From NCBI GenBank assembly GCA_903845295.1, contig CAIMWV010000010.1, positions 1-56,434 on the forward strand: 56,434 nucleotides of DNA, read 5' to 3'. Origin of the DNA: Candidatus Staskawiczbacteria bacterium. GTDB lineage: Bacteria > Patescibacteriota > Minisyncoccia > Minisyncoccales > Staskawiczbacteraceae. The notes beneath the pieces are model-generated. The model saw only the letters and a program-made list of their open reading frames with translations. It made no database searches and was not told the origin of the DNA. The position numbers were made by a program, and so were the translations under genes. Positions 1 to 56,434 of this stretch are shown here, one piece after another (positions within the stretch are counted from its first letter, which is position 1; every line of letters starts with the position of its first letter).

Positions 1-2
1 AT

Positions 3-935
3 AACATTTTCACCAATCCCTTTTATGCCGGCATTTTTGAATATGGGAAAGGAAATATCCAATATGAAGGAAAGCACGAAAAAATGATTACCCTTGAAGA
101 ATACGATAGGGTTCAGAAAATTCTTGGGAGAAAAGGCAAACCAAGACCAAAAACACACCGCTTTGCTTTTACCGGATCCATTCGATGCGCTGAATGTGGT
201 TGCCTTTTTACGGCCATCGAAAAAGAAAAGATTATTAAAAAAACGGGTGAATTTAAAAGCTTTACATACTACTACTGCACAAGAAAAAAGAAAGATATTA
301 AATGCACTCAAAATAGATCCTTAACTAAGGACATATTAGAAGGACAAATTCAAAATGAAATTAAAAAATATACAATACTTCCCGAGTTTTTGAGTTGGGC
401 TTTGGAGATATTAAATGAAAGGAACGATAGGGAGATTGAAGACAGGAGCAAAATTTACGAGACACAACAAAAGGCGGTAGTTAAATCACAAAACGAATTA
501 GACGAATTAACTAAAATGAGGTATCGCCTGCTAATTGACGACGAGGCTTTTTTGAAAGAGAAAAAAGAACTTCAATCTAAGATAGGTAAACTTAAAGAAA
601 AGTTGAAAGGAACCGAAGCCAGAGCAGAAAAATGGCTTGAGCTTACAGAGAGAACCTTTAATGTCGCTACCTATGCCGGACAAAGATTCTTATCCGGAGG
701 GTTAGAACTGAAGAAGGAAATACTACTGACGTTGGGAGCATACCCTCTTATTAGAGAGCGAAAACTGGTTCTTGAACCCTATGAGTGGTTTATACCAATC
801 AAAAATGACTATCCTCCGTTAGAGGAGGCATATTTAAGGTTAGAACTGGGTAAAACAGGTCAAAATAGGCACAAAATGGAGGCGTTAACCTCCATTCGTA
901 CACAGTGGCGCGGGCGAGGGGATTTGAACCCCTGA
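3..935 (+). CDS. Large serine recombinase/integrase, 5'-truncated by the window edge (recombinase domain end, Zn ribbon, coiled coil)
   Basis: Frame is open from position 3 (NIFTNPFYAG...GKHEKMIT..EEY..VQ). FTGSIRCAECG...YYYC zinc ribbon and long coiled coil. The C-terminus WRGRGDLNP is the antisense of the tRNA-Asp 3' end. Confidence 0.85.
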   Translation, partial: NIFTNPFYAGIFEYGKGNIQYEGKHEKMITLEEYDRVQKILGRKGKPRPKTHRFAFTGSIRCAECGCLFTAIEKEKIIKKTGEFKSFTYYYCTRKKKDIKCTQNRSLTKDILEGQIQNEIKKYTILPEFLSWALEILNERNDREIEDRSKIYETQQKAVVKSQNELDELTKMRYRLLIDDEAFLKEKKELQSKIGKLKEKLKGTEARAEKWLELTERTFNVATYAGQRFLSGGLELKKEILLTLGAYPLIRERKLVLEPYEWFIPIKNDYPPLEEAYLRLELGKTGQNRHKMEALTSIRTQWRGRGDLNP

Positions 936-984
936 TCTCCTCCGTGACAGGGAGGCGTCTTAAACCAGGCTGGACTACGCCCGC
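906..984 (-). tRNA. tRNA-Asp(GTC) with encoded CCA; probable integration site
   Basis: Reverse complement GCGGGCGTAGTCCAGCCTGGTTTAAGACGCCTCCCTGTCACGGAGGAGATCAGGGGTTCAAATCCCCTCGCCCGCGCCA folds as a cloverleaf. Confidence 0.95.
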
Positions 985-1016
985 ATTTTATTAAATTTTT
1001 CCTTAGACTCGGCCTG

Positions 1017-1044
1017 CACTGAGCGAGTGAAACGAGTCGAAGTG
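1017..1044. repeat. TTCG/TCA-type REP-like palindrome abutting the tRNA 3' end
   Basis: CACTGAGCGAGTGAAACGAGTCGAAGTG; same family as 3651-3671 and 19819-19837. Confidence 0.7.
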
Positions 1045-1118
1045 TGCCGAGGGAGAGATTCGAACTCTCGACCTCGTCGTTATGAGTGACGCGCTCTTAC
1101 CAACTGAGCTACCCCGGC
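1045..1118 (-). tRNA. tRNA with CAT anticodon (elongator Met or Ile2); CCA not encoded
   Basis: Reverse complement GCCGGGGTAGCTCAGTTGGTAAGAGCGCGTCACTCATAACGACGAGGTCGAGAGTTCGAATCTCTCCCTCGGCA. Confidence 0.92.
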
Positions 1119-1123
1119 GAATT

Positions 1124-1363
1124 TTAATTTTGGATTAATTTTAACTTCTTGTTGCGTGTCATATTTTTAACCTCCCTTTCTCTTTTTAGCGCTATTATCT
1201 TATTATCATATTTTTCAGAAAATACAATTTCCTCCGGAATATGTGACCTTGTATATCTTCCGCCCTTTCCGCTTTTATGCTTCTCAAATCGTTTTTCTAA
1301 ATCATTGGTCGAACCGGTATACAAAGAACCATCCTTGCATTTGATTATATAAACAAACCACAT
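1124..1363 (-). CDS. Small GIY-YIG nuclease (UPF0213/YhbQ-like)
   Basis: VYIIKC.DGSLYTGST.DLEKR..KH..GKG..YTR motif and ALKRE. Confidence 0.9.
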   Translation of the reverse strand: MWFVYIIKCKDGSLYTGSTNDLEKRFEKHKSGKGGRYTRSHIPEEIVFSEKYDNKIIALKREREVKNMTRNKKLKLIQN

Positions 1364-1382
1364 TTACCTTAAGTTAATTATG

Positions 1383-1453
1383 TTGGGCCGCCCCGAATTG
1401 CACGGGGGCCTGCAGCTTATGAGACTGCCGAGGTACTACTCCTCCACGGCCCG
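1383..1453 (-). tRNA. tRNA-Met(CAT), initiator-like and atypical
   Basis: Cloverleaf CGGGCCG-TG-GAGG-AGTAGTA-CCTC-G-GCAGT-CTCATAA-GCTGC-AGGC-CCCCG-TGCAATT-CGGGG-CGGCCCA-A, with C1:A72 mismatch and A11:U24. Confidence 0.85.
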
Positions 1454-1556
1454 ATGTATGTTTATTACTGTAATACAAAAAATCAATAAAATCAAGTCCA
1501 TCATTTTTTAAAGACGCATGTTACGATTTTATAATTTTGTGATAAAATGATTAAAT

Positions 1557-2963
1557 ATGAAAATAAATTTTTTAGGAGCAGCTCAAAACGTAACCGGATC
1601 CAAACATTTAATCCAAACCCAGGGATATAATTTGCTTTTAGATTGCGGTTTATACCAGGGCAGGAGAGACGAATCCAACAGGTTAAACAGCACCCTTCCT
1701 TTTGAAGCTACAGAGATAAATGCTGCCATACTTTCACATGCGCACTTAGACCATTGCGGGACTTTGCCAATTTTAGTCAAAAACGGATTTAAAGGAAAAA
1801 TTTGCTGCACTCCGGCAACGGCGGAAATAGCAAGATATATTTTATTGGATTCTGCTGAAATACAAAAGCAGGATTGCGAATATTTGAACAGGCATTTAAA
1901 TCCCGGCGACAAGGAATTTATCCCGATTTATACGCCAGAAGATGTCCAGAAAGTTCTTGAACATTTTGAAACGGTTGATTATTTCAGGCAAACCAATAAA
2001 TGGACGGAATTAAATGAAAATATACGATTTAAACTTTACGATGCCGGCCATATTTTGGGATCTGCGATAATTTTTTTGGAAATAAAGGAAAATGGACTGA
2101 CGAAAACGCTCGCCTTTACCGGCGACATGGGCAGGGAGTATTCTCCTCTTTTGCGCTCCCCCGAATATATAGCTGAAGATACGGAAACCCTTATCACAGA
2201 ATGCACCTATGGCGACAGAAACCACAAACCCCTGTCAGATGCAACCAGCGATTTTAAAGATGTTATCGATACCGCTATTAAAAATAAAGGCAAAATAATT
2301 GTTCCAGCTTTTTCTTTGGGCAGGACACAGGACATCATTTATATCTTGCACAAACTTTTAGACGAAAAGCTCATCCCCTCTTTGCCAATATATATAGACA
2401 GCCCGCTTGCTGAAAACATCACGGAAATTTTCCCCAAATATATAAAAGATTTCAATGACAATTTCTGGAAAGATTTTGGAAGCCGCGGCGATTCGCCATT
2501 CTTATTAAAAAATTTAACGTACGTACGGTCCCAGGAAAAATCCAAAGCATTAAATAACAAACCGGGGCCTTTGATGATTATTTCTGCTTCGGGAATGTGC
2601 GAGGGCGGAAGAGTATTGCACCACCTGAAAAATAATATAGAAAATCCTCAAAATATAATTTTACTGGCGGGATACCAGGCTGAAAATACCTTGGGAAGAA
2701 AAATTCTGGAAGGCCAAAGCCCTGTAAAAATATTCGGTAAAAATTACGACGTCAGGGCCCAGGTAAAAGTCCTTAACGAATTCTCAGCCCATGCCGACCA
2801 AAACGATCTTTTGTCGTATATCTCGCATATCAAAAACTTGCAGAGAATATTCTTGGTGCATACGGAGCTCCCCCAGTCAACAGCTTTCAAAAATATATTG
2901 GAAAAATCTTATCCATCTCTGCCGATTGAAATCCCTGCAATGGGCAGTATATTTGAAGTATAA
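1557..2963 (+). CDS. MBL-fold beta-CASP RNA-processing hydrolase
   Basis: VTGSKH, LLDCG, SHAHLDHCG, AGHILGS, TGD, ECTYG, SASGM, FSAHAD motifs. Confidence 0.92.
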   Translation: MKINFLGAAQNVTGSKHLIQTQGYNLLLDCGLYQGRRDESNRLNSTLPFEATEINAAILSHAHLDHCGTLPILVKNGFKGKICCTPATAEIARYILLDSAEIQKQDCEYLNRHLNPGDKEFIPIYTPEDVQKVLEHFETVDYFRQTNKWTELNENIRFKLYDAGHILGSAIIFLEIKENGLTKTLAFTGDMGREYSPLLRSPEYIAEDTETLITECTYGDRNHKPLSDATSDFKDVIDTAIKNKGKIIVPAFSLGRTQDIIYILHKLLDEKLIPSLPIYIDSPLAENITEIFPKYIKDFNDNFWKDFGSRGDSPFLLKNLTYVRSQEKSKALNNKPGPLMIISASGMCEGGRVLHHLKNNIENPQNIILLAGYQAENTLGRKILEGQSPVKIFGKNYDVRAQVKVLNEFSAHADQNDLLSYISHIKNLQRIFLVHTELPQSTAFKNILEKSYPSLPIEIPAMGSIFEV

Positions 2964-3008
2964 AAAAACAGCAGTTTTGCGACTTGCTTGGGTCTCGTAA
3001 AGTTATCC

Positions 3009-3518
3009 TTAAAGATTCTTTACCATTATCACGGCTTCTTTAAGCTCGCTGAATCTTTCACGGTCTATTTCCCTAATGCGGACTTTCTTGAATCCGCATT
3101 TTTTGTACAAACTGATCACCGGATGAAATTGTTTTACCCGCAGACCAATTAATTTTGCTTCCAAAGTTCTTTTCGCTTGGTAAAGCGCAGTTTGTATCAG
3201 CGCTGTCCCAATCCCAAACCTCCGAAATTCTTGAGTAACTCCGATTGTCCACACCCACCATGGCGCGTAACAAACGTGGTATTTGGCAGGAATTGAACTG
3301 ACAATGATCACGCCACGTATCTTGCCCTCAACCTCGGCGACCAAAACAATCTTCGCGGTTCTGAGCTGCATCACCCAGGATACTCTGACACTCAAATTTA
3401 TTTGTTGTTCTTTCCCGCCAACTTCCAGTATGCCTTCTAAATCATCTGCTGTGGCATACCGTATAATTGTTTCTTTTCCGTCTGGTTGGAATCTTTTTAG
3501 TATCCGCTGGCCATTCAT
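3009..3518 (-). CDS. GNAT family N-acetyltransferase
   Basis: V...FRRFGIGTALI acetyl-CoA motif and LYKKCGF; AGGAGG ribosome-binding site upstream. Confidence 0.8.
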   Translation of the reverse strand: MNGQRILKRFQPDGKETIIRYATADDLEGILEVGGKEQQINLSVRVSWVMQLRTAKIVLVAEVEGKIRGVIIVSSIPAKYHVCYAPWWVWTIGVTQEFRRFGIGTALIQTALYQAKRTLEAKLIGLRVKQFHPVISLYKKCGFKKVRIREIDRERFSELKEAVIMVKNL

Positions 3519-3594
3519 GGAACCTCCTTATCGTTGATCTTAAGAACAGATTGATAATTTATCATTAACATTTTTATCACAAATGTCAATAACT

Positions 3595-3624
3595 AAAAAC
3601 ACCCGGCGCGCCGGGTGTTTTTTT
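3595..3624. terminator. Intrinsic terminator downstream of lepA (possibly bidirectional)
   Basis: AAAAACACCCGG-CGCG-CCGGGTGTTTTTTT. Confidence 0.8.
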
Positions 3625-3631
3625 ATAAATA

Positions 3632-3671
3632 TTATGCTCTGAAAACTTCTACCCTTCGGCAAGCTCAGGGT
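3632..3671 (-). repeat. REP-like palindrome (3651-3671) plus orphan duplicate lepA tail (3632-3651)
   Basis: Minus strand after the lepA stop: ACCCTGAGCTTGCCGAAGGG TA GAA GTT TTC AGA GCA TAA = EVFRA*. Confidence 0.85.
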
Positions 3672-5474
3672 CTACGCACGAAAAACTTCTAAAAATGCTT
3701 TTGTCGGGACGTTTACCTTTCCCTTTGCTTTCATCAGCTTTTTACCTTTTTTCTGCTTTTCCCTAAGCTTGTTTTTCCTTGTTATATCTCCACCGTACAA
3801 ATATCCTGCGACATCTTTCATATAGGCCCTGATTGTTTCCCTGGCGATGACTTTTCCTCCGATTACCGCCTGCAAGGCAACGGAAAATTGCTCGGGAGGC
3901 AGGACTTCCTTTAATTTTTCAACCATTTTCTTTCCCTCAAAATAAGCTTCATCCTGAGCGACAATCCTTGAAAATGCCTCCTCTTTCTGGCCGGCAACCC
4001 AAATTTCCATTTTCGCCAGCTTGCCGGGCCTATACCCTAAAAGGTTATAACTCATTGAGGCATAACCCTGGCTGGCGGTTTTTATTTTGTCGTATAAATT
4101 GGCAATGATGCCCCGCAAAGGAGTTTCAAAAATTATGATTACCCTTTCCGGACTCAGATAATTTGTCGTAATATAATTTCCTTTCAGACTCTTTAAAATT
4201 TCCATTAATTTTCCCACCTGGTTTGACGGAGCAATAACTTCCAAGGACACCCACGGCTCCTCAGTACTCTTTATTGCAGAAGGATTTTCCGGCCAGTCAG
4301 AAGCTGAATAGATCAAAATCTCCTTGCCTTTCTGGTTAAAAATTTTATAAACAACCGACGGCGTTGAAATCACCAGATCCAAACCAAATTCCCTCTGCAA
4401 TCTTTCTGAAATAATTTCTATATGCAAAGTTCCCAAAAATCCACAGTTAAATCCCCTGCCTAAAGCTTCTTTCATTTCCTGTTCAAAAACCAGCGCGGGA
4501 TCCGATAGTTTCAATTTTGACAAGGCAACCTTCAATAAATCGAAATCATCCGGATTTTCCGGATACAAGCTGGCAAAAACCATGGGCTTCGGCTTTTGGT
4601 ATCCGGGCAAAGGCTCAACCGTACCCCTTGTATTTATATTCTGTAATTTTATAATCGTATCTCCGGCTGTAACTTTTCCGGGCTCCTTAATTCCTGTGGC
4701 AATATACCCGATGTCGCCGGCCTTAATTTTATCTTTTGGCGCAAATGTCGGATTTAAATACCCTAATTCTTTTACTTCAGCCGGGGTTTTGGTTGCCATC
4801 AACTCAATTTTTTCTCCGTTGGAAATCTCCCCGTCAACAACGCGCACAAAAGCAATAACGCCTTTAAAAGAATCGTATTCCGAATCAAAAATTAGAGCCC
4901 GGAAATCATTTTTTACAGATTCTTTCGGAGGAGGAACTTCTTTTATAATTGTTGCTAAAACTTGCTCAACGTTTGTTCCGTCTTTGGCGGAAATTTTCAG
5001 AATTTCTTCCGGTAAAACCTGCAACAGATTTGAAAGCTCTTCAACTGTTTCTTCCACCCTTGCAATCGGAGAGTCAATTTTGTTTACAACCGGAATAATT
5101 TTTAGATTTTGATTTTTTGCCAATTCCAAATTAGCCAATGTCTGCGCCTGGATTCCCTGGGTTGCATCAACCAATAAAACAGTTCCTTCAACTGCTTCCA
5201 AAGACCTTGAAACCTCGTAAGAAAAATCAACGTGGCCGGGGGTATCAACCAAATTCAAAATATAATCTTTGCCCTCAAATTTATAATTCATCCTTATAGC
5301 TTTCAGCTTTATGGTAATCCCCTTTTCTCTTTCCAAATCCATAGAATCTAAAAACTGTGGCATCATTTTTTTTGGATCAATAGTTCCGGTCAACTCCAAA
5401 AGCCGATCGGCTAATGTACTCTTGCCGTGGTCAATGTGTGCAATTATTGAAAAATTTCTTATATTTTCTTGCAT
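3672..5474 (-). CDS. lepA: Translation elongation factor 4 (LepA)
   Basis: IRNFSIIAHIDHGKSTLADR, DTPGHVDF, NKID, YGGDITRK. Confidence 0.98.
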   Translation of the reverse strand: MQENIRNFSIIAHIDHGKSTLADRLLELTGTIDPKKMMPQFLDSMDLEREKGITIKLKAIRMNYKFEGKDYILNLVDTPGHVDFSYEVSRSLEAVEGTVLLVDATQGIQAQTLANLELAKNQNLKIIPVVNKIDSPIARVEETVEELSNLLQVLPEEILKISAKDGTNVEQVLATIIKEVPPPKESVKNDFRALIFDSEYDSFKGVIAFVRVVDGEISNGEKIELMATKTPAEVKELGYLNPTFAPKDKIKAGDIGYIATGIKEPGKVTAGDTIIKLQNINTRGTVEPLPGYQKPKPMVFASLYPENPDDFDLLKVALSKLKLSDPALVFEQEMKEALGRGFNCGFLGTLHIEIISERLQREFGLDLVISTPSVVYKIFNQKGKEILIYSASDWPENPSAIKSTEEPWVSLEVIAPSNQVGKLMEILKSLKGNYITTNYLSPERVIIIFETPLRGIIANLYDKIKTASQGYASMSYNLLGYRPGKLAKMEIWVAGQKEEAFSRIVAQDEAYFEGKKMVEKLKEVLPPEQFSVALQAVIGGKVIARETIRAYMKDVAGYLYGGDITRKNKLREKQKKGKKLMKAKGKVNVPTKAFLEVFRA

Positions 5475-5483
5475 TTTATTTCT

Positions 5484-7157
5484 TCAAAATTTTTGTTCCT
5501 TAGCTGGATATAAAAACTTTTTTAGGAATGAGTCAATTATGGTTTTGTTCTCGGGAGATTTTAGTAAATGGGTAGCGATGGCATAAGTTACAACGCCGGC
5601 AGTTCCGGATATAATTAATTGGAAAAATATTCCCCAGAAGGTCTGTAAGCTTACAACTGACCCGAGCCACTGCCTTATTAAAAAAGTAAGAATAAACATT
5701 ATTAAGCTGGCAATTAATATTTTATATATAGAATTATGAATTTCTTCCACGTGTAATTTTGGAAATTTTTTATAAAACATATACAAAAGCAAAGAACATT
5801 CTAAAACAGCTGTAATTGTATAAGCCAAAGCCAAAGCAATAACGCCAATATTTGCAACTCCCCCCAATCTTAATATGCTTTGCAAAAAAAGATTAAATCC
5901 GGCTGAAAACCTGACAAGCCACACAAGCAGCAAGCTAAGTGCTATATTAAAAGCAACTGTCAATCCGCTGATTATTGCCGGAATTTTTGTGTTATGGGCT
6001 GCATAAAATGTTTTTGATAAAAATAAAATAAGCGCCTGGGCAATTAAGTTTAAAGCTAAAATACCGAGGCAGGCGGTTGTTAATTTTGTATCTGCCCAGC
6101 CAAATTTGCCGACTCCCAAAACAACCCTGACTATCTGCGCCCTTAAAATCAAAAGAAGCAAACTTATTGGAACTACCAAAAAAATAATCTGGCGGAATAT
6201 GCTGGAAAACTTTCTTAAAAACTCGTCATTTTCTTCTTTCAAAAAAGCCATGGACATTGAGGGAAAGGCGGCTGTTGAAACAGAAACTGCGACAGCGTTG
6301 ACCAGAATTGATGACAAATTATTTGCCAAATTAAAAACTGCTATAGAACCTGACAACAAAGTTGAAGCAATTGCCGTGGTGGCAATTGTGTTCAGCTGCC
6401 CGGCCCCTAATCCCAATGACCTTGGAATCATCATTTTTATTGTTTTTACAACTCCGGGATCTTTATAGTTAAAACTTGCCTTATATCTAAAACCGGAAAA
6501 AAAGAATGCCGGCAACTGGACTATTAAGTGCAAAATTCCCCCCAACACCACTCCCCAAGCCAGCCCTTGCAACCCAAATTTTGGCACAAAAAATAAAATC
6601 CCGATTATTATGCCAAGGTTATATAATAAAGGGGCTAAAGCTGTTACCAAAAATCTGTGAAAAACCTGCAAAATCCCGCTTATCATATTTGAAGCCCCCA
6701 GAATAATCGGGCTCAAGAACATAATACGCATTAATATAACAGCCATTTCCTTTTTCTGTCCGGAAAATCCCGGAGCCATAAAAGAAACAATTAGCGGAGT
6801 AAAAATTATTAAAATTACGCAAACAATAATTAAAAATCCTAAGAACACATTTAAAAGCGTTGAAACATATCTCCACGCATCTTCTTTGGATTTGATTAAA
6901 TACCCGCTAAATATAGGAATCACTGCCGCTGCTATTGCGCCAAAAATCAAAATCAAAGCAATAAAATCCGGAACAGTAAAAGCTGCATAATAAACATCCA
7001 GTTCATTGCCGGCGCCGAAGGTGCCTGCTAAAAGGCGGTCTCTTAACAAACCTAAAACAGCCGATATTAAATAAGAAATTGCCAATATTAAAGAGGCAGA
7101 ACTTATGGATTTTGTCTGAGAATTAAGAAATTTTTGAATCAATTTTTTTTCTTGCAC
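5484..7157 (-). CDS. murJ: Lipid II flippase MurJ (start may be the TTG at 7142)
   Basis: LGLLRDRLLA..FGAG..LD.YYAAF..PD motif; many transmembrane helices; FYA..NTK.P. Confidence 0.93.
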   Translation of the reverse strand: MQEKKLIQKFLNSQTKSISSASLILAISYLISAVLGLLRDRLLAGTFGAGNELDVYYAAFTVPDFIALILIFGAIAAAVIPIFSGYLIKSKEDAWRYVSTLLNVFLGFLIIVCVILIIFTPLIVSFMAPGFSGQKKEMAVILMRIMFLSPIILGASNMISGILQVFHRFLVTALAPLLYNLGIIIGILFFVPKFGLQGLAWGVVLGGILHLIVQLPAFFFSGFRYKASFNYKDPGVVKTIKMMIPRSLGLGAGQLNTIATTAIASTLLSGSIAVFNLANNLSSILVNAVAVSVSTAAFPSMSMAFLKEENDEFLRKFSSIFRQIIFLVVPISLLLLILRAQIVRVVLGVGKFGWADTKLTTACLGILALNLIAQALILFLSKTFYAAHNTKIPAIISGLTVAFNIALSLLLVWLVRFSAGFNLFLQSILRLGGVANIGVIALALAYTITAVLECSLLLYMFYKKFPKLHVEEIHNSIYKILIASLIMFILTFLIRQWLGSVVSLQTFWGIFFQLIISGTAGVVTYAIATHLLKSPENKTIIDSFLKKFLYPAKEQKF

Positions 7158-7188
7158 CCTTCATATATAAATTTTATAGAAGGCTGTA
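7151..7188. repeat. GAAGGGTGC-family palindromic element, copy at the murJ 5' end
   Basis: Minus strand TACAGCCTTCTATAAAATTTATATATGAAGGGTGCAAG; similar to 9464-9500 and 13739-13776. Confidence 0.75.
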
Positions 7189-7233
7189 TTAATTAATCAT
7201 GATAACCTTTTTTTCTATTTTTTTCAAACAAAC

Positions 7234-7262
7234 AAAAAGCTCGATTTAAAATCGAGTTTTTT
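7234..7262 (-). terminator. Intrinsic terminator after RNase P RNA
   Basis: AAAAAGCTCGATTT-A-AAATCGAGTTTTTT hairpin with A/T tracts. Confidence 0.65.
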
Positions 7263-7265
7263 GTT

Positions 7266-7626
7266 GTCCCAGCAAGACTATAAGCCGAATTCTGTATTAT
7301 GTGATTATCTGTCTTGGCCAATGATTACCCATTAGCTCAGGCGAACTACTTTTAACAGAAGCTTGAGATGTATTTAACCCAATCTCCTGCTTTGTTCTTG
7401 CACCCAATAAGGATTTAGCCGTTTCATTTCAACCTTTCGATTGAACTCGCCCTATTCATCTTGCGATGACGGGCGCCTCGCCCTTTCGGGCTCGGCGTTT
7501 CTGTTCGCACCTCTGTCTTACGACCGATGGCTGTTAGCCACTACATTTTTAACTCCCGAAAAGGGGCGTTGGTGTTCGGACTTTCCTCTCCCTATAACAG
7601 GGAGCAATCACTCATCTTGCTGAGAC
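7266..7626 (-). ncRNA. rnpB: RNase P RNA
   Basis: Minus strand has GAGGAAAGTCCG near the 5' end and ACAGAATTCGGCTTA near the 3' end. P1 helix GTCTCAGCAAGA/TCTTGCTGGGAC. Confidence 0.93.
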
Positions 7627-7632
7627 ACCTTT

Positions 7633-7660
7633 ACTATACCAGATAATGGTGTTGTGTCAA
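7633..7660 (-). promoter_or_regulatory. Sigma70 promoter for rnpB
   Basis: TTGACA-16 nt-TATAGT, ending 6 nt upstream of the RNA 5' end. Confidence 0.65.
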
Positions 7661-7730
7661 GTTGAAATTATTTGACTAAAAATTTCCAGAATTATATGAT
7701 AACCTCGGGACACGAAAAGAGAGGTGCAAT

Positions 7731-8021
7731 ATGCTGAAAGATAATATCTCGAGAGAGCTGATAATTTGGCTGCTGCTATTTATAGCGGGAGCCATTGCTT
7801 CAATGTTCTTTGTCATCTACCGAATAGTTGCCATAATTTTCTTCCTGATTTTCTTCACGATGACGCTGAAAAAAACCTCCAAAGACCGGAAACTCAGCGC
7901 ACAAGGAGATCGCTTAGCCGTTTTTTTTGGCAACTTTTTAGGAGCTGTTTTACGCGGAATTACCTGGCCGGTTTTTTTAATATGGCCATACAAACATTCC
8001 GATAAAACAGACGATCACTAA
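7731..8021 (+). CDS. Hypothetical small membrane protein
   Basis: GAGGTG RBS, hydrophobic segments, terminator-like hairpin at 8021-8055. Confidence 0.65.
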   Translation: MLKDNISRELIIWLLLFIAGAIASMFFVIYRIVAIIFFLIFFTMTLKKTSKDRKLSAQGDRLAVFFGNFLGAVLRGITWPVFLIWPYKHSDKTDDH

Positions 8022-8069
8022 AAAACCCGGCGCGTGAACCGGGTTTGTTTTTTTTCTAACAAAACTAAT

Positions 8070-8615
8070 TTATTTTTTTATATAAACATAAATTTTATCT
8101 TCCTCCTTGGCAGGAAGCCATGTCGGAAGGGTAAAATAGTTTGATACAATCCTTGCTCCGGGCTTTAATTCCCTTTCAAATTTCTTTTCCAATCTTTTCA
8201 TCATGTGCTTCATGCCGAAAACAACGACAGCGTCAAAATCTTTTAAATCTTGGCGCCAAAAACTTTTACAATAAATAAACGCTGAACCGTCTGATCCTGC
8301 TTCTTTTATATTTTCCCTTGCCTTAGAGACTAAAAGAGGATTAATTTCATAACCGTAAGCTTTAGCTCCCTCTTTTGCCAAAGCAATAAGTAATCTGCCG
8401 TCCCCTGCGCCCAAATCAACAACGGTTTGACTGGGCTTTATTTCTAAAAGTTTTACCATCTTTCCAACTCTTTCTTTTGTGGTTGGAACATAAATCGCTC
8501 CCCAAAACAAAAAAGGATACACATATCCCCAAATTTTTACTAAAAATACAAGCGGAATTACCACAAAAACGATTGCTAAAAATAAAACTAATAAAAAAAT
8601 TAAGTAAAAACCCAT
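8070..8615 (-). CDS. Membrane-anchored class I SAM-dependent methyltransferase
   Basis: N-terminal TM, GAIYVPT, VDLGAGDGR, GYEINP, LKPGARIVS. Confidence 0.88.
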   Translation of the reverse strand: MGFYLIFLLVLFLAIVFVVIPLVFLVKIWGYVYPFLFWGAIYVPTTKERVGKMVKLLEIKPSQTVVDLGAGDGRLLIALAKEGAKAYGYEINPLLVSKARENIKEAGSDGSAFIYCKSFWRQDLKDFDAVVVFGMKHMMKRLEKKFERELKPGARIVSNYFTLPTWLPAKEEDKIYVYIKK

Positions 8616-8687
8616 TTTTAAAAAGAACGCCCGCTGCCCATCTCGGGTCGGCGGGACATTCTTTGTTTTAAAGTATAAATACTAGCC

Positions 8688-8873
8688 TTAGCAGCACTTG
8701 CACTTTACCATTTTCGTCACTCCTATAACTATCAAAAGAAGGGGCCAAATAAAACTTACGAAACCGGGTGTTAGTATATTCATTCCCCCCAACAAAATCA
8801 CTAAACCAATCAAAGCAATGCACGCTGGTACTATTTTATGATGCGTGCATTTGCAAACTTTTTTATCCTCCAT
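8688..8873 (-). CDS. Small two-TM protein with Cys/His-rich termini
   Basis: CKCTHH...WPLLLIVIG...CKCC. Confidence 0.65.
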   Translation of the reverse strand: MEDKKVCKCTHHKIVPACIALIGLVILLGGMNILTPGFVSFIWPLLLIVIGVTKMVKCKCC

Positions 8874-8917
8874 AATTTTATTTTTTATTTTTTTAATTAT
8901 ATAGACCTTTAGCTTAT

Positions 8918-8963
8918 TTTACCCCCACACCATAAAATTTTCAATTTTTGGTGTGAGGGTAAA
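8918..8963. repeat. Hairpin / REP-like element downstream of rnhA
   Basis: TTTACCCCCACACCA...TGGTGTGAGGGTAAA. Confidence 0.6.
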
Positions 8964-8971
8964 CCACAATT

Positions 8972-9415
8972 TTAAAGCAGCTGCATGATTCCTGTTTGTT
9001 GGTCTAAGGCTTCGTTCACCAGCCTGTCGGCCTCTTTATTTCTTTCCCGCGGAATGTGCTTGAATTTCACCGATTTGAAATCAAATTTTAAATTCCAGAT
9101 TTCTATAAAAAATTGCTGTATTTTCGGATCTGACAACCTGTAGTCGCCGTTCAATTGTTTTACAACCAATTCCGAATCAGCCCTTATTTCTACATCCGAT
9201 ATTTCGGCTATGGATTTCCCGAACAGCGCCTTAAATTTTTTCAATGCAAAAATAATTGCGTTATATTCAGCATCATTGTTTGTTAAGTTGTCTCCCAAAT
9301 ATTCGCCATATTTTTTTATAATCTGCTCTTTCTCATTATAAAAAACAACCCCTATGGCGGCCTTCCCCGGGTTGCCTCTCGACCCCCCATCAGTATAAAC
9401 TATTATTTTTTTCAT
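8972..9415 (-). CDS. rnhA: Ribonuclease HI family protein
   Basis: YTDGGSRGNPG, TNN.AEY, DSELVV.Q, N..AD.L.N.ALD. Confidence 0.9.
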   Translation of the reverse strand: MKKIIVYTDGGSRGNPGKAAIGVVFYNEKEQIIKKYGEYLGDNLTNNDAEYNAIIFALKKFKALFGKSIAEISDVEIRADSELVVKQLNGDYRLSDPKIQQFFIEIWNLKFDFKSVKFKHIPRERNKEADRLVNEALDQQTGIMQLL

Positions 9416-9463
9416 AAATATTTTATTTTCTACTGCACCCTTCCCATAAAAAATGGGGATCTG

Positions 9464-9521
9464 CTCGCAACCATCATATAAAAAATATATACAAGGTTGT
9501 GTAGATGATAATTTTTTTCAT
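9464..9521 (-). repeat. GAAGGGTGC-family element plus orphan rnhA head MKKIIIYT (9498-9521)
   Basis: Minus strand ATG AAA AAA ATT ATC ATC TAC ACA ACCTTGTATATATTTTTTATATGATGGTTGCGAG; the real gene starts MKKIIVYTDGG. Confidence 0.8.
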
Positions 9522-9549
9522 AATTAAAATTCCTTTAATTATTTTTCAG

Positions 9550-10140
9550 TTAATTATTTGAAGCCTCCAAAACATTTATACCGAAATTTTTGAGTTCTGC
9601 AACTAATGGCAGCACCGGCAAGCCGACAATATTAAAGTAATCTCCCTCAATTTTTTCTATAAAAATCCCTCCGCGATGTTGCATGGCATAGGCTCCGGCT
9701 TTATCTAACGGCTCTCCCAGCGCAATATAGTCATCTATGTCTTTTTCGGGAATGTTTGTCACGAAAACTTTGCTTTCCACGGATTTAGAAACTTGTTTGC
9801 CTGTTTCCGTATCAATAATAGTAAAGCCGGTTATGACAGAATGCGCCTTTCCGCTGAGTTTCTGCAGCATAATTTTAGCATTTTCTTTTGCACCAGGTTT
9901 GCCGAGAATCTCTTTACCAAGGACACAAAATGTATCTGCCGCAATAATAATGGAATTCTTATGCCTTTGCGCCACATCTTTTGCTTTTCCCAAAGATAAA
10001 TACTCCGCCAGCTTATCAGGAGGCATATTCAAAGTCATATCCTCTTTATAATTGCTCGGATCCACTTCGAACCTTAAGCCAATCTGCGAAAGCAATCCTC
10101 TTCTCCCGGGAGATGCTGACGCTAATATTATTTTTTTCAT
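9550..10140 (-). CDS. maf: Maf family nucleoside triphosphate pyrophosphatase
   Basis: IILASASP.R, IIAADT, LGKP, EPLDKAGAY, IEGDYFNIVGLP. Confidence 0.95.
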   Translation of the reverse strand: MKKIILASASPGRRGLLSQIGLRFEVDPSNYKEDMTLNMPPDKLAEYLSLGKAKDVAQRHKNSIIIAADTFCVLGKEILGKPGAKENAKIMLQKLSGKAHSVITGFTIIDTETGKQVSKSVESKVFVTNIPEKDIDDYIALGEPLDKAGAYAMQHRGGIFIEKIEGDYFNIVGLPVLPLVAELKNFGINVLEASNN

Positions 10141-10146
10141 CTGATT

Positions 10147-11163
10147 TTATTTGACCGGATTAACAATATTTAAAAATGCGTTACTGATGTCGGCCAAAAA
10201 AGAATTGTCTTGCAATTGTTTGGTCGCGTTTATAAATTCAATCGGGTCAACCCTTGCGCCGCCGACTCTCATTGAAAAATGTAAATGAGGAGCTGTAACA
10301 TAACCCGTATCCCCGGATAATCCTATTACCTGCCCGCGTTTTACTATATCTCCGACAGAAACTTTAAATTCGTCTAAATGCAGGTACATAGAAAATATAT
10401 CCAAGCCATGGTCTATGATAACTGTTTTGCCGTAATTAGACAAATTTAAAGTTGCAATAACTTTCCCGTCGTTAACGACATAAATATCTGTTTTTTCGGG
10501 CGCCCTCAAATCAACTCCGAAGTGCTGAAGTTTATATGGGAAAAATCCGATAAATTTTCCGAATGAAAAACCGCTTATTTTCATTGCACTTAAAGGGAAG
10601 GAAAACGGAGCTGTAAAATACGGCTCTTTGGTAAAAATACTCAAAACTTTTTTTAAAGCAGGGTTGTCGTTTTTTATTATATTATTAACTGCTTTTTCTT
10701 GCGTGGTTCCGTTTTGGCTTATGCTTGGAGCTTTAGCTGCCGGCTCCGATGAAAAATCAGCCAGAGCCACTTTGATATTTTTTGTTAATTTTTCTGTTGC
10801 AGAAACATCAACGGAAATTTTGTAATCGCCCGGATTTTGGTCAGCGTCAATTCCTAAAAAAGACACCCATTCAGAAGAGTTCCCCTTTCTGTAAAAAATG
10901 AGCTTTTGTTCATCCTGGGCCGCGCCGAAGGACTTTCCAAAATTTCCCGTTATCTCGCTAGCATCGCTTTTGACTCTGATAAAAACAGTATCTCCCTGTT
11001 TTGGATTTTCAGGAAAAATATAAACGCTAAGGACCGTTTTATGGAAAAATAAAAAAATTCCTGCCACTAACAAAAGAATGATAATGCCTCCTGCTATCAA
11101 CAAAAAAACAGAAACTTTTTTGTGATGCCATTTGGGTCCTTTTTTACCTTTTTTGTGTTCCAT
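10147..11163 (-). CDS. M23 family metallopeptidase with N-terminal membrane anchor
   Basis: HFGVD, YLHL, TAPHLHF; in-frame REP at 10912-10933. Confidence 0.9.
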   Translation of the reverse strand: MEHKKGKKGPKWHHKKVSVFLLIAGGIIILLLVAGIFLFFHKTVLSVYIFPENPKQGDTVFIRVKSDASEITGNFGKSFGAAQDEQKLIFYRKGNSSEWVSFLGIDADQNPGDYKISVDVSATEKLTKNIKVALADFSSEPAAKAPSISQNGTTQEKAVNNIIKNDNPALKKVLSIFTKEPYFTAPFSFPLSAMKISGFSFGKFIGFFPYKLQHFGVDLRAPEKTDIYVVNDGKVIATLNLSNYGKTVIIDHGLDIFSMYLHLDEFKVSVGDIVKRGQVIGLSGDTGYVTAPHLHFSMRVGGARVDPIEFINATKQLQDNSFLADISNAFLNIVNPVK

Positions 11164-11214
11164 TTGTCTATTATACCAAAAAACACCATTGTGGTGTTTT
11201 TTTTAGTATTTAAT

Positions 11215-11454
11215 CTATGTTAGTCCTTCCTGGTACTCTTTACCATTTAGCGTTGGGAATACCGGATAAATTTTTTGAACACGGCCGACTTGTCCGTCTT
11301 CCAGCCTTACTTTAATGCCGCGGTGATGAAAACTGTCGCTGGTTAAAATTTCCGCCACTTTCCCGCGGGTAAGCTTGCCGGTCGGCTGGTCTTTTTTAAG
11401 CACAATATCCACCTCCGCGCCAATTTTTATATCTGCCCTTTTTTGACCATCCAT
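11215..11454 (-). CDS. YwbE family protein (DUF2196)
   Basis: V.IVLKKDQPTGKLTRG.V..ILT....H.RGIKVRLEDGQVGRVQ.I. Confidence 0.85.
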   Translation of the reverse strand: MDGQKRADIKIGAEVDIVLKKDQPTGKLTRGKVAEILTSDSFHHRGIKVRLEDGQVGRVQKIYPVFPTLNGKEYQEGLT

Positions 11455-11457
11455 TTT

Positions 11458-12609
11458 TCACTTCTTCTTAAAAAATATATTTAAACAGCCTTTGAATTTA
11501 TTTAGGTGTTCATTTTTAATACGGAATCCCGATGCTTGCGCGTGGCCGCCGTAGGTTATTAAAAAATCAGCGCAGGTTTTCATTGCATCCACAGAATTTG
11601 TACCTTTTGGATTCCTGACTGAACCGCAAGATTCCTTATCCATTTTTTTAAAAATAAAAGCCGGCTTTTCATATTTGTTGCAGATTACCGATGCCACGGG
11701 ACCCGCCAAGGTTAATTTCCAGGAAGGATCGCCCTCAAAAATAATCTGCTCATCTTGTTTTTGTGAAATTCTTCTCTCCACTTCCTGTATAATATTTTTG
11801 ACTTGTTGCTGTTTGTATTGGTTTTTATTCAAAAGCGTTTCTGCAATTTCCTTGCATTGTTTATTGTCAGAAGAGGTTAAAAGCAAATATGATTCGTTTT
11901 CAAAGTTTAAGCTTTCTGCCGAGTTCAAAGCAGAAATGATCTTTGGCAAAGATTCCTCAAATACTTTTCCGTCCCCTAAAATATCTAAAAAAGCCCTTAT
12001 TGCGGGGCGGAAAGTATTTTTTAATGACCTTAAACCTTGCTCAATAATTTCCTGATTTTGTTCAATCTGCGGAACCATGTCAGCGATAGTGCCCAAAGCA
12101 GTCAATTCCAAAAAACTATTTTTCAAATTCTGAGAAATTTCCCTGCCTAACATTTCCATGCATAAATTAAAGGTCACTCCGACATTGGCTAATCCCTTGA
12201 ATGGATAACTGTCATCTGTTTGTTTCATATCAACAATTATCGAGGCCTTCGGCACTCCATCTAAGGGTTCGTGGTGGTCAACAATAATGACTTCAAAGCC
12301 CATTTTATTTGCTAAATCAACCTCTTTTAAGTTACCTATGCCGAGATCTAATGTTATAAAAAGCGCAGGGGCCTTATTTTTCAGCATATCTAGGGCTTTC
12401 AAATTTATTCCGTAACCGTCATTTTCTCTGTCGGGGAAAAAAGCGCAATCAATATGTCCTCCCAAATTTTTAATCGCCTCCTCCAGAATAACAACGGATG
12501 ATATCCCGTCTAAATCAGAATCTCCATACAAAATAATGCGCTCTTTATTTTGAACAGCTTTTTTTATCCTTTCCGCCGCCTTCTCAATATTTTTAATCTT
12601 CTGGGTCAT
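11458..12609 (-). CDS. recJ: RecJ-like DHH family phosphoesterase (short form)
   Basis: YGDSDLDG, TLD.G, DHH, LGTIADMV, GSVR, GGHAQASG. Confidence 0.85.
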   Translation of the reverse strand: MTQKIKNIEKAAERIKKAVQNKERIILYGDSDLDGISSVVILEEAIKNLGGHIDCAFFPDRENDGYGINLKALDMLKNKAPALFITLDLGIGNLKEVDLANKMGFEVIIVDHHEPLDGVPKASIIVDMKQTDDSYPFKGLANVGVTFNLCMEMLGREISQNLKNSFLELTALGTIADMVPQIEQNQEIIEQGLRSLKNTFRPAIRAFLDILGDGKVFEESLPKIISALNSAESLNFENESYLLLTSSDNKQCKEIAETLLNKNQYKQQQVKNIIQEVERRISQKQDEQIIFEGDPSWKLTLAGPVASVICNKYEKPAFIFKKMDKESCGSVRNPKGTNSVDAMKTCADFLITYGGHAQASGFRIKNEHLNKFKGCLNIFFKKK

Positions 12610-12615
12610 ATTTTT

Positions 12616-13656
12616 TCACTTTAAAGATTCTAGGCCTGGCAATTTATCTCCGGCGAGATAGCTGAGCATTGCCCCGCCGCCCGTTGAAACGTGGCTGAAG
12701 TTATCAATCATACCTTTTTTATTCAAAAATTCAACAGTCTCGCCCCCTCCGACAACCGAATAAGCCCCGCTGTTTATTATTGCATTTGCGATTGCCAAGG
12801 TACCGGCAGCATATTTTTCATCTTCGAATTTTCCGAACGGGCCATTCCATAAAACTGTTTTTGCCTGCATTATTTTTTCCTGGAAATTTTTTACCGATTC
12901 ATCATTTATATCCAAGGCGTCCAATTGGCCGGTGGGAGCTATTATCTTTTCGGGATATTTGAATTTAATTTTTTGTTCTGCAACTTCTTTTGCTATCAGC
13001 CCGCTCACTATCACATAATCTGATACTTCAGAAATATTATTGATGAATTTTGATTTTGTTTCAACCTTTTTCCCGCCGACAATTGTTACCATGGGTTTTG
13101 CCGGATTTTTCATGACTTTATCTAAAACTTCAATTTCTTTTTCAAGCAACAGACCTTGGCAATGAGGCAAGATTTTTGGCACGCCGGTAATTGAAGCCTG
13201 ATCCCTGTGGCAAACTGAAAATGCATCATTTACATAAATATCCCCTAAAAATGAAAGTCTTTTTGCAAAATCCGGGTTGTTTTCCGTTTCTTCTTTATGA
13301 AATCTTAAATTCTCCAGCAATAAAATTTTTCCGGGCGCCAATTTGTTGCTCTGCTCTTCCACCTCCAATCCCACGCAATCATCCTCCTTCTCAATCGAAA
13401 AATTAAGATATTCTGCCAGTTTTTCAGCAACCTTATCCAGTGTAAGCTCCGGAACAACTTTTCCGTCCGGCTCGCCTAAGTGGCTCATCAAAATGATCTT
13501 TGCCTTATTATCAATTAAATATTGGATTGTCGGCAGGGTTTTTTTAATCCTGAAATCATCTAAAACATTTCCTTTTTCATCAAGGGGAACATTAAAATCA
13601 CATCTTACCAAAACGCGTTTGCCGGTAACATCAAAATCTTTCAAAGTTTTTAACAT
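12616..13656 (-). CDS. pgk: Phosphoglycerate kinase (compact)
   Basis: RVLVRCDFNVP, SHLG, LLENLRF, NDAF, WNGP.G.FE, HVSTGGGA. Confidence 0.95.
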   Translation of the reverse strand: MLKTLKDFDVTGKRVLVRCDFNVPLDEKGNVLDDFRIKKTLPTIQYLIDNKAKIILMSHLGEPDGKVVPELTLDKVAEKLAEYLNFSIEKEDDCVGLEVEEQSNKLAPGKILLLENLRFHKEETENNPDFAKRLSFLGDIYVNDAFSVCHRDQASITGVPKILPHCQGLLLEKEIEVLDKVMKNPAKPMVTIVGGKKVETKSKFINNISEVSDYVIVSGLIAKEVAEQKIKFKYPEKIIAPTGQLDALDINDESVKNFQEKIMQAKTVLWNGPFGKFEDEKYAAGTLAIANAIINSGAYSVVGGGETVEFLNKKGMIDNFSHVSTGGGAMLSYLAGDKLPGLESLK

Positions 13657-13713
13657 ACACAAAGTTCGGATAAAAAAATTAAATAATATATAAACTTATA
13701 TTTCGGAAGAAAG

Positions 13714-13801
13714 CTCGCACCCTTCATTTAAAAAATATCTTGTACCCTTCATATAAAAATTATATAGCAGGCTATATAAAAGGCTGTAAGCTTTTAATCA
13801 T
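13714..13801 (-). repeat. GAAGGGTGC-family elements plus orphan pgk-like head MIKSL (13787-13801)
   Basis: Minus strand ATGATTAAAAGCTTACAGCC...TATAGCCTGCTATATAATTTTTATATGAAGGGTACAAG...ATGAAGGGTGCGAG; the real start is MLKTL. Confidence 0.7.
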
Positions 13802-13830
13802 ATAGTAATATTATAGAATATTTTTAGTAA

Positions 13831-13920
13831 TTAAACCACTTCTTGTTGATAACACTGCTCGCCCTTCGGCTTCCCTTCGGCTCCAATCAGGGCAAGCGCT
13901 CAGGGCTTCATCTACTTTTA
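13831..13920 (-). repeat. Nested REP plus orphan array tail EQCYQQEVV* (13831-13860)
   Basis: GAG CAG TGT TAT CAA CAA GAA GTG GTT TAA preceded by GCCCTGAGCGCTTGCCCTGATTGGAGCCGAAGGGAAGCCGAAGGGC. Confidence 0.85.
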
Positions 13921-13921
13921 T

Positions 13922-15661
13922 TTATGCGACCTCGCTTTGATAACAACTTTCGCAGTAAACAATTTCCTGGCGGTCCGGAGCATATGAGGTTTCAATTTCT
14001 TTGCCGCATTTTGCACATTTCCGTGAAAATATTTTAATCGGATTCAGCTGTTTGAAACGCACCCTGTCGCGGCAAAGAGGACATTGGCGCGGGATTGGAA
14101 GATCCATCCGGCGGTAGAAATCAAGCTCCATTTTTACCAGCCTATAGTTTTTTCCGCAATCGTCGCATTTTAATATGCCGCCAAGAATCTCGTCTGTAAC
14201 GTCTTTAATATCATCTGCAAAAGAAACCGTTGCCGGTTCATACTCTTTTGCATCGGAATCCCGCCAAACATAGCCGTTGCTGACAGCTTCTTCCTTGGAA
14301 ATCGGGAAAAATTCATAAGCGCTTGTTTCATTATATGCCCACGGAGAAAATTCAGCCGGGAAATATTCTCCGTAACGATATTCTTTCTTCCGCGAATCAA
14401 TATAGGGCACTTCCATCATCTGTTTTTTAATCTTTCCCACCAAATCTTGATAGTCTTTCTTTGAGTATTGTTTATTTAAAATGCAATATTCTGAATTCCG
14501 AATTCCGACGCAGCCGAAAAGGTTTCCCGAGCCATGGCAAGCAAAACTATATTCCAAATCATGCGCATGGTAATTCCAAAAACTGAACTTGATATTATTA
14601 ACAGTAAGGCCGACCCACACCGATTCGTATATCAATTCAGAATTTTCTCCAAATATTGTATAGTCATAAGCGTCTTTCGATGGGCCCAATTTAAGAAGTT
14701 GGCCATATCGGATATTTTCTCCGTTACCTACCTGATAGGAATCGTGCACATTTTTTGAATTAAAAATATAGTCTCCGGTTACGTTTACATTTTTGCGCCC
14801 ATGGAATTGCCTGCGAGGATATTCAAGAAATAATTTTTCTGCTCTTGCCCTGAAATCATTTACGTTTTTCAATGACCCGAAATTCAATTCTTCAAGTTTT
14901 TTTGCGTATTCTTCCTTTGTGTAGGGTTGATTCAATATGTGATATTGCTTGTTACGCAAGTTAATACAGCCTATGCAATTGGAACAGCCTATGAGATCTC
15001 TTGAGAACCAAATGTCCTGTGAATCTTCGCAGTCTTGCGACCAAAACGCACGATAACACTTATTTGCCATCACAGCCTGGTAGCAAAGCTCGCTGTCATT
15101 TGTGAACGCCACGTCAAAACATTCTTTATTTTTTGCCATCGTGTTGGTATAGGCGCAATTTTCACTAAAATCACTTCTGAAGCAAAGGTAGCAATTTTTT
15201 AAATCCGCCGCGCCATTACACCAAGGGCTATTAATCATGGTCGTATGAGAAGTATAGAGGGTTGGATGAGGAACCTCGCGGAAAAGTTGAAGCCACTGTT
15301 CGAAAAATGATTTTTTAAAGTCGTATTCTTTGCCAAATGACTTTGGGTCCCATTCATCCGACCACCATTTTTCTTGCGAATAAATCTTATGCGGATTTCC
15401 CGGAGGATAAAACGTTATCCCCTCTTCCCCAGAATCAAATTTCTGGCGGTATAAAATTCTCCCGCTTGTCCACACGAAGCGCCGCATCATCCTGCACTCC
15501 GGACACCATGTGGGCGAAGGCACTTTCATCTTCTCGCAAAACGCAGAATCATCGGACTCAATCACGAACTCATTATTGCAGTTTTGGCATACTCGCACTG
15601 AGGACTTCGAGTGAGCCTCAGTCGAACTCCCTGCCGAAGTGTTTTTTGTATCGCTTTCCAT
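13922..15661 (-). CDS. Cys-rich zinc-ribbon/repeat family protein, array copy 13 (numbered in transcription order)
   Basis: CQNC..F.IE.DD..F.EK.KVP.PT.CPECR; LFGCVG...YCILNKQY; ends CAKC-x17-CESC-YQSEVA; nested REP in-frame near the N-terminus. Confidence 0.9.
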   Translation of the reverse strand: MESDTKNTSAGSSTEAHSKSSVRVCQNCNNEFVIESDDSAFCEKMKVPSPTWCPECRMMRRFVWTSGRILYRQKFDSGEEGITFYPPGNPHKIYSQEKWWSDEWDPKSFGKEYDFKKSFFEQWLQLFREVPHPTLYTSHTTMINSPWCNGAADLKNCYLCFRSDFSENCAYTNTMAKNKECFDVAFTNDSELCYQAVMANKCYRAFWSQDCEDSQDIWFSRDLIGCSNCIGCINLRNKQYHILNQPYTKEEYAKKLEELNFGSLKNVNDFRARAEKLFLEYPRRQFHGRKNVNVTGDYIFNSKNVHDSYQVGNGENIRYGQLLKLGPSKDAYDYTIFGENSELIYESVWVGLTVNNIKFSFWNYHAHDLEYSFACHGSGNLFGCVGIRNSEYCILNKQYSKKDYQDLVGKIKKQMMEVPYIDSRKKEYRYGEYFPAEFSPWAYNETSAYEFFPISKEEAVSNGYVWRDSDAKEYEPATVSFADDIKDVTDEILGGILKCDDCGKNYRLVKMELDFYRRMDLPIPRQCPLCRDRVRFKQLNPIKIFSRKCAKCGKEIETSYAPDRQEIVYCESCYQSEVA

Positions 15662-15664
15662 AAT

Positions 15665-16285
15665 TTACTTTTTATCCAAAAAATTAATTATCCGTTGTAT
15701 TTTTTTAACTTCCAGCGCATTTTTTTCTTCTCTTCCTTCTCTCCATGCTAGCCCAATTTTTTCTACCCATCCCTTCTTTTCTTCAATCAATAGGTTTGGT
15801 AACAAAACTTTCGCCTTAACTCCTAAGAATTCTTTTTCAATAGAAATATCATTATAATCACCCGCAAAACGGATTTCTTTGCCATGCATCGGAATTACTA
15901 CCTCCTTCGTCTTATCATCAAAAAAACTAATATGGATATCACAATGGGCAGCCCGTGTTGTTTCTGCGTCAATTGGATCAATTCTTAATAAATCATCCTC
16001 TCCATGCGCCTTGGATTTACAAACTAAGTGGCCTTCTTTTTCCAAAAAAATTTTTGCATCTCCAACGTTATCTCTATCGATTATGAAATCAACGTCTTTA
16101 TGATTCCTGGAAATATAACCCAGATAAGCGTCAACGGCAAAACCGGACAAAACAACATATTTCCAATTTTTTTCAGATGCCCGAATCACAATTCTCTTAA
16201 ACAAATCAATTGCCTTTTTAGTTCTTTCATCCATCTCCCCTTCAGCAAGCGGCGGGATTTCTTTTTTTAATAAATTATCGTTCAT
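15665..16285 (-). CDS. Nucleotidyltransferase, aminoglycoside-2''-adenylyltransferase/Lnu-like family
   Basis: SGFAVDAYLG..SR.HKDVDF motif and later DIH. Confidence 0.75.
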   Translation of the reverse strand: MNDNLLKKEIPPLAEGEMDERTKKAIDLFKRIVIRASEKNWKYVVLSGFAVDAYLGYISRNHKDVDFIIDRDNVGDAKIFLEKEGHLVCKSKAHGEDDLLRIDPIDAETTRAAHCDIHISFFDDKTKEVVIPMHGKEIRFAGDYNDISIEKEFLGVKAKVLLPNLLIEEKKGWVEKIGLAWREGREEKNALEVKKIQRIINFLDKK

Positions 16286-16296
16286 AAATTAATGGA

Positions 16297-16386
16297 TTAT
16301 GCCACTTCTGTATTGTAGTATTGCTTGCCCTTCGACAACCCTTCGGCACGGCTCAGGGCAAGCGCTCAGGGCTTCAGTTGCTTTTA
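16297..16386 (-). repeat. Nested REP plus orphan array tail KQYYNTEVA* (16297-16326)
   Basis: Near copy of 13831-13920: TAAATAAAAGCAACTGAAGCCCTGAGCGCTTGCCCTGAGCCGTGCCGAAGGGTTGTCGAAGGGC AAG CAA TAC TAC AAT ACA GAA GTG GCA TAA. Confidence 0.85.
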
Positions 16387-16387
16387 T

Positions 16388-18133
16388 TTATGCCACCTCA
16401 CTATTGTAGCAACTTTTGCAATAAACGATTTCTGGCCTGTCCGGAGCATAAGAAGTTTCAAATTCATTTGGACACTTTTCTTCCCCATGAGAATGATTTT
16501 TCTGCTCGCACATACATTGGCGGTGCCAAAGCTTGATAGGCGTACGCTGGGCAATCCTGGCAAAATGGCGGCAGTTCGGGCACAGTTGCGGAACCGGGAT
16601 GCCCATGCGTTTGTAAAAATTCAGATCGCTCGACGTTACCTTAAAGGCTTCCGTGCATTGGTGGTTGCATTTTCCAGCGTGGGCGCACCCGATTGTTTCC
16701 TTTAAAATTTGTTCATCAACCTGGTCAATCGAGTCCGGAATGTTTTCTGCTTTTAAGGTGATTTTATAATTCTTAGCCGCGAAATCAACCCACCTGTATC
16801 CGTTTTTTAATGCCTCTTCTTTTGACATGGGGAAAAGCTCTTGAGCGATGGTTTCGTTATAGGCGAATCCGTGCATATCCAACGGGAAGGTTGAACCATA
16901 ACGGAATTCCCTTCCCAAAGAGTCTTTGTATGGAAGCGCATCCATTTGCTCTTTGATTCTCGGCACTAATTCTTCATATTCTTCTTTGCTGTATTGTTTA
17001 TTCAAAATGCAATACTGTTTTTTCCGCAAACCGACGCAGCCAAATAAATCAGATGAACTGTGGCAATTTACGCAGTATTGGGCGCGGATTAACTGGTCCC
17101 AACATTCATTTGAAAAAAACACCTGGCTGCACTGGCGGCCGATTGAGGAGCATTCATAAATAAGCTCTGAAAAAGCGGCCCAATATGTAAAATCCATCAC
17201 ATCTTTCCCATCGGTAATTCCAAAAAGATATTTGCCGTCTTCCACTCTTTCGCAATTAAATCCTACCTTCACATTTTTGCATTGCTCTAACCAATTACCC
17301 GAAACATCAGTGCTGTGATTTTCTACAAGACACGGCACGATGTGTTTTGATGAAAATTCTGCCATTTTTTTGCGCATTTCTTCTACTTCCTTGCGACTTT
17401 TTGGCCAAAGTGTTTTAATTTTATCTTTATATTCCTCTTTTGTATATTGCTCGTTGAAAATGCAATAATTCTTATTGCGCAAATTAACGCAACCAAAACA
17501 ATCAGTACAGTTTTTACAATTTAACAAAAAGGCGGAATTTGAGCAGGTACTACATTCTCTTGAATACATCAACCTGTTACAACCATAACAATCAATGCAC
17601 TCAAAACACAGTTCAGACGAATGAATATTATAGTTGTCCATACTATCTTTTGAATCCCAAATTGAAGTGCCGTAAGAACAATTTTCGTTCGTAGAGGCGG
17701 CAAAAATAAGATAACAGTTTTTGTTGTCGCTGGCCCTGTTGGTATATTCGCTGTTTACGTTTGTTCCTTGTTGAATAATTCCCATCCTTGGAACCTTAAG
17801 GAATAAATCTTTAAGCTGCTCGAAAAATGGTTTTTTAAAGTTATAGTCTTTCCCATAAGATTCAGGATCCCATTTGTCAGACCACCAGCAAGAATAGCAA
17901 TAAACAGTGTAGGGGCTTTCCGGCGAATAAAGCAAAATTTTTTCTTTACCGCACAGATTGCACTTTCTTTTAAAAAGAGACCTCTCGCCCCTCCACGCCA
18001 AACGTTTGACCAGCCTGCACTCCGGACACCACGTCGGTGGCGGCACTTTAATCTTCTCATAAAAATTAAAATCGTCGGGCTCAATCATGAACTCCTTTTT
18101 ACAGTTTTGACATGTTCTTTTTTGGCTTTCCAT
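16388..18133 (-). CDS. Cys-rich family protein, array copy 12
   Basis: Same conserved blocks; internal CNLC-x17-CYSC; ends YCKSCYNSEVA. Confidence 0.9.
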   Translation of the reverse strand: MESQKRTCQNCKKEFMIEPDDFNFYEKIKVPPPTWCPECRLVKRLAWRGERSLFKRKCNLCGKEKILLYSPESPYTVYCYSCWWSDKWDPESYGKDYNFKKPFFEQLKDLFLKVPRMGIIQQGTNVNSEYTNRASDNKNCYLIFAASTNENCSYGTSIWDSKDSMDNYNIHSSELCFECIDCYGCNRLMYSRECSTCSNSAFLLNCKNCTDCFGCVNLRNKNYCIFNEQYTKEEYKDKIKTLWPKSRKEVEEMRKKMAEFSSKHIVPCLVENHSTDVSGNWLEQCKNVKVGFNCERVEDGKYLFGITDGKDVMDFTYWAAFSELIYECSSIGRQCSQVFFSNECWDQLIRAQYCVNCHSSSDLFGCVGLRKKQYCILNKQYSKEEYEELVPRIKEQMDALPYKDSLGREFRYGSTFPLDMHGFAYNETIAQELFPMSKEEALKNGYRWVDFAAKNYKITLKAENIPDSIDQVDEQILKETIGCAHAGKCNHQCTEAFKVTSSDLNFYKRMGIPVPQLCPNCRHFARIAQRTPIKLWHRQCMCEQKNHSHGEEKCPNEFETSYAPDRPEIVYCKSCYNSEVA

Positions 18134-18144
18134 GTTGTTTTTAA

Positions 18145-18164
18145 CGGCTCAACGCGTTGAGCCG
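18145..18164. repeat. Perfect 20-bp palindrome between array genes
   Basis: CGGCTCAACGCGTTGAGCCG is its own reverse complement. Confidence 0.8.
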
Positions 18165-18171
18165 ATGGATT

Positions 18172-19857
18172 TTACGCTATTTCTGCATTGTAGCACTGTT
18201 CACAGTAAATTTTGAATTTCTTTTGACTTTCTGGTGAGTATGAGGTTTCTATGTGTTTACCACAATTGGCACATGCTCCCGCCCAAAGATTCCTTGGGTT
18301 TCGCGTCGCCATTCGTCCTGCATGCCTACAATTAAAACATTGCGATGGAAGTGGGAGTTTGTTTCTCTTATAAAAATTTACTTCTCGATTGATGAGTTTA
18401 AAATTTTTTTGGCAACTTGTACAAGCAAGTGTTTCATTCATAAGCTGATCGCTATATTCTTCCGGGTTTTTCGGTAAATTTTCATGTTCGATAGTTCCTT
18501 GTCCTTTTGTGCTAGGAATATCATCTTTCCATGTAAAGCCTTGGGCCAGAGCTTCTTCTTTGTTTAGTGGCATATACTCATTAACTATTGCTTCGTTATA
18601 ACCAAAAGGGCTTAATTCTTTTGGAAAAAATAATCCCCAATCGCTAGTCTTTTTCAAATTTTCAATGATTTTTTCTTTTAATTCTTCGTATTCTGCTTTA
18701 CTATATTGCTTGTTCAAAATGCAATAAGATTTTTTGCGAAGTCCATAGCACCCGAAAAGATTGTTGCAGTTATGACAATTATCCGAGTAGCAAACATCGT
18801 GTGAATCAACTATCTCGTGGGAACCAATAACCCTATTACTGTTTAGCATGGTCAAGACTTGATAACATTCTGACAAATCACCGGTAAAAGATACGTCGTA
18901 TGAATCTATTGCCTTTCTTACTGTAAAACAAAATTTAGAATCCTCTCCGCTTTTTATATCAAAAGAATAATGAACGTTATGTGCATTGTATATATGATTC
19001 CCAGAAACATTGTTGTTGTGCGAACCGAAGAAAGCGCGCTGGGGAATTTTTGTACGTAAAACATCTCGCTCTTTTAAAATATAATCTATACTTGATTTTT
19101 CTTTTAGCGGATACTTTGATAGAAAATTTTTGTACTCTTCTTTTGTAACTGGCTTATTAAAAATGTTGTAAGACTTATTTATTTGTCCTACACAACCAAT
19201 ACAATTTAAACAATTTCTACAATCAAAAAGTCCAATACTGTCTACGCAACTCTCGCACTCTTGCGAATAAAAAAGTTTCGATGATTCTAAGCAATCGACG
19301 CATTCGTAACAAGATTCTGATTTAAATAGGTATAGATTATCTACCGAATCTCGGCAATTCCAAACAATATGACCATAATCACAGTCTTCATCGTTTAGAC
19401 CACCGAAGATAAGATAGCAATTTTTGCTTTGATTGATTTGGTTTGCATACTCACAATTCTCGGTCTCGGAATTCATCACGTTAACGCGCGGAACTGTATT
19501 GGATAATCTGGCGAGTTGAGTAAAAAATGGCTTCTGGCTATCAAAATCAATCCCGTAAGTCATGGGGTCCCAGTCATCACTCCACCATTCAGATACACTA
19601 TAAACAGGAAAGAGTGCGTCGGGACCATACGCAGAGACAATCATGTCGCCAGATTTACTAGATGGCCTTTTATACAATGTTTTAAAATTTCTAAAAAGCA
19701 TACGCAACTGCTGACGGCATTGTGGACAAATTTCCGGCGCTGGGACTTTCATTTTTTCGTAGAAAGCAAAATCATCGGACTCAATTACGAAATCCTTTTT
19801 GCAGTTTTGGCAGACTCGCACTGAGCCTGCCGAAGTGTTTTTGGTTTCCGATTTCAT
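18172..19857 (-). CDS. Cys-rich family protein, array copy 11
   Basis: Family blocks; in-frame REP encoding TSAGSV at 19819-19837; ends YCEQCYNAEIA. Confidence 0.9.
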   Translation of the reverse strand: MKSETKNTSAGSVRVCQNCKKDFVIESDDFAFYEKMKVPAPEICPQCRQQLRMLFRNFKTLYKRPSSKSGDMIVSAYGPDALFPVYSVSEWWSDDWDPMTYGIDFDSQKPFFTQLARLSNTVPRVNVMNSETENCEYANQINQSKNCYLIFGGLNDEDCDYGHIVWNCRDSVDNLYLFKSESCYECVDCLESSKLFYSQECESCVDSIGLFDCRNCLNCIGCVGQINKSYNIFNKPVTKEEYKNFLSKYPLKEKSSIDYILKERDVLRTKIPQRAFFGSHNNNVSGNHIYNAHNVHYSFDIKSGEDSKFCFTVRKAIDSYDVSFTGDLSECYQVLTMLNSNRVIGSHEIVDSHDVCYSDNCHNCNNLFGCYGLRKKSYCILNKQYSKAEYEELKEKIIENLKKTSDWGLFFPKELSPFGYNEAIVNEYMPLNKEEALAQGFTWKDDIPSTKGQGTIEHENLPKNPEEYSDQLMNETLACTSCQKNFKLINREVNFYKRNKLPLPSQCFNCRHAGRMATRNPRNLWAGACANCGKHIETSYSPESQKKFKIYCEQCYNAEIA

Positions 19858-19860
19858 ATT

Positions 19861-21615
19861 TTATACTACCTCGCTATTATAGCAACTTTCGCAGTAAATT
19901 ATTTCAGGACGTTCCGGCGCATACGGCGTTTCAAATTCATTCGCACAATTCGCACTGCCGTGAGAATGATTTTTCTTGTCGCACATGCATTTTCTGTGCC
20001 ATAGCTTAAGGGGGTTTCTTTGGGCGAGGCGTTCGTAGTGCCTGCAGTTGGGGCACATCCTTGGTAAGGGTAAGTTCGCCTTTCTGTAGAATTGCAGCTC
20101 TTCTTTGATTATTTTAAAGGCGGTGGTGCATTGGTGGTTGCACTCACCTTTGTGGCCACATCCTATTACCTTGCCGATAATATCATCGCCGACATCTTTG
20201 ATATGGTCCGGCAAGTCTTGCGATAGTATGTCTATTTTGTAGGTTTTCTCTTCCGGATCTTTCCAGCGATAACCTTGCGGCATGGCCTGTTCTTTGGTTA
20301 AGGGAAAGTACTCTTGGGCAATGGTTTCGTTGTAGGCAAAGGGGCTCAATTCTGAAGGGAAAAATTCGCCATATTTATAAACTCTTCCCTGCTTATCGAC
20401 ATACGGCATATCTGCCATCTGTTTTATAATTTTGGAAACCAGCTCCTCATATTTTTCTTTAGTGTATTGCTTGTTCAAAATGCAGTATTGCTTGCTTCGC
20501 AGTCCCGTGCAGCCAAAAAGATTCTGCGATCCCGTACAGTTTAGAGAATAAGAAACATTTGTGCTACCCTTGATAACCTGGCTGAACAGATAATAGGCGT
20601 TTTCGGTGGATTCAAAGCCAAGCGAAAGCGATTCGTACAGCATTTCACCGCGGCTTAAGCCATAAACATCATAAGAATCCTTCAGCCCGATGCCTATGTA
20701 GTGAGAGAAGGCGGAATTTTCGTAGTTATCTCCGGAAAAATCAAAGCACTCCTTGCAATTCTTTGAATTTTTAAGGTTATCCCCCGTAGATTGGGCTGTC
20801 TTAATCATCTGGGCATATTTGCGCAGCGCTCCTTTTCGGAGGTCGTTATACTTTTCAATGTGCTCTTGTAAAACCGCGTAGCTTCCTAAGTCAATCTGTT
20901 TCAGCTTTGAAAGATATTCCTCTTTGGAATAAGGCTGGTTAAACAGATAGTATTGCTTGCCCCGGAGGTTCACGCTGAAAGAGCAGTTCTGGCAATTCCT
21001 GCAGTCGAAAAGGAAATTTGAGTCTGTGCACGCATCGCAATACTGGGAATACTTCAAGTTGTACGAATTCTCGCATTGGACACACTGGTAGCAGCGCTCG
21101 TTACGCGTGCCGGTGTAACAATCAATGCTGTCTTTACACATGTAAATGCGGTTGGAATACAAGATGCCCTCGCTCTCCCTGCCAGCAATTTGCAAGTAGC
21201 AGTCTTTGGCCCCTGACATATAATTGCAGTAATCAGAATTGCTCGGCGTGGTATTAAAAAGCGCCATGGAAGGCGTGCGCTGCAGCAACTCCAAAAATTG
21301 GGTCATGAAGGGGCGGGAGAAATTATAAGCAACGCCTGCAGCCATGGGATCCCAGGAATCCGACCACCAGCAGTCTTGACAATAAACGACGAACGGCGAG
21401 TCGGCCGGATAAATCGAAACCATCTGCTTGCCGCACTGTGCACAATTCCGGCGGTACAGCGCCCGCTCATTTCTCCAAGTCATCCTGCGCTGGTTGCGGC
21501 ATTCTGGACAAAAAGTCGGCGGAGGCACTTTAATCTTCTCATAGAATGAAAAATCATCGGGCTCGATGATGAAGTCTTTTTTACAATTTTGGCAAATTTT
21601 GGTTTCTTGTTCCAT
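19861..21615 (-). CDS. Cys-rich family protein, array copy 10
   Basis: Family blocks; ends YCESCYNSEVV. Confidence 0.9.
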   Translation of the reverse strand: MEQETKICQNCKKDFIIEPDDFSFYEKIKVPPPTFCPECRNQRRMTWRNERALYRRNCAQCGKQMVSIYPADSPFVVYCQDCWWSDSWDPMAAGVAYNFSRPFMTQFLELLQRTPSMALFNTTPSNSDYCNYMSGAKDCYLQIAGRESEGILYSNRIYMCKDSIDCYTGTRNERCYQCVQCENSYNLKYSQYCDACTDSNFLFDCRNCQNCSFSVNLRGKQYYLFNQPYSKEEYLSKLKQIDLGSYAVLQEHIEKYNDLRKGALRKYAQMIKTAQSTGDNLKNSKNCKECFDFSGDNYENSAFSHYIGIGLKDSYDVYGLSRGEMLYESLSLGFESTENAYYLFSQVIKGSTNVSYSLNCTGSQNLFGCTGLRSKQYCILNKQYTKEKYEELVSKIIKQMADMPYVDKQGRVYKYGEFFPSELSPFAYNETIAQEYFPLTKEQAMPQGYRWKDPEEKTYKIDILSQDLPDHIKDVGDDIIGKVIGCGHKGECNHQCTTAFKIIKEELQFYRKANLPLPRMCPNCRHYERLAQRNPLKLWHRKCMCDKKNHSHGSANCANEFETPYAPERPEIIYCESCYNSEVV

Positions 21616-21665
21616 AATTTTTTTTAGTAATTATATTTATGCTGTTTCTGAATTATATCGCTATG

Positions 21666-23381
21666 CTATGCGACCTCGCTGTTATAACACTGCTCGCAGT
21701 AAATTATTTCTTTACGATCTGGGGCATAGCTGGTTTCGAATTTATTGGGGCATCGTTCTGTATGATGCGGGTGATTTTTATCGCACATGCACTGGCGGTA
21801 CCAAAGCTTAACCGGGTTTCTCCAGGCAAACCTGCTGTAATGTCGGCAATTCTGACATATTCGGGGCAACGGAATATTAAGCTTTCTGTAAAACTGCAGT
21901 TCTTGGTTGGTGATTTTAAATACTCCTACACATTCGTGTGCGCATTCTCCTTCGTGAGCGCAGCTAATGACCTCTTTGGTGATGTTTTCATCAACATTGG
22001 CAATGTCATCGGACACATCAGCACTGGACATGGTTGCTTTAAATTGTTTCTCTTTGGAATCGCGCCAAACAAACCCCTTATTTTCAACTTCCTCTTTTGT
22101 GAGAGGAAAATGTTCATAGGCAAAGGATTCGTTGTAAGCCAAAGGACTCATCTCTACTGGGAAGAACTCTCCGTACTCCCCAGTTGATTTCATGTGCTCA
22201 ATAATTTTTGGAACTATCGCCTCGTATTCTTCTTTGGTATATTGTTTATTAAAAATGCAATATTGCTTGTTGCGCAAACTGATGCAACCGAATAGGTAAG
22301 AAGAATTCTGACAGATATAACAATATTGCAAATTGGCATTGGAAGGATAACAGAATGCGGAAAACGCCACGTTATACGCCCCATCGCCCACAACAAGCGA
22401 ATTATAAATTAATTCTGACCCGCTCCCAAAATTACTGTGATCATATGAATCTTTCGCAGGACCCAATGTAAAGTTTTGGCAGTATTTAACATTTTCGCCA
22501 CCAACAATTCTCCAGCAATTCTTAGCGTCTTTGGAATCAAAGATATAGTCTCCGGAAACATTGGCGTTATGACGGCCGTGAATAAATTTATTTGGAAACT
22601 GCGCCCAGTGCCCAATACTCTTCTCTCTTAAAGCTTCGACATTAGTCCTTGAAGTTACCCCAATCTCTTCTAATTTTTCGAGATACTCTTTTTTGGAATA
22701 AGGCTGATTAAATATGTGATAAGACTTATTTTTTAAATTAGCGCAGCCAAAACAATTATTGCAACCAACACAATTCTTGCAGAACATCGCCTCGCTGCAT
22801 CCTTCGCAATCTATAGAATACAGCGTTTTATAGCACTTGGTGATATTAACGCAGTCATAACAAAGCTCAGACTCGTTATAAATATGGCAGTCAAAAATAT
22901 CTTTGGATTTAGCTCCCCAAATAGAATATGCAGAATTCTCCACATATGAGATGCCGAAGCTAAGATAACAATCTTTAGGTTCAGTAGCATTAGCACAGTA
23001 ATCACTGTTCAGCGGCTTAGAAAGGTTCCTGGACATAAGAGGAACTTGCCTCATTAGTTCTTTAAACTGTTCAAAAAATGGACGTGAAAAATCATAATTT
23101 CGTCCGTATTGCAGCGGGTCCCAGGAATCTGAATACCACTCTGACACTTCCATTATTTTAACCGGAGAATCCTCATGAAACATAGAAAAAATTTCCTTGC
23201 CATGGATATCTTTTTTCCTCATGAGCTTCCACTCGTTGCGCCACGAAAACCGTCTTTGCATCCTGCACTCAGGGCACCATGTGGGCGGCGGTACTTTTAT
23301 TTTTTCATAAAACGCAAAATCATCGGGTTCGATGATGAACTCTTGTTTACAATTCTGGCACTGGCGCGTTTCTTGATCCAT
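21666..23381 (-). CDS. Cys-rich family protein, array copy 9 (start MDQETRQC)
   Basis: Start chosen by alignment with paralogs; followed by orphan tail YNSETA* at 21637-21657. Confidence 0.9.
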   Translation of the reverse strand: MDQETRQCQNCKQEFIIEPDDFAFYEKIKVPPPTWCPECRMQRRFSWRNEWKLMRKKDIHGKEIFSMFHEDSPVKIMEVSEWYSDSWDPLQYGRNYDFSRPFFEQFKELMRQVPLMSRNLSKPLNSDYCANATEPKDCYLSFGISYVENSAYSIWGAKSKDIFDCHIYNESELCYDCVNITKCYKTLYSIDCEGCSEAMFCKNCVGCNNCFGCANLKNKSYHIFNQPYSKKEYLEKLEEIGVTSRTNVEALREKSIGHWAQFPNKFIHGRHNANVSGDYIFDSKDAKNCWRIVGGENVKYCQNFTLGPAKDSYDHSNFGSGSELIYNSLVVGDGAYNVAFSAFCYPSNANLQYCYICQNSSYLFGCISLRNKQYCIFNKQYTKEEYEAIVPKIIEHMKSTGEYGEFFPVEMSPLAYNESFAYEHFPLTKEEVENKGFVWRDSKEKQFKATMSSADVSDDIANVDENITKEVISCAHEGECAHECVGVFKITNQELQFYRKLNIPLPRICQNCRHYSRFAWRNPVKLWYRQCMCDKNHPHHTERCPNKFETSYAPDRKEIIYCEQCYNSEVA

Positions 23382-23386
23382 AATAT

Positions 23387-25168
23387 TTATGCTATTTCTG
23401 ATTGATAACATTCTTCGCAATAAACTATTTCCGGCTGGTCGGGGGCGTATGAGGTTTCAAATTTATTGGGGCAATGTCCATTTTTATGGAAATGTTCTAT
23501 CGTATTGCGGTATGCGTCATTTTCTGACTTTGAACCCCCGCATTGGCATTGCCTTTTATATAAATCTAATTTGGTACGCTGGTTAATGCGTTCAGAGTGG
23601 CGGCAGTTTGAACAAATTCTCGGCAGGGGCAAATTCATGCTGCGGTAGAATGCCAGCTCATCGGGCAATATACGGAATGCTAGAGTGCATTGGTCGTTAC
23701 ACTTTCCCTCATGAGCACAACCTATAATTTCTGCAGTAATAGAATCCGACACATCCTTGATGTTGTCGGGTAGCTCGCTCGCCTGTTTAGTAATTTTATA
23801 ATTGCGTTGGGCGGTGTCGCGCCAGGCAAAACCAAACTCTTCGGCCTGTTTCTTGGTAATGGGAAAATTTTCCTGTGCCAATGTCTCGTTATAGGCAAAC
23901 GGCGAAAATTCTACCGGAAAATATTCGCCGTATTTATACACCCTCCCCTTTGCATCCGTGTAGGGCTTGTCATCCATGTGTTTCTTGATCTTCGAAACAA
24001 GTTTCTCATATTCTTCTTTGGTATATTGCTTGTTCAAAATACAGTACTCTTTTTTGCGCAACCCGATGCAGCCAAATAAATTAGACGAAGACTGGCACAT
24101 GTAAGAATATTCAATATCGTGCACATTCTCTTGCACGTTGTAGCAAAACTTAATATTGTTAGTTCCTAGTCCGCAGGCAGCACACTCATAAATCTGCTGG
24201 TTGCCCGCTCCCCACGCAGTATAATCATAACAATCTTTGCTTCCGGGCGATTCCTGCACATATTGGCAGTAATGCAGGTTTTCGCTTTCGCGCACCAAGA
24301 ATGATTTATTCACGTTACGGGAGTGTGAAATATAATTGCCGGAGACATTCGTATTCGAAAGCCCATTGATATACTTATTCGGGAACTTCAACCAAAATTC
24401 TACAGCTTTCTTACGCATCTCTTGCAGCGCCGCATTTGAACCGATATTAAACTCTGCAATTTTTTTAAAGTAATCCTCTTTATTATATTTCTCATTGAAA
24501 ATGTAAAAAGATTTTTTACGCAATCCGACGCAGCTAAAACAATTATTTATGCCTACGCAGTCCTTGCAGAAAGCAATATCGTAAGATCCCTCGCACTGCG
24601 AAGAAAAAATGGCGTTACGGCAAGACGTCAACCAAAAGCCCTCATAACAACGTTCTGATTTTAAAACGTGTGAACCGTCCACGCAATTCTTCACGTCTCC
24701 CAAGCCGTTGCCGTACATGCAATCCTCTGCCCTCTGGCCATTGAAAGTCAGGTAGCAATTTTTAGGATCGGTAAAATTGTTTACGTAGTCGCTGTTTACG
24801 CCATTTACTACATTCAAATTTTTCAAGGGTACTGTATGCAACAATTCTTTAAACTGCTCGAAGAATGGCCTCTCATCGAAGTTTTTGCCAAACATCATCG
24901 GGTCCCATGAGTCGGTAAGCCAGACTTCTTTTTCATAAACTTTTACCGGCGCATCGGGCGCAAATGCTGAAAAAATATCTTTGCCCGAACAGTCACTTCT
25001 CCGTTTAAATAAAAACCGCTCGTTTCTAAAGGCCATCCTACGTTGGGCACGGCAGAGCCAACAGAATGTCGGCGGCGGTACTTTTATTTTTTCGTAAAAC
25101 GCAAAATCATCGGGCTCGATGACGAACTCCTTTTTACAGTTTTGGCAAGTTTTGGTTTCTTGTTGCAT
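23387..25168 (-). CDS. Cys-rich family protein, array copy 8 (start MQQETKTC)
   Basis: Family blocks; start chosen by alignment. Confidence 0.9.
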   Translation of the reverse strand: MQQETKTCQNCKKEFVIEPDDFAFYEKIKVPPPTFCWLCRAQRRMAFRNERFLFKRRSDCSGKDIFSAFAPDAPVKVYEKEVWLTDSWDPMMFGKNFDERPFFEQFKELLHTVPLKNLNVVNGVNSDYVNNFTDPKNCYLTFNGQRAEDCMYGNGLGDVKNCVDGSHVLKSERCYEGFWLTSCRNAIFSSQCEGSYDIAFCKDCVGINNCFSCVGLRKKSFYIFNEKYNKEDYFKKIAEFNIGSNAALQEMRKKAVEFWLKFPNKYINGLSNTNVSGNYISHSRNVNKSFLVRESENLHYCQYVQESPGSKDCYDYTAWGAGNQQIYECAACGLGTNNIKFCYNVQENVHDIEYSYMCQSSSNLFGCIGLRKKEYCILNKQYTKEEYEKLVSKIKKHMDDKPYTDAKGRVYKYGEYFPVEFSPFAYNETLAQENFPITKKQAEEFGFAWRDTAQRNYKITKQASELPDNIKDVSDSITAEIIGCAHEGKCNDQCTLAFRILPDELAFYRSMNLPLPRICSNCRHSERINQRTKLDLYKRQCQCGGSKSENDAYRNTIEHFHKNGHCPNKFETSYAPDQPEIVYCEECYQSEIA

Positions 25169-25173
25169 ATTTT

Positions 25174-26955
25174 TTACGCTACCTCTGCTTGATAACATTG
25201 TTCGCAGTAAATTATTTCCGGCTTATCGGGAGCATAGCTGGTTTCAAATTCATTGTGGCATTGGCCATCCCCGTGCTGATGCTTGGCTGTATTCGAATAA
25301 ACGCCGTTTAAAGACTTACCGCCTGCGCATTGGCATTTCCTGTGCCAAAGCTTCGAGGGATTGCGCTGGGCAAGGCGTTCGTAGTGCCTACAATTTGGGC
25401 AGAGATGCGGCAGAGGGATATCCATTGCCTTATAAAACTGGAGCTCTGAAGGAATTATCTTGAATGCCGTTGCGCACTGATGGTTGCAGCTGCCAGCGTG
25501 TTCACAAGAGATTATTTCAGACGTAACAGAATCCGGCACTTGCGAAATCGTGTCAGGCAAATCTTTTGATTTTATTGTTGGAGCGTATTTTTTCTCATTG
25601 GCAACTTTCCACTTAACGCCCTGCGCCTGCGCCTGCTCCCGGCTCAGGGGCGAGAGCTCCTGCGCCACTGTTTCGTTATATGCAAAAGGAGAAATTTCGG
25701 CTGGGAAAAATTCTCCGTACTTATATATTCTCCCGCCCATGTCTTTATAGGGCATGGTGTCCATGTGCTCGATAATTTTGGGGACAAGGGCTTCGTATTC
25801 CTCTTTGGTATATTGCCTATTTAGAATGCAGTACTGCTTGCTGCGCAGGCCTATGCAGCCGAATAAATATGAACAGTTGTGGCAGTTGTTCGAATACTGG
25901 ACATCGTGGCAACTGAAAATGAACCGGGAAAACATGCATCTGCTTCCCGGATAAATGGTTGAAACCTCGTAGGCCAGTTCCGATTTCAGGCCAAGGTGGT
26001 CGCAATCAACGCAGTTCTTTACATTAGAATAGGTAAGCCAGAGGTATCTTGAATCCTCGGCACCGCCGAAAACATCGAATACTTTATAACAGTTCTTCGT
26101 TTCCTCAAGATTGTCCCCTACCGAATTGACGGCCCGGATTATGCGGGCAAATTTTCTAGGATACTTAATCGAATGCCCGGCAAACCTCTTCTTAAGATTC
26201 TGTATCGCGGCGTAACTGTTAATGTTAAGCTCTTTCATTTTTTGTTGGTACTCTTCTTTGGAAAGCTGTTCGTTAAAAAGGCAGTGTGCTTTATTGGATA
26301 AATTCACGCAACCCAAACAGTCGTGGCAATTTTTGCAGTTAAACAAGAAACTGGAATCGTAGCATCCTTCGCAGTAGCGGCTGTACTTGAGCTTGGTGCA
26401 GTTTAGGCAATCCACTGTTTCGTAATTTTGCTCACATTTGGTATCCCAGTAGCAATCGGCACATTCTTTACTGTTGAAAATAAATGCCGAATAGTTGGTA
26501 TTCTCATTAAAATCGCCGCCCACCACTAAATAACAATTTTTATTTCCTTCGGTGATGCTGCAATAATCGCTGTTTACGGGGTTTATGTTCAGAACCGCTA
26601 TGTCAGGGACTTCTCTCCACAGTTCTTGAATTTGGGAGAAAAATGGCTTTTTAAAATCGTAGTCCCTGCCAAACGTTATTCCGTCCCATGAATCGCCCCA
26701 CCACGCTTTGTGGCAATAGACTTTCTGCGGATTATCCGGCGAAAAGACGGAAAACGTTTCCTCTGAATGCCCGGGCGCCTCGCATTTCCTCTTGTATAGT
26801 GTGCGCTCATTCCGGAAAACCATTCTCCTGATTTGCCTGCACTCCGGGCAAAAAGTCGGTGCTGGCACTTTTATCTTTTCATAAAACGCAAAATCATCGG
26901 GCTCGATAGTGAACTCCTTTTTGCAGTTTTGGCAAGTTTTGGTTTCTTGTTGCAT
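25174..26955 (-). CDS. Cys-rich family protein, array copy 7
   Basis: Family blocks; ends YCEQCYQAEVA. Confidence 0.9.
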   Translation of the reverse strand: MQQETKTCQNCKKEFTIEPDDFAFYEKIKVPAPTFCPECRQIRRMVFRNERTLYKRKCEAPGHSEETFSVFSPDNPQKVYCHKAWWGDSWDGITFGRDYDFKKPFFSQIQELWREVPDIAVLNINPVNSDYCSITEGNKNCYLVVGGDFNENTNYSAFIFNSKECADCYWDTKCEQNYETVDCLNCTKLKYSRYCEGCYDSSFLFNCKNCHDCLGCVNLSNKAHCLFNEQLSKEEYQQKMKELNINSYAAIQNLKKRFAGHSIKYPRKFARIIRAVNSVGDNLEETKNCYKVFDVFGGAEDSRYLWLTYSNVKNCVDCDHLGLKSELAYEVSTIYPGSRCMFSRFIFSCHDVQYSNNCHNCSYLFGCIGLRSKQYCILNRQYTKEEYEALVPKIIEHMDTMPYKDMGGRIYKYGEFFPAEISPFAYNETVAQELSPLSREQAQAQGVKWKVANEKKYAPTIKSKDLPDTISQVPDSVTSEIISCEHAGSCNHQCATAFKIIPSELQFYKAMDIPLPHLCPNCRHYERLAQRNPSKLWHRKCQCAGGKSLNGVYSNTAKHQHGDGQCHNEFETSYAPDKPEIIYCEQCYQAEVA

Positions 26956-26958
26956 AGT

Positions 26959-28623
26959 TTAGGCTATTTCGCGCTGGTAATCTTCCAGGCAGGCTATTTT
27001 TTTAAATCCAAGTTCGGGACTGTAATAATGTTCAATCTCTTTTTTACATTTATAACAAACTCCTTTTTGCGGTATTGCCATTAAACTAAAAGGCTTAAAG
27101 CGCTCTAATGTGCGCCAGTCAAAATGTCGGCGTGGAAGCGGAATTTCATGTTCCCGGTAAAACGACAGCTCATCCTGAGTGATATTGTAGCTAAGTTTTG
27201 TTTCCGGGCACAGGATGCGTTTTTTAGTGATATCATCTGTAACTTGGTCAATGGTGTCCGGCAAGTCGTCTCCGCTTATGATATTTTCATAGTGAGGTTC
27301 AACGGTTTTTTCCCATTTGGCGCCAAACTTTAGGGCTTCTCCCTCTGACATGGGAAACATCATATGAGCCAGAGAAAGATTGTAGCCCGAGTATGCGGCT
27401 GACAGCGGGAAAAAATTACCCCACTCCTCGTTCTTTTCCATAACGCTTTTGATTTTTTCAACAAGCTCTTTGTATTCAGCCTCAGTATATTGTTTGTTTA
27501 AAATGCAATATTTCTTTTTGCGCATTCCAACACAGCCAAAACAATATTCGCACTCTTCACAATTATCTAAGTAACTGCTATATCGGCAGCTTGTAGTATA
27601 AAGATTACACGTATTGCCATAACCGCCAAATTGGTCCATCACGCAAAGAGCGCCTTTCTCTAGACTATAACAACCCGATAAATCAATAGATTCTTTATTG
27701 CCATACCCCCTAAAATTATATCGGCAATTTTCTGATTCTTCCAAAAAATAACATTGATAGCAATTTTTATCGTTGTTAAGGAAGTTTCCTGTGGAATTCA
27801 CCGCCTGAACATTATAATTTTGTCGGTGCACAGCATCCAGTCCAATATGCTGCCAAAAATTTCTTTTCAGGTTTTGGATAGCTGCCCATGATTTTAAATT
27901 ATATTCTTGTAGTTTTTTATCATATTCTTCTTTTGAATATTGCTTATTTAGAATGCAATATTTTTGATTTCTCAAATTCCAGCACATAAAACAATCCTGG
28001 CAGTTCCGGCAATCATACAAAAAGGAACTGTCCATACAATCACGGGAATTAAAAGAATATTTTAAATTATAGCTTTTAAAACAATAAAAGCAATCATACG
28101 AACGCTCAAGATTCCAACAAAATGTAAGATCAATAGAATTTTTACAACTAATCACGCGATAGCCGTAGTTTATGAATTCGCACCAAGCACCCGATCTAGT
28201 TAGATACGTGTCCTTGGATTCCCAGATATCGTCGGTCCAGTCACAATTAACATTTTTAGTACCAGTTTGGTGCGGGTGCGGAACCTTTGATTGCAATTCA
28301 ACTACCTGATCAATAAACGGACGCGAAGAGTCGTAATCTTTTCCATACGTGAGCGGGTCCCATTTGTCTGACACAAATTCGTTGCGCTCGTATATCGGAA
28401 AAGGAACTGATTCAGGAAGAACCGTTATAATTGTTTTACCGCTTAATGCAGATTTTGTAATTCTAAACCTTCCATTCACCCAAAAAGCCAAACCATACTT
28501 ATAACGGCAATAAGGGCACAAAACCGGCGAAGGCAAGTCCATCTTCTCGTATAACGCAAAATCATCGGGCTCAATGGTGAAATCTTGTTTACATTTTTGG
28601 CAAACTTTGGTTTCTTGATCCAC
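26959..28623 (-). CDS. Cys-rich family protein, array copy 6 (divergent subtype, GTG start)
   Basis: CQKC..F.IEPDDF, CILNKQY twice, CPET...FY...IPLPRRH. Confidence 0.88.
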   Translation of the reverse strand: MDQETKVCQKCKQDFTIEPDDFALYEKMDLPSPVLCPYCRYKYGLAFWVNGRFRITKSALSGKTIITVLPESVPFPIYERNEFVSDKWDPLTYGKDYDSSRPFIDQVVELQSKVPHPHQTGTKNVNCDWTDDIWESKDTYLTRSGAWCEFINYGYRVISCKNSIDLTFCWNLERSYDCFYCFKSYNLKYSFNSRDCMDSSFLYDCRNCQDCFMCWNLRNQKYCILNKQYSKEEYDKKLQEYNLKSWAAIQNLKRNFWQHIGLDAVHRQNYNVQAVNSTGNFLNNDKNCYQCYFLEESENCRYNFRGYGNKESIDLSGCYSLEKGALCVMDQFGGYGNTCNLYTTSCRYSSYLDNCEECEYCFGCVGMRKKKYCILNKQYTEAEYKELVEKIKSVMEKNEEWGNFFPLSAAYSGYNLSLAHMMFPMSEGEALKFGAKWEKTVEPHYENIISGDDLPDTIDQVTDDITKKRILCPETKLSYNITQDELSFYREHEIPLPRRHFDWRTLERFKPFSLMAIPQKGVCYKCKKEIEHYYSPELGFKKIACLEDYQREIA

Positions 28624-28710
28624 GGTCTTGTGAGCGAGGCGAACAAGATTGCTTCGGAAATTAGACCCAGATATATCGAATACATTGAGGGTCTAATTTA
28701 CGCTGAACAC
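28624..28710 (-). repeat. GTGTTCAGCG-hairpin element, copy A
   Basis: GTGTTCAGCG-TAAATTAGACCC..AATGTATTCGATATAT..GGGTCTAATTT-CCGAAGC...TCGCCTCGCTC; related to 31949-32095. Confidence 0.75.
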
Positions 28711-28733
28711 ATTATTCGTTCGCTTATTAATAA

Positions 28734-30467
28734 TTATGCTACTTCCGCTTGATAACATTTTTCGCAGTAAACGATTTCCGGCCTATCAGGGGCATAGCTG
28801 GTTTCGAATTCATTGAGGCATCGTCCTGTATGATGCGGATGGTTCTTATCACACATGCACTGACGATGCCAAAGTTTTTGCGGATTCTTCTTTTTGAATC
28901 TTTGAATGTGCCTGCAATTAAAACATAATCTTGGTAGAGGAATGCCCATTTTGCGGTACAATTGCAATTCTTCGGGAGTAATTTTAAAAGCGCTTACACA
29001 ACCATCATTGCATTTACCTTCGTGTTCGCAGCCAATTATTTCATTAACAATTTCATCTTTAGTTTCGGCAATTGATTGAGGAAGATCTTTTGGGCTTATG
29101 GTTATTTTATAATTTCTTTCCTCCGGCTCTCTCCAAGAATATCCTAACTTTACTGCCTGATCTCTAGTCTTTTGAGCATATTCCTGAGCAAATGTTTCGT
29201 TATAAGCAAAAGGAGCTAAAATTGGCGGAAAAAATTCGCCATATTTATATTCAATACCGCTTTTGTCTATGTATGGTTGCGAATTCATATGTTCAATTAT
29301 TTTTGGTAAAAGCTGATTATATTCCTCTTTTGTATATTGTTTGTTAAGTATGCAGTATTCCTTTTTTCTCATGCACACGCAGCCAAAAAGATTATTGGAA
29401 TTTTCGAAACTGTCGCAATATTGTAAATCAAAACCAACAAAGGATATAAAACTAAATTTTACATTGTTAATGCTTCCCGCGCCCAAAATCTCATAGCAAA
29501 AATTTGATTTATCAATAATAACATATGCGTCGTGGCAATTGCTTGAATTGTCTCCCCAAGTTACGTGTTTGCAGTCTTCAATAGTGTCGGACCCATAACA
29601 GTCAAAACTGTTTTTTGAGTTAGAAACATAATCGCCAACAACATTTGCATTCTGCAGGCCGTGCATATATTTTACAATACTGGTCGCGGAAAATTCCCGC
29701 GCTTTGTCTAAAACGGCATTAATTCCATTGTAGTTTTGTAAATTCAATTCTTTTATTTTTGCAGAATATTCTTCTTTTGAGTATTGCTCATTAAAAATGC
29801 AGTAGCTTTTGTTCTTAAGATTCACACAACCTACACAGTTCTGGCAGTTTGAACAATTTTTGCAGGCAAAAACATCCTGACAATTACTGCAATCATCCGA
29901 AAATTTTGCCATATAACACTTTTTGCAGCCAATACATTCGTAGCAAAACTCGCAATCATTCACAGTGTGACAATCGGACGTGTTTCTAGAGCGCATCAAG
30001 TGGTAAGAATAAAGCGAGTCTTCGTTGTTATCACTAACAAAAATCATATAACAATTTTTATTGTATGCCGCGCCGTTGGTGTAATCGCTGTTTGTTTGCT
30101 GAAAAACAAAAGAATAACAACGAGGCACCCTCAACTGAAGCTCTTTTAACTGCTCAAAAAATGGACGAGAAAAATCGTATTCTCTGCCATAGCTTGACGC
30201 ATCCCATTTGTCTGAGTGATAGCACTCGTTGCAGTAAACTATATAGGGAGACTTTGGCGAATAAATAGAAATTATATTTTTCTTGCATAAGTCGCAATTC
30301 CTGCGGTATAGTGTTCTTTCGTTTCTCCAAACAACCCTCCTTACAAACCGGCACTCCGGGCAAAACGTCGGTGCAGGGACTTTTATCTTTTCATAGAACG
30401 CAAAATCCTCTGCTTCGATGACGAAGTCCTGTTTGCAGTTTTGGCACTGCTTTGTTTGGGATTCCAT
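28734..30467 (-). CDS. Cys-rich family protein, array copy 5
   Basis: Family blocks; ends YCEKCYQAEVA. Confidence 0.9.
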   Translation of the reverse strand: MESQTKQCQNCKQDFVIEAEDFAFYEKIKVPAPTFCPECRFVRRVVWRNERTLYRRNCDLCKKNIISIYSPKSPYIVYCNECYHSDKWDASSYGREYDFSRPFFEQLKELQLRVPRCYSFVFQQTNSDYTNGAAYNKNCYMIFVSDNNEDSLYSYHLMRSRNTSDCHTVNDCEFCYECIGCKKCYMAKFSDDCSNCQDVFACKNCSNCQNCVGCVNLKNKSYCIFNEQYSKEEYSAKIKELNLQNYNGINAVLDKAREFSATSIVKYMHGLQNANVVGDYVSNSKNSFDCYGSDTIEDCKHVTWGDNSSNCHDAYVIIDKSNFCYEILGAGSINNVKFSFISFVGFDLQYCDSFENSNNLFGCVCMRKKEYCILNKQYTKEEYNQLLPKIIEHMNSQPYIDKSGIEYKYGEFFPPILAPFAYNETFAQEYAQKTRDQAVKLGYSWREPEERNYKITISPKDLPQSIAETKDEIVNEIIGCEHEGKCNDGCVSAFKITPEELQLYRKMGIPLPRLCFNCRHIQRFKKKNPQKLWHRQCMCDKNHPHHTGRCLNEFETSYAPDRPEIVYCEKCYQAEVA

Positions 30468-30487
30468 TTATATTAAATTAATTATTG

Positions 30488-31948
30488 TTAAATTAATGGC
30501 TCTTCTGGTTTATCTTCTGACTTTTTAGCTTCTTCTGGTCCTTTTCCCTTGCCCTGAATTATAGACTTTTCGTGAGAACTCCTCATGATTTTTGACTCTT
30601 CCGATTCCATAAGCTTCTTTGCGGCCTCAGCTGAAATAGTATACTTTGCGCGGGATAGCTCAATAATTTCCTTTCTAAAAGACTTGTGAGTCGCCGGCAT
30701 AACTTTAAGGGTTTCAGCAGAAAAAGGGTCATAAGCTTCCCCATCAATAGTTTCTTTGATGTAAAAATTCTGGACTCCCAGGTTTACCATATCTTTAACG
30801 CCAAATATCGGCGCCATTTCCGGCTCCAATTTGACCGCATCTTCACCGCCCACACGGAACACAATAATGGTTCCCGTATTTCCTAAAACCGCCTGCTGGA
30901 CTTTAGGAATAAGCTGTCCCATATATTGGTGTGCCACGGTAAGGCAAATGGCGTATTTGCGGGCTTCTGATAATATATTTTCAAAGGTTTCAGTCATAAG
31001 ATTATGGAACTCGTCAACATAGAGATAAAAATCTTTTCTTTCGTCTTCCGGCAGAGCGGCCCGCGCCATACCCGCTTGCTTGATTTTCGTAATAAACATT
31101 GAACCAAAAAAACTGGCGTTCTCTTCCCCTAGCTTGCCTTTGCACAAATTAATTAAAATAATTTTTCCTTCATTCATCAGTTTTTCCAAATCAACCTTGT
31201 TTTCTTCCTGGCCGAAAATACCGCGCAAAGCCGGATCTGACAAAAACTGCGCCAGCTTATTCACTAAAGGAATAATGGCTTCGGTATCGTATTTTTCCGA
31301 CCAGTCGGCAAACTCAATGGCCCAGAACCGTTTGACCATGTCGTCCTGAATATATTCAACCACCAGCTGGCGGTAGTTTCTGTCGGTAAGCATGGAAATC
31401 ATACCCCGCATGGTGCCGTGCGGATAATCCAAAAGAGCTAAACAAGTGAAGCGGAACACGTGCTCAAGCCTGGGCGTCCAATTGGCGCCGAATTGCCTTT
31501 CCAACACTTCAATCAAGCCTTGGGTTAACTGGTGCTTGAAGCCCGGGTCAATATTAGCTAAAGGATTGAAAGAAATGGGGAATTTGGCGTCGGAAGGGTC
31601 GATAAGCACTACGTCATCTATCCTGTCTTCCGGGATAAAATCCAAAATTGCATCCACAACATCACCGTGTGGGTCAATAAAACAAAGCCCGTGGTTGTAC
31701 CCGATGTCCTGGCGGACAAAAAGCTCCAGAAGCTTGGACTTGCCTACTCCGGATTTACCGACAATATACACATGCCTGCGCCTGTCTACTCTCTTAATGC
31801 CAAAAATAAACTTTTGCTCTTGCAAAGCCGCTTCATAATTGGTTTTGCCGATAAATGAGCAGTCTTCGGGCTCAACTGTACCATAAATAGGCAGCTCCGG
31901 AGGCGGAGGCGCCAATTTAAATCTGCGGATTCTATTTTTATCTACCAT
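30488..31948 (-). CDS. VirD4/TraD/TrwB-like (FtsK-HerA superfamily) ATPase 2; start MVDKNR
   Basis: DRRRH.YIVGKSGVGKS (Walker A), IDPHGD, LYVDEF (Walker B), SEARKY, AHQY, GNTGT...FRVG. The upstream ORF extension runs through a repeat element. Confidence 0.88.
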   Translation of the reverse strand: MVDKNRIRRFKLAPPPPELPIYGTVEPEDCSFIGKTNYEAALQEQKFIFGIKRVDRRRHVYIVGKSGVGKSKLLELFVRQDIGYNHGLCFIDPHGDVVDAILDFIPEDRIDDVVLIDPSDAKFPISFNPLANIDPGFKHQLTQGLIEVLERQFGANWTPRLEHVFRFTCLALLDYPHGTMRGMISMLTDRNYRQLVVEYIQDDMVKRFWAIEFADWSEKYDTEAIIPLVNKLAQFLSDPALRGIFGQEENKVDLEKLMNEGKIILINLCKGKLGEENASFFGSMFITKIKQAGMARAALPEDERKDFYLYVDEFHNLMTETFENILSEARKYAICLTVAHQYMGQLIPKVQQAVLGNTGTIIVFRVGGEDAVKLEPEMAPIFGVKDMVNLGVQNFYIKETIDGEAYDPFSAETLKVMPATHKSFRKEIIELSRAKYTISAEAAKKLMESEESKIMRSSHEKSIIQGKGKGPEEAKKSEDKPEEPLI

Positions 31949-32095
31949 GGTTTTGCGAGCGAGGCGAGCGAAACTACTTCGAAATTCTTGGCCATATGAT
32001 ATATCGAATACATTGGTGCCAAAATTTCGCTGAACACCTTGCTTTTCGTGAGCAAAAAGCGAACGCTTCGTCCCATTTAGCGGGACGCTGAACAC
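31949..32095 (-). repeat. GTGTTCAGCG-hairpin elements, tandem copies B and C
   Basis: Two GTGTTCAGCG...CGAAG units. Copy B keeps the AATGTATTCGATATAT loop of copy A with a different stem. Confidence 0.75.
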
Positions 32096-32198
32096 CTTAC
32101 GCTATTTAGTTATATTTAATTATTTCTATCATAGCTTTTTCGCGCCTTTTTAGCAATACAAAATCGCAGGCGAATATGCCGCTTTATCCGGAAATTTT

Positions 32199-32507
32199 TC
32201 ACAATCCAGTAGAGGCAATTAACCAATCTTTGAAGTCACGATTCAGGCGATACAGCGTAATGGTAGCCATACAAGGAACACCCCCCTGGTAATGTTCTCT
32301 GACAATGTCCTCTATGTCTTGAATATGCTTATCAATGGTCATGATGATCATAGTCGCACCCGAAGCCTCGGTTACTCCGCCGTTGACCCGAGAGATTGAA
32401 TCAGTGAGCATAATATCTACTTTACCAGCCATTTTTTTCTCCACTAGGAGTTTGGCAATGGTTTTGGCCGTATCAAGGTTTTGACATGGCACGTAAATAA
32501 AGATCAT
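32199..32507 (-). CDS. cutA: CutA-like divalent-cation tolerance protein
   Basis: IYVPC...A..IA..LVEKK.A; ~100 aa; H.Y..VPC; N.DF..W. Confidence 0.75.
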   Translation of the reverse strand: MIFIYVPCQNLDTAKTIAKLLVEKKMAGKVDIMLTDSISRVNGGVTEASGATMIIMTIDKHIQDIEDIVREHYQGGVPCMATITLYRLNRDFKDWLIASTGL

Positions 32508-32540
32508 GTGATTTATATTAGTTAATAATTAAATTAATTC

Positions 32541-32815
32541 AGGGTGGCGTTACAATATTAGGACCAACTTAGCGGAGTGAATTAAGGCAATATTCAAGGC
32601 GCGAGGAGCGAACCTAATGCCTATGCGCATTGTTCGATCTGAAGCAACGAAGAAGATTGCCTTAATTCGCCCGCCCTTCGGGAAGTCCAAAAAATGGCTG
32701 ATTTCTGTGGGACTCCTCGTCGGCGTAACGCAGAGGTTACAACCTCCTCGTCGTGCCTCGAAATCATCTCATTTTTTGACTTCTAAATTTGGCCATAATA
32801 TTGTAACGCCACCCT
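32541..32815. mobile_element. MITE (~275 bp) with perfect 20-bp terminal inverted repeats
   Basis: AGGGTGGCGTTACAATATTA ... TAATATTGTAACGCCACCCT; internal hairpins; right end overlaps the TAG stop of array copy 4. Confidence 0.85.
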
Positions 32816-34532
32816 AGGCTACCTCGGCCTGGTAGCAACTTTCGCAGTAGACTATCTCCGGACGGTCCGGAAAATAGGATGTTTCAAATTCGTTGGGGCA
32901 TCGTCCTGTATGATGCGGGTGATTTTTATCGCACATACACTGGCGATGCCAGAGTTTGCGCGGATTGCGCCTCGCCAATCGTTCCTGCAGACGACAAGCA
33001 GAACACTTGTGCGGAATTGGCAGATTAAACCGGCGATAAAATTGGAGTTCTGCAGGGTGCAATCTAAAGGCCGTAGCGCAACGCAGATGGCTTGCCTTCT
33101 CTTTTTCCGAATCTTGCGAACTGCAGCTTATAATCTCCTGAAGAATTGAGTCGGTTACGTCTCCAATTTTTGCCGGAAGCTTTTCATGAGGCAAAGTAAC
33201 TTTGTAATCCCGCGCATCACGGTCAAACCATTCCCAGCCTCGTGCAATAACTTCATTTTTTGTAAGCGGAAAATAATCCTGCGCTATGGTGTCATTATAA
33301 GGAAACGGGGAAATTGCAATGGGAAAAAATTCTCCCCATTCTTTGGTTTTTCTCATGTGCTCAATAATTTTTTCTTTCAAGATATGATATTCTTTTTCGG
33401 AATATTGCTTATTAAAAATACAATATGATTTTTTGCGCAACGACATGCAACCAAAAATATCATGGCAATTAAAGTTGAGCTCTGAATAGTGCGAATCATG
33501 GTTATACCATGACTTTGCCATACCAATACATTTTGCGCCCCATCCCGACCCTTCCATCTCGTAATCAAGTTCGTTATCAAGGGTTTCTGTCAAATCCATA
33601 CAATCACGAGCTTCCCAAGCGTCTTGCGCATAACTCGTGTTCTCGGAAAAGCGAACATTGAAACCATAACGAACATTTTTGTCGTAACCTATGTTTTCTC
33701 CCGTAGAGTTAATCGCCTTGCGGCCCTGGTAATATCTTCTTGGATGTTTTACCCAAAAATCTGCAACACGTTTTTTCATTTTTTGCACATCTTCGTACGC
33801 CCAAGAAATCTCTGTCAGACGCTTTTGAAATTCTTCTTTGGTAAGTTGTTCATTAAACCAGCAGTATGATTTACCGCGCAAACCCACGCAACCGAAACAA
33901 TTATTACACCCAGGGCAATCCATAGAAAAATACAAATCATTTGCGTCATGGCAATCTTCAATAAAAAAACACTTATAACAATCGCCACAATTTAATGATT
34001 CGTACATAATTTCGCATTCTTTCGTGGCCCATGAATCTACGCAATCTTTACTTTTTTGATACCAATTCCCATACATGCAATCCTCGCTCTCGCCACTGGC
34101 TACAACCATATAGCAATTTTTATTACGCTCCGATTGGTTGCTATATTCTGAATTGGCACTTTGAGAATTTGCTAACGCAATGCGGGGAACTTTATGCCGG
34201 AATTCAAAAAATTGTTCAAAGAAAGGTCTGAAAAAATCAAAATCTTGCCCAAACGCCATCGGATCCCATTTATCCGACCACCAGCAAGGCTGGCAATACA
34301 CCGGACCGGGATAGGATGAATTATAAATCGAAACCATGCTTTTGCCGCATAGCGAACAGTTGCGCTTATAAAAATTCCATTCATTCCGGTTGGCGGCGCG
34401 CCGCTGGTACCGACAATCAGGACAAAATGTCGGAGCCGGAACTTTAATTTTATCGTAAAACGCAAAATCATCGGGCTCAATCGTAAAGTCCTGCTTACAA
34501 TTTTGGCATTGTTTGGTTTCTGATTGGATCAT
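32814..34532 (-). CDS. Cys-rich family protein, array copy 4 (start MIQSETK)
   Basis: Family blocks; ATGA overlap with copy 3. Confidence 0.9.
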   Translation of the reverse strand: MIQSETKQCQNCKQDFTIEPDDFAFYDKIKVPAPTFCPDCRYQRRAANRNEWNFYKRNCSLCGKSMVSIYNSSYPGPVYCQPCWWSDKWDPMAFGQDFDFFRPFFEQFFEFRHKVPRIALANSQSANSEYSNQSERNKNCYMVVASGESEDCMYGNWYQKSKDCVDSWATKECEIMYESLNCGDCYKCFFIEDCHDANDLYFSMDCPGCNNCFGCVGLRGKSYCWFNEQLTKEEFQKRLTEISWAYEDVQKMKKRVADFWVKHPRRYYQGRKAINSTGENIGYDKNVRYGFNVRFSENTSYAQDAWEARDCMDLTETLDNELDYEMEGSGWGAKCIGMAKSWYNHDSHYSELNFNCHDIFGCMSLRKKSYCIFNKQYSEKEYHILKEKIIEHMRKTKEWGEFFPIAISPFPYNDTIAQDYFPLTKNEVIARGWEWFDRDARDYKVTLPHEKLPAKIGDVTDSILQEIISCSSQDSEKEKASHLRCATAFRLHPAELQFYRRFNLPIPHKCSACRLQERLARRNPRKLWHRQCMCDKNHPHHTGRCPNEFETSYFPDRPEIVYCESCYQAEVA

Positions 34533-36265
34533 ACTACTTCGTTTAAATAACATTTCTCGCAAAAAATTTTAAATTGTTTTTGTTTTTCTTCGTCATAAAG
34601 CGAAAGGGATTTTTCACCGCAATTGGGGCAAACAAAAGGAAAAAGATCAAAAGGATGCTCAAAAAGAGCCCTTTCCATAATACGTTGCCAGGGGTGTTTA
34701 GTGGGAATTGGCAAATTCATGTGCCGATAGAATTTAAGCTCTTCAGCAATGATTTTAAAGGGCCGACCGGTTGTTTCACACCGGATAGCATCATTTAAAA
34801 TAGAGTCATCAACATTTTTAATATCGCTTGGAATTTCCTGGATGTCACGCAAATTGATTCCAGCTGGTATTTGTGACTCTGGTTCAAGATACCAAGGAAT
34901 GCCACGTTCAGCCGCCTCTTTTTCGCTAATCGGATAATATTTTTGACCCCTGCTTGCCTGATATGGGAAAAGTCCAAAAGAAAGAGAAAATAACTCTCCG
35001 TACTCGCCGTCATTAAGCATTCTTAGTTTAATTTCATCAACTAACGGCCAATAGTCGTTTTCAGAATAGGGCTTGTTAAAAATATGAAATTTTTTGTTTT
35101 TCAGCCCGACGCAAGCAAAACAATTTTGACAATTAGTGCACTCCGAAGAGTATTCAATCCCATTACTTGCCCGGATATAAAGACTGAAAAGAACATTGCT
35201 GCTGCCAGTGCCATTCACCACCTCATAGATTTTCTCGGCTTTATCGGCGTCATAGCAGGAATCCATTATATCTTTGACCCCCCCGAAGGTCTCTACAAAA
35301 CGAAGATTCTGCCCCTCGGGGCCGTCAAAGGCCCAAAAACAATCCTTGCAATTATTAAGCCCGTTGCCAACGCAGTTTATAGTATTGGTAAGCCACAAGG
35401 AACGATGCAGGGCATTTTTGTAAACGCCGTCAAAACGCCGGACAAGATCCTGGAAAACGACCCGATCGCCCAAGTTCAAGCCGGCGATTTTTGCCTGGTA
35501 GTCTTGCTTGCTTAATTGTTTATTCTCAAAAAAATAAGATTTGTTCCTGAGATTCGATGAAAGGAAACAATTATTACAATTTTTGCAATCATACAGGAAG
35601 GCTGAATCCAGGCATTGCACAGACCCGATGCTAAAAATGCAGTGGCTGCAACGGTCAGCGCCCACGCAGGAATAACAGAATTCACAATTCCAAACCCTGG
35701 AGCAGTCAACGCAGAATTTGGAGAATCTCACATCGTCACCATAAGAGCAGTCCTCGCTGTGGAAACCGCCGGAAAAATAGTAATTGTTTTTCCCCCAGCG
35801 GCCACCTACGGAATATTCCGAATTTATCGATGTGATATCCCTCTCGAGAGCCAGGTGCGGCACATTGAAAAATAGTTCTTTAAACTGTTCAAAAAATTTC
35901 CGGCCAGGGTTATATGAACGGCCGTATGATGTTGCTTCCCAGGAATCGGAGTACCAGTAATTAACATCGTAAACCTTGTGGGGCGATGAGGCCGGGAAAA
36001 TAGTAACAATATTCTCGTTGTGGCCGGGGGCCGAGCACGGCCGTTTAAAAAATTTCGGCGTACGCATCAGCAAACCGAACCGGCGGATTTTGCGGCACTT
36101 CGGGCATAGGGTCGGCGGCGGCACCCGGAACATGCGATAAAAATTGATATCCCCTGCCTCCACTTTGAATTTTTGCTTACATTCTAAACACACCCTCTCG
36201 TGGGGAACAAGGTCTTTTAAAATCTTATCAAGTGCTTCGTCAAATTTTGGTGTTTTGGAAATCAT
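34529..36265 (-). CDS. Cys-rich family protein, array copy 3 (divergent subtype; start MISKTPK)
   Basis: N-terminal extension, CLEC..F.VE..D..FY..F.VPPPT.CPKCR, CETTGRPF, PTKHP; ATGA overlap with copy 2. Confidence 0.88.
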   Translation of the reverse strand: MISKTPKFDEALDKILKDLVPHERVCLECKQKFKVEAGDINFYRMFRVPPPTLCPKCRKIRRFGLLMRTPKFFKRPCSAPGHNENIVTIFPASSPHKVYDVNYWYSDSWEATSYGRSYNPGRKFFEQFKELFFNVPHLALERDITSINSEYSVGGRWGKNNYYFSGGFHSEDCSYGDDVRFSKFCVDCSRVWNCEFCYSCVGADRCSHCIFSIGSVQCLDSAFLYDCKNCNNCFLSSNLRNKSYFFENKQLSKQDYQAKIAGLNLGDRVVFQDLVRRFDGVYKNALHRSLWLTNTINCVGNGLNNCKDCFWAFDGPEGQNLRFVETFGGVKDIMDSCYDADKAEKIYEVVNGTGSSNVLFSLYIRASNGIEYSSECTNCQNCFACVGLKNKKFHIFNKPYSENDYWPLVDEIKLRMLNDGEYGELFSLSFGLFPYQASRGQKYYPISEKEAAERGIPWYLEPESQIPAGINLRDIQEIPSDIKNVDDSILNDAIRCETTGRPFKIIAEELKFYRHMNLPIPTKHPWQRIMERALFEHPFDLFPFVCPNCGEKSLSLYDEEKQKQFKIFCEKCYLNEVV

Positions 36266-38052
36266 ATTACTTCCGCTTGATAACATTGTTCGCAGTAAAC
36301 TATTTCCGGGCGGTCCGGAGCATAAGAAGTTTCAAATTCGTTTGGGCATTTTCCGCTATGGTGTGGGTGGTTGTTTGCCTGTGGTGAGCTTGTCGAACCA
36401 TCGCACATGCACTTTCTGTGCCACAGATGCACAGGATTCCTTAATTTTGTTCTTTCAAAATGGCGAGAGTTAAAACATCTTTGCGGAAGCGAAATATTCA
36501 TTCTCTTATAAAAAGCTAATTCTTCGGGAGTGATTTTGAAAGCTTTCGAACAATTATGCTCAAGCGCTTTTTCTTCGCCCTCCTCGTCCCAAGACCTGCA
36601 AAGAACAACCTCTTTTAAAATCGAATCTTTCACGCCTTCAAGATTAGCAGGAATATCCTTCCATGACATTGTATGATTATATTCTTTGCTCGTCATATCA
36701 CGCCAAGAAAATCCTGCCTCAATCGCTCCTTTTTTAGTAAAAGGGAGGTATTCTTGCGCAATTGTTTCGTTATAGCCATGCGGGCAAAATTCGGGCGGGA
36801 AAAACTCGCCGTATTTATACACCCTGCCTTTTGCATCAACGTAGGGCATGTCGTCCATATGTTTTTTGATTTTAGGGACAAGGGCTTCGTATTCTTTTTT
36901 GGTGTACTGCTTGTTTAAAATACAATACTCTTTATTCCTCATTCCAATGCATCCAAATAAATTGTGCGCTTCGTGGCAAAAGATCGAATATTCAATATTT
37001 CTTACAGATGTATATACAAATGCCGAAAATTTTATATTTGAAGCCTCAATAGCCACCGTAAGCCCTTCATATATAAGTTCGACGCCATCACCAGGGTAAG
37101 AATAATCATAACAATCCTTGGCGCCGGGCGGGAACACTACGTTCTGGCAATATCTAACATTTTCAGCATTTGAAACGCGAAATGAATTACGCGTTTCTTT
37201 TGCGTGGTAAATGTAATCTCCTGACACGTTTGAGGTGTGGCGCGCATGAATGTATTTAACCGGCACTGACAGCTTAAATTTATTGAACTCTGCTTTTGCT
37301 TTTTCCAAGCCATCAATGGAACTGAGATTAAACGACTTTATTTTATCTTTATATTCTTCTTTGGAATATGGTTTATTGAAAATGTGATAATTTTTGTTCC
37401 TCAACCCGGCGCATCCAAAGCAGTTTGAGCACCCGGCGCAATCTTGGCACAAAATTAACTCTTGCGAATTATCGCAATCTACGCAACACATAAGCTTATA
37501 AGATTTATTTACAAGAAAACATTCATAGCAAAGTTCACAATCGCTGACAAACAGGCAATCTGCGCAATTCTTTGAATTGTCTAAACCAACACTATATAAG
37601 CAGTCCTCGTCTGTATTGCCGTGAAAAACCAAATAACAATTCTTAACAGATCTGCAGCCTATATAGTAATCGCTGTTTATATTATTTACCGCGCTTCTGC
37701 TCGGTAGCGGAACTTCATGGAGCAATTCTTTGACTTGGGTCAGAAAAGGACGAGAAAAATCAATTTCTTTGCCATACTTTAGAGAATCCCAGTTGTCAGA
37801 CCACCAATAATCTCTTTCGTAAACTTTAACCGGAGCATCGGGAGCAAATGCTGAAAATATTAACTGGCCCGTGGCATCACACTTGCGCTTATATAGGGTT
37901 TTTTCATTTCTCCAAGTTATTCTCCGGCGTAATCTACAATCAGGGCACCACGTGGGTGGCGGAACTTTCATTTTTTCATAAAACGCAAAATCATCGGGCT
38001 CGATGACAAAGTCCTTTTTGCAATTTTGGCATTGTTTGGTTTCTGATTGCAT
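36262..38052 (-). CDS. Cys-rich family protein, array copy 2 (start MQSETK)
   Basis: Family blocks; in-frame REP encoding GSTSSP at 36382-36400. Confidence 0.9.
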   Translation of the reverse strand: MQSETKQCQNCKKDFVIEPDDFAFYEKMKVPPPTWCPDCRLRRRITWRNEKTLYKRKCDATGQLIFSAFAPDAPVKVYERDYWWSDNWDSLKYGKEIDFSRPFLTQVKELLHEVPLPSRSAVNNINSDYYIGCRSVKNCYLVFHGNTDEDCLYSVGLDNSKNCADCLFVSDCELCYECFLVNKSYKLMCCVDCDNSQELILCQDCAGCSNCFGCAGLRNKNYHIFNKPYSKEEYKDKIKSFNLSSIDGLEKAKAEFNKFKLSVPVKYIHARHTSNVSGDYIYHAKETRNSFRVSNAENVRYCQNVVFPPGAKDCYDYSYPGDGVELIYEGLTVAIEASNIKFSAFVYTSVRNIEYSIFCHEAHNLFGCIGMRNKEYCILNKQYTKKEYEALVPKIKKHMDDMPYVDAKGRVYKYGEFFPPEFCPHGYNETIAQEYLPFTKKGAIEAGFSWRDMTSKEYNHTMSWKDIPANLEGVKDSILKEVVLCRSWDEEGEEKALEHNCSKAFKITPEELAFYKRMNISLPQRCFNSRHFERTKLRNPVHLWHRKCMCDGSTSSPQANNHPHHSGKCPNEFETSYAPDRPEIVYCEQCYQAEVI

Positions 38053-38057
38053 AGTAA

Positions 38058-39833
38058 TTAAATTACTTCTTCTTGGTAGCACTGCTCGCAGTAGATAATT
38101 TCTTCGCGACCCGGAGCATATGGAGTTTCAAACTCATTTGGACAATGCCCATCGCCGTGAGAATGTTTTGTGGTGTTTTGATAAACTCCATTCTCTGATT
38201 TTTGTCCGGCACACTGGCATTTTCGATGATATAGCTTTAGTGGATTTCTTTGCGCCAAACGCTCGTAGTGCCTGCAGTTGGGGCACAATCTTGGCAAGGG
38301 CAGATTCATTTTTCTGTAGAATTGAAGTTCGTCTTTGATGATTTTGAATGCGGTTGTACACTGATGCACACACTTACCTTCGTGCGCACAGCTTATTACT
38401 TCGTTTAAAATCGAATCAGAAATGTCTTTGATATCGTCAAGTAAATCTAAATAAGAAACGTCCGGCTTATAATCCTTGGTTTCTGGATCTCTCCATGTAT
38501 AACCTCTCTTTAAAATCTCATCCCTTGTGAGTGGAAAATATTCCTGCGCAATTGTCTCATTATATGCAAACGGGCTAATCTCGGGCGGGAAAAATTCTCC
38601 ATATTTGTATACCCGGCCTTTTACATCGATATATGGCGTTTCGTTCATGTGCTCGATAATTTTGGGGACAAGAGCTTCGTATTCTTCCTTAGTATATTGT
38701 TTATTTAAGATGCAATATTTTTTGTTTCGGAGTCCGACGCATCCGAAAAGATTCGAGGAATTATGGCAACAATATGTATATTGCGTATCATGGCAAACAT
38801 GGGTAAACACGGCAAAACAGCAATGTGACGCCTGAACGCCTGTATCTATAAGCTCATACATCAAGTTTGCGTTGCCGCCAAAACCGTATCCGTCATAAAT
38901 ATCCTTGCCTTGCCAGCCGTGCATATCGAATTTAGAATCTTCTGTTTCGCCAAACACATCAAAGCATTCGTGCACATTCTTTGAACTCATAATATTATCG
39001 CCAGTCGAGTTTGTCGATCTTATAATTGAGGCGAACCGCCGCGGGAATTTTTTCGAAAACTCGCTAAATTTTTCTCGCAACGCCGTAAGACTCTTATAAC
39101 TCCCCAAATTCAATTTTTCGATTTCTTTTTTATAGTCCTCTTTAGAATATGGCATATTCCATATGTGGTAAGACTTGTTTCTCAAATTCACGCACCCGAA
39201 ACAATTATTCGCATTCGCGCACGAACGCAGAAAATATGACCCCAGGCTGTTGTCAGAATCATACGCAAAAAACACTTTGGATAAATTCGCGCTTATTACG
39301 TCCTCGTAACATTGCTCCCCGTCCTCCATAATATAAAGATCCATCGAATCCTTACATCTCAATGCGCCATTAGAATAATGTGTGTTTTCGTTGGTAAACG
39401 ACGCATACGTAAGATAGCAATCCTTCATATCAGCATTATGGTTGCCATACTCGCTATTCCTTACGTTGTTGTTTGCTAAGTTTGGAAGCGGAGCTAATTC
39501 AAATAATTCTTTAAACTGCTTAAAAAACGTTTTTGAAAAGTCATAATCGCGGCCGGATTTAAGCTGGTCCCATTTGTCTGACCACCAATAGTCTCTTTCA
39601 TAAACGACAAGGGGTTGCTCTGGTGCGAACATTGTAATAATATCCTTGCCGGTAGCGTCGCACTTTCTATGGTAAAGAGTGCGCTCATTTCTCCAACTCA
39701 TACGCCGGATAATTCTGCACTCCGGGCAAAACGTCGGAGGGAGCACCTTCATCTTCTCATAAAAATCAAAATCCTCGGGCTCGATAGTGAACTCGTTTTT
39801 ACAATTTTGGCATTGTTTGGTCTCTTTCAACAT
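38058..39833 (-). CDS. Cys-rich family protein, array copy 1 (start MLKETK)
   Basis: Family blocks; ends YCEQCYQEEVI. Confidence 0.9.
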   Translation of the reverse strand: MLKETKQCQNCKNEFTIEPEDFDFYEKMKVLPPTFCPECRIIRRMSWRNERTLYHRKCDATGKDIITMFAPEQPLVVYERDYWWSDKWDQLKSGRDYDFSKTFFKQFKELFELAPLPNLANNNVRNSEYGNHNADMKDCYLTYASFTNENTHYSNGALRCKDSMDLYIMEDGEQCYEDVISANLSKVFFAYDSDNSLGSYFLRSCANANNCFGCVNLRNKSYHIWNMPYSKEDYKKEIEKLNLGSYKSLTALREKFSEFSKKFPRRFASIIRSTNSTGDNIMSSKNVHECFDVFGETEDSKFDMHGWQGKDIYDGYGFGGNANLMYELIDTGVQASHCCFAVFTHVCHDTQYTYCCHNSSNLFGCVGLRNKKYCILNKQYTKEEYEALVPKIIEHMNETPYIDVKGRVYKYGEFFPPEISPFAYNETIAQEYFPLTRDEILKRGYTWRDPETKDYKPDVSYLDLLDDIKDISDSILNEVISCAHEGKCVHQCTTAFKIIKDELQFYRKMNLPLPRLCPNCRHYERLAQRNPLKLYHRKCQCAGQKSENGVYQNTTKHSHGDGHCPNEFETPYAPGREEIIYCEQCYQEEVI

Positions 39834-39864
39834 GTTTAAGTTAATTTTATTGATTAATCCTACC

Positions 39865-39895
39865 AAAAAACCGCTTGGAATCCAAGCGGTTTTTT
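39865..39895. terminator. Intrinsic terminator-like hairpin between ATPase 1 and the array
   Basis: AAAAAACCGCTTGGA-A-TCCAAGCGGTTTTTT. Confidence 0.75.
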
Positions 39896-39904
39896 ATTTC
39901 CTAC

Positions 39905-41908
39905 CTATTTGTTTTGGGCTCCCCTCTCTTCTAGCGGGGGATTTTCTTGGCCAGGAAAAGATGTTTTGTCTTCGTACTTTTCTTCTTCAATTCTCTTCTC
40001 TAGATCCTCTTTAGAGTTTTTTGGCCCTGTGTCTTCTCCGGCTTTTTGGAGAGCTTGCGTTAAAGTTTTTCGAAGATCTTCAACATCAACTGATTTTCTT
40101 TCTTTTTTATCTTTCCTGCTCTTGTTAAATGGCACATTCTCTCCCTTTTGCATTATCTCATTCAAAGAAAAAGTTTTTGTCGCGGCTTTGTTGGGGACCC
40201 TCGATTGCTCTGCGATTTGATTTTTTTCCTTACGAGGTGATTCTTTGCGGGAACTTGGAGACCCGCCTGCGCGGGCAGGCGGCCCGAATTCTATGCCTAA
40301 ATCTCCCAAAGCCTCATTTCCCGCTGGTCTCTTTCCTGACTGGCCCGCCTGCGTAGGGACGCTGGATGCCGCTCTCACTGGCACCGTTGGTTTGCTGGCT
40401 ATTTCCCCGGCTTTCAGCTTTTTCAAACAGCTTTTGCAGTAAACAGGCCTCCCGGCGACCGGCTCAAAAATAACTTTAGTGTCTTTTCCACAATTTGAGC
40501 ACTTGACATCGTATAACTTTGTCGAATCAGAAGATCGGGGAGCGTTCGATTTATATACAGCCTTAGGAAAAATCTGGGGATTAGAAAGATCGGAAGGGTT
40601 CTGAGCACTAGGAACTTCCTGATTGGCCGCCCAGCGATTAATTTCATCTTCAACAACCTTTACAGTATGGGCATATTTTGCCCTGGAAATTTTAATTATT
40701 TCTTCCCGTTTTTTATCGTCCTTAACGAAGGGAGGAATGGTAATAGTTGTGGCAGAAAAAGGCCTGGAAGTAATGCCGTCTATCATGAGTTTTATATAAA
40801 TATTTCGATTCGCCAAACGGATTAAATCATTTTGTAAAAATTCAGGCATGTATTCTTGCTCTAAAAATTCCGCGTCAGCTGCTCCCACTCTAAAAGTAAT
40901 CATTGTACCCACGTTGCCAAAAACAGCGTCCCTGACAGCAGTGCTTGTATCAGTGGTCAGCTGCCCGACGTATTGATGGGCAATAGTCAGATCCAAGCGG
41001 TATTTACGGGCCTCTGACAAGATGTTCACGAAAGAATCTGTAGCGAAGTTTTGGAATTCATCAACATATAAATAAAAATCTTTTCTTTCATCTTCAGGAA
41101 TTCTGACGCGCTCCATGGCCGCCAGCTGTATTTTGGTAATAACCATAGCTCCTAAAATAGCCGCGTTATCTTCGCCAATTCTACCCTTGGAAACGTTAAC
41201 CAGCAGAATTTTTTGATTATTCATTATTTCATCAATATCAATGGTGTTCTTGGCCTGGCCGACAATATTCCTCACAAAAGAAACATTCAGAAACTGTCCG
41301 ACTTTATTTTGGACGGGAGCAATAGCTTCATTGCGGTACCTGGACTCCCACTCTTCATATTCGTTGACCCAAAATGATTTTACCACGGGGTCTTTGAGGT
41401 TGTTAATGATTTTTTGCCGGTAGTCCCTGTCAACCAGCATTCTTGGTATGCCTAAGAGGGTGGTTCCGGGAGTATCCAGCAAAGCTAAAATGCAATTGGC
41501 AAGGATATATTCCATACGAGCCGACCATACATTGGCCCAAATTTTAGTAAAAATGCCGATCAATCCCGATGCTATTAAATGCTTATATCTTGGATCTGGC
41601 ACATCCATAATATTAAAACTAACGGGATATTCCATATCCGCGGGATTAAAATAAACCACATCATTGATCCGATGAGGGGGGATATTATCCAAAATTTCTT
41701 CAACAAACTCACCGTGAGGGTCGATGATAGCAAGCCCTTGTCCATTTTCAATATCCTGCAGAGCCATGTTCTTTAAAAACTGGGTTTTACCGGTTCCGGT
41801 TTTTCCGATTACATACATGTGCTGGCGCCGATCGACTCTTTTAATTCCGAATTTTTGTTCGCCCCTGCGAAAGTTTGTTTTGGCAATAAAAGTTATATCC
41901 TTTGACAT
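39905..41908 (-). CDS. VirD4/TraD/TrwB-like ATPase 1 with CxxC-x17-CxxC zinc ribbon and low-complexity tail
   Basis: GKTGTGKT, IDPHGE, LYVDEFQNF, SEARKY; CSNC-GKDTKVIFEPVAGRPVY-CKSC. Confidence 0.9.
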   Translation of the reverse strand: MSKDITFIAKTNFRRGEQKFGIKRVDRRQHMYVIGKTGTGKTQFLKNMALQDIENGQGLAIIDPHGEFVEEILDNIPPHRINDVVYFNPADMEYPVSFNIMDVPDPRYKHLIASGLIGIFTKIWANVWSARMEYILANCILALLDTPGTTLLGIPRMLVDRDYRQKIINNLKDPVVKSFWVNEYEEWESRYRNEAIAPVQNKVGQFLNVSFVRNIVGQAKNTIDIDEIMNNQKILLVNVSKGRIGEDNAAILGAMVITKIQLAAMERVRIPEDERKDFYLYVDEFQNFATDSFVNILSEARKYRLDLTIAHQYVGQLTTDTSTAVRDAVFGNVGTMITFRVGAADAEFLEQEYMPEFLQNDLIRLANRNIYIKLMIDGITSRPFSATTITIPPFVKDDKKREEIIKISRAKYAHTVKVVEDEINRWAANQEVPSAQNPSDLSNPQIFPKAVYKSNAPRSSDSTKLYDVKCSNCGKDTKVIFEPVAGRPVYCKSCLKKLKAGEIASKPTVPVRAASSVPTQAGQSGKRPAGNEALGDLGIEFGPPARAGGSPSSRKESPRKEKNQIAEQSRVPNKAATKTFSLNEIMQKGENVPFNKSRKDKKERKSVDVEDLRKTLTQALQKAGEDTGPKNSKEDLEKRIEEEKYEDKTSFPGQENPPLEERGAQNK

Positions 41909-41925
41909 AAATATATTAAAGCATA

Positions 41926-43416
41926 TTATTCCTCAACCGGCAAATTAGCTGGCGGACCGGCTTTCTTTGATTCAATCTTGACCATGGTTGGCGCCACCAT
42001 CCCAGACACTCTTAACGGGAAGTGCCATAGCGTTGCCATTTCTTCTGTACTTAAAATTGGGCACAAATCATGCCTGTTTGGATAAAGCGGGGGAAATCTT
42101 AAAACAGCCATCCTAAACATTTTTCTGGCTCTCAGGAATACTCTCCTGTTTCTCCAAAAAAAGTGGACTCTCGGCCTTGTTGAGCCCTGGAATCTCCACT
42201 CATTCATATTGGCAGTTAAAAAATGACCCATATACGTACGCGTTATAACTCTGTTGGCCGCCCTCCAATGTTCTCTTTTGGCAACATAAACTCCTCTTAT
42301 ATTTGTCCTAAACGCGGGCTTCTTCATTTTATTTTCAATTTCAGTGATAATCTCCCTTTCTCCCGGAGTCAGCGAAATTTGCCGCTCGCCTGTTTCTTCA
42401 TCCTCTTCAGATGCCCAAGAATACGACGCTGATTCTCCTTCGCCTTCTTTTTCCGGACCCATGGCAAGTTCTCGCGCAACGCTTGCTAAATCTTGCACGA
42501 GCGTAGGCTCTTTCTTCTCCGGACGCTTTGCTAATTTATTAATTATTTTAACTCCTTCTTTTTTCCAATCCGGCTCGTCATAATCTCCAACCGGCACCGT
42601 GGTAAACTGCACCCAGTAATGTTCTCCGGGGCCTAATTTAGACATTGCTTCCAATAAAGAAATTATCGGGTCAAGTCTTTTTTCTTCAGCTGCAATTCTT
42701 TCGCCCTGCGGTTCAAAAAACTTTTCGTATGTCCGCATGGGATAGGCATCCTCTTTGAAGAAATCCCAATCTTCGCCGTACATATCCCATTCTTCGTTTG
42801 GAACTGTCGGGGGCACTAATTTTACATAATCTGTGGCTTCGTGAATTTCAATATCGGGATAGTGGCCGTAAAGCGCAGACTCAATTGAGGTTCTGTGCTG
42901 CTGCAAAGCTCTTACATAGTAATGTATATTGCCCTCAATGCTGGCAATTTCCCAAGAGCACCAAAATGGCCCGTTGCCTAATTCTCCATCGCACCACCTT
43001 TCGCGGAAGTTTCCCACATCCATAAGCGGCCAGATAGCTGCAAACACGTCTTCCATGGCTTTGAGGGGCATAAGCATCGCTTCGAGCGGGATGACTTCTA
43101 ATAAGACCCATTTATGTTTGGCATAATCAAAATCCCAGTTAAGCCACCAGAGATAGAGTGTTTTTAGCTGCTCCATCAGCATTAATGGCAAAAATAGCCA
43201 CCACCAAACTCTCAAAAATGGAACCCATAAAATAATTATAAGCAAGATTACCCACCAAAAGGGATCCCAGACAATTTTTTTTACCTGTTCCCACCAGAAT
43301 GGATCTGGGATCAATACAATAGCCAGGGGCACAAGCACCCACCAAAATAAATAAGGAGGCAATAAAAGAGTCAAAACCAGGATTATCCACCTGAATGCAT
43401 GCGAGGACTGTTTCAT
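41926..43416 (-). CDS. Membrane-anchored hypothetical protein adjacent to the ATPases
   Basis: Trp-rich N-terminal TMs; SWEIAS..G.I.YY; YPD.EI.E..DY; LSTEE.ATLWHFP; PP.NLP. Confidence 0.8.
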   Translation of the reverse strand: MKQSSHAFRWIILVLTLLLPPYLFWWVLVPLAIVLIPDPFWWEQVKKIVWDPFWWVILLIIILWVPFLRVWWWLFLPLMLMEQLKTLYLWWLNWDFDYAKHKWVLLEVIPLEAMLMPLKAMEDVFAAIWPLMDVGNFRERWCDGELGNGPFWCSWEIASIEGNIHYYVRALQQHRTSIESALYGHYPDIEIHEATDYVKLVPPTVPNEEWDMYGEDWDFFKEDAYPMRTYEKFFEPQGERIAAEEKRLDPIISLLEAMSKLGPGEHYWVQFTTVPVGDYDEPDWKKEGVKIINKLAKRPEKKEPTLVQDLASVARELAMGPEKEGEGESASYSWASEEDEETGERQISLTPGEREIITEIENKMKKPAFRTNIRGVYVAKREHWRAANRVITRTYMGHFLTANMNEWRFQGSTRPRVHFFWRNRRVFLRARKMFRMAVLRFPPLYPNRHDLCPILSTEEMATLWHFPLRVSGMVAPTMVKIESKKAGPPANLPVEE

Positions 43417-43637
43417 ATTCCAGAAGCCCGGATTACAACGGGCAAATATTGAATAATAATAGAAACTATTGAAATGACAAAAAATCCCATTGCGAAAAAC
43501 TCAAAACTAAAAACTGCCGGCACTATAACAAAGGAAATCTTTTTTAAATGCCAGTAAAAAATAAACGAAAAAAGAACAATATAAAAAATTGCCGTCATCG
43601 CAAATAAAACAATTAATCCTATATCAAAAACATCCAT
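43413..43637 (-). CDS. Small two-TM membrane protein (start uncertain)
   Basis: Hydrophobic ORF with FIFYWH; its stop overlaps the start of the next gene. Confidence 0.6.
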   Translation of the reverse strand: MDVFDIGLIVLFAMTAIFYIVLFSFIFYWHLKKISFVIVPAVFSFEFFAMGFFVISIVSIIIQYLPVVIRASGI

Positions 43638-43880
43638 AACTTTTACAAAGCAAAAGAAATTCAAAATCCAAATTGCTAAATCCAAAATGTATTTTTAACT
43701 TAATTATTTGAATACTTGGATTTGTTTTGGATTTTAAGCTTCGTACTTTGGATTTATTAACTAATTATATCCCAATAAAAGTTTGCAAGCAATATGGCAA
43801 TTTACTAACTATCTTTTTTATGATAATACATATTTAGCACATTGATTTGCTGGTCAACTCTCAATGCGGAAGGGAAAAAC

Positions 43881-44843
43881 ATGATAACGCTTTCAAACGG
43901 CCATGTAATCAAATACTTGGCTGCATCGGGCGCTTTGGCTTTTGACGGCCTCGGCTGGTTGTGGGAATGGCCGCTGAGGTGGCTTGGACTTTTAGACCCC
44001 GCCCTTTTCAACGTGGTGGTCAAGACTTTAACCCGCCATCCGCGAAAAGGAAACTTGCGATGGTGGTGGCCCCTTGGATGCATACGTTTTGTGCATCCGC
44101 GCTTGGACGGCTTGCCGCGGTGGCTGTGGTGGCTGCAATGGATCAGCAGCCTTATTCCTTTCGGAGCCGTAGGAGTTATCAATGCTGTAGGCTTAACAAA
44201 CCCAGGCATTGAGCACTGGTGCAAGGTAATTTGGCCGAAGATAAGAAAGTCCGGAATCAAAACTAAGCTGATTGTTTCGATTTTCGGCAAGCCGGACGAG
44301 CTTATCGAAATGATTGAAATGATCAATGCTTTGGACGATCCGGATCATCTTATTGTTGGCATCCAAATCAACGGTGCCTGCCCGAACTCCGGTGACGACC
44401 TTCTGAAAAATGCAGATGAGGTTATCGAGAGTTGCCGGCGGGCAAAGGAACTCAGCCGTTTCCCGCTTTCTCTGTCAGTTTCAGTGGTGCAATTTACAAG
44501 AAGGATTGTTGCTGAAACGAGAGAGTATATCGAATTCTACACCATCAACAGCGTTCCTCGGTTTTACTTTAAGGGCTGTGACGAAAAGATGAATCATTTG
44601 GCTCGTTTGGGCGGAGGTGGAATTTCTGGTAAAACAGTTCAGGGGGCCACTTGGCTTTTAGCTCAAACATTGGAAAGTTTTGATGTACAGGTTGCCTGGC
44701 CGAGTATTTGGGAAATGGACGATCTGGCCAAAATACGCAAATTGGGATTTGTTGATGCCGTAAGTTTCGGCTCAATTTTCCTCTGCCATCCTTGCCGGCC
44801 GACTGAAATTGTCCGCCAAGATATGAAAACTAAATCCGACTAG
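43881..44843 (+). CDS. pyrD: Dihydroorotate dehydrogenase-like (class 1) flavoprotein, divergent
   Basis: AASG, VVKTLT..PR.GN, INAVGLTNPG, IN.ACPN, INS, GGISG. Confidence 0.7.
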   Translation: MITLSNGHVIKYLAASGALAFDGLGWLWEWPLRWLGLLDPALFNVVVKTLTRHPRKGNLRWWWPLGCIRFVHPRLDGLPRWLWWLQWISSLIPFGAVGVINAVGLTNPGIEHWCKVIWPKIRKSGIKTKLIVSIFGKPDELIEMIEMINALDDPDHLIVGIQINGACPNSGDDLLKNADEVIESCRRAKELSRFPLSLSVSVVQFTRRIVAETREYIEFYTINSVPRFYFKGCDEKMNHLARLGGGGISGKTVQGATWLLAQTLESFDVQVAWPSIWEMDDLAKIRKLGFVDAVSFGSIFLCHPCRPTEIVRQDMKTKSD

Positions 44844-44939
44844 TGCAGAAGTTATTCGGGTGGCATACGAACACATGGGAGATACTTTCTCCCTTTTTTT
44901 TATCTTTTATATATTTTTATAAGATAAGTGCAAACCCAT

Positions 44940-44967
44940 AAAAAAACGGGCGAGTGCCCGTTTTTTT
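44940..44967. terminator. Bidirectional intrinsic terminator between convergent genes
   Basis: AAAAAACGGGC-GAGT-GCCCGTTTTTTT. Confidence 0.8.
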
Positions 44968-44983
44968 GTTTCTAAAGTTGATT

Positions 44984-46012
44984 TTAACTCTGCTCCACGC
45001 CCCTTATGAAATATCTGTCGTTAGAATCTTTTTCAAAGTGTTTTTTATTGTTTAAGTTCATCAGCACGGTATTTTTTGCAACAAGCCTTTGAGACAAAAC
45101 TTGTTTCACAACTTCATCTCTGTGTGTCGGCTCATTTTTGTCTTTCAAAACTTTAGTGATTATATCTTTAATGGTCCCTGGAACATATCCCCACTCTGAT
45201 AATGCGTAGGTTCCACGGCCCACCAACACAAACCTTGCGTCCTTTATCAATTCGTTATGAACTGTTTGAGGATAAGTTTTTTTGTTCGGCATATTATAAT
45301 CGGATTTGTCTATCAGTTTTGCTACTTCCGTAAAGTGCAAAGGTTTCCCATGTTTCTTAAAAACTAAAAATGCTTTGTCTTTTACTCCTCTCGGTTTTAT
45401 TTCCGGCCATTCAACTAATCCCATAACTCCCTCTTTGGTGGGTTGGATCCTTTTTGAAATTTCAAGATAAGACAACGTGGCCGGTTCTGAAAGTCCCTGT
45501 TTTGATGCGACTTCGGCATAAAAATTTTTGGCGGGAACCGGATGGCCTATTTTTTGCATTTGTGAAACTAAAGAGTTTAAAGTGCCTTTAACTTTTTCCT
45601 GAGAACTGGGCATATTTGACCAGAAGTAGTGGTAATCCTTTTTCTCGCAAACTTTTGAAAATTGTTCTCCCAATGTCAATAAAAACAAAACATAGGGTTT
45701 CTGGTTTTTACCGCCTAATTCCTCTAAAACATTCTCTTCTTTCTTAAAGCCTCCCTGCCCATCAAAATAAGCGGAAAATTCTGCATAAATGGCGTCTAAT
45801 GCCTCTTTGTTATTTTTTCTCACAAAGCTAAAACCGGCCTCTTCTATTTGGCGCACCCTTTCGCGAGTTATGCCCAATGCTTTGCCGATGGATTCCAAAG
45901 TCTCCGGTTTTCCGGTTTTTACCCCGAATCTGCCGTCAAAAATATCTTTGGTCTTTGGGCTAAGGCCTTTGGTGAACTTTTGGTATATTAGTTTGTAATT
46001 AATTTTATCCAT
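44984..46012 (-). CDS. Sigma70 region-4 HTH plus winged-helix (RNAP delta/HARE-HTH-like) protein
   Basis: RFG.....TLESIG..LGITRERVRQIE; PLHF.EVA; TVHNELIKD.RFVLVGRG.YAL.EWGY. Confidence 0.82.
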   Translation of the reverse strand: MDKINYKLIYQKFTKGLSPKTKDIFDGRFGVKTGKPETLESIGKALGITRERVRQIEEAGFSFVRKNNKEALDAIYAEFSAYFDGQGGFKKEENVLEELGGKNQKPYVLFLLTLGEQFSKVCEKKDYHYFWSNMPSSQEKVKGTLNSLVSQMQKIGHPVPAKNFYAEVASKQGLSEPATLSYLEISKRIQPTKEGVMGLVEWPEIKPRGVKDKAFLVFKKHGKPLHFTEVAKLIDKSDYNMPNKKTYPQTVHNELIKDARFVLVGRGTYALSEWGYVPGTIKDIITKVLKDKNEPTHRDEVVKQVLSQRLVAKNTVLMNLNNKKHFEKDSNDRYFIRGVEQS

Positions 46013-46069
46013 ATTATAGATAAACGAAATGGTAATAGATAAACAAGGTGGTTTTCCACCGTTTATTCA

Positions 46070-46098
46070 AGCTTACCATATTAAAGGCCAGATGTCAA
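46070..46098 (-). promoter_or_regulatory. Putative sigma70 promoter
   Basis: TTGACA-17 nt-TAAGCT upstream of the HTH gene. Confidence 0.55.
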
Positions 46099-46119
46099 GG
46101 ATAATCCCAAAATAACCCT

Positions 46120-47025
46120 TTAGCGCCCTTTTTGCTCTTTTTTAAGGCTCCATTTATACCAGGAAACCAACAGGGGGCTGGCTATGAAAATCGAGGAATA
46201 TGCTCCTGAAGTTATACCTATAATCAGGGTCAGCGCAAAATATTTAAGAGTTTCTCCCCCTAAAAAGTAAAGTGAAACCAACACAAATTCTACCGTCAAA
46301 ACCGTACTGATTGACCTGCCCAGTGTTTGGGTCAAACTCCAGTTCACCGTATCCTCAAATTGCCCCATTCCCCTCCTTAAAATGTTCTCCCTGATCCTGT
46401 CAAAAATAACAATTGTATCGTGCACGGAAAAACCTAAAATCGTCAGCAATGCCGCAACAATCGGTATTGTTATTTCAATATTGTAAAGTTTTCCCAAGAT
46501 TGAAAAGATTCCGATCGGAACCAGTACATCATGGAATAATGCTATCAAAGAAGTAATTCCGTATTTCCACGAAGAAACCGGCTTTGAAACTTTCCGGAAG
46601 GCAAAAGCGATATACAAAGTGATGGCCACCAGCGCCAAAGCAATTGCCAATTCCGTTTTATTCCTCAATTCCTGCCCGATTGACGGCCCGATATACTGAA
46701 AGCTCTTCTCTACAGTCGGATTTAGCTTGTTCAGAGCGATTAATATCTGTTGGTGAGTTGCTTCGTCAACGCCTTTAAATTGCAAAATGGCCCCATTAGA
46801 TCCTGTCGGCTGGACTGTTATTTCTCCCAGATTAAAACTCTTCAAGGCGCTTTGTATTGCATCGTTTGACGGAGTTTTCTGAAAATTAACTTCCATATTG
46901 CTTCCGCCGGCAAACTCAATCCCAAATTTCAATCCGAACATGGACAGAGAAACAATTGCAGCAATAATCAAAAGGCCTGAAAAAATGTAGTAAATAACTG
47001 AATACTTTGTAAAATTAAATTGCAT
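46120..47025 (-). CDS. secF: Protein translocase subunit SecF
   Basis: GIEFAGG, IGPSIGQEL, ALFHD, DTIVIFDRIRE, YSSIFIASPL. Confidence 0.96.
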   Translation of the reverse strand: MQFNFTKYSVIYYIFSGLLIIAAIVSLSMFGLKFGIEFAGGSNMEVNFQKTPSNDAIQSALKSFNLGEITVQPTGSNGAILQFKGVDEATHQQILIALNKLNPTVEKSFQYIGPSIGQELRNKTELAIALALVAITLYIAFAFRKVSKPVSSWKYGITSLIALFHDVLVPIGIFSILGKLYNIEITIPIVAALLTILGFSVHDTIVIFDRIRENILRRGMGQFEDTVNWSLTQTLGRSISTVLTVEFVLVSLYFLGGETLKYFALTLIIGITSGAYSSIFIASPLLVSWYKWSLKKEQKGR

Positions 47026-47031
47026 AGTTTT

Positions 47032-48453
47032 CTACAGAATCCATTTAGCTTTTTCGGCCCACTTGCCGACAAAAACCATCAAGAATATTCTCGTTATAAA
47101 TATTGCTGAAAACAAGCTTACAATAATGCCCAATGCCAATGTAAAAGCGAATCCTTTGATAAACGAAGTCGCCACAAAAAATAAAATTGCGCAGACAATC
47201 AATGAGTTAAAGTTGCTATCGCGAATTGACGGCCAGGCCCGTTTAAATCCCTCATCAATTGCCTGTGATAATCCTTTGCCCGATTTTATTTCCTCTTTCA
47301 TCCTGGCAAATATCAAAATATTGGCGTCAACCGCCATACCGATGGAAAGAATAAAACCTCCGATGCCGGCTAAGGTTAATGTTACAGGAATCAACTTAAA
47401 TATGGCTAAAGTCAGCGCTACGTATATCACAAGGGCAAGGGATGCGAGCAACCCCGGAAAGCGGTAAAACACCACCATAAAAATAACTACTGCTAAAAGG
47501 CCGTATATGCCTGCTAAAAGCGATTTTTGAAGGGATACCGAGCCGAGGGTGGGCCCTACTGTTTCTTGAGAAATCGGGCTTCCAATTTTAACCGGCAGAG
47601 CTCCGGAGTTCAGTCTTGAAGCAATAGAGTTGGCGGTCTGGCTTGACATATCTCCGGTAATAACTGCCTTTCCACCGGTAATTTTATCTTGCACAATCGG
47701 AGCATACAAATCCTGATTATCAATTTTCCCATCGCCGTTTGTATCTATAATAGAAGCCCCGTCCAAAAAAATTGCCAGTGGTTTTTTGATGTTCCTGGCT
47801 GTAATATCTGCAAAAATTTGGGCTCCTGCATCGTTAAACTGCAATTGGATCTGGGGCTTATAAGTTGTCTGGTCAAAAACAATAGTTGCTTTTGTCAAAT
47901 ATTTTCCGGTCAAATCAGTCGGCTTAAAATAAGGATTTTGCAAAGCCAGCTGCCAATCTTTAACTTTTGTAATATCTTGTTTTGCGGCTTCTGCTGCCTG
48001 AACTTGTTTTATAACATCTAAAATTTGCTTGGTTTCCTCGGCAGCTCTTTCTTCGTCAAATTCCAAATATGGAGTCTGGCCGATCATTTGTATCGCCTGC
48101 TGGACATCTGTGACTCCCGGCAACTCAACTGTTAATCTGTCTGTTCCCTGAATTTGCACAACCGGCTCGGAAACTCCGAACATATTGACCCTTCTTTCAA
48201 TCACATCTCTCAGCCCGGACATAGCTGCAGATTTGTCAGTAACCGTGCTTAAATCTGCCTGATAAACCAAACTGACTCCGCCCTGCAAATCGAGGCCCAG
48301 AATATATGGTTTCTCGGGAAAATGCGGGAGAGTCCATGACAGCTTATGATTTAAAAAGTCAACCCCTTTATTGAAATGATTAGGGTATGCAAAAATTCCG
48401 GCCAAAACAGCCAGAATCAAAACGCCGATAAAAATATAATATTTCTGCTGCAT
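47032..48453 (-). CDS. secD: Protein translocase subunit SecD
   Basis: LGLDLQGG, FGVSEP, L.SGALP, GPTLG, GMAVDANILIF.R.KEE, IKGFA.TL. Confidence 0.96.
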   Translation of the reverse strand: MQQKYYIFIGVLILAVLAGIFAYPNHFNKGVDFLNHKLSWTLPHFPEKPYILGLDLQGGVSLVYQADLSTVTDKSAAMSGLRDVIERRVNMFGVSEPVVQIQGTDRLTVELPGVTDVQQAIQMIGQTPYLEFDEERAAEETKQILDVIKQVQAAEAAKQDITKVKDWQLALQNPYFKPTDLTGKYLTKATIVFDQTTYKPQIQLQFNDAGAQIFADITARNIKKPLAIFLDGASIIDTNGDGKIDNQDLYAPIVQDKITGGKAVITGDMSSQTANSIASRLNSGALPVKIGSPISQETVGPTLGSVSLQKSLLAGIYGLLAVVIFMVVFYRFPGLLASLALVIYVALTLAIFKLIPVTLTLAGIGGFILSIGMAVDANILIFARMKEEIKSGKGLSQAIDEGFKRAWPSIRDSNFNSLIVCAILFFVATSFIKGFAFTLALGIIVSLFSAIFITRIFLMVFVGKWAEKAKWIL

Positions 48454-48522
48454 TTAGATATGAGTGTCAGTTAAAAAGTATTTTTTAGTATAGCTCTACG
48501 TCCTGAAATAGTCAACTCTTAC

Positions 48523-48999
48523 CTATAATTTTTCCAATAGCTTCAATTCCAATTTGCCGGTTTCTGTATTATAAACGGCGAATGCAGGCTTGTAAAACTG
48601 GCCTGCCAGTTCGCCCGGGTTTATCAGATGACATTTTTTTCCTTCGGCTCCGCTCAGGACAAGTTCGTCCCATGGCCTGTGCGTATGGCCATAAAAAACC
48701 AAATCAAATTTTCCTGACTGGGCCAGTTTCTTTGCCATATCCGGGAAATGGCAAAAGGCAATTTTCTTACCGCCAAACTCTAATTCCATTTTTTCCGGCA
48801 AATCTAAATTATAATCCGCATTTCCTTTTACAAACTTTATTTCCCCGTCAAAATATTTTTTGGCATCGTCAATTGTTTCCTGGCCTGAAATGTCTCCGCA
48901 ATGCAAAATCAGCCGGATCTTCTCTTTCATTATCCAATCTATTGCCTTCTTAAAATTCACCCAATTATTATGCGTATCCGAAATAACCGCTATTTTCAT
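48523..48999 (-). CDS. YfcE/MJ0936-family metallophosphoesterase
   Basis: ISDTH, HCGD, GNAD, YGHTH, NPGE; in-frame REP encoding VLSGAEG. Confidence 0.9.
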   Translation of the reverse strand: MKIAVISDTHNNWVNFKKAIDWIMKEKIRLILHCGDISGQETIDDAKKYFDGEIKFVKGNADYNLDLPEKMELEFGGKKIAFCHFPDMAKKLAQSGKFDLVFYGHTHRPWDELVLSGAEGKKCHLINPGELAGQFYKPAFAVYNTETGKLELKLLEKL

Positions 49000-49301
49000 G
49001 ACTCATCAAGAATTATTTTGTCTTTGAATTTTCCGCGCTCTTCTGACTTATTATTTTTAACTTTTTACAATTCTTTTTTATCAAATTTTTTATAATCTAA
49101 AATCGCATTAATAACCTCCAAAATATCCGCCATCTCTTCTATGCTTTCGGCCTTCATGAATTCATTTACCTCTTCCTGTAATTTTTCCTTCAGTTTCTGC
49201 CGATATTCAGCATCATCTGCAATATGAGTTACAGGAATTCTGCCTTTGCTTTTGATTATTTCGGGAATCTTATCCCTGACTAATTTGTTGTATTTAGTCA
49301 T
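48996..49301 (-). pseudogene. MazG-like NTP pyrophosphohydrolase with internal TAA at 49065-49067
   Basis: [13 protein letters not shown]...KL.EE..EF...EEMADILEV. The frame continues after the stop as KVKNNKSEERGKFKDKIILDES* and overlaps the next ATG. Confidence 0.8.
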
Positions 49302-49818
49302 ATATATTAATCCAATATCTAAGTTTTATTTTCCCCGAATCTTTTCCCGAATCTGCCTTTACTTTGCTTTCAAATATCCCACCATTTTTCTCTATTATCT
49401 TCTTTGAACCGATATTGTCTTCATTGCAGGTTACCAATACTTTCTTGATTCCCAATTGTTCTGATTTCTTTAACGCCAGAGCTAAAATTTTTGCCCCATA
49501 TCCTTTTTTTCTTTCTGACGGCCTGATTTCATAACCTATATGCCCGCCGTATTTCCTCAACAACTCTGTCAGCTTATGCCTTATCGAAACTTTGCCGATA
49601 AACTTATCTCCGTCAACAAGCCAATAAACGCTGGCCGGGACATAGCCATTGGGCAGGTCTCTCCCTTTTTCCTGGTTTTTTAACAGCTTTATATAAGCCG
49701 GGAAATTATCTCTCAGCCCTTTTAATGTATCATCTTGACGATCTTCTATTTTAAACTCTTCCTGGGCTTCTAAAAAACTTTTTTTGTATTTTATATTTGG
49801 TTTTACCAGCCTGACCAT
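49294..49818 (-). CDS. GNAT family acetyltransferase
   Basis: [38 protein letters not shown]. Confidence 0.9.
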
Positions 49819-49844
49819 ATTATTTATATTATTTATCGATATAT

Positions 49845-50291
49845 TTAACTCTTGGAATTTCTGAGACTGTCTGACGACTTCAATTTTTCTTTGATTCCCG
49901 GCTCTTCAAGCAACATTTTTAAAGGAAGTATCAATGGTTGAGGCAAGTTATTCAGATTAAACCATCCAATTTTTTCACATTTATCAGGTTCCATAATCTT
50001 CGGCGTTCCTAAAATCCCTTTTGCCAAAACTTCTATAGTTACATAATGTTTTTCCGGAGAAAAAATAGTATTGAGGGTTGCCAGCATTTCAATATTTTCT
50101 AAATCCAAACCGACTTCTTCTTTTAATTCCCTTCTGACGCATTCTAAAAAGCTTTCCCCCATTTCCAGATGGCCGCCCACCGACGCCCATGTCCCGCCCT
50201 CATGGTTTCCCTTTCTCAGCATCAAAAAAATCTGGTGCTTATCGTTAACAATATTAATTCCCATTCCAACTTTTGGCCTATTTTTTTCCAT
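49845..50291 (-). CDS. NUDIX hydrolase
   Basis: GGHLE.GES..EC.RRELKEEVG Nudix box and MEPDKC. Confidence 0.9.
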   Translation of the reverse strand: MEKNRPKVGMGINIVNDKHQIFLMLRKGNHEGGTWASVGGHLEMGESFLECVRRELKEEVGLDLENIEMLATLNTIFSPEKHYVTIEVLAKGILGTPKIMEPDKCEKIGWFNLNNLPQPLILPLKMLLEEPGIKEKLKSSDSLRNSKS

Positions 50292-50292
50292 T

Positions 50293-51168
50293 TTACTTAC
50301 CAGTAACGCAATTATTAAAAATATTCACTTGATTATTATATTTTGCAATAGCTTCTTTAATTTGCCCTACCAATAAATTATACTTTTCGACCAATTGATT
50401 ATAATCATCCGCCATTTGGCCGTAACCTGCGGAGTTTTGGTTTGCATTGTCAAGCTGTGTTTTCTTATTATTAATCTGCGAAGAAAATATTTCAAGTTGC
50501 GATTCGGCTGAATCAATCCCATTTTTTAAGTTAGTATCCGGCTGGACGCACGCGGCCGATGGAAACCCGAATTCCTGCACGCCAATCAAAACTGTTTGGC
50601 CCTTATAAGTTCCTTTAATTATGGCAACGCCGATTTCCGTGTATCTGTTGTTTAAGATATTCGCCCTATGCCCGGGGCTTGCCATCCAATCGTCAACGAC
50701 TTCCTTTTCCGATGAAAAATTCCCTAAAATTAAATTTTCTCCCTCAACAATATAATCATAACCGAAACCTTGCACCAATTTTCCCGGATCAACGCCAGAT
50801 GGCGAGACGTGCTCAAAATACTGCTTTGAAAACATATCATTGGCTTTGGCCGAAGCTGCCCCATCAAGTTTTATATTTTCTTTTAATGCCAACAAGTTCC
50901 CGTTTTCCTGCCTTTGCAAATTTGTTTCTGCAATAATCCGGCTTTGCAACAAGACAACCGACTTTGCCGCGCCCCCGATATTCAAGGGAGGCGGTGTCAA
51001 TATTTCTTTCTCGACCTGCTTCAATGTTGAGCCAATATCTGTTTTTTTCAAGCTTTGTACGCCCTTGTTGAAACTATTATAAAATTTTACGGCATCATCC
51101 TTAAAGTAAATCCCCGCTCCCAAAGCCGCAATTATCAAAATAAAAATTATACTTTTAGATACCTTCAT
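50293..51168 (-). CDS. CAP/SCP domain protein with N-terminal anchor and coiled-coil tail
   Basis: KA.DM....YFEH.SP.G, GENL, WMASPGHRANIL, EIGVA. Confidence 0.9.
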   Translation of the reverse strand: MKVSKSIIFILIIAALGAGIYFKDDAVKFYNSFNKGVQSLKKTDIGSTLKQVEKEILTPPPLNIGGAAKSVVLLQSRIIAETNLQRQENGNLLALKENIKLDGAASAKANDMFSKQYFEHVSPSGVDPGKLVQGFGYDYIVEGENLILGNFSSEKEVVDDWMASPGHRANILNNRYTEIGVAIIKGTYKGQTVLIGVQEFGFPSAACVQPDTNLKNGIDSAESQLEIFSSQINNKKTQLDNANQNSAGYGQMADDYNQLVEKYNLLVGQIKEAIAKYNNQVNIFNNCVTGK

Positions 51169-51626
51169 TGCATTTTTAAATTTTGAAGTATCTTAAATCC
51201 CTTTTTGATTGAGCGTATCTCGGGATCCTTCTCTCCTTTTTCTTTGGAAAATATAAGTTTTAGTTCATTCTCGGCTATCCATAAAAAACTGGCGTGATCG
51301 AGCCGATTTATTTTTACATTCTCTATCGGTTCTTCAAATGTAGCGAAATAAATTTTTTCAATTACAGGGGTATCAGTGGTATAAGAAAATTCATCAAATT
51401 GATCAGCGACAACAATATGCATGCCTAATTCTTCTAAAATTTCCCGCTTAAGCCCATCTATAGGATCTTCTCCAGATTCAATGTGCCCGCCGGGCAACTC
51501 ATAGACTCCTGGCATAAAAGTTTTCGTATCAGCTCTCTTGGCTACAAAAACTCTTTCGACACCATCAAAATTATGATGTATAAATGCACAGGCCGTTACA
51601 GTTTGGCTATTATTTTTATTTTCCAT
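51165..51626 (-). CDS. NUDIX hydrolase
   Basis: ELPGGHIESGE....GLKREILEELG. Confidence 0.88.
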   Translation of the reverse strand: MENKNNSQTVTACAFIHHNFDGVERVFVAKRADTKTFMPGVYELPGGHIESGEDPIDGLKREILEELGMHIVVADQFDEFSYTTDTPVIEKIYFATFEEPIENVKINRLDHASFLWIAENELKLIFSKEKGEKDPEIRSIKKGFKILQNLKMQ

Positions 51627-52431
51627 GGCATTTTTTATACTTCTTGCCAGATATCAGATTATTGTTAATTTCTTCAATTGTTTTATGCAATTTAAGATCA
51701 ACTCCGATGCTATCAGCAAAACATATTATGGCCCTTGTGTCTTTCGGCAGGCATTTCCCGCCGTAGCCCCTGTAACCGTCAAAAAATATATCTAAGTGGG
51801 AATCGCCTATCCTATTATCAGCCGCAACAATTTCTTTTACCGTCTCATAACCAATCCCTGATTTTTTGCACAAATCATACATTTGGTTGGCAAAAACCAC
51901 TTTAGATGCCAAAAATGTATTTATAAAATATTTTACCATTTCAGCGTCTCGTGCGCTTACTATTTTTTTGAAGGGGGCATCGGGCAATATTCTTAAAATA
52001 TCTCCGGCAACTTCCCGGCTTTTTGAAGTAAAGCCTACTATCTGCTTATCGGGAAATTTCATGTCATTTTTTGCATTACGCTCCGTCAAAAATTCCGGAT
52101 TAAACAAAACTTTATGGCCGGGATATTTCTTTTGCAATTTTTCCGTTGTGCCAGGGAGAACAGTTGATTTTATAATCACTATCTTCTCGCCTGAAATATT
52201 TTTGCAGGCATCCTCGACATAAGATAAATCAAAACCGTTCTTTTTATCAAACGGAGTCGGCACGCATATAAAAATCACGTCTGCTTTATTTACTTTAACC
52301 AAAGATCCTCTCCCGTTTTTATCATAAACAAAAAGCGGCGCGCCCTTTTCTTTAAAATAATTTTCCAATGCTCCGCCCACGGTTCCCAACCCGATTATGC
52401 CTATGCTATATTTTTTAGAATTCATTGCCAT
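51616..52431 (-). CDS. UDP-glucose/GDP-mannose dehydrogenase family (N-terminal and central domains only) ending in a SecA-like tail
   Basis: GIIGLGTVG, FICVPTP, KSTV.PGTT, NPEFL, AEMVKY..N, GYGGKCLPKD; C-terminus SGKKYKKCHGK*. Confidence 0.88.
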   Translation of the reverse strand: MAMNSKKYSIGIIGLGTVGGALENYFKEKGAPLFVYDKNGRGSLVKVNKADVIFICVPTPFDKKNGFDLSYVEDACKNISGEKIVIIKSTVLPGTTEKLQKKYPGHKVLFNPEFLTERNAKNDMKFPDKQIVGFTSKSREVAGDILRILPDAPFKKIVSARDAEMVKYFINTFLASKVVFANQMYDLCKKSGIGYETVKEIVAADNRIGDSHLDIFFDGYRGYGGKCLPKDTRAIICFADSIGVDLKLHKTIEEINNNLISGKKYKKCHGK

Positions 52432-52439
52432 GGCATTTT

Positions 52440-52889
52440 TTATTTTTCTGGCCAACCAAACTCAATATATTTTTGTCCATTTAAATAACAATCTATTGCA
52501 CTGCGGATATACAAGATAGTATTTGATGGCAAATTATCTAGCGGAAACCAGGACAAGTCATCGCATTTATTTGGCTCCATATTTTTTATTTCTCCTTTCC
52601 AATCTTTTGCAACAAAAAACAAATCAATTCTTTCATGATCTCCGTGCCAGCGATGCATTGTTAAAACCAATTCCAGATTGTCCGTCTTCAGTTTTACTCC
52701 CGCCTCTTCAAAAGCTTCTCTGACCATTGCGTTTTTCATGGTTTCTCCGCCGTCGGCATGGCCGGCCACTAAACCGTATTTTCCATCTTCAAACCCGGTT
52801 TGGAACCTCCGAAGCAATAAAATTTTTTGTTCTTTGATAAAAAGCGCATAAACCGAGGGAATTAACTTGAATCTTTCTTTTACCGCCAT
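52440..52889 (-). CDS. NUDIX hydrolase
   Basis: AGH.DGGET...AM.REA.EEAG and NMEPNKCDDL.WF. Confidence 0.9.
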   Translation of the reverse strand: MAVKERFKLIPSVYALFIKEQKILLLRRFQTGFEDGKYGLVAGHADGGETMKNAMVREAFEEAGVKLKTDNLELVLTMHRWHGDHERIDLFFVAKDWKGEIKNMEPNKCDDLSWFPLDNLPSNTILYIRSAIDCYLNGQKYIEFGWPEK

Positions 52890-52890
52890 A

Positions 52891-55365
52891 TTATTTTTTC
52901 TCCCTCATTAGTTTTTTATGCTCTTCAGTATTCAACATCCCGCATTTCTTATATTTCTTGCCGGAGCCGCACGGACAGAGGTCATTTCTGCCGATTTCTT
53001 TTTTACCGGCCTGCCCTGAGCCCGGCGAACGGGATTCAACAGCGCGAGACTGCGGAGTTGGTTTTTGACGAACCTGCAGGCCGGCTTTCAGGATATTTTC
53101 TGCGATATCAGCGTCAATGGTTGCCAGCAGCTGTCCGAATGCTTTATGCCCCTCATTTTTATATTCAACCAAAGGATCCCTGCCCGAATAAGCCCTCAAT
53201 CTCACAGAATCCCTTATGTGATCCATATAAGACAGGTGTTCCTGCCAAAGCATATCCAAAACACGCAAACAAACAAATTTTTCCACTTGTTTCATATTTT
53301 CAGCTCCCAATTCTTTCTCTTTTTTGCCGTACTCTTCTGGCGAAAGCCCGGCTTTCGCGAAAATTTCCAAAACTTTTTCCTTCAAATCAGAAGTTCCCAA
53401 AAATTCTTTTCTTTTTTTATAAATAATTTCCCTGTGCTTATTCAAAACATCGTCATACTCCAACAGGTGGTGGCGCGAGTCAAAATTGAATCCCTCAATT
53501 TTCTCTTGTGCCGACTCAATGGCGCCCGAAATCATTCCTGCTTGTATAGGCTCGTCTTCAGGAATTTTCAAGGCAGTCATCAAAGATTTTATCCTGTCTC
53601 CACCGAAAATCCTCATTAAATCATCTTCCAGTGAAACAAAAAATTGCGTTGATCCCTGATCTCCCTGCCTGCCGGATCTTCCTCTAAGCTGGTTATCAAT
53701 TCTCCTTGCGTCGTGCCTTTCGGTTCCCATAACATGCAAACCGCCCAATTCCTGGACCATTTTAGCTTCCTCGGGACTGGACGGATTGCCGCCTAAAATA
53801 ATATCCACGCCCCTGCCCGCCATATTTGTTGCAATCGTTACGGCTCCCTTTTTTCCTGCCTGGGCTATGATTTCACCTTCCCTTTCGTGGTTTTTAGCAT
53901 TTAAAATATTGTGGGGAATGCCTTTCGTTTCCAATAATTTTCCTAAATACTCGTTCCTTTCAACAGACCTTGTGCCGACTAAAATCGGCTGGCCTTTTTT
54001 ATGGAGTTCCTCAATTTCTTTTATGGCCGCAGAGAACTTTCCGGCTTCTGTTTTAAAAACTTTGTCGGAAAAATCCTTTCTTACCAGGGATTTGTGCGGA
54101 GGAATTGCAACAACCTCCAGTTTGTAAACTTTATCAAATTCTTCGGCGGAAGTCAGCGCGGTTCCTGTCATGCCGGCCAGCTTTTTGTACATCCTGAAAT
54201 AATTTTGGAAAGTGATTGTTGCCATTGTTATAGATTCCGGCCTTACAACAACCCCTTCTTTCGCCTCCACTGCCTGATGCAGTCCCGCTGACCACCGGCG
54301 TCCGGGCAAAATTCTGCCGGTGAATTCGTCAATAATCAAAATCTCCCCGTTTTTTACGGTGTAATCCCTGTCTTTCAAAAATAACGCTTTGGCTTTCAGC
54401 GCAGATTCCAATTGGTGGGTTGTTATGATATCGTTGTCCAACCAGGGATCGAATCCCAGGCTTTTTACAACCCTGTTCTGCCCTTGGTCTGTGAAAGTGA
54501 CTGATTTTGCTTTCTCATCAAGCTCATAATCAATGCCTTTTTCCAAGGGAGATATAACTCTTGCAAAAGTATAATATTTTTCGGTTGCTTCCTCCGCCTC
54601 GCCGGAAATTATTAAAGGCACCCTTGCTTCATCAATTAAAATTGAATCGACTTCATCAACAACAACAAAATTAAAACCGCGCTGGACTTCCTGATTTCTT
54701 TCGTAGACCATATTATCTCTCAAATAATCAAACCCGAATTCATTATTGGTTCCATAAGTAATATCAGCCGCATATGCTTCTTTCCTTGAAACCGGCTTTA
54801 GATAATTCTGGACCACCTTGAAATTTCCCATTGTGTCCCTTTCCTTGTCTTTCTCTTCATTTTTATAATTAGCGTCATAAACGTATCCTGATTCGTTTAC
54901 AATGCATCCTGCAGACAGCCCCAGAGCGTCATAAACCTGCCCCATCCAAACCATATCTCTTTTGGCCAGATAGTCGTTTACCGTAACAACGTGCACCCCA
55001 AGGCCCAATAATGCGTTTAAATAGGCAGGTAGAGTGGCTGACAGGGTTTTGCCCTCGCCTGTTTTCATCTCTGCAATTTTGCCCTGATGCAGGACGATTC
55101 CGCCTATCATTTGCACGTCAAAATGCCGCTGGTTTAAGGTTCTTTTTGAAGCTTCGCGGACCAACGCAAAAGCCGCAGGAAGAATATCTTCCAAGGTTTC
55201 TCCTTTCGCTAATCTTTCTTTAAATTCTTTTGTTTTTTCTTTTAATTGCTCGCCTGAAAGTTTTTCAAATTCCGGTTCAAAAGAATTTATTTTTTCTATT
55301 ATGGGATTTAACCCTTTTACAAACTTTTCATTAGGATCCCCAAAAATTTTAGATAAAATTGACAT
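52891..55365 (-). CDS. secA: Preprotein translocase subunit SecA
   Basis: EMKTGEGKT, VVTVNDYLA.RD, GFDYLRDNM, DEVDSILIDEAR, ATNMAGRG, IDNQLRGRSGRQGD, GRND.CPCGSGKKYKKC. Confidence 0.98.
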   Translation of the reverse strand: MSILSKIFGDPNEKFVKGLNPIIEKINSFEPEFEKLSGEQLKEKTKEFKERLAKGETLEDILPAAFALVREASKRTLNQRHFDVQMIGGIVLHQGKIAEMKTGEGKTLSATLPAYLNALLGLGVHVVTVNDYLAKRDMVWMGQVYDALGLSAGCIVNESGYVYDANYKNEEKDKERDTMGNFKVVQNYLKPVSRKEAYAADITYGTNNEFGFDYLRDNMVYERNQEVQRGFNFVVVDEVDSILIDEARVPLIISGEAEEATEKYYTFARVISPLEKGIDYELDEKAKSVTFTDQGQNRVVKSLGFDPWLDNDIITTHQLESALKAKALFLKDRDYTVKNGEILIIDEFTGRILPGRRWSAGLHQAVEAKEGVVVRPESITMATITFQNYFRMYKKLAGMTGTALTSAEEFDKVYKLEVVAIPPHKSLVRKDFSDKVFKTEAGKFSAAIKEIEELHKKGQPILVGTRSVERNEYLGKLLETKGIPHNILNAKNHEREGEIIAQAGKKGAVTIATNMAGRGVDIILGGNPSSPEEAKMVQELGGLHVMGTERHDARRIDNQLRGRSGRQGDQGSTQFFVSLEDDLMRIFGGDRIKSLMTALKIPEDEPIQAGMISGAIESAQEKIEGFNFDSRHHLLEYDDVLNKHREIIYKKRKEFLGTSDLKEKVLEIFAKAGLSPEEYGKKEKELGAENMKQVEKFVCLRVLDMLWQEHLSYMDHIRDSVRLRAYSGRDPLVEYKNEGHKAFGQLLATIDADIAENILKAGLQVRQKPTPQSRAVESRSPGSGQAGKKEIGRNDLCPCGSGKKYKKCGMLNTEEHKKLMREKK

Positions 55366-55500
55366 AGGTTATATATCTTTTTATAGCTTTTTTAGTGTCT
55401 TTTGTAAACCTTGTACAGAATTGCCTGGAACGAAGCTTAATTATTGCCAGACTTTCCTAATTATGATAGGTTTAAAATAGAACCTTAGGAGGGAAAAATC

Positions 55501-55926
55501 ATGCCGATTTGCCAACATGTCGTATCACGCATGTTGTGGGGCGGCAGCGTCCGTCCCCCAGACCAGCCATGCACCGAAGAAGCAGCGGCTCTCGTCGCTG
55601 TACCTGGCCATCCCGAAGGGATTCATGTTTGCAGAAATCATTTTGAGCAGTGGGCGGTAATATATCGCCCCAAAAAATGCGCCAAATGCGGCGACCCTCT
55701 TGGCGGTCCCCACGGCGGTTCAAAGACTGATTTTTGGGACGAGGTTTGGCCATACCAAATGAAGGTCAAGGGCGTCCTTCACCTCGTCTGTCTTTGGTGT
55801 TATGTGCCGATGCTCTCAACGGCAATGAGTTCAGAGACTGCGGCAATGGCATCGACAGAATTGCCCGACGGAATGCTCGGAGTAGATAAAGGCGACAACC
55901 TTTCCCTTGAGATTCCAATCCGGTAG
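55501..55926 (+). CDS. Hypothetical Cys/His-containing orphan protein
   Basis: AGGAGG RBS; CxxH, CxxC and CxxC motifs; hairpins downstream. Confidence 0.55.
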   Translation: MPICQHVVSRMLWGGSVRPPDQPCTEEAAALVAVPGHPEGIHVCRNHFEQWAVIYRPKKCAKCGDPLGGPHGGSKTDFWDEVWPYQMKVKGVLHLVCLWCYVPMLSTAMSSETAAMASTELPDGMLGVDKGDNLSLEIPIR

Positions 55927-56017
55927 ATATCGGATTGGTAATTTAGAAGATCGCGACAATCTTTGTCCGGTCAATCAGCGAAGCCACAGGTTTCGCTTTT
56001 TTATTTATTTTTTTACT

Positions 56018-56050
56018 AAAAAACCACCTCGACAAAAGGGTGGCTTTTTT
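56018..56050. terminator. Terminator-like hairpin after hpf
   Basis: AAAAAACCACCT...GGGTGGCTTTTT. Confidence 0.5.
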
Positions 56051-56053
56051 AAG

Positions 56054-56434
56054 TTAGATTTCTATTTCTCCTTTTGATTTTCTCTGATCCCTGCGGTTCT
56101 TGTCAATATTTTTGAATTTATATTTTTCAATTTCCATCTTCAGTTCGTTTTTGGCTCCGACAATAGCCTTAAACAGGTCGTCTGCCCTATACCAAGCCTC
56201 CAGACTTTTACCCGGCAGTATAACCTGGGTTTTAACCAGAAAAATCTTTCCTTTTTTATGATGCTGGGTTTCTTTCTCCACTTCAACAAATACTTCAGCC
56301 AAAGTTTTTCCCTTATCGGGTGTATCCTGCTTAAGGATATCGATGTGTTTTTTAACTGATCCAATCTTTTTTTCAACAAAGTTCTGCAAACCCTCTGTTA
56401 AATCTAAATTTTTTGTTTTTATTATGATTTTCAT
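56054..56434 (-). CDS. hpf: Ribosome hibernation promoting factor (RaiA/S30EA)
   Basis: MKI.IK.KN.DLT..L..FVEKKI; HHKKG; LPG..L.A....DL..AI. Confidence 0.88.
   Translation of the reverse strand: MKIIIKTKNLDLTEGLQNFVEKKIGSVKKHIDILKQDTPDKGKTLAEVFVEVEKETQHHKKGKIFLVKTQVILPGKSLEAWYRADDLFKAIVGAKNELKMEIEKYKFKNIDKNRRDQRKSKGEIEI

Follow-up and report, generated by a model that had tools for sequence, protein, structure and literature searches.

A tandem array of zinc-module, twin beta-solenoid proteins alongside T4CP-like ATPases in a Candidatus Staskawiczbacteria genome

The window analysed here, a 56,434-nucleotide stretch of contig CAIMWV010000010.1 from Candidatus Staskawiczbacteria bacterium, carries a long run of genes transcribed in one direction, with every gene from position 43416 down to 13922 on the minus strand. 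Thirteen of these co-directional genes, all within the window, code for paralogs of one family that are 32-50% identical to each other. The focal gene (16388..18133) is an open, ATG-started reading frame coding for 581 residues, 41 of which are Cys, and matches the family profile with E 3e-274. The other copies, each recognised as an open reading frame matching the profile, are at 13922..15661 (579 aa), 18172..19857 (561 aa), 19861..21615 (584 aa), 21666..23378 (conserved start near 23378 in a frame that extends to 23420), 23387..25168, 25174..26955 (593 aa), 26959..28623 (554 aa; divergent in the tree and lacking the second N-terminal finger), 28734..30467 (577 aa, 42 Cys), 32814..34532, 34529..36265 (the most divergent, on a long tree branch), 36262..38052 and 38058..39833. 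Together the 13 copies occupy about 22.8 kb of the 779-kb genome.

Several other genes lie within or at the head of the array. A short, soluble T4CP-like (TrwB/VirD4/HerA-type) ATPase is coded within it (30491..31948; the frame extends to 32095, and orthologs start at its residue 50), and a long T4CP-like ATPase (39905..41908) stands at its head, preceded by a membrane protein gene (41926..43416). Both ATPases score above the 20.5-bit cut-off of TrwB_AAD_bind (PF10412), with 33.9 bits for the short and 57.0 bits for the long one, and all NCBIfam T4CP models are far under cut-off for both. The long ATPase also has a CxxC-x17-CxxC finger of its own at residues 464-497 (zf_Tbcl_2, 48.9 bits; TIGR04272, 50.4 bits). 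The membrane protein has no Pfam match and corresponds to positions 156-291 of phrog_5156, and the ATPases match positions 387-813 of the same family, suggesting that it is the split-off N-terminal part of a T4CP-like protein; the long ATPase thus has a separate membrane-protein gene, and the short one has no membrane partner of its own. Also in the array are a gene with a nucleotidyltransferase fold (15665..16285; PF10706, 24.6 bits, NCBIfam far under cut-off), which none of 74 other family loci has, so that within the set examined it is peculiar to this array, and a CutA1-like small protein (32199..32507; PF03091, E 3.5e-13) with homologs in four of the 74. Family and ATPase genes overlap or are separated by roughly 3-110 nt, and larger gaps occur only around CutA1.

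The focal protein reads, from its N-terminus, as a zinc module (residues 1-95; 17849..18133), beta-solenoid 1 (residues 126-240; 17414..17758), beta-solenoid 2 (residues 276-400; 16934..17308), an acidic mid domain (residues 401-477; 16703..16933) and a second zinc module (residues 478-581; 16391..16702). A first-pass annotation, made from the letters alone, had described an N-terminal zinc block echoed at the C-terminus, with two Cys-repeat tracts between them that end in a common motif, and all of these elements are present in the translation. The N-terminal block comprises C8..C11, F15, I17, D21, FYEK at 24-27, VP.P at 30-33 and CP.CR at 36-40, and continues with C58..C61-x17-C79..C82; its echo spans residues 483-575. 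The closing motif, of the form FGC..LR.K.YCI.N.QY.KEEY, ends tract 1 as FGCVNLRNKNYCIFNEQYTKEEY (residues 213-235) and tract 2 as FGCVGLRKKQYCILNKQYSKEEY (residues 364-386), and a 67-nt stretch of DNA corresponding to it occurs 24 times in the window, at two per gene. Modules and tracts alike prove to be homologous pairs: in hhalign comparisons from the 13-paralog alignment, the N-terminal (1-95) and C-terminal (478-581) modules match with 99.4% probability (E 8e-22, 77 columns), and tract 1 (96-245) matches tract 2 (246-400) with 99.9% (E 1.3e-33, 139 columns), against 0.1-1.3% for the cross-controls (N/T1, N/T2, C/T1, C/T2, N/mid and T1/mid).

The terminal modules resemble known zinc-finger domains. 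In the N-terminal module, finger 1 (C8, C11, C36, C39) is zf_Tbcl-like, and the motif CxxC...F.I...FY..K..P..C..CR is visible in all 13 copies; only two paralogs are matched by zf_Tbcl itself (PF13451), at 17.8 and 22.2 bits under a cut-off of 24, and the focal copy is not. Finger 2 (C58-x2-C61-x17-C79-x2-C82) has exactly the CxxC-x17-CxxC spacing of TIGR04272 and PF23477 (zf_Tbcl_2). The focal protein scores 14.9 bits with PF23477 at residues 51-84, under the 27-bit Pfam cut-off, the paralog at 13922..15661 scores 27.0 bits (at the cut-off) with Pfam and 23.9 bits with NCBIfam (cut-off 36), and the remaining paralogs score 14.8-22.5 bits. Zinc has been measured by ICP-MS in two Methanosarcina mazei small proteins with this domain, according to PMC12704099; there the domain makes up free small proteins, whereas here it caps the ends of a protein of 580 residues. 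The C-terminal module has a CxC...HxH...C insertion, and its C483, C540, C554, C572 and C575 are 97-99% conserved. Zinc binding is plausible at two to four CxxC...CxxC sites, all of them in the terminal modules, and nowhere else. Both modules are basic, with net charges that average +2.3 and +2.5 and a pI of about 8-9; the solenoids are mildly acidic, and the mid domain has a mean net charge of -6. The mid domain also has a conserved YG..FP...SPFAYNET.AQE.FP...G..W and low entropy (1.3 bits at 401-440), with G413, P417, Y425, N426 and W448 each at least 94% conserved among 456 family sequences. No signal peptide or transmembrane segment is visible in the 13 copies by inspection of N-termini and a crude hydrophobicity count, and we predict that this modular protein is cytoplasmic.

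The core of the protein had been proposed to be a beta-solenoid, and structure prediction bears this out in the form of two solenoids. The AlphaFold2 model (pLDDT 89.2, pTM 0.89, with confidence lowest, at pLDDT 64-82, in the variable tracts) has a strand at every third residue in solenoid 1; in solenoid 2 it has strands over residues 265-376 and a capping helix at 383-399. Tract 1 repeats every 12 residues, with autocorrelation peaks at lags of 12, 24 and 36, and in tract 2 this repeat is degenerate. A fold search with solenoid 1 returned 40 chains at Z of at least 5, and almost all of the 50 chains listed are beta-solenoids; solenoid 2 has beta-solenoid matches at Z 5-8. Solenoid 1 superimposes on the passenger domain of TibA (Z 9.1, rmsd 1.9 A, 94 residues), which together with that of Ag43 represents other narrow beta-solenoids to which it can be likened, and on the antifreeze protein TmAFP (1ezg_A; Z 8.2, rmsd 2.6 A, 82 of 82 residues), which likewise has a Cys-rich 12-residue coil with the Cys at fixed register. 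TmAFP is a secreted protein whose Cys form a disulfide core and which binds ice through a Thr-x-Thr face. At 13% identity and without a sequence-level match, the likeness goes no further: the focal protein has no visible signal peptide, is flanked by zinc fingers and has dispensable Cys, and its exposed registers are variable rather than Thr arrays or a Thr-Cys-Thr ice-binding face.

Weaker matches, of solenoid 2 and of the whole model, are dominated by left-handed beta-helix acyltransferases, gamma-carbonic anhydrases and pentapeptide-repeat proteins (Z 5-7, mostly rmsd 8-10 A; Foldseek E of at least 6e-3 and TM of at most 0.16), and Foldseek with the full model gives E of at least 0.1 against hexapeptide-repeat left-handed beta-helix transferases. 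Neither the Hexapep nor the Pentapeptide model of Pfam gave a match at the thresholds applied, and the likeness to these enzymes and repeat proteins is one of fold class only. The DNA mimicry that the pentapeptide-repeat matches might suggest was set aside, the matches being weak and the solenoids just mildly acidic. Polar residues are conserved at equivalent solenoid positions (D166/D314 and N227/N378); we found no catalytic constellation, with every His, Ser and Lys column under 93% conserved. Among solved structures, a sequence search with the family profile gave a single match, to a LIM-type Cys-rich protein at E 0.66.

Most tract Cys are part of the buried, every-third-residue core register of the solenoids and are not metal ligands. 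Across 456 non-redundant sequences, tract Cys are conserved at anything from 3 to 96%, co-vary mostly at r<0.4 with all partial combinations present, and are exchanged for Ser, Leu or Val; the Cys/Leu/Ser register has an entropy of 1.38 bits, against 1.96 and 2.55. True ligand sets in the same proteins behave as all-or-none units (r 0.8-0.98): the control finger residues C61, C79 and C82 co-vary at r 0.97-0.98 (patterns 1111 in 245 sequences, 1000 in 119 and 0000 in 84), and finger 2 is missing as a whole unit in 203 of the 456. Because tract Cys are lost piecemeal and zinc-finger Cys are lost as units, we reject the suggestion of the first-pass annotation that the tracts form a high-capacity metal or Fe-S scaffold.

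Divergence among the copies is concentrated in the tracts, as had been noted, rather than spread uniformly. Across the 13 copies, residues 121-200 and 241-360 have a column entropy of 1.8-2.2 bits, compared with 0.7-1.0 bits at 1-40, 0.8 at 361-380 and 0.9 at 561-580. Paralogs are 0.29-0.34 identical in the tracts; for the zinc modules and closing motifs the figure is 0.49-0.61. The expected variable surface in a constant frame also emerges, in that coil positions 7-11 of tract 1 reach 2.6-3.1 bits and positions 1-5 only 1.2-2.2, with faces assigned from the sequence register and the DSSP string rather than from three-dimensional coordinates. The variable face is 0.69 identical within orthogroups and 0.24 between paralogs; for other parts of the protein the values are 0.72-0.76 and 0.47-0.51.

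The VLR-like recognition repertoire that had been suggested is not supported. In a quick IQ-TREE run with seven related genomes, the 13 copies of this genome (G000) never cluster; each pairs with orthologs of other species, the ortholog pairs have SH-aLRT of 100, and 13 changes are needed to account for the 13 copies. Nonsynonymous divergence is no higher in the tracts (dN 0.13-0.15) than in the zinc modules (0.15-0.16), and since synonymous sites are saturated (pS 0.69-0.84), omega is just bounded, at roughly 0.1 or less. Diversification by a diversity-generating retroelement or by gene conversion is rejected, as we found neither a reverse transcriptase nor near-identical DNA tracts between copies, for which DNA repeats are at most 84% identical. 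With the face conserved among orthologs, the copies older than speciation, and no reverse transcriptase or conversion, the repertoire is fixed and not hypervariable. The paralogs would then offer distinct binding specificities on a common frame, as a set that stays fixed; the variable face is under purifying selection in each ortholog lineage. A repeat protein with a constant frame, one variable specificity face and a multigene set is shared with LRR repertoires; the fold is not, being a straight beta-helix and not a curved horseshoe of LxxLxLxxN-type repeats, and no LRR model matched in Pfam and NCBIfam scans at the thresholds used.

The family is large, with at least 2,366 clusters at 50% identity, almost confined to Patescibacteria, and accessory: genomes of a single genus have anywhere from 0 to 23 matches. 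It has no annotation and its core has no Pfam model, our literature searches found no paper on it, and the ESM Atlas returned just the family's own unnamed clusters. In PHROGs, three paralogs gave marginal matches only, to families of unknown function. A tblastn search of 50,697 phage records yielded one 82-residue match to a zinc module, so the family is not phage-borne, and the name 'putative phage protein' used in one source is contradicted.

We therefore turn to the genes that accompany the family. Among 74 family loci from other species, 24 have a T4CP-like ATPase within 8 kb, compared with about 5% predicted from genome-average density; in 23 of the 24 every ATPase frame is on the family strand, and 19 of the 74 hold the short type. 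Related genomes also have arrays directly adjoining the membrane-protein and long-ATPase pair. Orthologs of the short ATPase (85-100% identical) are present in 10 of 13 family-positive and none of 18 family-negative related genomes, a link of gene order and co-occurrence among genomes that are related and not independent; the best matches in family-negative genomes are at most 49% identical, and orthologs in 25 other loci are 64-95% identical. No short ATPase was seen in three family-positive genomes (G206, G207 and G209, which are 85-95% complete). A phylum-wide search at E<=1e-150 found three genomes besides this one, all family-positive; the matched frames are 728-764 aa, so that the short type is indistinguishable by score at that distance. 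No ATPase lies within 8 kb at 50 of the 74 loci, and with many arrays and one ATPase per genome such loci are expected, although that falls short of proof.

The long ATPase (31 of 31 related genomes) and the membrane protein (29 of 31) are core genes that also occur in family-negative genomes, and so neither needs the family. Stand-alone zinc-module genes adjoin a T4CP-like ATPase in none of the 18 family-negative genomes; the module by itself thus shows no tie to the ATPase, and its candidacy as a docking element is the weaker for it. The neighbouring ATPases lack the combination of T4SS or relaxase linkage and an N-terminal membrane anchor. Complex prediction between the short ATPase core (residues 22-438) and the full focal protein gave 0.00 in two runs without controls, and speaks neither for nor against the link.

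A second recurring neighbour is the Hsp70 system. Unbiased clustering of neighbours recovered DnaK in 15, DnaJ in 14 and either in 22 of the 74 loci, with a recurring gene order of DnaK, long ATPase, family copies, short ATPase and DnaJ. In two of five genomes from other taxonomic families, the distance between dnaK and a family copy is 3.5 and 7 kb. The association may be partly lineage synteny; in this genome dnaK is on another contig (C27), not by the array.

The best explanation as a whole, which we put forward tentatively and which could well be mistaken, is that family proteins are interchangeable specificity subunits of T4CP/HerA-FtsK-type hexameric ATPases. They would work with the neighbouring ATPases, above all with the short soluble one, which is co-inherited with them. 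The parts that stay constant (zinc modules, closing motifs and mid domain) would attach to the machinery that all copies share, and the solenoid face, which differs by paralog, would select a different client each time, be it a protein or a nucleic acid, to be remodelled or translocated with energy from ATP. Protein clients are suggested by how often the module sits between dnaK and dnaJ. Our working analogy is a DotL-type coupling protein, in which one hexameric T4CP ATPase has several specificity partners encoded together; the Legionella DotL coupling protein works with the adaptors IcmS, IcmW and LvgA. No homology to the adaptors was seen, and unlike the DotL system the dedicated ATPase here has no membrane domain and is not next to virB4.

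More doubtful is the larger proposal that Patescibacteria have an unrecognised ATP-driven client-selection machine, made up of a soluble, highly conserved, T4CP-derived hexameric ATPase, often inside a dnaK-dnaJ operon, and a set, peculiar to each genome, of 4 to more than 20 interchangeable receptors with twin solenoids and zinc caps, each of which would recognise a client of its own by the beta-helix face of that paralog. If this were so, the set would account for about 3% of a 0.78-Mb genome, a large outlay that defines the lineage, and client selection may be linked with life as an episymbiont, by choosing proteins or nucleic acids that are remodelled, exported or imported. Whatever the mechanism, a tiny Patescibacteria genome devotes 2.9% of its length to 13 copies of a single uncharacterised protein. 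The family is also a natural beta-helix specificity scaffold, the specificity positions of which the contrast of orthologs with paralogs has already mapped. Finally, a dedicated subtype inherited with the family offers a starting point for work on the thousands of 'orphan' T4CP-like ATPases in the phylum, which PMC12102498 counts while leaving their role open.

Family proteins could instead be cargo, that is, effectors passed by the T4CP-like ATPases to a T4SS and into the host bacterium that these episymbionts live on, which we consider unlikely, and less likely than a role as specificity subunits. The family is accessory and multi-copy and differs between close species as effector repertoires do, its genes adjoin T4CP-like ATPases, chaperone genes flank many arrays, and a VirB4-type channel ATPase is coded in 31 of 31 related genomes, the present one among them. 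However, VirB4 occurs just as regularly where the family is missing, and in the present genome it is on a different contig, so the two do not co-vary; the zinc-stabilised ends and rigid solenoid would make a poor substrate for an unfolding translocon; and old orthogroups under purifying selection are unlike arms-race effectors. The published evidence can be set on both sides: in favour, PMC12102498 proposes a non-conjugative role for the T4SS of Patescibacteria and counts only 148 of 5,713 T4CP homologues near virB4; against, it reports for one cultured species a T4CP homologue that is dispensable for epibiotic growth, with other T4SS genes essential.

It is improbable that these proteins serve the Hsp70 system as co-chaperones or holdases, each for its own clients, binding certain unfolded or assembling proteins by zinc modules and solenoid faces and handing them on to DnaK and DnaJ, with unfolding left to the ATPases. 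The placement of dnaK, dnaJ or both by family genes, on the same strand and in several rearranged forms, and its recurrence in other taxonomic families, favour such a role, and zinc centres are familiar in chaperones: DnaJ binds clients via a Cys-rich zinc domain, and Hsp33 uses a zinc centre. Yet neither gene is found at 52 of the 74 loci, dnaK is not by the array described here, the family is accessory and DnaK and DnaJ are universal, and Pfam and NCBIfam scans revealed no J domain or other chaperone domain. We give a similarly low probability to nucleic-acid handling, in which basic zinc ribbons would bind DNA or RNA and aid FtsK/TrwB-type ATPases in DNA uptake, export or segregation. The zinc modules are indeed basic, the family of the neighbouring ATPases is annotated with a DNA-binding domain (TrwB_AAD_bind), and a homolog is called 'Zn ribbon nucleic-acid-binding protein' in one source; that name, though, was assigned automatically, the solenoids are acidic and so is the mid domain, generic zinc ribbons are the only nucleic-acid-binding domains in the Pfam and NCBIfam scans, and thirteen specificities are hard to fit to bulk DNA handling.

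Less probable still is a defence or conflict system in which each paralog would sense another kind of invader molecule, with the HerA/T4CP-like ATPase as effector or hub. Accessory, patchy distribution in tandem arrays would suit defence, and the ATPases weakly match mad8 (E 6e-12 and 9e-14) and HerA (1e-7) models; no PADLOC model matches the family, however, with three paralogs tested, the arrays have no nuclease, protease or toxin domain (the nucleotidyltransferase-fold gene here being unexplained), the orthogroups are old and slow-evolving, and the long ATPase is core. A metal or Fe-S scaffold is very improbable, notwithstanding the high Cys content, the CxxCxxCxxC runs at residues 176-185 and 206-215 and a gene for divalent-ion tolerance (CutA1) inside the array, as the tract Cys are variable and replaceable, the homologous positions of solenoid 2 are mostly without Cys, and Cys numbers range from 27 to 42 among the paralogs.

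Longer fused forms of the family also exist, in two proteins of 1,727 and 1,114 aa, about three and two unit lengths, with no accessory domain in either. As a separate observation, no RNA run was listed for the focal gene, and five DNA runs from two studies contain the gene or part of it.

The ORF at 16388-18133 (-) is intact, with 581 codons and 41 cysteines, and its translation contains every motif that the first-pass annotation quoted for it. Twelve more ORFs on the same strand, of 554-606 codons and with 32-50% identity to this copy, are its paralogs, and a profile of the 13 copies matches exactly those 13 places in the whole genome (779 kb in 35 contigs, 95% complete), all on the same contig; the organism itself occurs in sediment communities. 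The N-terminal block is indeed echoed at the C-terminus, as had been proposed, with profile-profile comparison of the N module (residues 1-95) and the C module (478-581) giving a probability of 99.4% (E 8e-22). The two repeat tracts are likewise homologous, tract 1 (96-245) matching tract 2 (246-400) at 99.9% (E 1.3e-33), and six mismatched sub-alignment pairs used as a control reached only 0.1-1.3%. Each tract ends, as described, in the motif FGCV.LR.K.YCI.N.QY.KEEY, and the window has 24 stretches of DNA that code for it, two to a gene. Divergence is concentrated where it was said to be: 13-copy entropy is highest in the two tracts and takes its lowest values over the closing motifs and the terminal fingers.

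AlphaFold2 applied to the whole protein, with an alignment of 124 sequences, gave a model with a mean pLDDT of 89.2 and pTM of 0.89, falling to pLDDT 64-82 in the variable tracts. It predicts a hairpin-plus-helix zinc module (residues 1-95) and a helix (103-113), followed by very short strands in which each third position is a strand residue (about 120-230). Two helices (232-261) then lead to another series of strands (265-376), a further helix (383-399), a small domain of mixed type (400-480) and, C-terminal to this domain, a second zinc module. Column-similarity autocorrelation reveals a 12-residue period in tract 1, with peaks at lags 12, 24 and 36, and only weak periodicity in tract 2. Fold searches with the whole model returned no significant match (Foldseek best E 0.1, VIA best Z 3.8), though the matches, non-significant as they are, were all beta-solenoids; a separate model of residues 96-400 (pLDDT 78.8) matched 40 chains at Z≥5, and Foldseek with that model found nothing at E≤1e-3. 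Solenoid 1 resembles TibA (Z 9.1, rmsd 1.9 Å, 94 residues superposed), Ag43b (Z 8.5) and the Tenebrio antifreeze protein 1ezg_A (Z 8.2, rmsd 2.6 Å over all 82 residues, 13% identity), and solenoid 2 resembles left-handed beta-helix enzymes, ice-binding proteins and adhesin heads (Z 5-8, rmsd mostly poor); in this modeled structure the matches reflect fold class, not kinship. The predicted strands and these matches agree with the beta-solenoid core suggested in the first-pass annotation.

All genes from 43416 down to 13922, a block of roughly 29 kb, lie on the minus strand, in the order membrane protein (41926-43416), long T4CP-like ATPase (39905-41908), four paralogs, a CutA1-like gene, short T4CP-like ATPase (30491-31948), seven paralogs, a nucleotidyltransferase-fold gene and the last paralog. 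Family genes and ATPases either overlap or stand roughly 3-110 nt apart, the spacing being wider only around CutA1, and both flanks of the block are housekeeping genes. The CutA1 divalent-ion-tolerance homolog (32199-32507, -; Pfam E 3.5e-13) is curious beside zinc-rich proteins, and CutA1 homologs occur in 4 of 74 family loci elsewhere. The nucleotidyltransferase-fold gene (15665-16285, -; 206 aa) is weakly similar to aminoglycoside-2''-adenylyltransferase and lincosamide nucleotidyltransferase models, but is not called a resistance gene because the scores are far below cut-offs; none of the 74 loci has a homolog.

These 74 loci, from Patescibacteria of many classes, were retained from a scan in which every GTDB species was represented by one genome and 750 stretches were confirmed. 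Five (L024, L030, L036, L054, L058) are on contigs assigned to Gammaproteobacteria, Bacteroidales and Burkholderiales; these have 29-46% G+C, L054 has the gene order of the Patescibacteria loci, and the contigs are probably mis-binned or their bins mislabelled. A word-indexed protein search gave at least 7,989 matches among 8,000 candidates scored, nearly all named 'hypothetical protein', the best having 70-89% identity and coming from MAGs labelled Staskawiczbacteria, Parcubacteria, Paceibacterota, Liptonbacteria and similar. The number of representative clusters recovered by an exhaustive profile search was 5,531 at E≤1e-3 and 2,366 at E≤1e-30, and the best 150 are almost all full length. 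In an even sample of Patescibacteria, 34 of 201 genomes have any family match, including an unpublished genome (G154) with a weak finger match only; strong full-length matches occur in just 13 of the 201, this genome included, nearly always several in each, and the remaining matching genomes carry a free-standing zinc module of ~100 aa alone. Among 18 other genomes of the genus, 11 carry 4-23 matches each, and the seven that carry none are 90-99% complete; only one of 12 other genera of the order has the family. Since close genomes hold either 4-23 matches or none, the family is accessory, expanding or vanishing as a block. No fused forms were found apart from two apparent read-through multimers.

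The family is genetically coupled to T4CP-like ATPases. Twenty-four of the 74 loci, 52 of which have two or more family genes, include such an ATPase, with every ATPase ORF on the family's strand in 23 of the 24; 19 loci have a short-type ATPase. Chance proximity is expected at about 5%, by arithmetic from three such genes per ~0.8-Mb genome. Across those lineages the short ATPase is 64-95% identical, a conservation far above the family's. Among 13 family-positive related genomes, 10 have short ATPase orthologs of 85-100% identity (one partial, at a contig end), and G206, G207 and G209 are family-positive without one; the same query reached at most 49% identity in 18 related genomes that lack the family. 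One 824-residue PHROG (5156) is matched at its front by the membrane protein and at its back by the ATPases, and the membrane protein and long ATPase (39905-43416) therefore represent a split coupling-protein-like gene. They are a core pair, with the long ATPase in 31 of 31 related genomes and the membrane protein in 29, and arrays start directly beside the pair in at least seven. A third copy, fused and about 830 aa, is on another contig (G000:C27:25924-27246), and nearly all relatives carry one. The short ATPase lies in a 535-codon ORF (30488-32095, -), and 25 of 25 orthologs begin at its codon 50 (31948), at a conserved APPPPELPIYG, the probable translation start.

We tentatively favor, with somewhat less than even confidence, a reading in which the family proteins are interchangeable specificity subunits of the T4CP-like ATPases; their constant parts would dock to the ATPase, and the variable solenoid face would recognize clients, paralog by paralog. 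That they are instead T4SS cargo is unlikely, though not negligibly so. VirB4 is uninformative here because it is present in all 31 relatives; a published survey of 2,918 Patescibacteria genomes counts 5,713 VirD4-like genes, places just 148 of these near virB4, and raises exaptation as a possibility (PMC12102498).

The top neighbors by unbiased clustering of the 74 loci are DnaK (15 loci), DnaJ (14) and CysS (11), and the arrangement DnaK - long ATPase - family - short ATPase - DnaJ recurs, with rearranged variants of it. Insertion of the array and its ATPases between dnaK and dnaJ is seen at L035, L041, L050, L059, L062 and about 15 more loci, followed by a conserved 200-aa membrane protein and cysS on the opposite strand. 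In the genome under study dnaK is at the start of another contig, not at the array. Of five family-positive genomes from other taxonomic families, two have dnaK at distances of 3.5 and 7 kb from a family gene, two have it elsewhere, and one has it at contig ends. The chaperone neighborhood hints at protein clients for the proposed specificity subunits; that the proteins are themselves Hsp70 co-chaperones seems rather improbable. Equally improbable is a role in nucleic-acid handling. In sequence profile searches with family proteins the zinc fingers alone match, and no column of the family alignment outside the fingers hints at catalysis.

The variable face is conserved within ortholog lineages. 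In the 12-residue coil of solenoid 1, entropy is 2.6-3.1 bits at positions 7-11 and 1.2-2.2 at positions 1-5, so one side of the helix varies, in keeping with the variable surface in a constant frame that had been envisaged. Placing this genome's 13 copies on a quick IQ-TREE takes 13 changes, and therefore no two of them are sisters; most pair with other species' orthologs at SH-aLRT 100. The tree covers 58 full-length copies of this genome and of seven related ones, 4 of 62 profile matches, under 500 aa, having been left out. Identity within orthogroups (39 ortholog pairs from 11 well-supported groups) and between paralogs (78 pairs) is 0.69 and 0.24 for the variable face, 0.75 and 0.49 for the conserved face, 0.72 and 0.47 for the core, and 0.76 and 0.51 for the zinc modules. 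Nei-Gojobori dN in 10 ortholog pairs is no higher in the tracts (0.128 and 0.154) than in the zinc modules (0.156 and 0.146), and the linker (241-275) alone is raised, at 0.346; omega is only bounded, at roughly 0.1, because synonymous sites are saturated (pS 0.69-0.84). DNA repeats between copies (60-84% identity) are restricted to conserved blocks and include no inverted repeats, and no reverse transcriptase was found in the genome. A hypervariable form of the LRR/VLR-type repertoire suggested earlier is thus not supported by the ortholog pairing, the unraised tract dN and the lack of a reverse transcriptase hit, and the array is not a diversifying system; because the paralogs are ancient, the variable face is conserved in orthologs and signs of diversification are absent, it represents an old, maintained set of different specificities. 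A role as defence sensors is quite improbable.

The role of the cysteines was assessed in a family alignment of 456 sequences (511 gathered, 501 of 480-700 aa retained, filtered at 80% identity). An optional second N-terminal finger behaves as a co-varying ligand set, with C61, C79 and C82 correlated at r 0.97-0.98 and C58/C61/C79/C82 patterns of 1111 in 245 sequences, 1000 in 119 and 0000 in 84; the first C-terminal finger gives r 0.80-0.91. Tract cysteines mostly give r<0.4, with all partial patterns common and Ser, Leu and Val as substitutes, and the solenoid 2 columns equivalent to solenoid 1 cysteines hold Cys in 3-44% of 124 sequences. Of the three registers of solenoid 1, the Cys/Leu/Ser one, which takes in every third residue, is best conserved (1.38 bits against 1.96 and 2.55), and matching positions of the two solenoids have conserved polar residues (D166/D314, N227/N378). 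On the simplest reading, tract cysteines are small residues buried in the core of a very narrow beta-helix. A metal or Fe-S scaffold, the other role offered for the tracts, is very improbable, as their cysteines co-vary weakly and are exchanged for Ser, Leu or Val, unlike the all-or-none finger set. Only the end modules, at two to four CxxC...CxxC sites, are expected to carry zinc; one report describes zinc binding, by ICP-MS, of a domain with CxxC-x17-CxxC spacing in a pair of small Methanosarcina mazei proteins (PMC12704099).

Zinc ribbons, beta-solenoids and multigene specificity repertoires are known kinds. Their combination as zinc-capped twin solenoids, with a 12-residue Cys-core helix in a bacterial cytoplasmic protein and a dedicated, co-inherited orphan T4CP-type ATPase, appears undescribed; no Pfam or NCBIfam model for the family core was found, and literature searches found no paper on the family. 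Free-standing two-finger zinc-module genes (loci L093-L110, from 18 family-negative genomes of the phylum sample; about 90-137 aa) are widespread in Patescibacteria without the full-length family, and in those 18 genomes they never adjoin a T4CP-like ATPase. Two similar short plus-strand ORFs, 13843-14037 (+) and 16321-16536 (+), are antisense to paralog 3′ ends and were rejected as separate genes, being merely the conserved C-terminal coding block read in reverse complement. At the left end of the contig, an ORF at 84-935 (+) has a recombinase zinc beta-ribbon domain (Pfam E 1.7e-8) and may be what remains of a serine recombinase at the edge of the contig.

Follow-up and report, generated by a model that had tools for sequence, protein, structure and literature searches.

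The window analysed here is a 56,434-nucleotide contig of a Candidatus Staskawiczbacteria bacterium, and all of the features described below lie on its minus strand. A gene for a soluble coupling-protein ATPase of the TrwB/VirD4 type (ATPase 1; positions 39905..41908, 667 aa) is preceded by a gene for a 496-aa membrane protein with a hydrophobic N-terminus (41926..43416) and by a small hydrophobic open reading frame (ORF) of 90 aa (43413..43685) that overlaps the start of the membrane-protein gene by 4 nt. On the other side of ATPase 1 lies an array of 13 paralogous genes encoding proteins of 555–606 aa, within which resides a gene for a second, paralogous coupling-type ATPase (ATPase 2; 30488..32095, 535 aa) that has a short C-terminal tail only. 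All 13 members of the array family in this genome, and two of its three coupling-type ATPases, are found at this one locus.

ATPase 1 has a coupling-protein fold with Walker A (GKTGTGKT, from residue 35) and Walker B (YVDEF) motifs. The protein scores 57.0 bits against PF10412 (cut-off 20.5), 36.3 against PF01935 and 25.9 against PF12696, and its best Foldseek matches are to TrwB (1e9s/1e9r, E = 2e-10, TM 0.60–0.63 by target), with the DotL complex 6sz9 also among the fold matches. This P-loop coupling-ATPase fold is shared with TrwB of R388, VirD4 and the orphan homologues of Patescibacteria, and ATPase 1 lies away from virB4. Unlike TrwB and VirD4, however, ATPase 1 appears to have its membrane anchor on a separate gene, it bears a C-terminal arm with a zinc ribbon, and no T4SS or relaxase gene accompanies it, the VirB4, VirB6 and relaxase families having no match among the 17 window ORFs scanned. 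ATPase 1 falls well short of the cut-offs of the equivalog models TraD, CD1115 and CedD. Given these low scores and the lack of T4SS and relaxase families nearby, ATPase 1 is not filed as a conjugative type IV coupling protein. A defence-system reading was also dropped, because PADLOC recognized none of the array proteins and matched the ATPases only weakly, to HerA/mad8.

ATPases of this type are abundant in the phylum. PMC12102498 counts 5,713 VirD4-type homologues in 2,918 patescibacterial genomes, of which no more than 148 have virB4 nearby, raises exaptation for the orphan homologues and reports that one VirD4-type ATPase of Patescibacteria is dispensable for epibiotic growth; the word ‘zinc’ does not occur in its text. 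Among the genomes sampled for the present work, the ATPase domain is present in 299 of 301 (a count that takes in one unpublished genome, G153), with two to three coupling-type ATPases per genome here, away from any virB4.

The ATPase 1 polypeptide carries no N-terminal membrane anchor, and the membrane part would instead be supplied by the gene immediately upstream. Specifically, the 824-position profile phrog_5156 matches the 496-aa membrane protein over positions 156–291 (E = 5.6e-8) and ATPase 1 over positions 406–813 (E = 3.9e-58), and the 750-aa ATPase frames of three other loci (L158, L160 and L161) also match the upstream membrane protein. In most of 80 related loci, the gene immediately before the ATPase encodes a homologue of this protein. 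The 496-aa protein, for which Pfam gives no match, probably represents the membrane part of a coupling protein split between two genes. The 90-aa ORF has no Pfam or PHROG match, and its 4-nt overlap with the membrane-protein gene suggests that it belongs to the same unit as ATPase 1.

The ATPase domain of ATPase 1 (residues 1–430) is followed by a disordered linker (436–462), the zinc ribbon and a mostly disordered tail (510–667); predicted confidence falls below pLDDT 50 in the linker and in most of the tail (six stretches). The ribbon, which occupies residues 464–498 (40415..40519) and places cysteines at positions 470, 473, 491 and 494, reads CSNC-GKDTKVIFEPVAGRPVY-CKSC over residues 470–494, with a spacer of 17 residues. 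A first-pass annotation of this DNA had marked a CxxC-x17-CxxC ribbon at 40420–40520, equivalent to residues 464–496, and this ribbon is real. PF23477 (zf_Tbcl_2) scores 48.9 bits on residues 464–497 (cut-off 27), or 54.0 bits in a six-frame search of the genome, and the NCBIfam model TIGR04272 scores 50.4 bits on residues 464–498 (cut-off 36), which establishes that the accession named in that annotation, TIGR04272, was the right one. By sequence criteria, namely both curated cut-offs and the four-cysteine pattern, the ATPase 1 ribbon is a genuine PF23477/TIGR04272 member. The motif recurs in 58 of 75 complete ATPase 1 orthologues, and many ATPase orthologues are already named ‘CxxC-x17-CxxC domain-containing protein’ in public annotation.

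An AlphaFold2 (AF2) model of the ATPase 1 ribbon (pLDDT 78–94) places strands at residues 466–469 and 476–479 and a helix at residues 492–499. The module is thus predicted to be a beta-hairpin with a cysteine knuckle, with the second cysteine pair opening a short helix. Ribbons of this ATPase type have a mean net charge of +3.5 (n = 59), and that of ATPase 1 would form a small basic knob held between a disordered linker of about 30 residues and a disordered tail of about 170 residues. A sequence search of the PDB with the ATPase 1 ribbon returned nothing significant. The ribosomal ribbon of eS27 resembles it in its CxxC ... CxxC arrangement and similar length, although the solved-structure matches are non-significant (E = 0.063–0.8) and the NCBIfam and Pfam S27e models match at E = 0.008–0.02, under every threshold, so the ATPase ribbon is no member of that family.

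C-terminal arms of characterised coupling proteins recruit adaptors or cargo, as exemplified by the adaptor- and cargo-binding tails of F-plasmid TraD with TraM and of Legionella DotL with its adaptors. By analogy with these tails, the disordered C-terminal extension of ATPase 1, which likewise carries a small element, is probably a recruiting arm on which the ribbon sits. The small element of ATPase 1 differs from theirs in being a predicted folded zinc module rather than a short peptide or a helical adaptor platform.

The array proteins are organized around a cysteine-rich beta-solenoid with four zinc modules, wherein a two-finger cassette (a PF13451-like finger followed by a ribbon) is present at both ends of the solenoid. 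The likeness of the first finger to PF13451 (zf_Tbcl) is a resemblance only, as all scores fall under the cut-off of 24 (best 22.2 bits, copy 11; 15.3–17.8 bits for copies 13, 2, 9 and 4). The AF2 model of copy 13 (pLDDT 90.8, pTM 0.90) shows strands at residues 545–548, 555–558 and 567–569 and a helix at 571–578, which comprise the terminal ribbon. Comparison of this model with known structures by Foldseek and VIA-align yielded generic beta-solenoids only (TM ≤ 0.11, Z ≤ 5.8) and pointed to no named family, the Foldseek matches being weak ones to left-handed beta-helices. For example, residues 283–408 resemble ice-binding proteins, YadA-like adhesin heads and left-handed beta-helix acyltransferases with Z values of 4–5.8, which is the range of a common arrangement (TM ≤ 0.11) and carries no sequence relation. 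The cysteine-rich rungs and the four zinc modules do not characterize these solenoid families.

Four array copies have a terminal ribbon whose first knuckle is plain CxxC. Copy 13 (13922..15661) ends in a plain CxxC-x17-CxxC ribbon (residues 545–579, nucleotides 13925–14029), copies 11 (18172..19857; ribbon at 18184–18282) and 03 (34529..36286, the most divergent copy) have plain ribbons with a 19-residue spacer, and copy 06 (26959..28623) retains three cysteines plus an Asp, its last cysteine having been lost. In the other nine copies the first knuckle of the terminal ribbon is expanded (C-x-C ... H-x-H ... C), an insertion that the first-pass annotation had noted for several paralogs. The PF23477 scores of these expanded ribbons are 17.6 bits for copy 01 (38058..39866; a long expanded knuckle, with an internal ribbon that lacks cysteines and a true start that is probably the ATG before ETKQCQNC), 16.2 bits for copy 02 (36262..38082), 16.5 bits for copy 07 (25174..26955), 17.1 bits for copy 08 (23387..25198) and 14.8 bits for copy 09 (21666..23420). 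The internal ribbon is intact in only four copies, and its zinc ligands are gone in the remaining nine. These four are copy 04 (32814..34562; ribbon at residue 69, 34278–34373, 9.9 bits, E = 0.85), copy 05 (28734..30467; residue 58, 30210–30317, 19.5 bits, with 15.1 bits for the terminal ribbon), copy 10 (19861..21615; residue 58, 21367–21465, 14.5 bits, terminal 17.6 bits) and copy 12 (16388..18133; residues 58–82, 17882–17983, 20.5 bits, expanded terminal ribbon 14.5 bits).

The two array motifs singled out in the first-pass annotation, CAKC-x17-CESC in copy 13 (residues 549–573) and an internal CNLC-x17-CYSC in copy 12 (residues 58–82), are indeed present, and their spacers share with that of ATPase 1 a G1-K2 start, an aromatic residue at position 8, P10 and V16-Y17. 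A search of all 13 array proteins and both ATPases with the curated models gave a clear match for ATPase 1, whereas the array proteins mostly fell below the cut-offs. When searched as proteins, copy 13 alone reaches the Pfam threshold (27.0 versus 27 bits) and none reaches that of TIGR04272 (36), the best value being 23.9 bits, again for copy 13; copy 11 scores 22.5 bits and copies 5, 10 and 12 score 14.8–14.9 bits, and 8 of the 13 have no match at E ≤ 0.1. The six-frame PF23477 search detects 11 of 13 copies at E ≤ 1, of which copies 13 (32.5 bits) and 11 (28.1 bits) pass the Pfam threshold. The two copies without a match at this level are 06 and 03, the latter of which is recognized by the family's own terminal-ribbon hidden Markov model (HMM) at E = 1.4e-5. 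Relative to the TIGR04272/PF23477 family, the array ribbons are diverged, mostly under cut-off, acidic and often fitted with expanded or degenerate knuckles, whereas the ATPase 1 ribbon and a stand-alone 59-aa protein of this genome (C25) are members by the curated HMMs. We infer that the ribbons of ATPase 1 and of the array proteins bind zinc.

The bare pattern C..C.{17}C..C was counted over all 13,300 six-frame ORFs of at least 30 aa in the 779-kb genome. It occurs 13 times, and 12 of these occurrences are at the array/ATPase locus. However, six of the 12 are incidental matches within cysteine-rich cores, so the bare pattern is weak evidence at this locus and the claim of relatedness is carried by the HMMs. 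A model derived from 59 ATPase ribbons found in other genomes, when run on the same 13,300 ORFs, ranks ATPase 1 first (70 bits) and the stand-alone 59-aa protein next (44 bits). The paralog ribbons also score against this ATPase-ribbon family, with E values of 3.3e-6 for copy 13, 2.6e-4 for copy 11, 1.1e-3 for copy 10 and 4.7e-3 for copy 12, and noise begins at E = 0.2. Reciprocally, array-ribbon HMMs recover ATPase 1 as the first or second non-family match in the genome (E = 2e-4 and 2.2e-3). Alignment of ATPase and array ribbon profiles with hhalign gives probabilities of 97.0 and 96.6 (scores 41.7 and 39.0), compared with scores of 5.8–12.3 and probabilities of at most 3.5 for 20 column shuffles, and scores of 14.6–15.7 and probabilities of 8–13 for the array proteins' other zinc finger. 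In the AF2 models of ATPase 1 and copy 13, strand, knuckle, strand and helix follow one another in identical order and at identical spacing, and it is this secondary-structure layout that points to a shared fold. The reciprocal genome-wide matches, the hhalign probabilities and the common predicted layout together support the assignment of the ATPase 1 and array ribbons to one domain family.

The first-pass annotation had gone further, proposing that the shared module links the array to the ATPase through homotypic docking or through binding of a common partner or nucleic acid. In homotypic docking, the ribbons would pair like with like as zinc-mediated or beta-sheet dimers, thereby clustering array proteins on a hexameric ATPase. 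A shared predicted fold and a shared family, together with tandem double copies of the module in some small proteins elsewhere in the phylum, are all that speak for such pairing. We regard it as highly improbable, given that the ribbon surfaces are unlike in charge, that the ATPase ribbon is far nearer to the stand-alone 59-aa protein (44 bits) than to any array ribbon (20.5 bits), and that the distribution arguments presented below against recognition of array proteins as clients apply here as well.

Whereas the ATPase ribbons are basic, the terminal ribbons of the paralogs have a mean net charge of −1.3 (n = 30), and the last 31 residues of 143 family members average −3.2. These values bear on the possibility that both ribbons bind one third party, either a nucleic acid or a shared protein, with no mutual contact. 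The ATPase side would suit a nucleic-acid ligand, because its ribbon is basic and the coupling-ATPase family is DNA-associated (PF10412, and the HerA and TrwB matches). Zinc ribbons of the eS27 type can bind RNA, and they are the top, if non-significant, solved-structure matches (E = 0.063); one source also names a member of the family ‘Zn ribbon nucleic-acid-binding protein’, which is a name only. The neutral to acidic ribbons of the paralogs, however, are ill-suited to nucleic acid, and the internal ribbon keeps its hairpin in the model even though nine of the 13 copies lack its zinc ligands, which indicates a structural role. To our knowledge, no function beyond zinc binding is known for the CxxC-x17-CxxC family. 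In PMC12704099, zinc binding is demonstrated by ICP-MS for the Methanosarcina mazei small proteins A00184 and A01980, which carry the CxxC-x17-CxxC motif, and this is the only binding shown for a domain that has no known ligand. Unlike in those small proteins, the module here is fused to a coupling-type ATPase or built into 555–606-aa solenoid proteins. On balance, a common ligand is quite unlikely.

A different relation would hold if the array proteins were cargo or clients of the ATPases, with their acidic terminal zinc cassettes recognized heterotypically by the basic arm of ATPase 1 (ribbon plus tail). Several features of the proteins are consistent with this possibility. The paralog termini are their most conserved parts, as expected of a recognition handle, with mean pairwise identities among the 13 copies of 65% for the N-terminal finger and 57% for the terminal ribbon versus 35–37% for the solenoid. 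In addition, the opposite net charges would suit a heterotypic contact, the ATPase 1 ribbon is on a flexible tether, and the array proteins lack a signal peptide, their first finger beginning at about residue 8. The paralog ribbons, in contrast, are contained within the confidently modelled body of the protein (pLDDT 87–96 over the last four 10-residue blocks of copy 13), which speaks against such recognition.

Gene neighbourhoods provide evidence on both sides. Of 80 ATPase-centred loci, 29 contain array genes, which invariably share the strand of the ATPase, and an ATPase occurs in 29 of 77 array-centred loci; this recurrent same-strand neighbourhood favours client recognition, although in the other 48 array-centred loci no ATPase lies within 10 kb. 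The ribbon is present in every complete ATPase 1-type gene that adjoins an array (26/26 and 15/15, or 41/41), and array genes are missing from the loci of all 17 ribbon-less ATPase 1 orthologues. A functional tie would account for this, but phylogenetic nesting explains the pattern equally well, since kin are not independent observations.

Other associations separate the ribbon from the array. As the first-pass annotation had stated, ATPase 2 lacks the ribbon: the protein (PF10412, 33.9 bits; 49% identity to ATPase 1 over 414 aa) stops about 50 residues past its ATPase domain and contains five cysteines, with no motif and no PF23477 or TIGR04272 match. In the 77 array loci, arrays adjoin ATPase 2-type genes (23) no less often than complete ATPase 1-type genes (15), and the motif is present in none of these 23 array-adjacent ATPase 2-type orthologues. 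Five distant genomes that carry arrays have 42 PF23477 matches between them, and not one coincides with any of their 17 ATPase matches (5/5 genomes), yet in three of the five an array abuts one of these ribbon-less ATPases. Conversely, no array gene lies within 10 kb of 32 of the 58 ATPase 1 orthologues that bear the ribbon, and among nine other sampled genomes in which an ATPase carries it, eight give no match to the array family. The module itself is present in 55 of 101 sampled Patescibacteria genomes, mostly in small stand-alone ORFs of 55–300 aa, whereas the array family is found in 18 of 301. All such ‘not found’ counts refer to genome samples and E-value thresholds, which a diverged ribbon could escape. 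With arrays next to ribbon-less ATPases, and ribbon-bearing ATPase 1 frequent where the searches returned no array gene, client recognition through the ATPase 1 arm is unlikely.

Thus, of the original proposal, membership in one domain family stands, and the ribbon as the link is not supported, because the module is widespread, ribbon-bearing ATPases occur without arrays, arrays occur beside ribbon-less ATPases and a stand-alone protein is the closer relative. The explanation we favour, with moderate confidence, is that a promiscuous patescibacterial zinc module was inherited by both ATPase 1 and the array proteins without forming a dedicated pair, and that the tie between array and ATPases is their same-strand neighbourhood, which is independent of the ribbon. 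The array proteins bear diverged, acidic or neutral copies of the module inside a confidently modelled body. They may be clients of the ATPases; docking or a shared partner may also be involved, as the opposite net charges would allow but nothing in the data requires. A broader and very unlikely scenario is that, in a clade of Parcubacteria, the orphan ATPases and their split membrane partner constitute a machine dedicated to handling or exporting the zinc-capped beta-solenoid proteins, a large and old family. The conserved acidic terminal cassette of each client would then serve as an address tag, which ATPase 1 would read with its basic, tethered ribbon and its tail. If true, this would represent a mode of protein recognition without known precedent among type IV coupling proteins.

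In itself, the shared ribbon is an ordinary case of domain reuse, and we found no paper on a CxxC-x17-CxxC domain in coupling ATPases or on the array family. The two or three VirD4-type ATPases of a patescibacterial genome are mostly far from a secretion channel, and the conserved zinc module on the ATPase 1 arm and the array beside the ATPases provide concrete partner and client candidates. The comparison is of value for the testable pairings to which it points, and as a caution against taking the ribbon for the link.

Databases contain at least 7,989 relatives of the array family (E ≤ 1e-5), and its N-terminal cassette matches 1,939 clusters (50% identity); the search with this cassette recovered mainly the same 520–600-aa family, with two to three matched stretches, and no new architecture that hints at function. 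Neighbours of an array protein in the ESM Atlas are all unnamed proteins of Minisyncoccota, and PHROGs give weak matches only (E = 7e-4 to 3e-3). The sequencing-run listing for this material comprises five DNA runs from two studies (freshwater sediment and freshwater metagenomes), with no RNA listed. With tblastn, no array-gene remnant was detected in the 720 nt that separate copy 04 from ATPase 2, or in other gaps. Finally, each of the 13 copies is closer to a relative in another genome (44–85% identity) than to any copy here (33–54%), and a recent local expansion of the array was therefore rejected.

The contig is one of 35 (C10) in a genome of 779 kb, and the nearest public relatives of its genes come from Candidatus Staskawiczbacteria and other Parcubacteria or Patescibacteria. 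ATPase 1, a 667-aa ORF at 39905–41908 on the reverse strand, is outside its ribbon a TrwB/VirD4-type coupling ATPase (PF10412, 57.0 bits), and its top Foldseek matches are the TrwB structures 1e9s and 1e9r (E = 2e-10). The ribbon itself, CSNC-x17-CKSC at residues 470–494, is recognized both by PF23477 (zf_Tbcl_2, Pfam; residues 464–497, 48.9 bits against a cut-off of 27) and by TIGR04272 (the NCBIfam CxxC-x17-CxxC domain; residues 464–498, 50.4 bits against a cut-off of 36). An AlphaFold2 model built on a 58-sequence alignment has pLDDT values near 90 over the ATPase domain, below 50 over the linker at residues 436–462 and mostly below 50 over the tail at residues 510–667. The ribbon between linker and tail is modelled with confidence (pLDDT 78–94), with strands at 466–469 and 476–479 and a helix at 492–499. 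The disordered tail carries an L-G-I-E-F motif (residues 537–541; 40286–40300, reverse strand), which the 58-sequence ATPase consensus keeps as LxxLGIEF and which also occurs in two orthologues without a ribbon (loci L029 and L030). This looks like a putative linear binding motif that is independent of the ribbon.

The 13 array paralogues (554–606 aa, with 27–42 cysteines each) lie downstream of ATPase 1 on the same strand, at 13922–39866, in a run broken by ATPase 2 (30488–32095) and a small nucleotidyltransferase-like gene (15665–16285). The first-pass annotation had noted that ATPase 1 and these proteins share a ribbon pattern, that ATPase 2 lacks it and that the first terminal knuckle is expanded in several copies, and each of these elements is found in the sequence. 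Across the genome's 13,300 six-frame ORFs, the bare pattern occurs 13 times, 12 of them in this locus. However, six of the 12 are incidental occurrences within cysteine-rich cores, and thus the pattern is insufficient against chance.

The profile evidence for the resemblance is decisive. At E ≤ 1, PF23477 has 17 matches genome-wide, of which 15 fall in this locus: one in ATPase 1 and 14 spread over 11 of the 13 paralogues. Outside it are one strong match, to a 59-aa protein on contig C25, and one weak match. For an HMM made only from 59 ribbons of ATPases in other genomes, ATPase 1 is the top match, followed in order by the C25 protein and copies 13, 11, 10 and 12 (E = 3.3e-6 to 4.7e-3 for these copies, with noise from E = 0.2). 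In the reverse direction, with HMMs made only from array ribbons, whatever the genome, the first matches outside the family are ATPase 1 (E = 2e-4 and 2.2e-3) and the C25 protein, and noise sets in at E = 0.4 and 0.08. Alignment of the ATPase ribbon profile with the array ribbons by hhalign gives probabilities of 97.0 (terminal) and 96.6 (internal), compared with at most 3.5 for 20 column shuffles and 8–13 for the other zinc finger of the array proteins. Most array ribbons nevertheless score below the curated PF23477 and TIGR04272 cut-offs, and a Pfam and NCBIfam scan of the array proteins cleared no cut-off except that of PF23477 in copy 13, exactly at threshold. In the AlphaFold2 models, the ribbons of copy 13 and ATPase 1 are predicted to have secondary-structure elements of identical order and spacing. 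The outcomes that would have spoken against a common module, namely no score against the family or a different fold, were not observed, where agreement in fold refers to model layout rather than superposition. These results show that the array proteins contain diverged homologues of the PF23477/TIGR04272 module of ATPase 1.

Within this genome, the ATPase 1 ribbon is most closely related to the C25 protein (C25:6634–6810, equivalent to L164:1135–1311, reverse strand; PF23477, 49.5–49.9 bits), which consists of little beyond a single ribbon whose spacer has 18 residues. Scores of the ATPase ribbon against this stand-alone protein are far above those against any array ribbon. Nothing marks the ATPase and array ribbons as specially related to each other.

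Alignment of the 13 array proteins reveals, from N to C terminus, a finger, the internal ribbon, a cysteine-rich core, a second finger and the terminal ribbon, which forms the very end of the protein. Mean pairwise identity is highest in the N-terminal finger (65%) and the terminal ribbon (57%), and lowest in the solenoid blocks (35–37%) and connecting helices (30%). The N-terminal finger (CxxC-x24-CxxC) resembles PF13451, although its best score, 22.2 bits, does not reach the cut-off of 24. Modelled from a 143-sequence alignment (pLDDT 90.8, pTM 0.90), copy 13 has a generic beta-solenoid as its core, for which comparison with solved structures yielded no convincing relative. Its terminal ribbon comprises strands at 545–548, 555–558 and 567–569, cysteines 549/552 and 570/573, and a helix at 571–578. 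Matches to PHROGs are weak at most, and there are none to PADLOC. Every copy has a nearer relative in another genome than in its own, which indicates that the copies are old.

The internal ribbon is intact in copies 4, 5, 10 and 12, whereas the other nine (1, 2, 3, 6, 7, 8, 9, 11 and 13) have lost two or more of its four cysteines, and its zinc site looks to have become dispensable. Copy 13 keeps the predicted hairpin (pLDDT 93–96) although the cysteines are gone, indicating a structural role. In the terminal ribbon, copies 3, 6, 11 and 13 have a plain CxxC as the first knuckle. Copies 1, 2, 4, 5, 7, 8, 9, 10 and 12 have it expanded to C-x-C ... H-x-H ... C (for example at 16391–16480), in the form CMCD..H.HH.G.C or the longer CQCAG...H.HG.G.C; relatives from other genomes have a third, short form, CMKxGC. 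The expanded knuckle regularly combines C-x-C with two histidines and a further cysteine, ligands sufficient in number for a second metal site. Separately, a 103-aa frame in a distant genome (G029:C5:48913–49176, reverse strand) matches both PF23477 (53.7 bits) and positions 1–85 of the profile for the array family. It is a stand-alone finger-plus-ribbon cassette, of a kind from which the terminal cassettes of the array proteins may have originated.

The two sets of ribbons differ in charge and setting. ATPase ribbons are basic, with a mean net charge of +3.5 over 31 residues (n = 59), whereas those of the array range from neutral to acidic (−1.3 over 30 plain terminal ribbons and −0.45 over 33 internal ones; −3.2 for the last 31 residues, averaged over 143 family members). 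In the models, the ATPase 1 ribbon appears as a knob on a disordered tether, and the array ribbons sit inside a confidently modelled body. The opposite charges cut both ways. They speak against a single ligand for both, nucleic acid for example. A third partner shared by both ribbons is quite improbable. They are compatible with a heterotypic contact in which the ATPase 1 arm recognizes array proteins as clients, a reading that we nonetheless consider unlikely. The docking of like ribbons with like, which had been suggested from the shared pattern, is very improbable.

On whether the ribbon links the array to the ATPase, the comparative data point in the opposite direction. PF23477 is present in all of the best 120 database relatives of ATPase 1 (68–100% identity), and the fusion of ATPase and ribbon is old and widespread. 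Among 75 complete orthologues (from 80 related loci, five being left out as truncated or broken), 58 carry the motif, three retain a three-cysteine remnant and 14 lack it. The ATPase domain is close to universal across the phylum, with matches at E ≤ 1e-60 in 299 of the 301 genomes sampled (a tally that includes one unpublished genome, G153), and the array family occurs in 18 of the 301. PF23477 itself turns up in 55 of the 101 genomes sampled for it, mostly in frames of 55–300 aa with one or two copies; besides this genome, nine have it in ATPase-sized frames, and a few genomes have it in array-sized frames. Eight of those nine genomes gave no match to the array family.

At the level of loci, an array gene accompanies 26 of the 58 ribbon-bearing orthologues and is absent from 32, and none accompanies the 17 motif-less orthologues. 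In 29 of 77 array-centred loci, a coupling-type ATPase lies no more than 10 kb away and invariably on the same strand (ATPase 2 type only, 11; ATPase 1 type only, 6; both, 12); the other 48 have none. This establishes the array and coupling-type ATPases as recurrent neighbours. In these loci the ribbon is present in 15 of 15 complete ATPase 1-type genes and in none of 23 of the ATPase 2 type. ATPase 2 itself, which shares 49% identity with ATPase 1 across 414 aa, ends about 50 residues past the ATPase domain. Five distant array-bearing genomes have 42 PF23477 matches (E ≤ 0.05), none inside any of their 17 ATPase matches, and in three of the five the array directly abuts a ribbon-less ATPase of 753–758 aa. 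Together with the array-free ATPase 1 loci, these genomes reveal that arrays keep their ribbons and an ATPase neighbour in genomes lacking any ATPase ribbon, and that ATPase 1 retains its ribbon in places without an array. All 41 array-adjacent ATPase 1 genes do carry the ribbon, but these loci are kin rather than independent trials, and nesting of the array family inside a ribbon-bearing clade explains the record equally well. Thus, the shared module anticipated by the first-pass annotation holds, but its role as the link between array and ATPase is not supported by the distributions across genomes and loci.

We therefore somewhat favour the view that the ribbon is a shared building block rather than a dedicated array–ATPase link. 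The C-terminal tails of TraD and DotL act as recruiting arms. By analogy, the ribbon of ATPase 1, a PF23477/TIGR04272 module that this coupling-type ATPase carries on its flexible C-terminal arm, may take part in such recruitment; in the array proteins it would serve mainly as a structural cap. The ATPase 1 ribbon would also bind zinc if it resembles small Methanosarcina proteins, whose zinc binding was measured by ICP-MS (PMC12704099). The domain family is already known, as is its label on many ATPase orthologues in public annotation. We found no paper on the ribbon of these ATPases or on the array family, although the supplements of PMC12102498 might list the ATPases. The better lead is the recurrent pairing of a large family of zinc-capped solenoids with orphan coupling ATPases.

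This locus holds all 13 array-family members and two of the three coupling-type ATPases of the genome. A 496-aa hydrophobic protein encoded immediately upstream (41926–43416, reverse strand) is kept beside ATPase 1 in most related loci. A single phage protein family, phrog_5156 (824 positions, function unknown), extends across both proteins, many ATPase orthologues lie in frames as long as about 1190 aa, and ATPase frames of 753–766 aa in three distant Patescibacteria genomes weakly match the membrane protein. These observations make a split coupling protein the best reading of the two genes. The third ATPase (C27:24796–27276, equivalent to L163:8797–11277, forward strand) has the fused form, with 826 aa and an ATPase part at about 390–725. 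It directly follows an HlyD-like protein, an ABC ATPase and two MacB/FtsX-type permeases (a MacB/HlyD-type exporter), with no T4SS parts nearby. Pfam and NCBIfam scans of 17 window ORFs likewise detected no T4SS channel or relaxase families, in agreement with PMC12102498, which places only 148 of 5,713 VirD4-type homologues in Patescibacteria close to virB4 and raises the possibility of exaptation.

The 206-aa gene between copies 12 and 13 (15665–16285, reverse strand) matches PF10706 (24.6 bits; cut-off 21) and falls far below the cut-offs of the NCBIfam ANT(2'')-Ia and Lnu models. Weak as these matches are, the protein shows the nucleotidyltransferase fold, with no evidence for a resistance gene. 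A small hydrophobic ORF (43413–43685) heads the run of membrane-protein, ATPase and array genes, and about 1.3 kb upstream of it, on the same strand, lies the gene for a 342-aa protein (44984–46012, reverse strand) with a sigma-70 region 4 helix-turn-helix (41.6 bits) and a HARE-HTH domain (50.9 bits).

Follow-up and report, generated by a model that had tools for sequence, protein, structure and literature searches.

Probable serial insertions behind secA in a Candidatus Staskawiczbacteria genome

This study analyzed the genes behind secA in a 56,434-nt stretch of DNA (the window) from a Candidatus Staskawiczbacteria genome (G000; 778,986 bp). The arrangement is probably a stack of insertion scars, in which DNA was serially inserted into the overlap between secA and the next gene, anchored on the codons of the SEC-C motif (the SEC-C island), with each insertion bringing a new secA end. 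The first-pass annotation had proposed serial gene capture downstream of secA. The insertion array in that proposal was supported by the results described herein; the recombination mechanism is one that we infer, as is the delivery of the new secA end by each insert.

Gene organization behind secA

The gene order on the minus strand is secA, NUDIX1, DH, NUDIX2, and a CAP-domain gene. The features of the locus are as follows.

52891..55365, minus strand: resident secA, an ORF of 824 aa ending in ...CPCGSGKKYKKC-GMLNTEEHKKLMREKK and a stop (B-type end)
52942..52989, minus strand: SEC-C coding island, secA residues 793-808, RNDLCPCGSGKKYKKC (Pfam stretch, repeat family D1)
52942-52965, minus strand: repeat copy R0, the last 24 nt of the SEC-C coding island (repeat family D1)
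52891..52941, minus strand: putatively new secA end, GMLNTEEHKKLMREKK and a stop, past the divergence point of the resident and displaced copies
52440..52889, minus strand: NUDIX1, a NUDIX hydrolase gene, cargo 1 (PF00293, 4.3e-18)
52424..52456, minus strand: remnant R1, a decayed canonical tail, GQKNKKCHGNEF and a stop (GQKNKKCHGN), identified by its repeat match to R2
51616..52434, minus strand: DH, a short UDP-glucose/GDP-mannose dehydrogenase-family gene, 272 aa, cargo 2 (PF03721 and PF00984)
51616..51651, minus strand: remnant R2, SGKKYKKCHGK and a stop, in frame as the DH C-terminus (ORF and repeat match)
51165..51626, minus strand: NUDIX2 (PF00293)
51166..51177, minus strand: R3, AAAAATGCAATG, possibly a third remnant and the oldest, located where NUDIX2 meets CAP and including the CAP start codon
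50293..51168, minus strand: CAP-domain secreted protein gene (PF00188)

The genes from secA to CAP are co-oriented and either overlap or lie 1-8 nt apart. NUDIX1 starts 1 nt past the secA stop, the stop codon of NUDIX1 and the start codon of DH (ATG in CCATGG, 52432-52434) both fall within R1, and R2 contains the NUDIX2 start (ATG at 51624-51626), with an 11-nt overlap between DH and NUDIX2. No convincing terminator was found between secA and the CAP gene. This finding, together with the co-orientation and close spacing, suggests that the cargo genes are probably expressed together with secA. The CAP gene is part of the conserved backbone of the secA...secD interval and lies downstream of secA in nearly all inspected members of the genus.

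Displaced copies of the secA end

The DH ORF (51616-52434/52455, minus strand) terminates in ...NNLISGKKYKKCHGK and a stop, and this SGKKYKKCHGK end is the canonical end of the SecA zinc finger. The first-pass annotation had counted three synonymous differences between the DH tail and resident secA; consistent with that count, the last 24 nt of the DH tail before CAT match resident secA (52942-52965) at 21 of 24 positions, and all three differences are synonymous. The second, decayed copy that it had placed at the NUDIX1 end was recovered at 52424-52456, where GQKNKKCHGNEF and a stop are read in the copy's own frame, and this copy is identical to R2 at 26 of 30 nt. The suggested use of the ATG inside CAT-GG as the start of the next gene also held: CC-ATG-G opens the NUDIX2 ORF (51626), and the ATG at 52434 opens a DH reading MAMNSKKY. 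In P0003, a relative with 91% identity, the gene call begins at the corresponding Met, and the R1 stretch is kept in another 91%-identical relative, P0002, with the N-terminus MAGKIKDAMA...

Searches of both strands of G000 revealed a single other site matching the R1 30-mer at 22 or more of 30 positions, namely R2 (26/30), and a single other site matching the secA 24-mer at more than 18 of 24, namely the DH tail (21/24). AAATGCCATGG occurs three times in the genome, twice at this locus. The repeats are unique in G000 and are placed exactly at gene junctions, and their origin by chance is excluded. No inverted repeat was found at R1 or R2 beyond CCATGG (TGCCATGGCA in R1).

The absence of the SecA tail from DH homologs, which had been predicted, was observed in 117 of the 120 best homologs; the three with the tail are all at least 91% identical, and the tail is therefore lineage-specific. 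These data bear on the alternative of convergence, according to which A-rich stretches ending in ATG arose independently as start regions and the DH tail is native. The copies are indeed short (24-33 nt) and A-rich, and the tail-less homologs P0004 (...KLTSDKR) and P0029 (...KLINGKQ) have C-termini vaguely like ISGKK. However, both repeats are unique in the genome, KYKKCHGK and its stop lie in the tail's own frame with synonymous changes only, the best homologs mostly lack the tail, and in other genomes the motif recurs only beside secA, whereas a reversed control pattern never clusters. Convergence is thus very improbable and close to refuted.

The sequence AAAAATGC.ATG was found seven times in the genome, and only three long ORFs start with it, these being the consecutive starts of DH, NUDIX2, and CAP. 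Because this pattern was picked after the data had been seen, R3 is suggestive only as a third remnant.

Assembly support

The SEC-C island is common to many community members, and the contigs of several relatives break there, as might be expected if secA-end reads of different strains had been wrongly joined. However, Logan contigs with zero differences span 51534-52331, 51901-52522, and 52533-53269, and the zero-difference contigs bridging each junction come from three runs. In a second study, contigs of a diverged relative cover 51060-51677 and 51811-52584 and carry the same DH-R1-NUDIX1 and NUDIX2-R2 joints. The DH-tail fusion is also present in the independently assembled proteins P0002 and P0003. 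Misassembly, which the earlier annotation had named as grounds for rejecting its reading, is excluded by contigs from two studies that bridge all junctions, and an assembly chimera is refuted for practical purposes. No contig joining R0 to R2 or R1 to R2 was seen, although contigs cannot show absence; neither an excised nor an empty form was thus seen.

The resident secA end

As the first-pass annotation had stated, resident secA ends differently (...CPCGSGKKYKKCGMLNTEEHKKLMREKK and a stop): it shares the 24 nt before the divergence point with the displaced copies and then continues as CGMLNTEEH... The protein has Pfam matches to SecA_DEAD, P-loop_SecA, SecA_PP_bind, SecA_SW, and SEC-C. The SEC-C match (PF02810; 33.5 bits, cut-off 20.4) covers only positions 1-16 of the 19 in the profile, and Gly stands in place of the His/Cys after the third Cys. 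A His eight residues further on (EEH), conserved in the seven genomes with a B-type end among the 26 of the genus, could substitute as a ligand.

Across the genus, the conserved secA body carries three tail types. In the tree of secA bodies, the long-loop type is polyphyletic (AU p = 1.3e-5), and the sister genomes G013 and G008 (support 100/100) carry different types. For the B-type tail, the test gave just a weak rejection of monophyly (p-AU 0.03), and the newest event may therefore be older than assumed. Summed contig depth jumped to 18.7-216 in the bin 52925-53005, against 0-41 and 0.9-5.3 in the preceding and following bins, respectively, and many contigs of other organisms match just 52942-52989, with loose ends on both sides.

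Cargo genes

NUDIX1 has lost its own stop, and its last three codons and stop (PEK) are supplied by R1: five of five orthologs compared from the genus end in ...(E/H)GW, GWK, or GWD, and the G000 version ends in ...EFGWPEK. In DH, the displaced tail forms the last 11 codons. The short DH family is large, with 7537 matches at E<=0.001 among 8000 scored candidates. DH has only the last Cys-His of the four SEC-C metal ligands (C-x-C ... C-[HC]), and no Pfam SEC-C match was found on it at E<=0.01. Cargo proteins with a full SEC-C motif occur in G117 (SET; 31.3 bits) and G215 (C39-like; 39.7 bits). NUDIX2 was either the gene once directly behind a canonical secA end or an earlier cargo; the genus has just two homologs of it, with 55% and 31% identity, both on contigs other than that of secA.

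The cargo genes are accessory: of the 25 other genomes of the genus, five have DH, two have NUDIX2, and 19 have a NUDIX1 ortholog, in every case away from the secA locus. GC3 is 0.29-0.37 in the cargo versus 0.41-0.44 in secA, CAP, yfcE, secD, and secF. Cargo across genomes includes NUDIX, dehydrogenase, HIT, HD, SET, and cytidylyltransferase genes and toxin-antitoxin pairs, among others, and no cargo gene examined is tied to SecA function.

Recurrence in other genomes

The scar at secA recurs in relatives, as had been expected, and with different cargo every time. Within the genus (26 genomes), displaced tails adjoin secA in three genomes besides G000, namely G014, G023, and G013. In an order sample of 401 genomes, 14 more were inspected in which tail copies cluster on a single strand within 2.5 kb; the reversed-pattern control, with about 35 matches by hand count, gave an expectation of approximately 0.07 clustered genomes versus these 14. 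At least three genomes of other classes were verified to have the scar (G833, G663, and G609), and G711 and G472, outside the order, show the same spacing of tail copies. With the strict pattern KYKKCHG, two copies were found in none of 401 phylum genomes. A total of 28 displaced copies were inspected in 21 genomes.

In G019, secA directly overlaps dinB, and in G014 a displaced tail precedes the same dinB and an inserted Gp49/HTH toxin-antitoxin pair intervenes; the two genomes come close to a before/after pair. The CAP gene of G021 and a CutA-like gene of G010 start at the ATG of the secA CAT-GG, directly overlapping secA. The predicted arrangement in which secA ending in CHGK directly overlaps NUDIX2, DH, or NUDIX1 was not borne out in any genus genome: the closest genus homologs of these genes are either on contigs without secA or separated from secA by at least 12 kb, and among the genomes searched neither a before state nor a donor was found.

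In most pairs, the displaced copy is canonical and the resident end is odd (G000, G014, G013, G023, and all pairs of a long-loop tail and a short remnant), which fits the proposed direction of events. This difference also bears on the alternative that tandem duplication or slippage first copied the secA 3' end in place and cargo landed between the copies later, in which case the new end would not have come with the cargo. G244 has a true tandem duplication with a 229-nt unit (tail, hairpin, and remnant), and gene-less short duplications occur in G262, G304, G299, and G048. However, the resident end in G000 (CGMLNTEEH...) is unlike both displaced copies (CHGK and CHGN), and G014, G013, G023, and all long/short pairs also differ in end type or extension, which is not as expected of a local copy. 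We consider such a local origin improbable.

Integrases and the left edges of the repeats

The claim that no integrase lies nearby was confirmed: the only tyrosine recombinase of G000 (PF00589 match) sits on contig C27 and is of a kind that occurs in 26 of 26 genus genomes. No IntI accompanied by an attI site and a promoter was found at the G000 locus.

The secA 3' end could nevertheless be the attB site of phage-type or mobilisable integrative elements whose attP carries a replacement secA end; the cassettes would then be decayed, integrase-less remnants formed by tandem accretion, with integration in trans or an integrase since lost. Consistent with such elements, each insert is flanked by direct repeats (21/24 and 26/30 nt), with the secA end restored and the gene intact. 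The R1 and R2 joints lie at the same tail position (GG|CAAGAA), and the long-tail modules of other genomes, which contain a conserved hairpin, likewise share one joint (TGCGG|). Toxin-antitoxin pairs (G014, G384, and G172) and an HNH nuclease with an IS1595 transposase fragment (G023), which form part of the cargo in other genomes, are typical of mobile DNA. In G013, G008, G048, and G200 the assembly breaks exactly at the tail, which suggests that inserts vary between strains.

By contrast, no integrase or recombinase was found among 24 cargo ORFs of other genomes, and no tyrosine recombinase (PF00589) lies within 50 kb of secA in 26 genus genomes. The left edges and lengths of the repeats vary between events, from 24 to about 63 nt, with decay blurring the edges. 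Inserts range from 0.05 to 1.9 kb, and the smallest, of 50-100 nt, lack a gene. One scan of viral contigs for the tail gave no attP; its sole find was a phage protein that itself has a SEC-C motif. On balance, an attB site seems rather unlikely. The common joints (GG|CAAGAA; TGCGG|) could indicate that crossover takes place at a fixed site, as a site-specific enzyme would cause, a point against integrase-free insertion.

Proposed mechanism

On the reading of serial insertion anchored on the SEC-C island, the gene behind secA starts, here and in many relatives, at the ATG in the His-Gly codons (CAT-GG) of the SecA tail. Such a start leaves no intergenic space behind secA, and DNA could therefore enter only if secA still had a complete end afterwards and the following gene a complete start region. 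Insertions would have occurred at least twice, and probably three times, with NUDIX2 first, then DH, and then NUDIX1 together with the CGMLNTEEH-type end. Every incoming piece would have joined within the SEC-C codons, supplied a new secA end, and pushed the old end downstream. The old ends would have been kept because they provide the next gene's start codon and upstream region and also give the NUDIX1 stop and, in frame, the last 11 DH residues.

Recombination was most likely anchored on the SEC-C coding island of approximately 50 nt, which is the only DNA of the locus that community members have in common. On the other side, right where the cargo gene ends, the joint would have formed illegitimately or through microhomology. 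Homology-facilitated illegitimate recombination or a RecA-type single-crossover insertion of a circle with a tail copy could account for these joints, and a resident integrase would not be required.

On this order of events, R1 should be younger than R2, yet it is more decayed. R2 is coding in two frames, which may explain the difference, although this explanation is post hoc.

A broader and unlikely extension is that, throughout Patescibacteria, a cassette system that needs no integrase docks at the SEC-C codons of secA, with circles looping out by recombination between two tail copies and re-entering. If so, a circle with cargo and one tail could re-enter the secA of any cell through the 50-nt island, and a dedicated tail-swap module of 95-165 nt (long-loop tail, stop, and hairpin with compensatory changes) would have spread through several classes. 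The by-product would be SEC-C tails grafted onto a dehydrogenase, SET, a C39-like peptidase, a cytidylyltransferase, and a zinc-ribbon protein, a concrete route by which the SEC-C motif came to decorate many protein families.

Comparison with known systems

Homology-facilitated illegitimate recombination in natural transformation classically yields insertions with deletion. It resembles the proposed events in combining a homologous anchor (here the secA body and the SEC-C island) with a microhomology joint at the opposite side, and it would account for left edges that vary and for joints that fall at the final cargo codon. To our knowledge, recurrent short duplication of the anchor end at one locus has not been described.

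Integron arrays likewise consist of small, mostly single-gene, co-oriented, and apparently promoterless units stacked behind a fixed point, with the newest unit nearest that point and a short repeat at each boundary. In contrast to integrons, the present locus has no IntI, no attI, and no attC-like palindrome at R1 or R2 in G000, and the repeat at its boundaries derives from the end of an essential gene's coding sequence.

Some integrative elements insert at the 3' end of a protein-coding gene and bring a substitute for that end; e14 does so at icd, and tandem accretion of such elements is known. SGI1 is reported to integrate at the trmE 3' end (PMC8409611). As with these elements, the target gene remains whole and a second copy of its end arises, the displaced end is found beyond the insert, and stacked arrays form. 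Unlike them, the arrays examined here have no integrase in or near them, the inserts are far below island size, and the repeat edges vary.

At rhs and CDI (cdiA) loci, displacement of C-termini and orphan modules are known (PMC3150448). At such loci, a conserved gene body receives new 3' ends, old ends pile up downstream as orphans that keep a short piece of the conserved region, as R1 and R2 do, and a short conserved coding motif acts as the recombination anchor with no need for an integrase. The secA locus differs in that the gene is a housekeeping ATPase gene rather than a toxin gene, that 8-20 zinc-finger codons and unrelated cargo are swapped rather than toxin/immunity pairs, and that the orphan pieces serve as the start regions of other genes or are grafted onto them.

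Displaced copies of the secA tail

All genes of the region downstream of secA lie on the minus strand, and the layout and the tail copies are as follows (positions of the window).

52891-55365, minus: secA
52440-52889, minus: NUDIX1, a NUDIX hydrolase gene
51616-52434, minus: DH, 272 aa, limited to the N-terminal and central domains found in the UDP-glucose/GDP-mannose dehydrogenase family
51165-51626, minus: NUDIX2
50293-51168, minus: CAP-domain gene
52942-52965: R0, the repeat copy within resident secA
52424-52456: R1, the remnant at the NUDIX1/DH junction
51616-51651: R2, the remnant forming the DH C-terminus
51166-51177: R3, a possible remnant at the NUDIX2/CAP junction

The secA stop is separated from the NUDIX1 start by 1 nt and the NUDIX1 stop from the DH start by 8 nt; DH and NUDIX2 overlap by 11 nt and NUDIX2 and the CAP gene by 4 nt. 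A scan of the secA-to-CAP stretch yielded no convincing terminator. The GC3 of the cargo genes, those between tail copies, was slightly below that of the core genes (0.29-0.37 versus 0.41-0.44). Beyond the CAP gene follow a third NUDIX gene, a GNAT gene, a MazG-like ORF, a YfcE-type phosphoesterase gene, secD, and secF. The secA-secD interval (48523-52889) holds three NUDIX genes of different subfamilies (52440-52889, 51165-51626, and 49845-50291) together with the GNAT, MazG-like, and YfcE genes, and these small-enzyme families reappear in relatives in shuffled order.

DH ends in EEINNNLISGKKYKKCHGK and resident SecA in GRNDLCPCGSGKKYKKCGMLNTEEHKKLMREKK. The first-pass annotation had interpreted the DH end as a displaced SecA tail, and the comparison bore this out, with 3 differences, all synonymous, over the 24 nt coding SGKKYKKC. 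The second copy that it had proposed, R1, reads GQKNKKCHGNEF followed by a stop in its own frame and matched the DH tail at 26/30 nt. As also proposed, the next ORF opens at the ATG inside CC-ATG-G in both displaced copies, and the DH of a relative (P0003) was called from this Met. When the 778,986-bp genome was searched on both strands, the 30-mer had no further site at 22/30 or better and the secA 24-mer none above 18/24. The displaced tails are confirmed and chance is excluded. R1 now provides the NUDIX1 stop and the DH start, whereas R2, which is half a zinc finger, gives DH 11 basic residues and holds the NUDIX2 start; Pfam returned no match on DH to SEC-C, the zinc-finger tail of SecA (PF02810).

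The 12-mer AAAAATGC.ATG occurs 7 times in the genome; only 3 of these sites coincide with long-ORF starts, namely those of the successive genes DH, NUDIX2, and CAP. The CAP gene of a relative, G021, starts at the ATG of secA's own CAT-GG. A third scar, R3, is suggestive only, because the 12-mer pattern was picked after the data were seen.

The junctions, for which misassembly had been raised as a concern, stood up to comparison with Logan contigs. Three runs of one study, which may derive from the source sample, yielded contigs with 0 differences that bridge R2 (51534-52331), R1 (51901-52522), and the NUDIX1/secA joint with R0 (52533-53269). A run from a second study contained a relative at roughly 88-97% identity, with contigs spanning 51060-51677 and 51811-52584. 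Two DH homologs from other assemblies (P0002 and P0003), 91% identical to DH, carry the same tail, and the N-terminal extension of P0002 (MAGKIKDAMA...) indicates that R1 is present there too. Among the Logan contigs on the region, neither a joint between any of R0, R1, and R2 nor an excised or empty form was seen. Three contig joints (51127>51619, 51048>51614, and 51129>51659) come from other organisms and lead from a tail-like 30-mer or DH-like end into a CAP gene; they are uninterpretable because their matching sides are just 29-36 nt.

Origin of the tail fragments

The short DH family is large, with 7537 matches at E<=0.001 among 8000 candidates scored. Dehydrogenase homologs had been expected to lack the tail, and it was absent in 117 of the 120 best, most of which end in a QGIEDPEKFSKRE-like sequence; the closest tail-less homolog (P0004, 74% identical) ends in KLTSDKR. 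A metagenome search gave 10 loci, of which 9 aligned along most of the query at 33-39% identity and one was a short partial match, and none of the 9 distant homologs, whose ends were read, had the tail. Judged by its homologs, the tail is foreign to the dehydrogenase. NUDIX1 orthologs in the genus end in GW, GWK, or GWD (5/5); the copy in the window's genome (G000) ends in EFGW-PEK, its own stop gone and three codons plus a stop taken from R1 in a different frame. By these C-terminal comparisons, DH and NUDIX1 are intact to about the last codon and fused to a tail fragment at GG/CAAGAA.

Tails and scars within the genus

The SecA bodies of the 26 genomes of the genus are alike, and the tails are of three kinds: canonical short (CPCGSGKKYKKCHGK and stop), long-loop (CPCGAKH.DGRP.KYKHCHGK), and CGMLNTEEH, or B-type (7/26 genomes). 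The interval from secA to CAP/yfcE/secD is different in almost every genome. In a SecA tree built from the body with the tail left out, sister genomes carried different tails (short in G013 and long in G008, support 100/100; long in G010 and short in G011, 93/98). Monophyly of the three AKH.DGRP-tail genomes, a group defined by tail type, though after tree inspection, was rejected (p-AU 1.3e-5). Monophyly of the B-type group was marginal (p-AU 0.03), neither clearly kept nor rejected. By this phylogenetic comparison, the tails appear to move independently of the SecA body.

Displaced tails were found in three further genomes of the genus.

G014: CGMLN-type remnant 1.2 kb downstream, directly before dinB, with a Gp49-like toxin and an HTH antitoxin gene in between
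G023: IKYKKCHGK and stop 1.4 kb downstream, after an HNH nuclease gene and an IS1595 transposase fragment
G013: SCGQGNKYKKCHGK and stop at a contig start; the partner contig stops just past secA

In another genome, G019, secA directly overlaps the dinB that follows the remnant in G014, and the two look like a before/after pair. The states predicted for the window before insertion, with a secA end directly overlapping these cargo genes, were not found in the genus, as the closest homologs of DH, NUDIX2, and NUDIX1 are either on a different contig or 12 kb or more away from secA.

The G023 insert (locus L040, 5805-6998) has mixed strands and also contains a second small Cys-rich ORF; it is the sole insert seen carrying nuclease or transposase genes. 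In the resident SecA zinc finger of the window (52891-52944), the usual His/Cys immediately behind the third Cys is missing (KKC-G). The His found 8 residues further on (EEH) is kept in the 7 genus genomes with a B-type resident end and in the displaced remnant of G014, and may be the fourth ligand. A comparable secA end, KKCGLINAPYH, occurs in another family (G029). In many relatives, contigs stop close to the secA tail motif, a few hundred bases away or less (G013:C1 and C25, G008:C41, G048:C20, G200:C109, G224:C6, G326:C23, G413:C16, and G118:C41), which suggests strain-level variation or assembly-breaking repeats.

Survey of the order and of other classes

The AARNNNAARNNNTGYCAYGG pattern was matched in 173 genomes of a 401-genome order sample; a reversed control pattern gave approximately 35 matches, counted among the matches listed. 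We fetched the genomes recognised with clustered same-strand matches and re-queried 10 genomes with at least 2 same-strand matches. Two to five tail copies, all within a 2.5-kb stretch of one strand, occurred at the secA end in at least 14 order genomes (G056, G117, G046, G304, G244, G200, G262, G048, G299, G093, G158, G384, G215, and G172), compared with approximately 0.07 expected by chance; the count of 14 is a lower bound because it covers the matches listed and the 10 re-queried genomes.

The cargo found between copies includes nucleoside deoxyribosyltransferase, NUDIX, HD, SET-domain, C39-like peptidase, and cytidylyltransferase genes, as well as HIT and AAA_14/DUF4143 ATPase genes, ParE/antitoxin and ParD/RelE-like pairs, and small zinc-ribbon ORFs. 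In 5 of the 28 displaced copies inspected (the DH of G000, G046, G117, G215, and G158), the tail fragment is the in-frame C-terminus of a cargo protein, and in G117 and G215 Pfam recognises it as a full SEC-C motif. Complete or near-complete SEC-C tails were observed on unrelated cargo (a SET-domain protein, a C39-like peptidase, a cytidylyltransferase, and a small zinc-ribbon protein) at four loci just 3' of secA.

L079 (G117): 3345-3932
L095 (G215): 3075-3794
L080 (G046): 3027-3557
L096 (G158): about 2430-2600

This suggests that displaced secA ends supply SEC-C motifs to other protein families.

Outside the order, the strict KYKKCHG pattern, which was too narrow, gave no genome with two copies in a 401-genome phylum sample. 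With a looser pattern, close pairs at the secA end were verified in G833, G663, and G609 and judged by spacing only in G711 and G472; all five are of the kind with a long-loop tail, a hairpin, and a short remnant.

A recurrent module of 95-165 nt was observed at the secA end, consisting of a long-loop tail (CPCGA.H.DGRP.KYKHCHGK and stop), approximately 20 AT-rich nt, and a GC-rich hairpin, with a short-type remnant, (A/V)DGSGKKYKKCHGK and stop, directly after it.

L081 (G304): 2840-3060
L084 (G299): 2900-3110
L083 (G048): 2630-2805
L095 (G215): about 2330-2500
L076 (G244): 3180-3600
L100 (G609): about 2400-2600
L098 (G833) and L099 (G663): module present

The hairpins share AAGCG[AG]AGTCC...GAAGG.GGA.GG, with compensatory stem differences, and matched no Rfam family; a multicopy repeat was ruled out in the 5 genomes checked. 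The module spans no fewer than 7 families and 3 classes, its two motifs are offset by 1 mod 3 in 7 of 10 cases, and a canonical secA end would return if it were cut out between TGCGG and TTCGGG. In L076 (3200-3600), a 229-nt unit of long tail, hairpin, and short remnant is tandemly duplicated behind secA, giving four tail copies in 360 nt; a fifth lies 1.9 kb further, past HIT and AAA-ATPase genes.

Mechanism

Community contigs on the region exhibited a depth spike restricted to 52925-53005, and many matched only 52942-52989, the exact Pfam SEC-C stretch, with both flanks unlike. Because the linker upstream of SEC-C varies in sequence and length and the downstream genes differ, these approximately 50 nt are the sole DNA at the locus common to the organisms. 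The next gene starts at the CAT-GG ATG in G021, G010, G093, G056, G046, G215, G158, and twice in G000; with this start inside the secA tail, only end-duplicating insertions leave both genes working.

Homology, precise placement at the junctions, recurrence, and the lack of an integrase are established for the tail copies. We infer that each insert carried a new secA end and that the SEC-C island was the recombination anchor. Entry would have occurred through homology-anchored recombination with a microhomology joint or through single-crossover insertion of a circle with a tail copy, which we favour as the probable route. The direction of events is supported by G019 and G014 looking like a before/after pair and by the displaced copy being usually canonical and the resident end odd (G000, G014, G013, G023, and all long/short pairs). 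The two ends of a pair differ, being KRNMTRIK and QKLVAQK in G014 and CHGKQGPV and CHGK in G013.

A site-specific integrase acting in trans appears unlikely but is still a serious rival because the R1 and R2 joints coincide; against it, no recombinase was found among the 24 cargo ORFs scanned. The first-pass annotation had noted no integrase nearby, and this extends to the genus, where no tyrosine recombinase lies within 50 kb of secA in 26/26 genomes; the one tyrosine recombinase of G000, on contig C27, is of a kind present in all 26. A Xer/dif system was set aside informally, as the only recombinase is Xer-like but the tail is without paired arms beyond CCATGG. A search of viral contigs for the tail as an attP gave one match, to a phage protein that carries a SEC-C motif itself, and the idea was set aside on this search.

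Meaning and comparison with known systems

Patescibacteria (CPR) have tiny genomes with few recognisable mobile elements, and to our knowledge their gene uptake is poorly known. The secA gene, essential and universally present, gives approximately 50 conserved bases as a probable shared landing pad, at which small enzyme and toxin-antitoxin genes are added with no integrase in sight and secA unharmed. The sequence of events can be read from the scars. They also show a displaced gene end reused as the start signal for another gene, and gene-end fragments fused onto unrelated proteins, which represents domain grafting caught in the act. If homology-anchored docking truly needs no recombinase, it would offer streamlined genomes a simple and general route of accessory-gene exchange.

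A full-text literature search turned up no description of the secA end as a site of integration or replacement. Among described systems, the nearest in logic are the rhs/CDI loci, where displaced C-terminal ends form orphan arrays, as outlined in excerpts of PMC3150448; integrative elements that rebuild the 3' end of the gene they target come second, for example SGI1 at trmE, as outlined in excerpts of PMC8409611. The secA-end scars differ from rhs/CDI loci, SGI1-type elements, and integrons in that they involve small units without a recombinase and use the coding end of an essential housekeeping gene.
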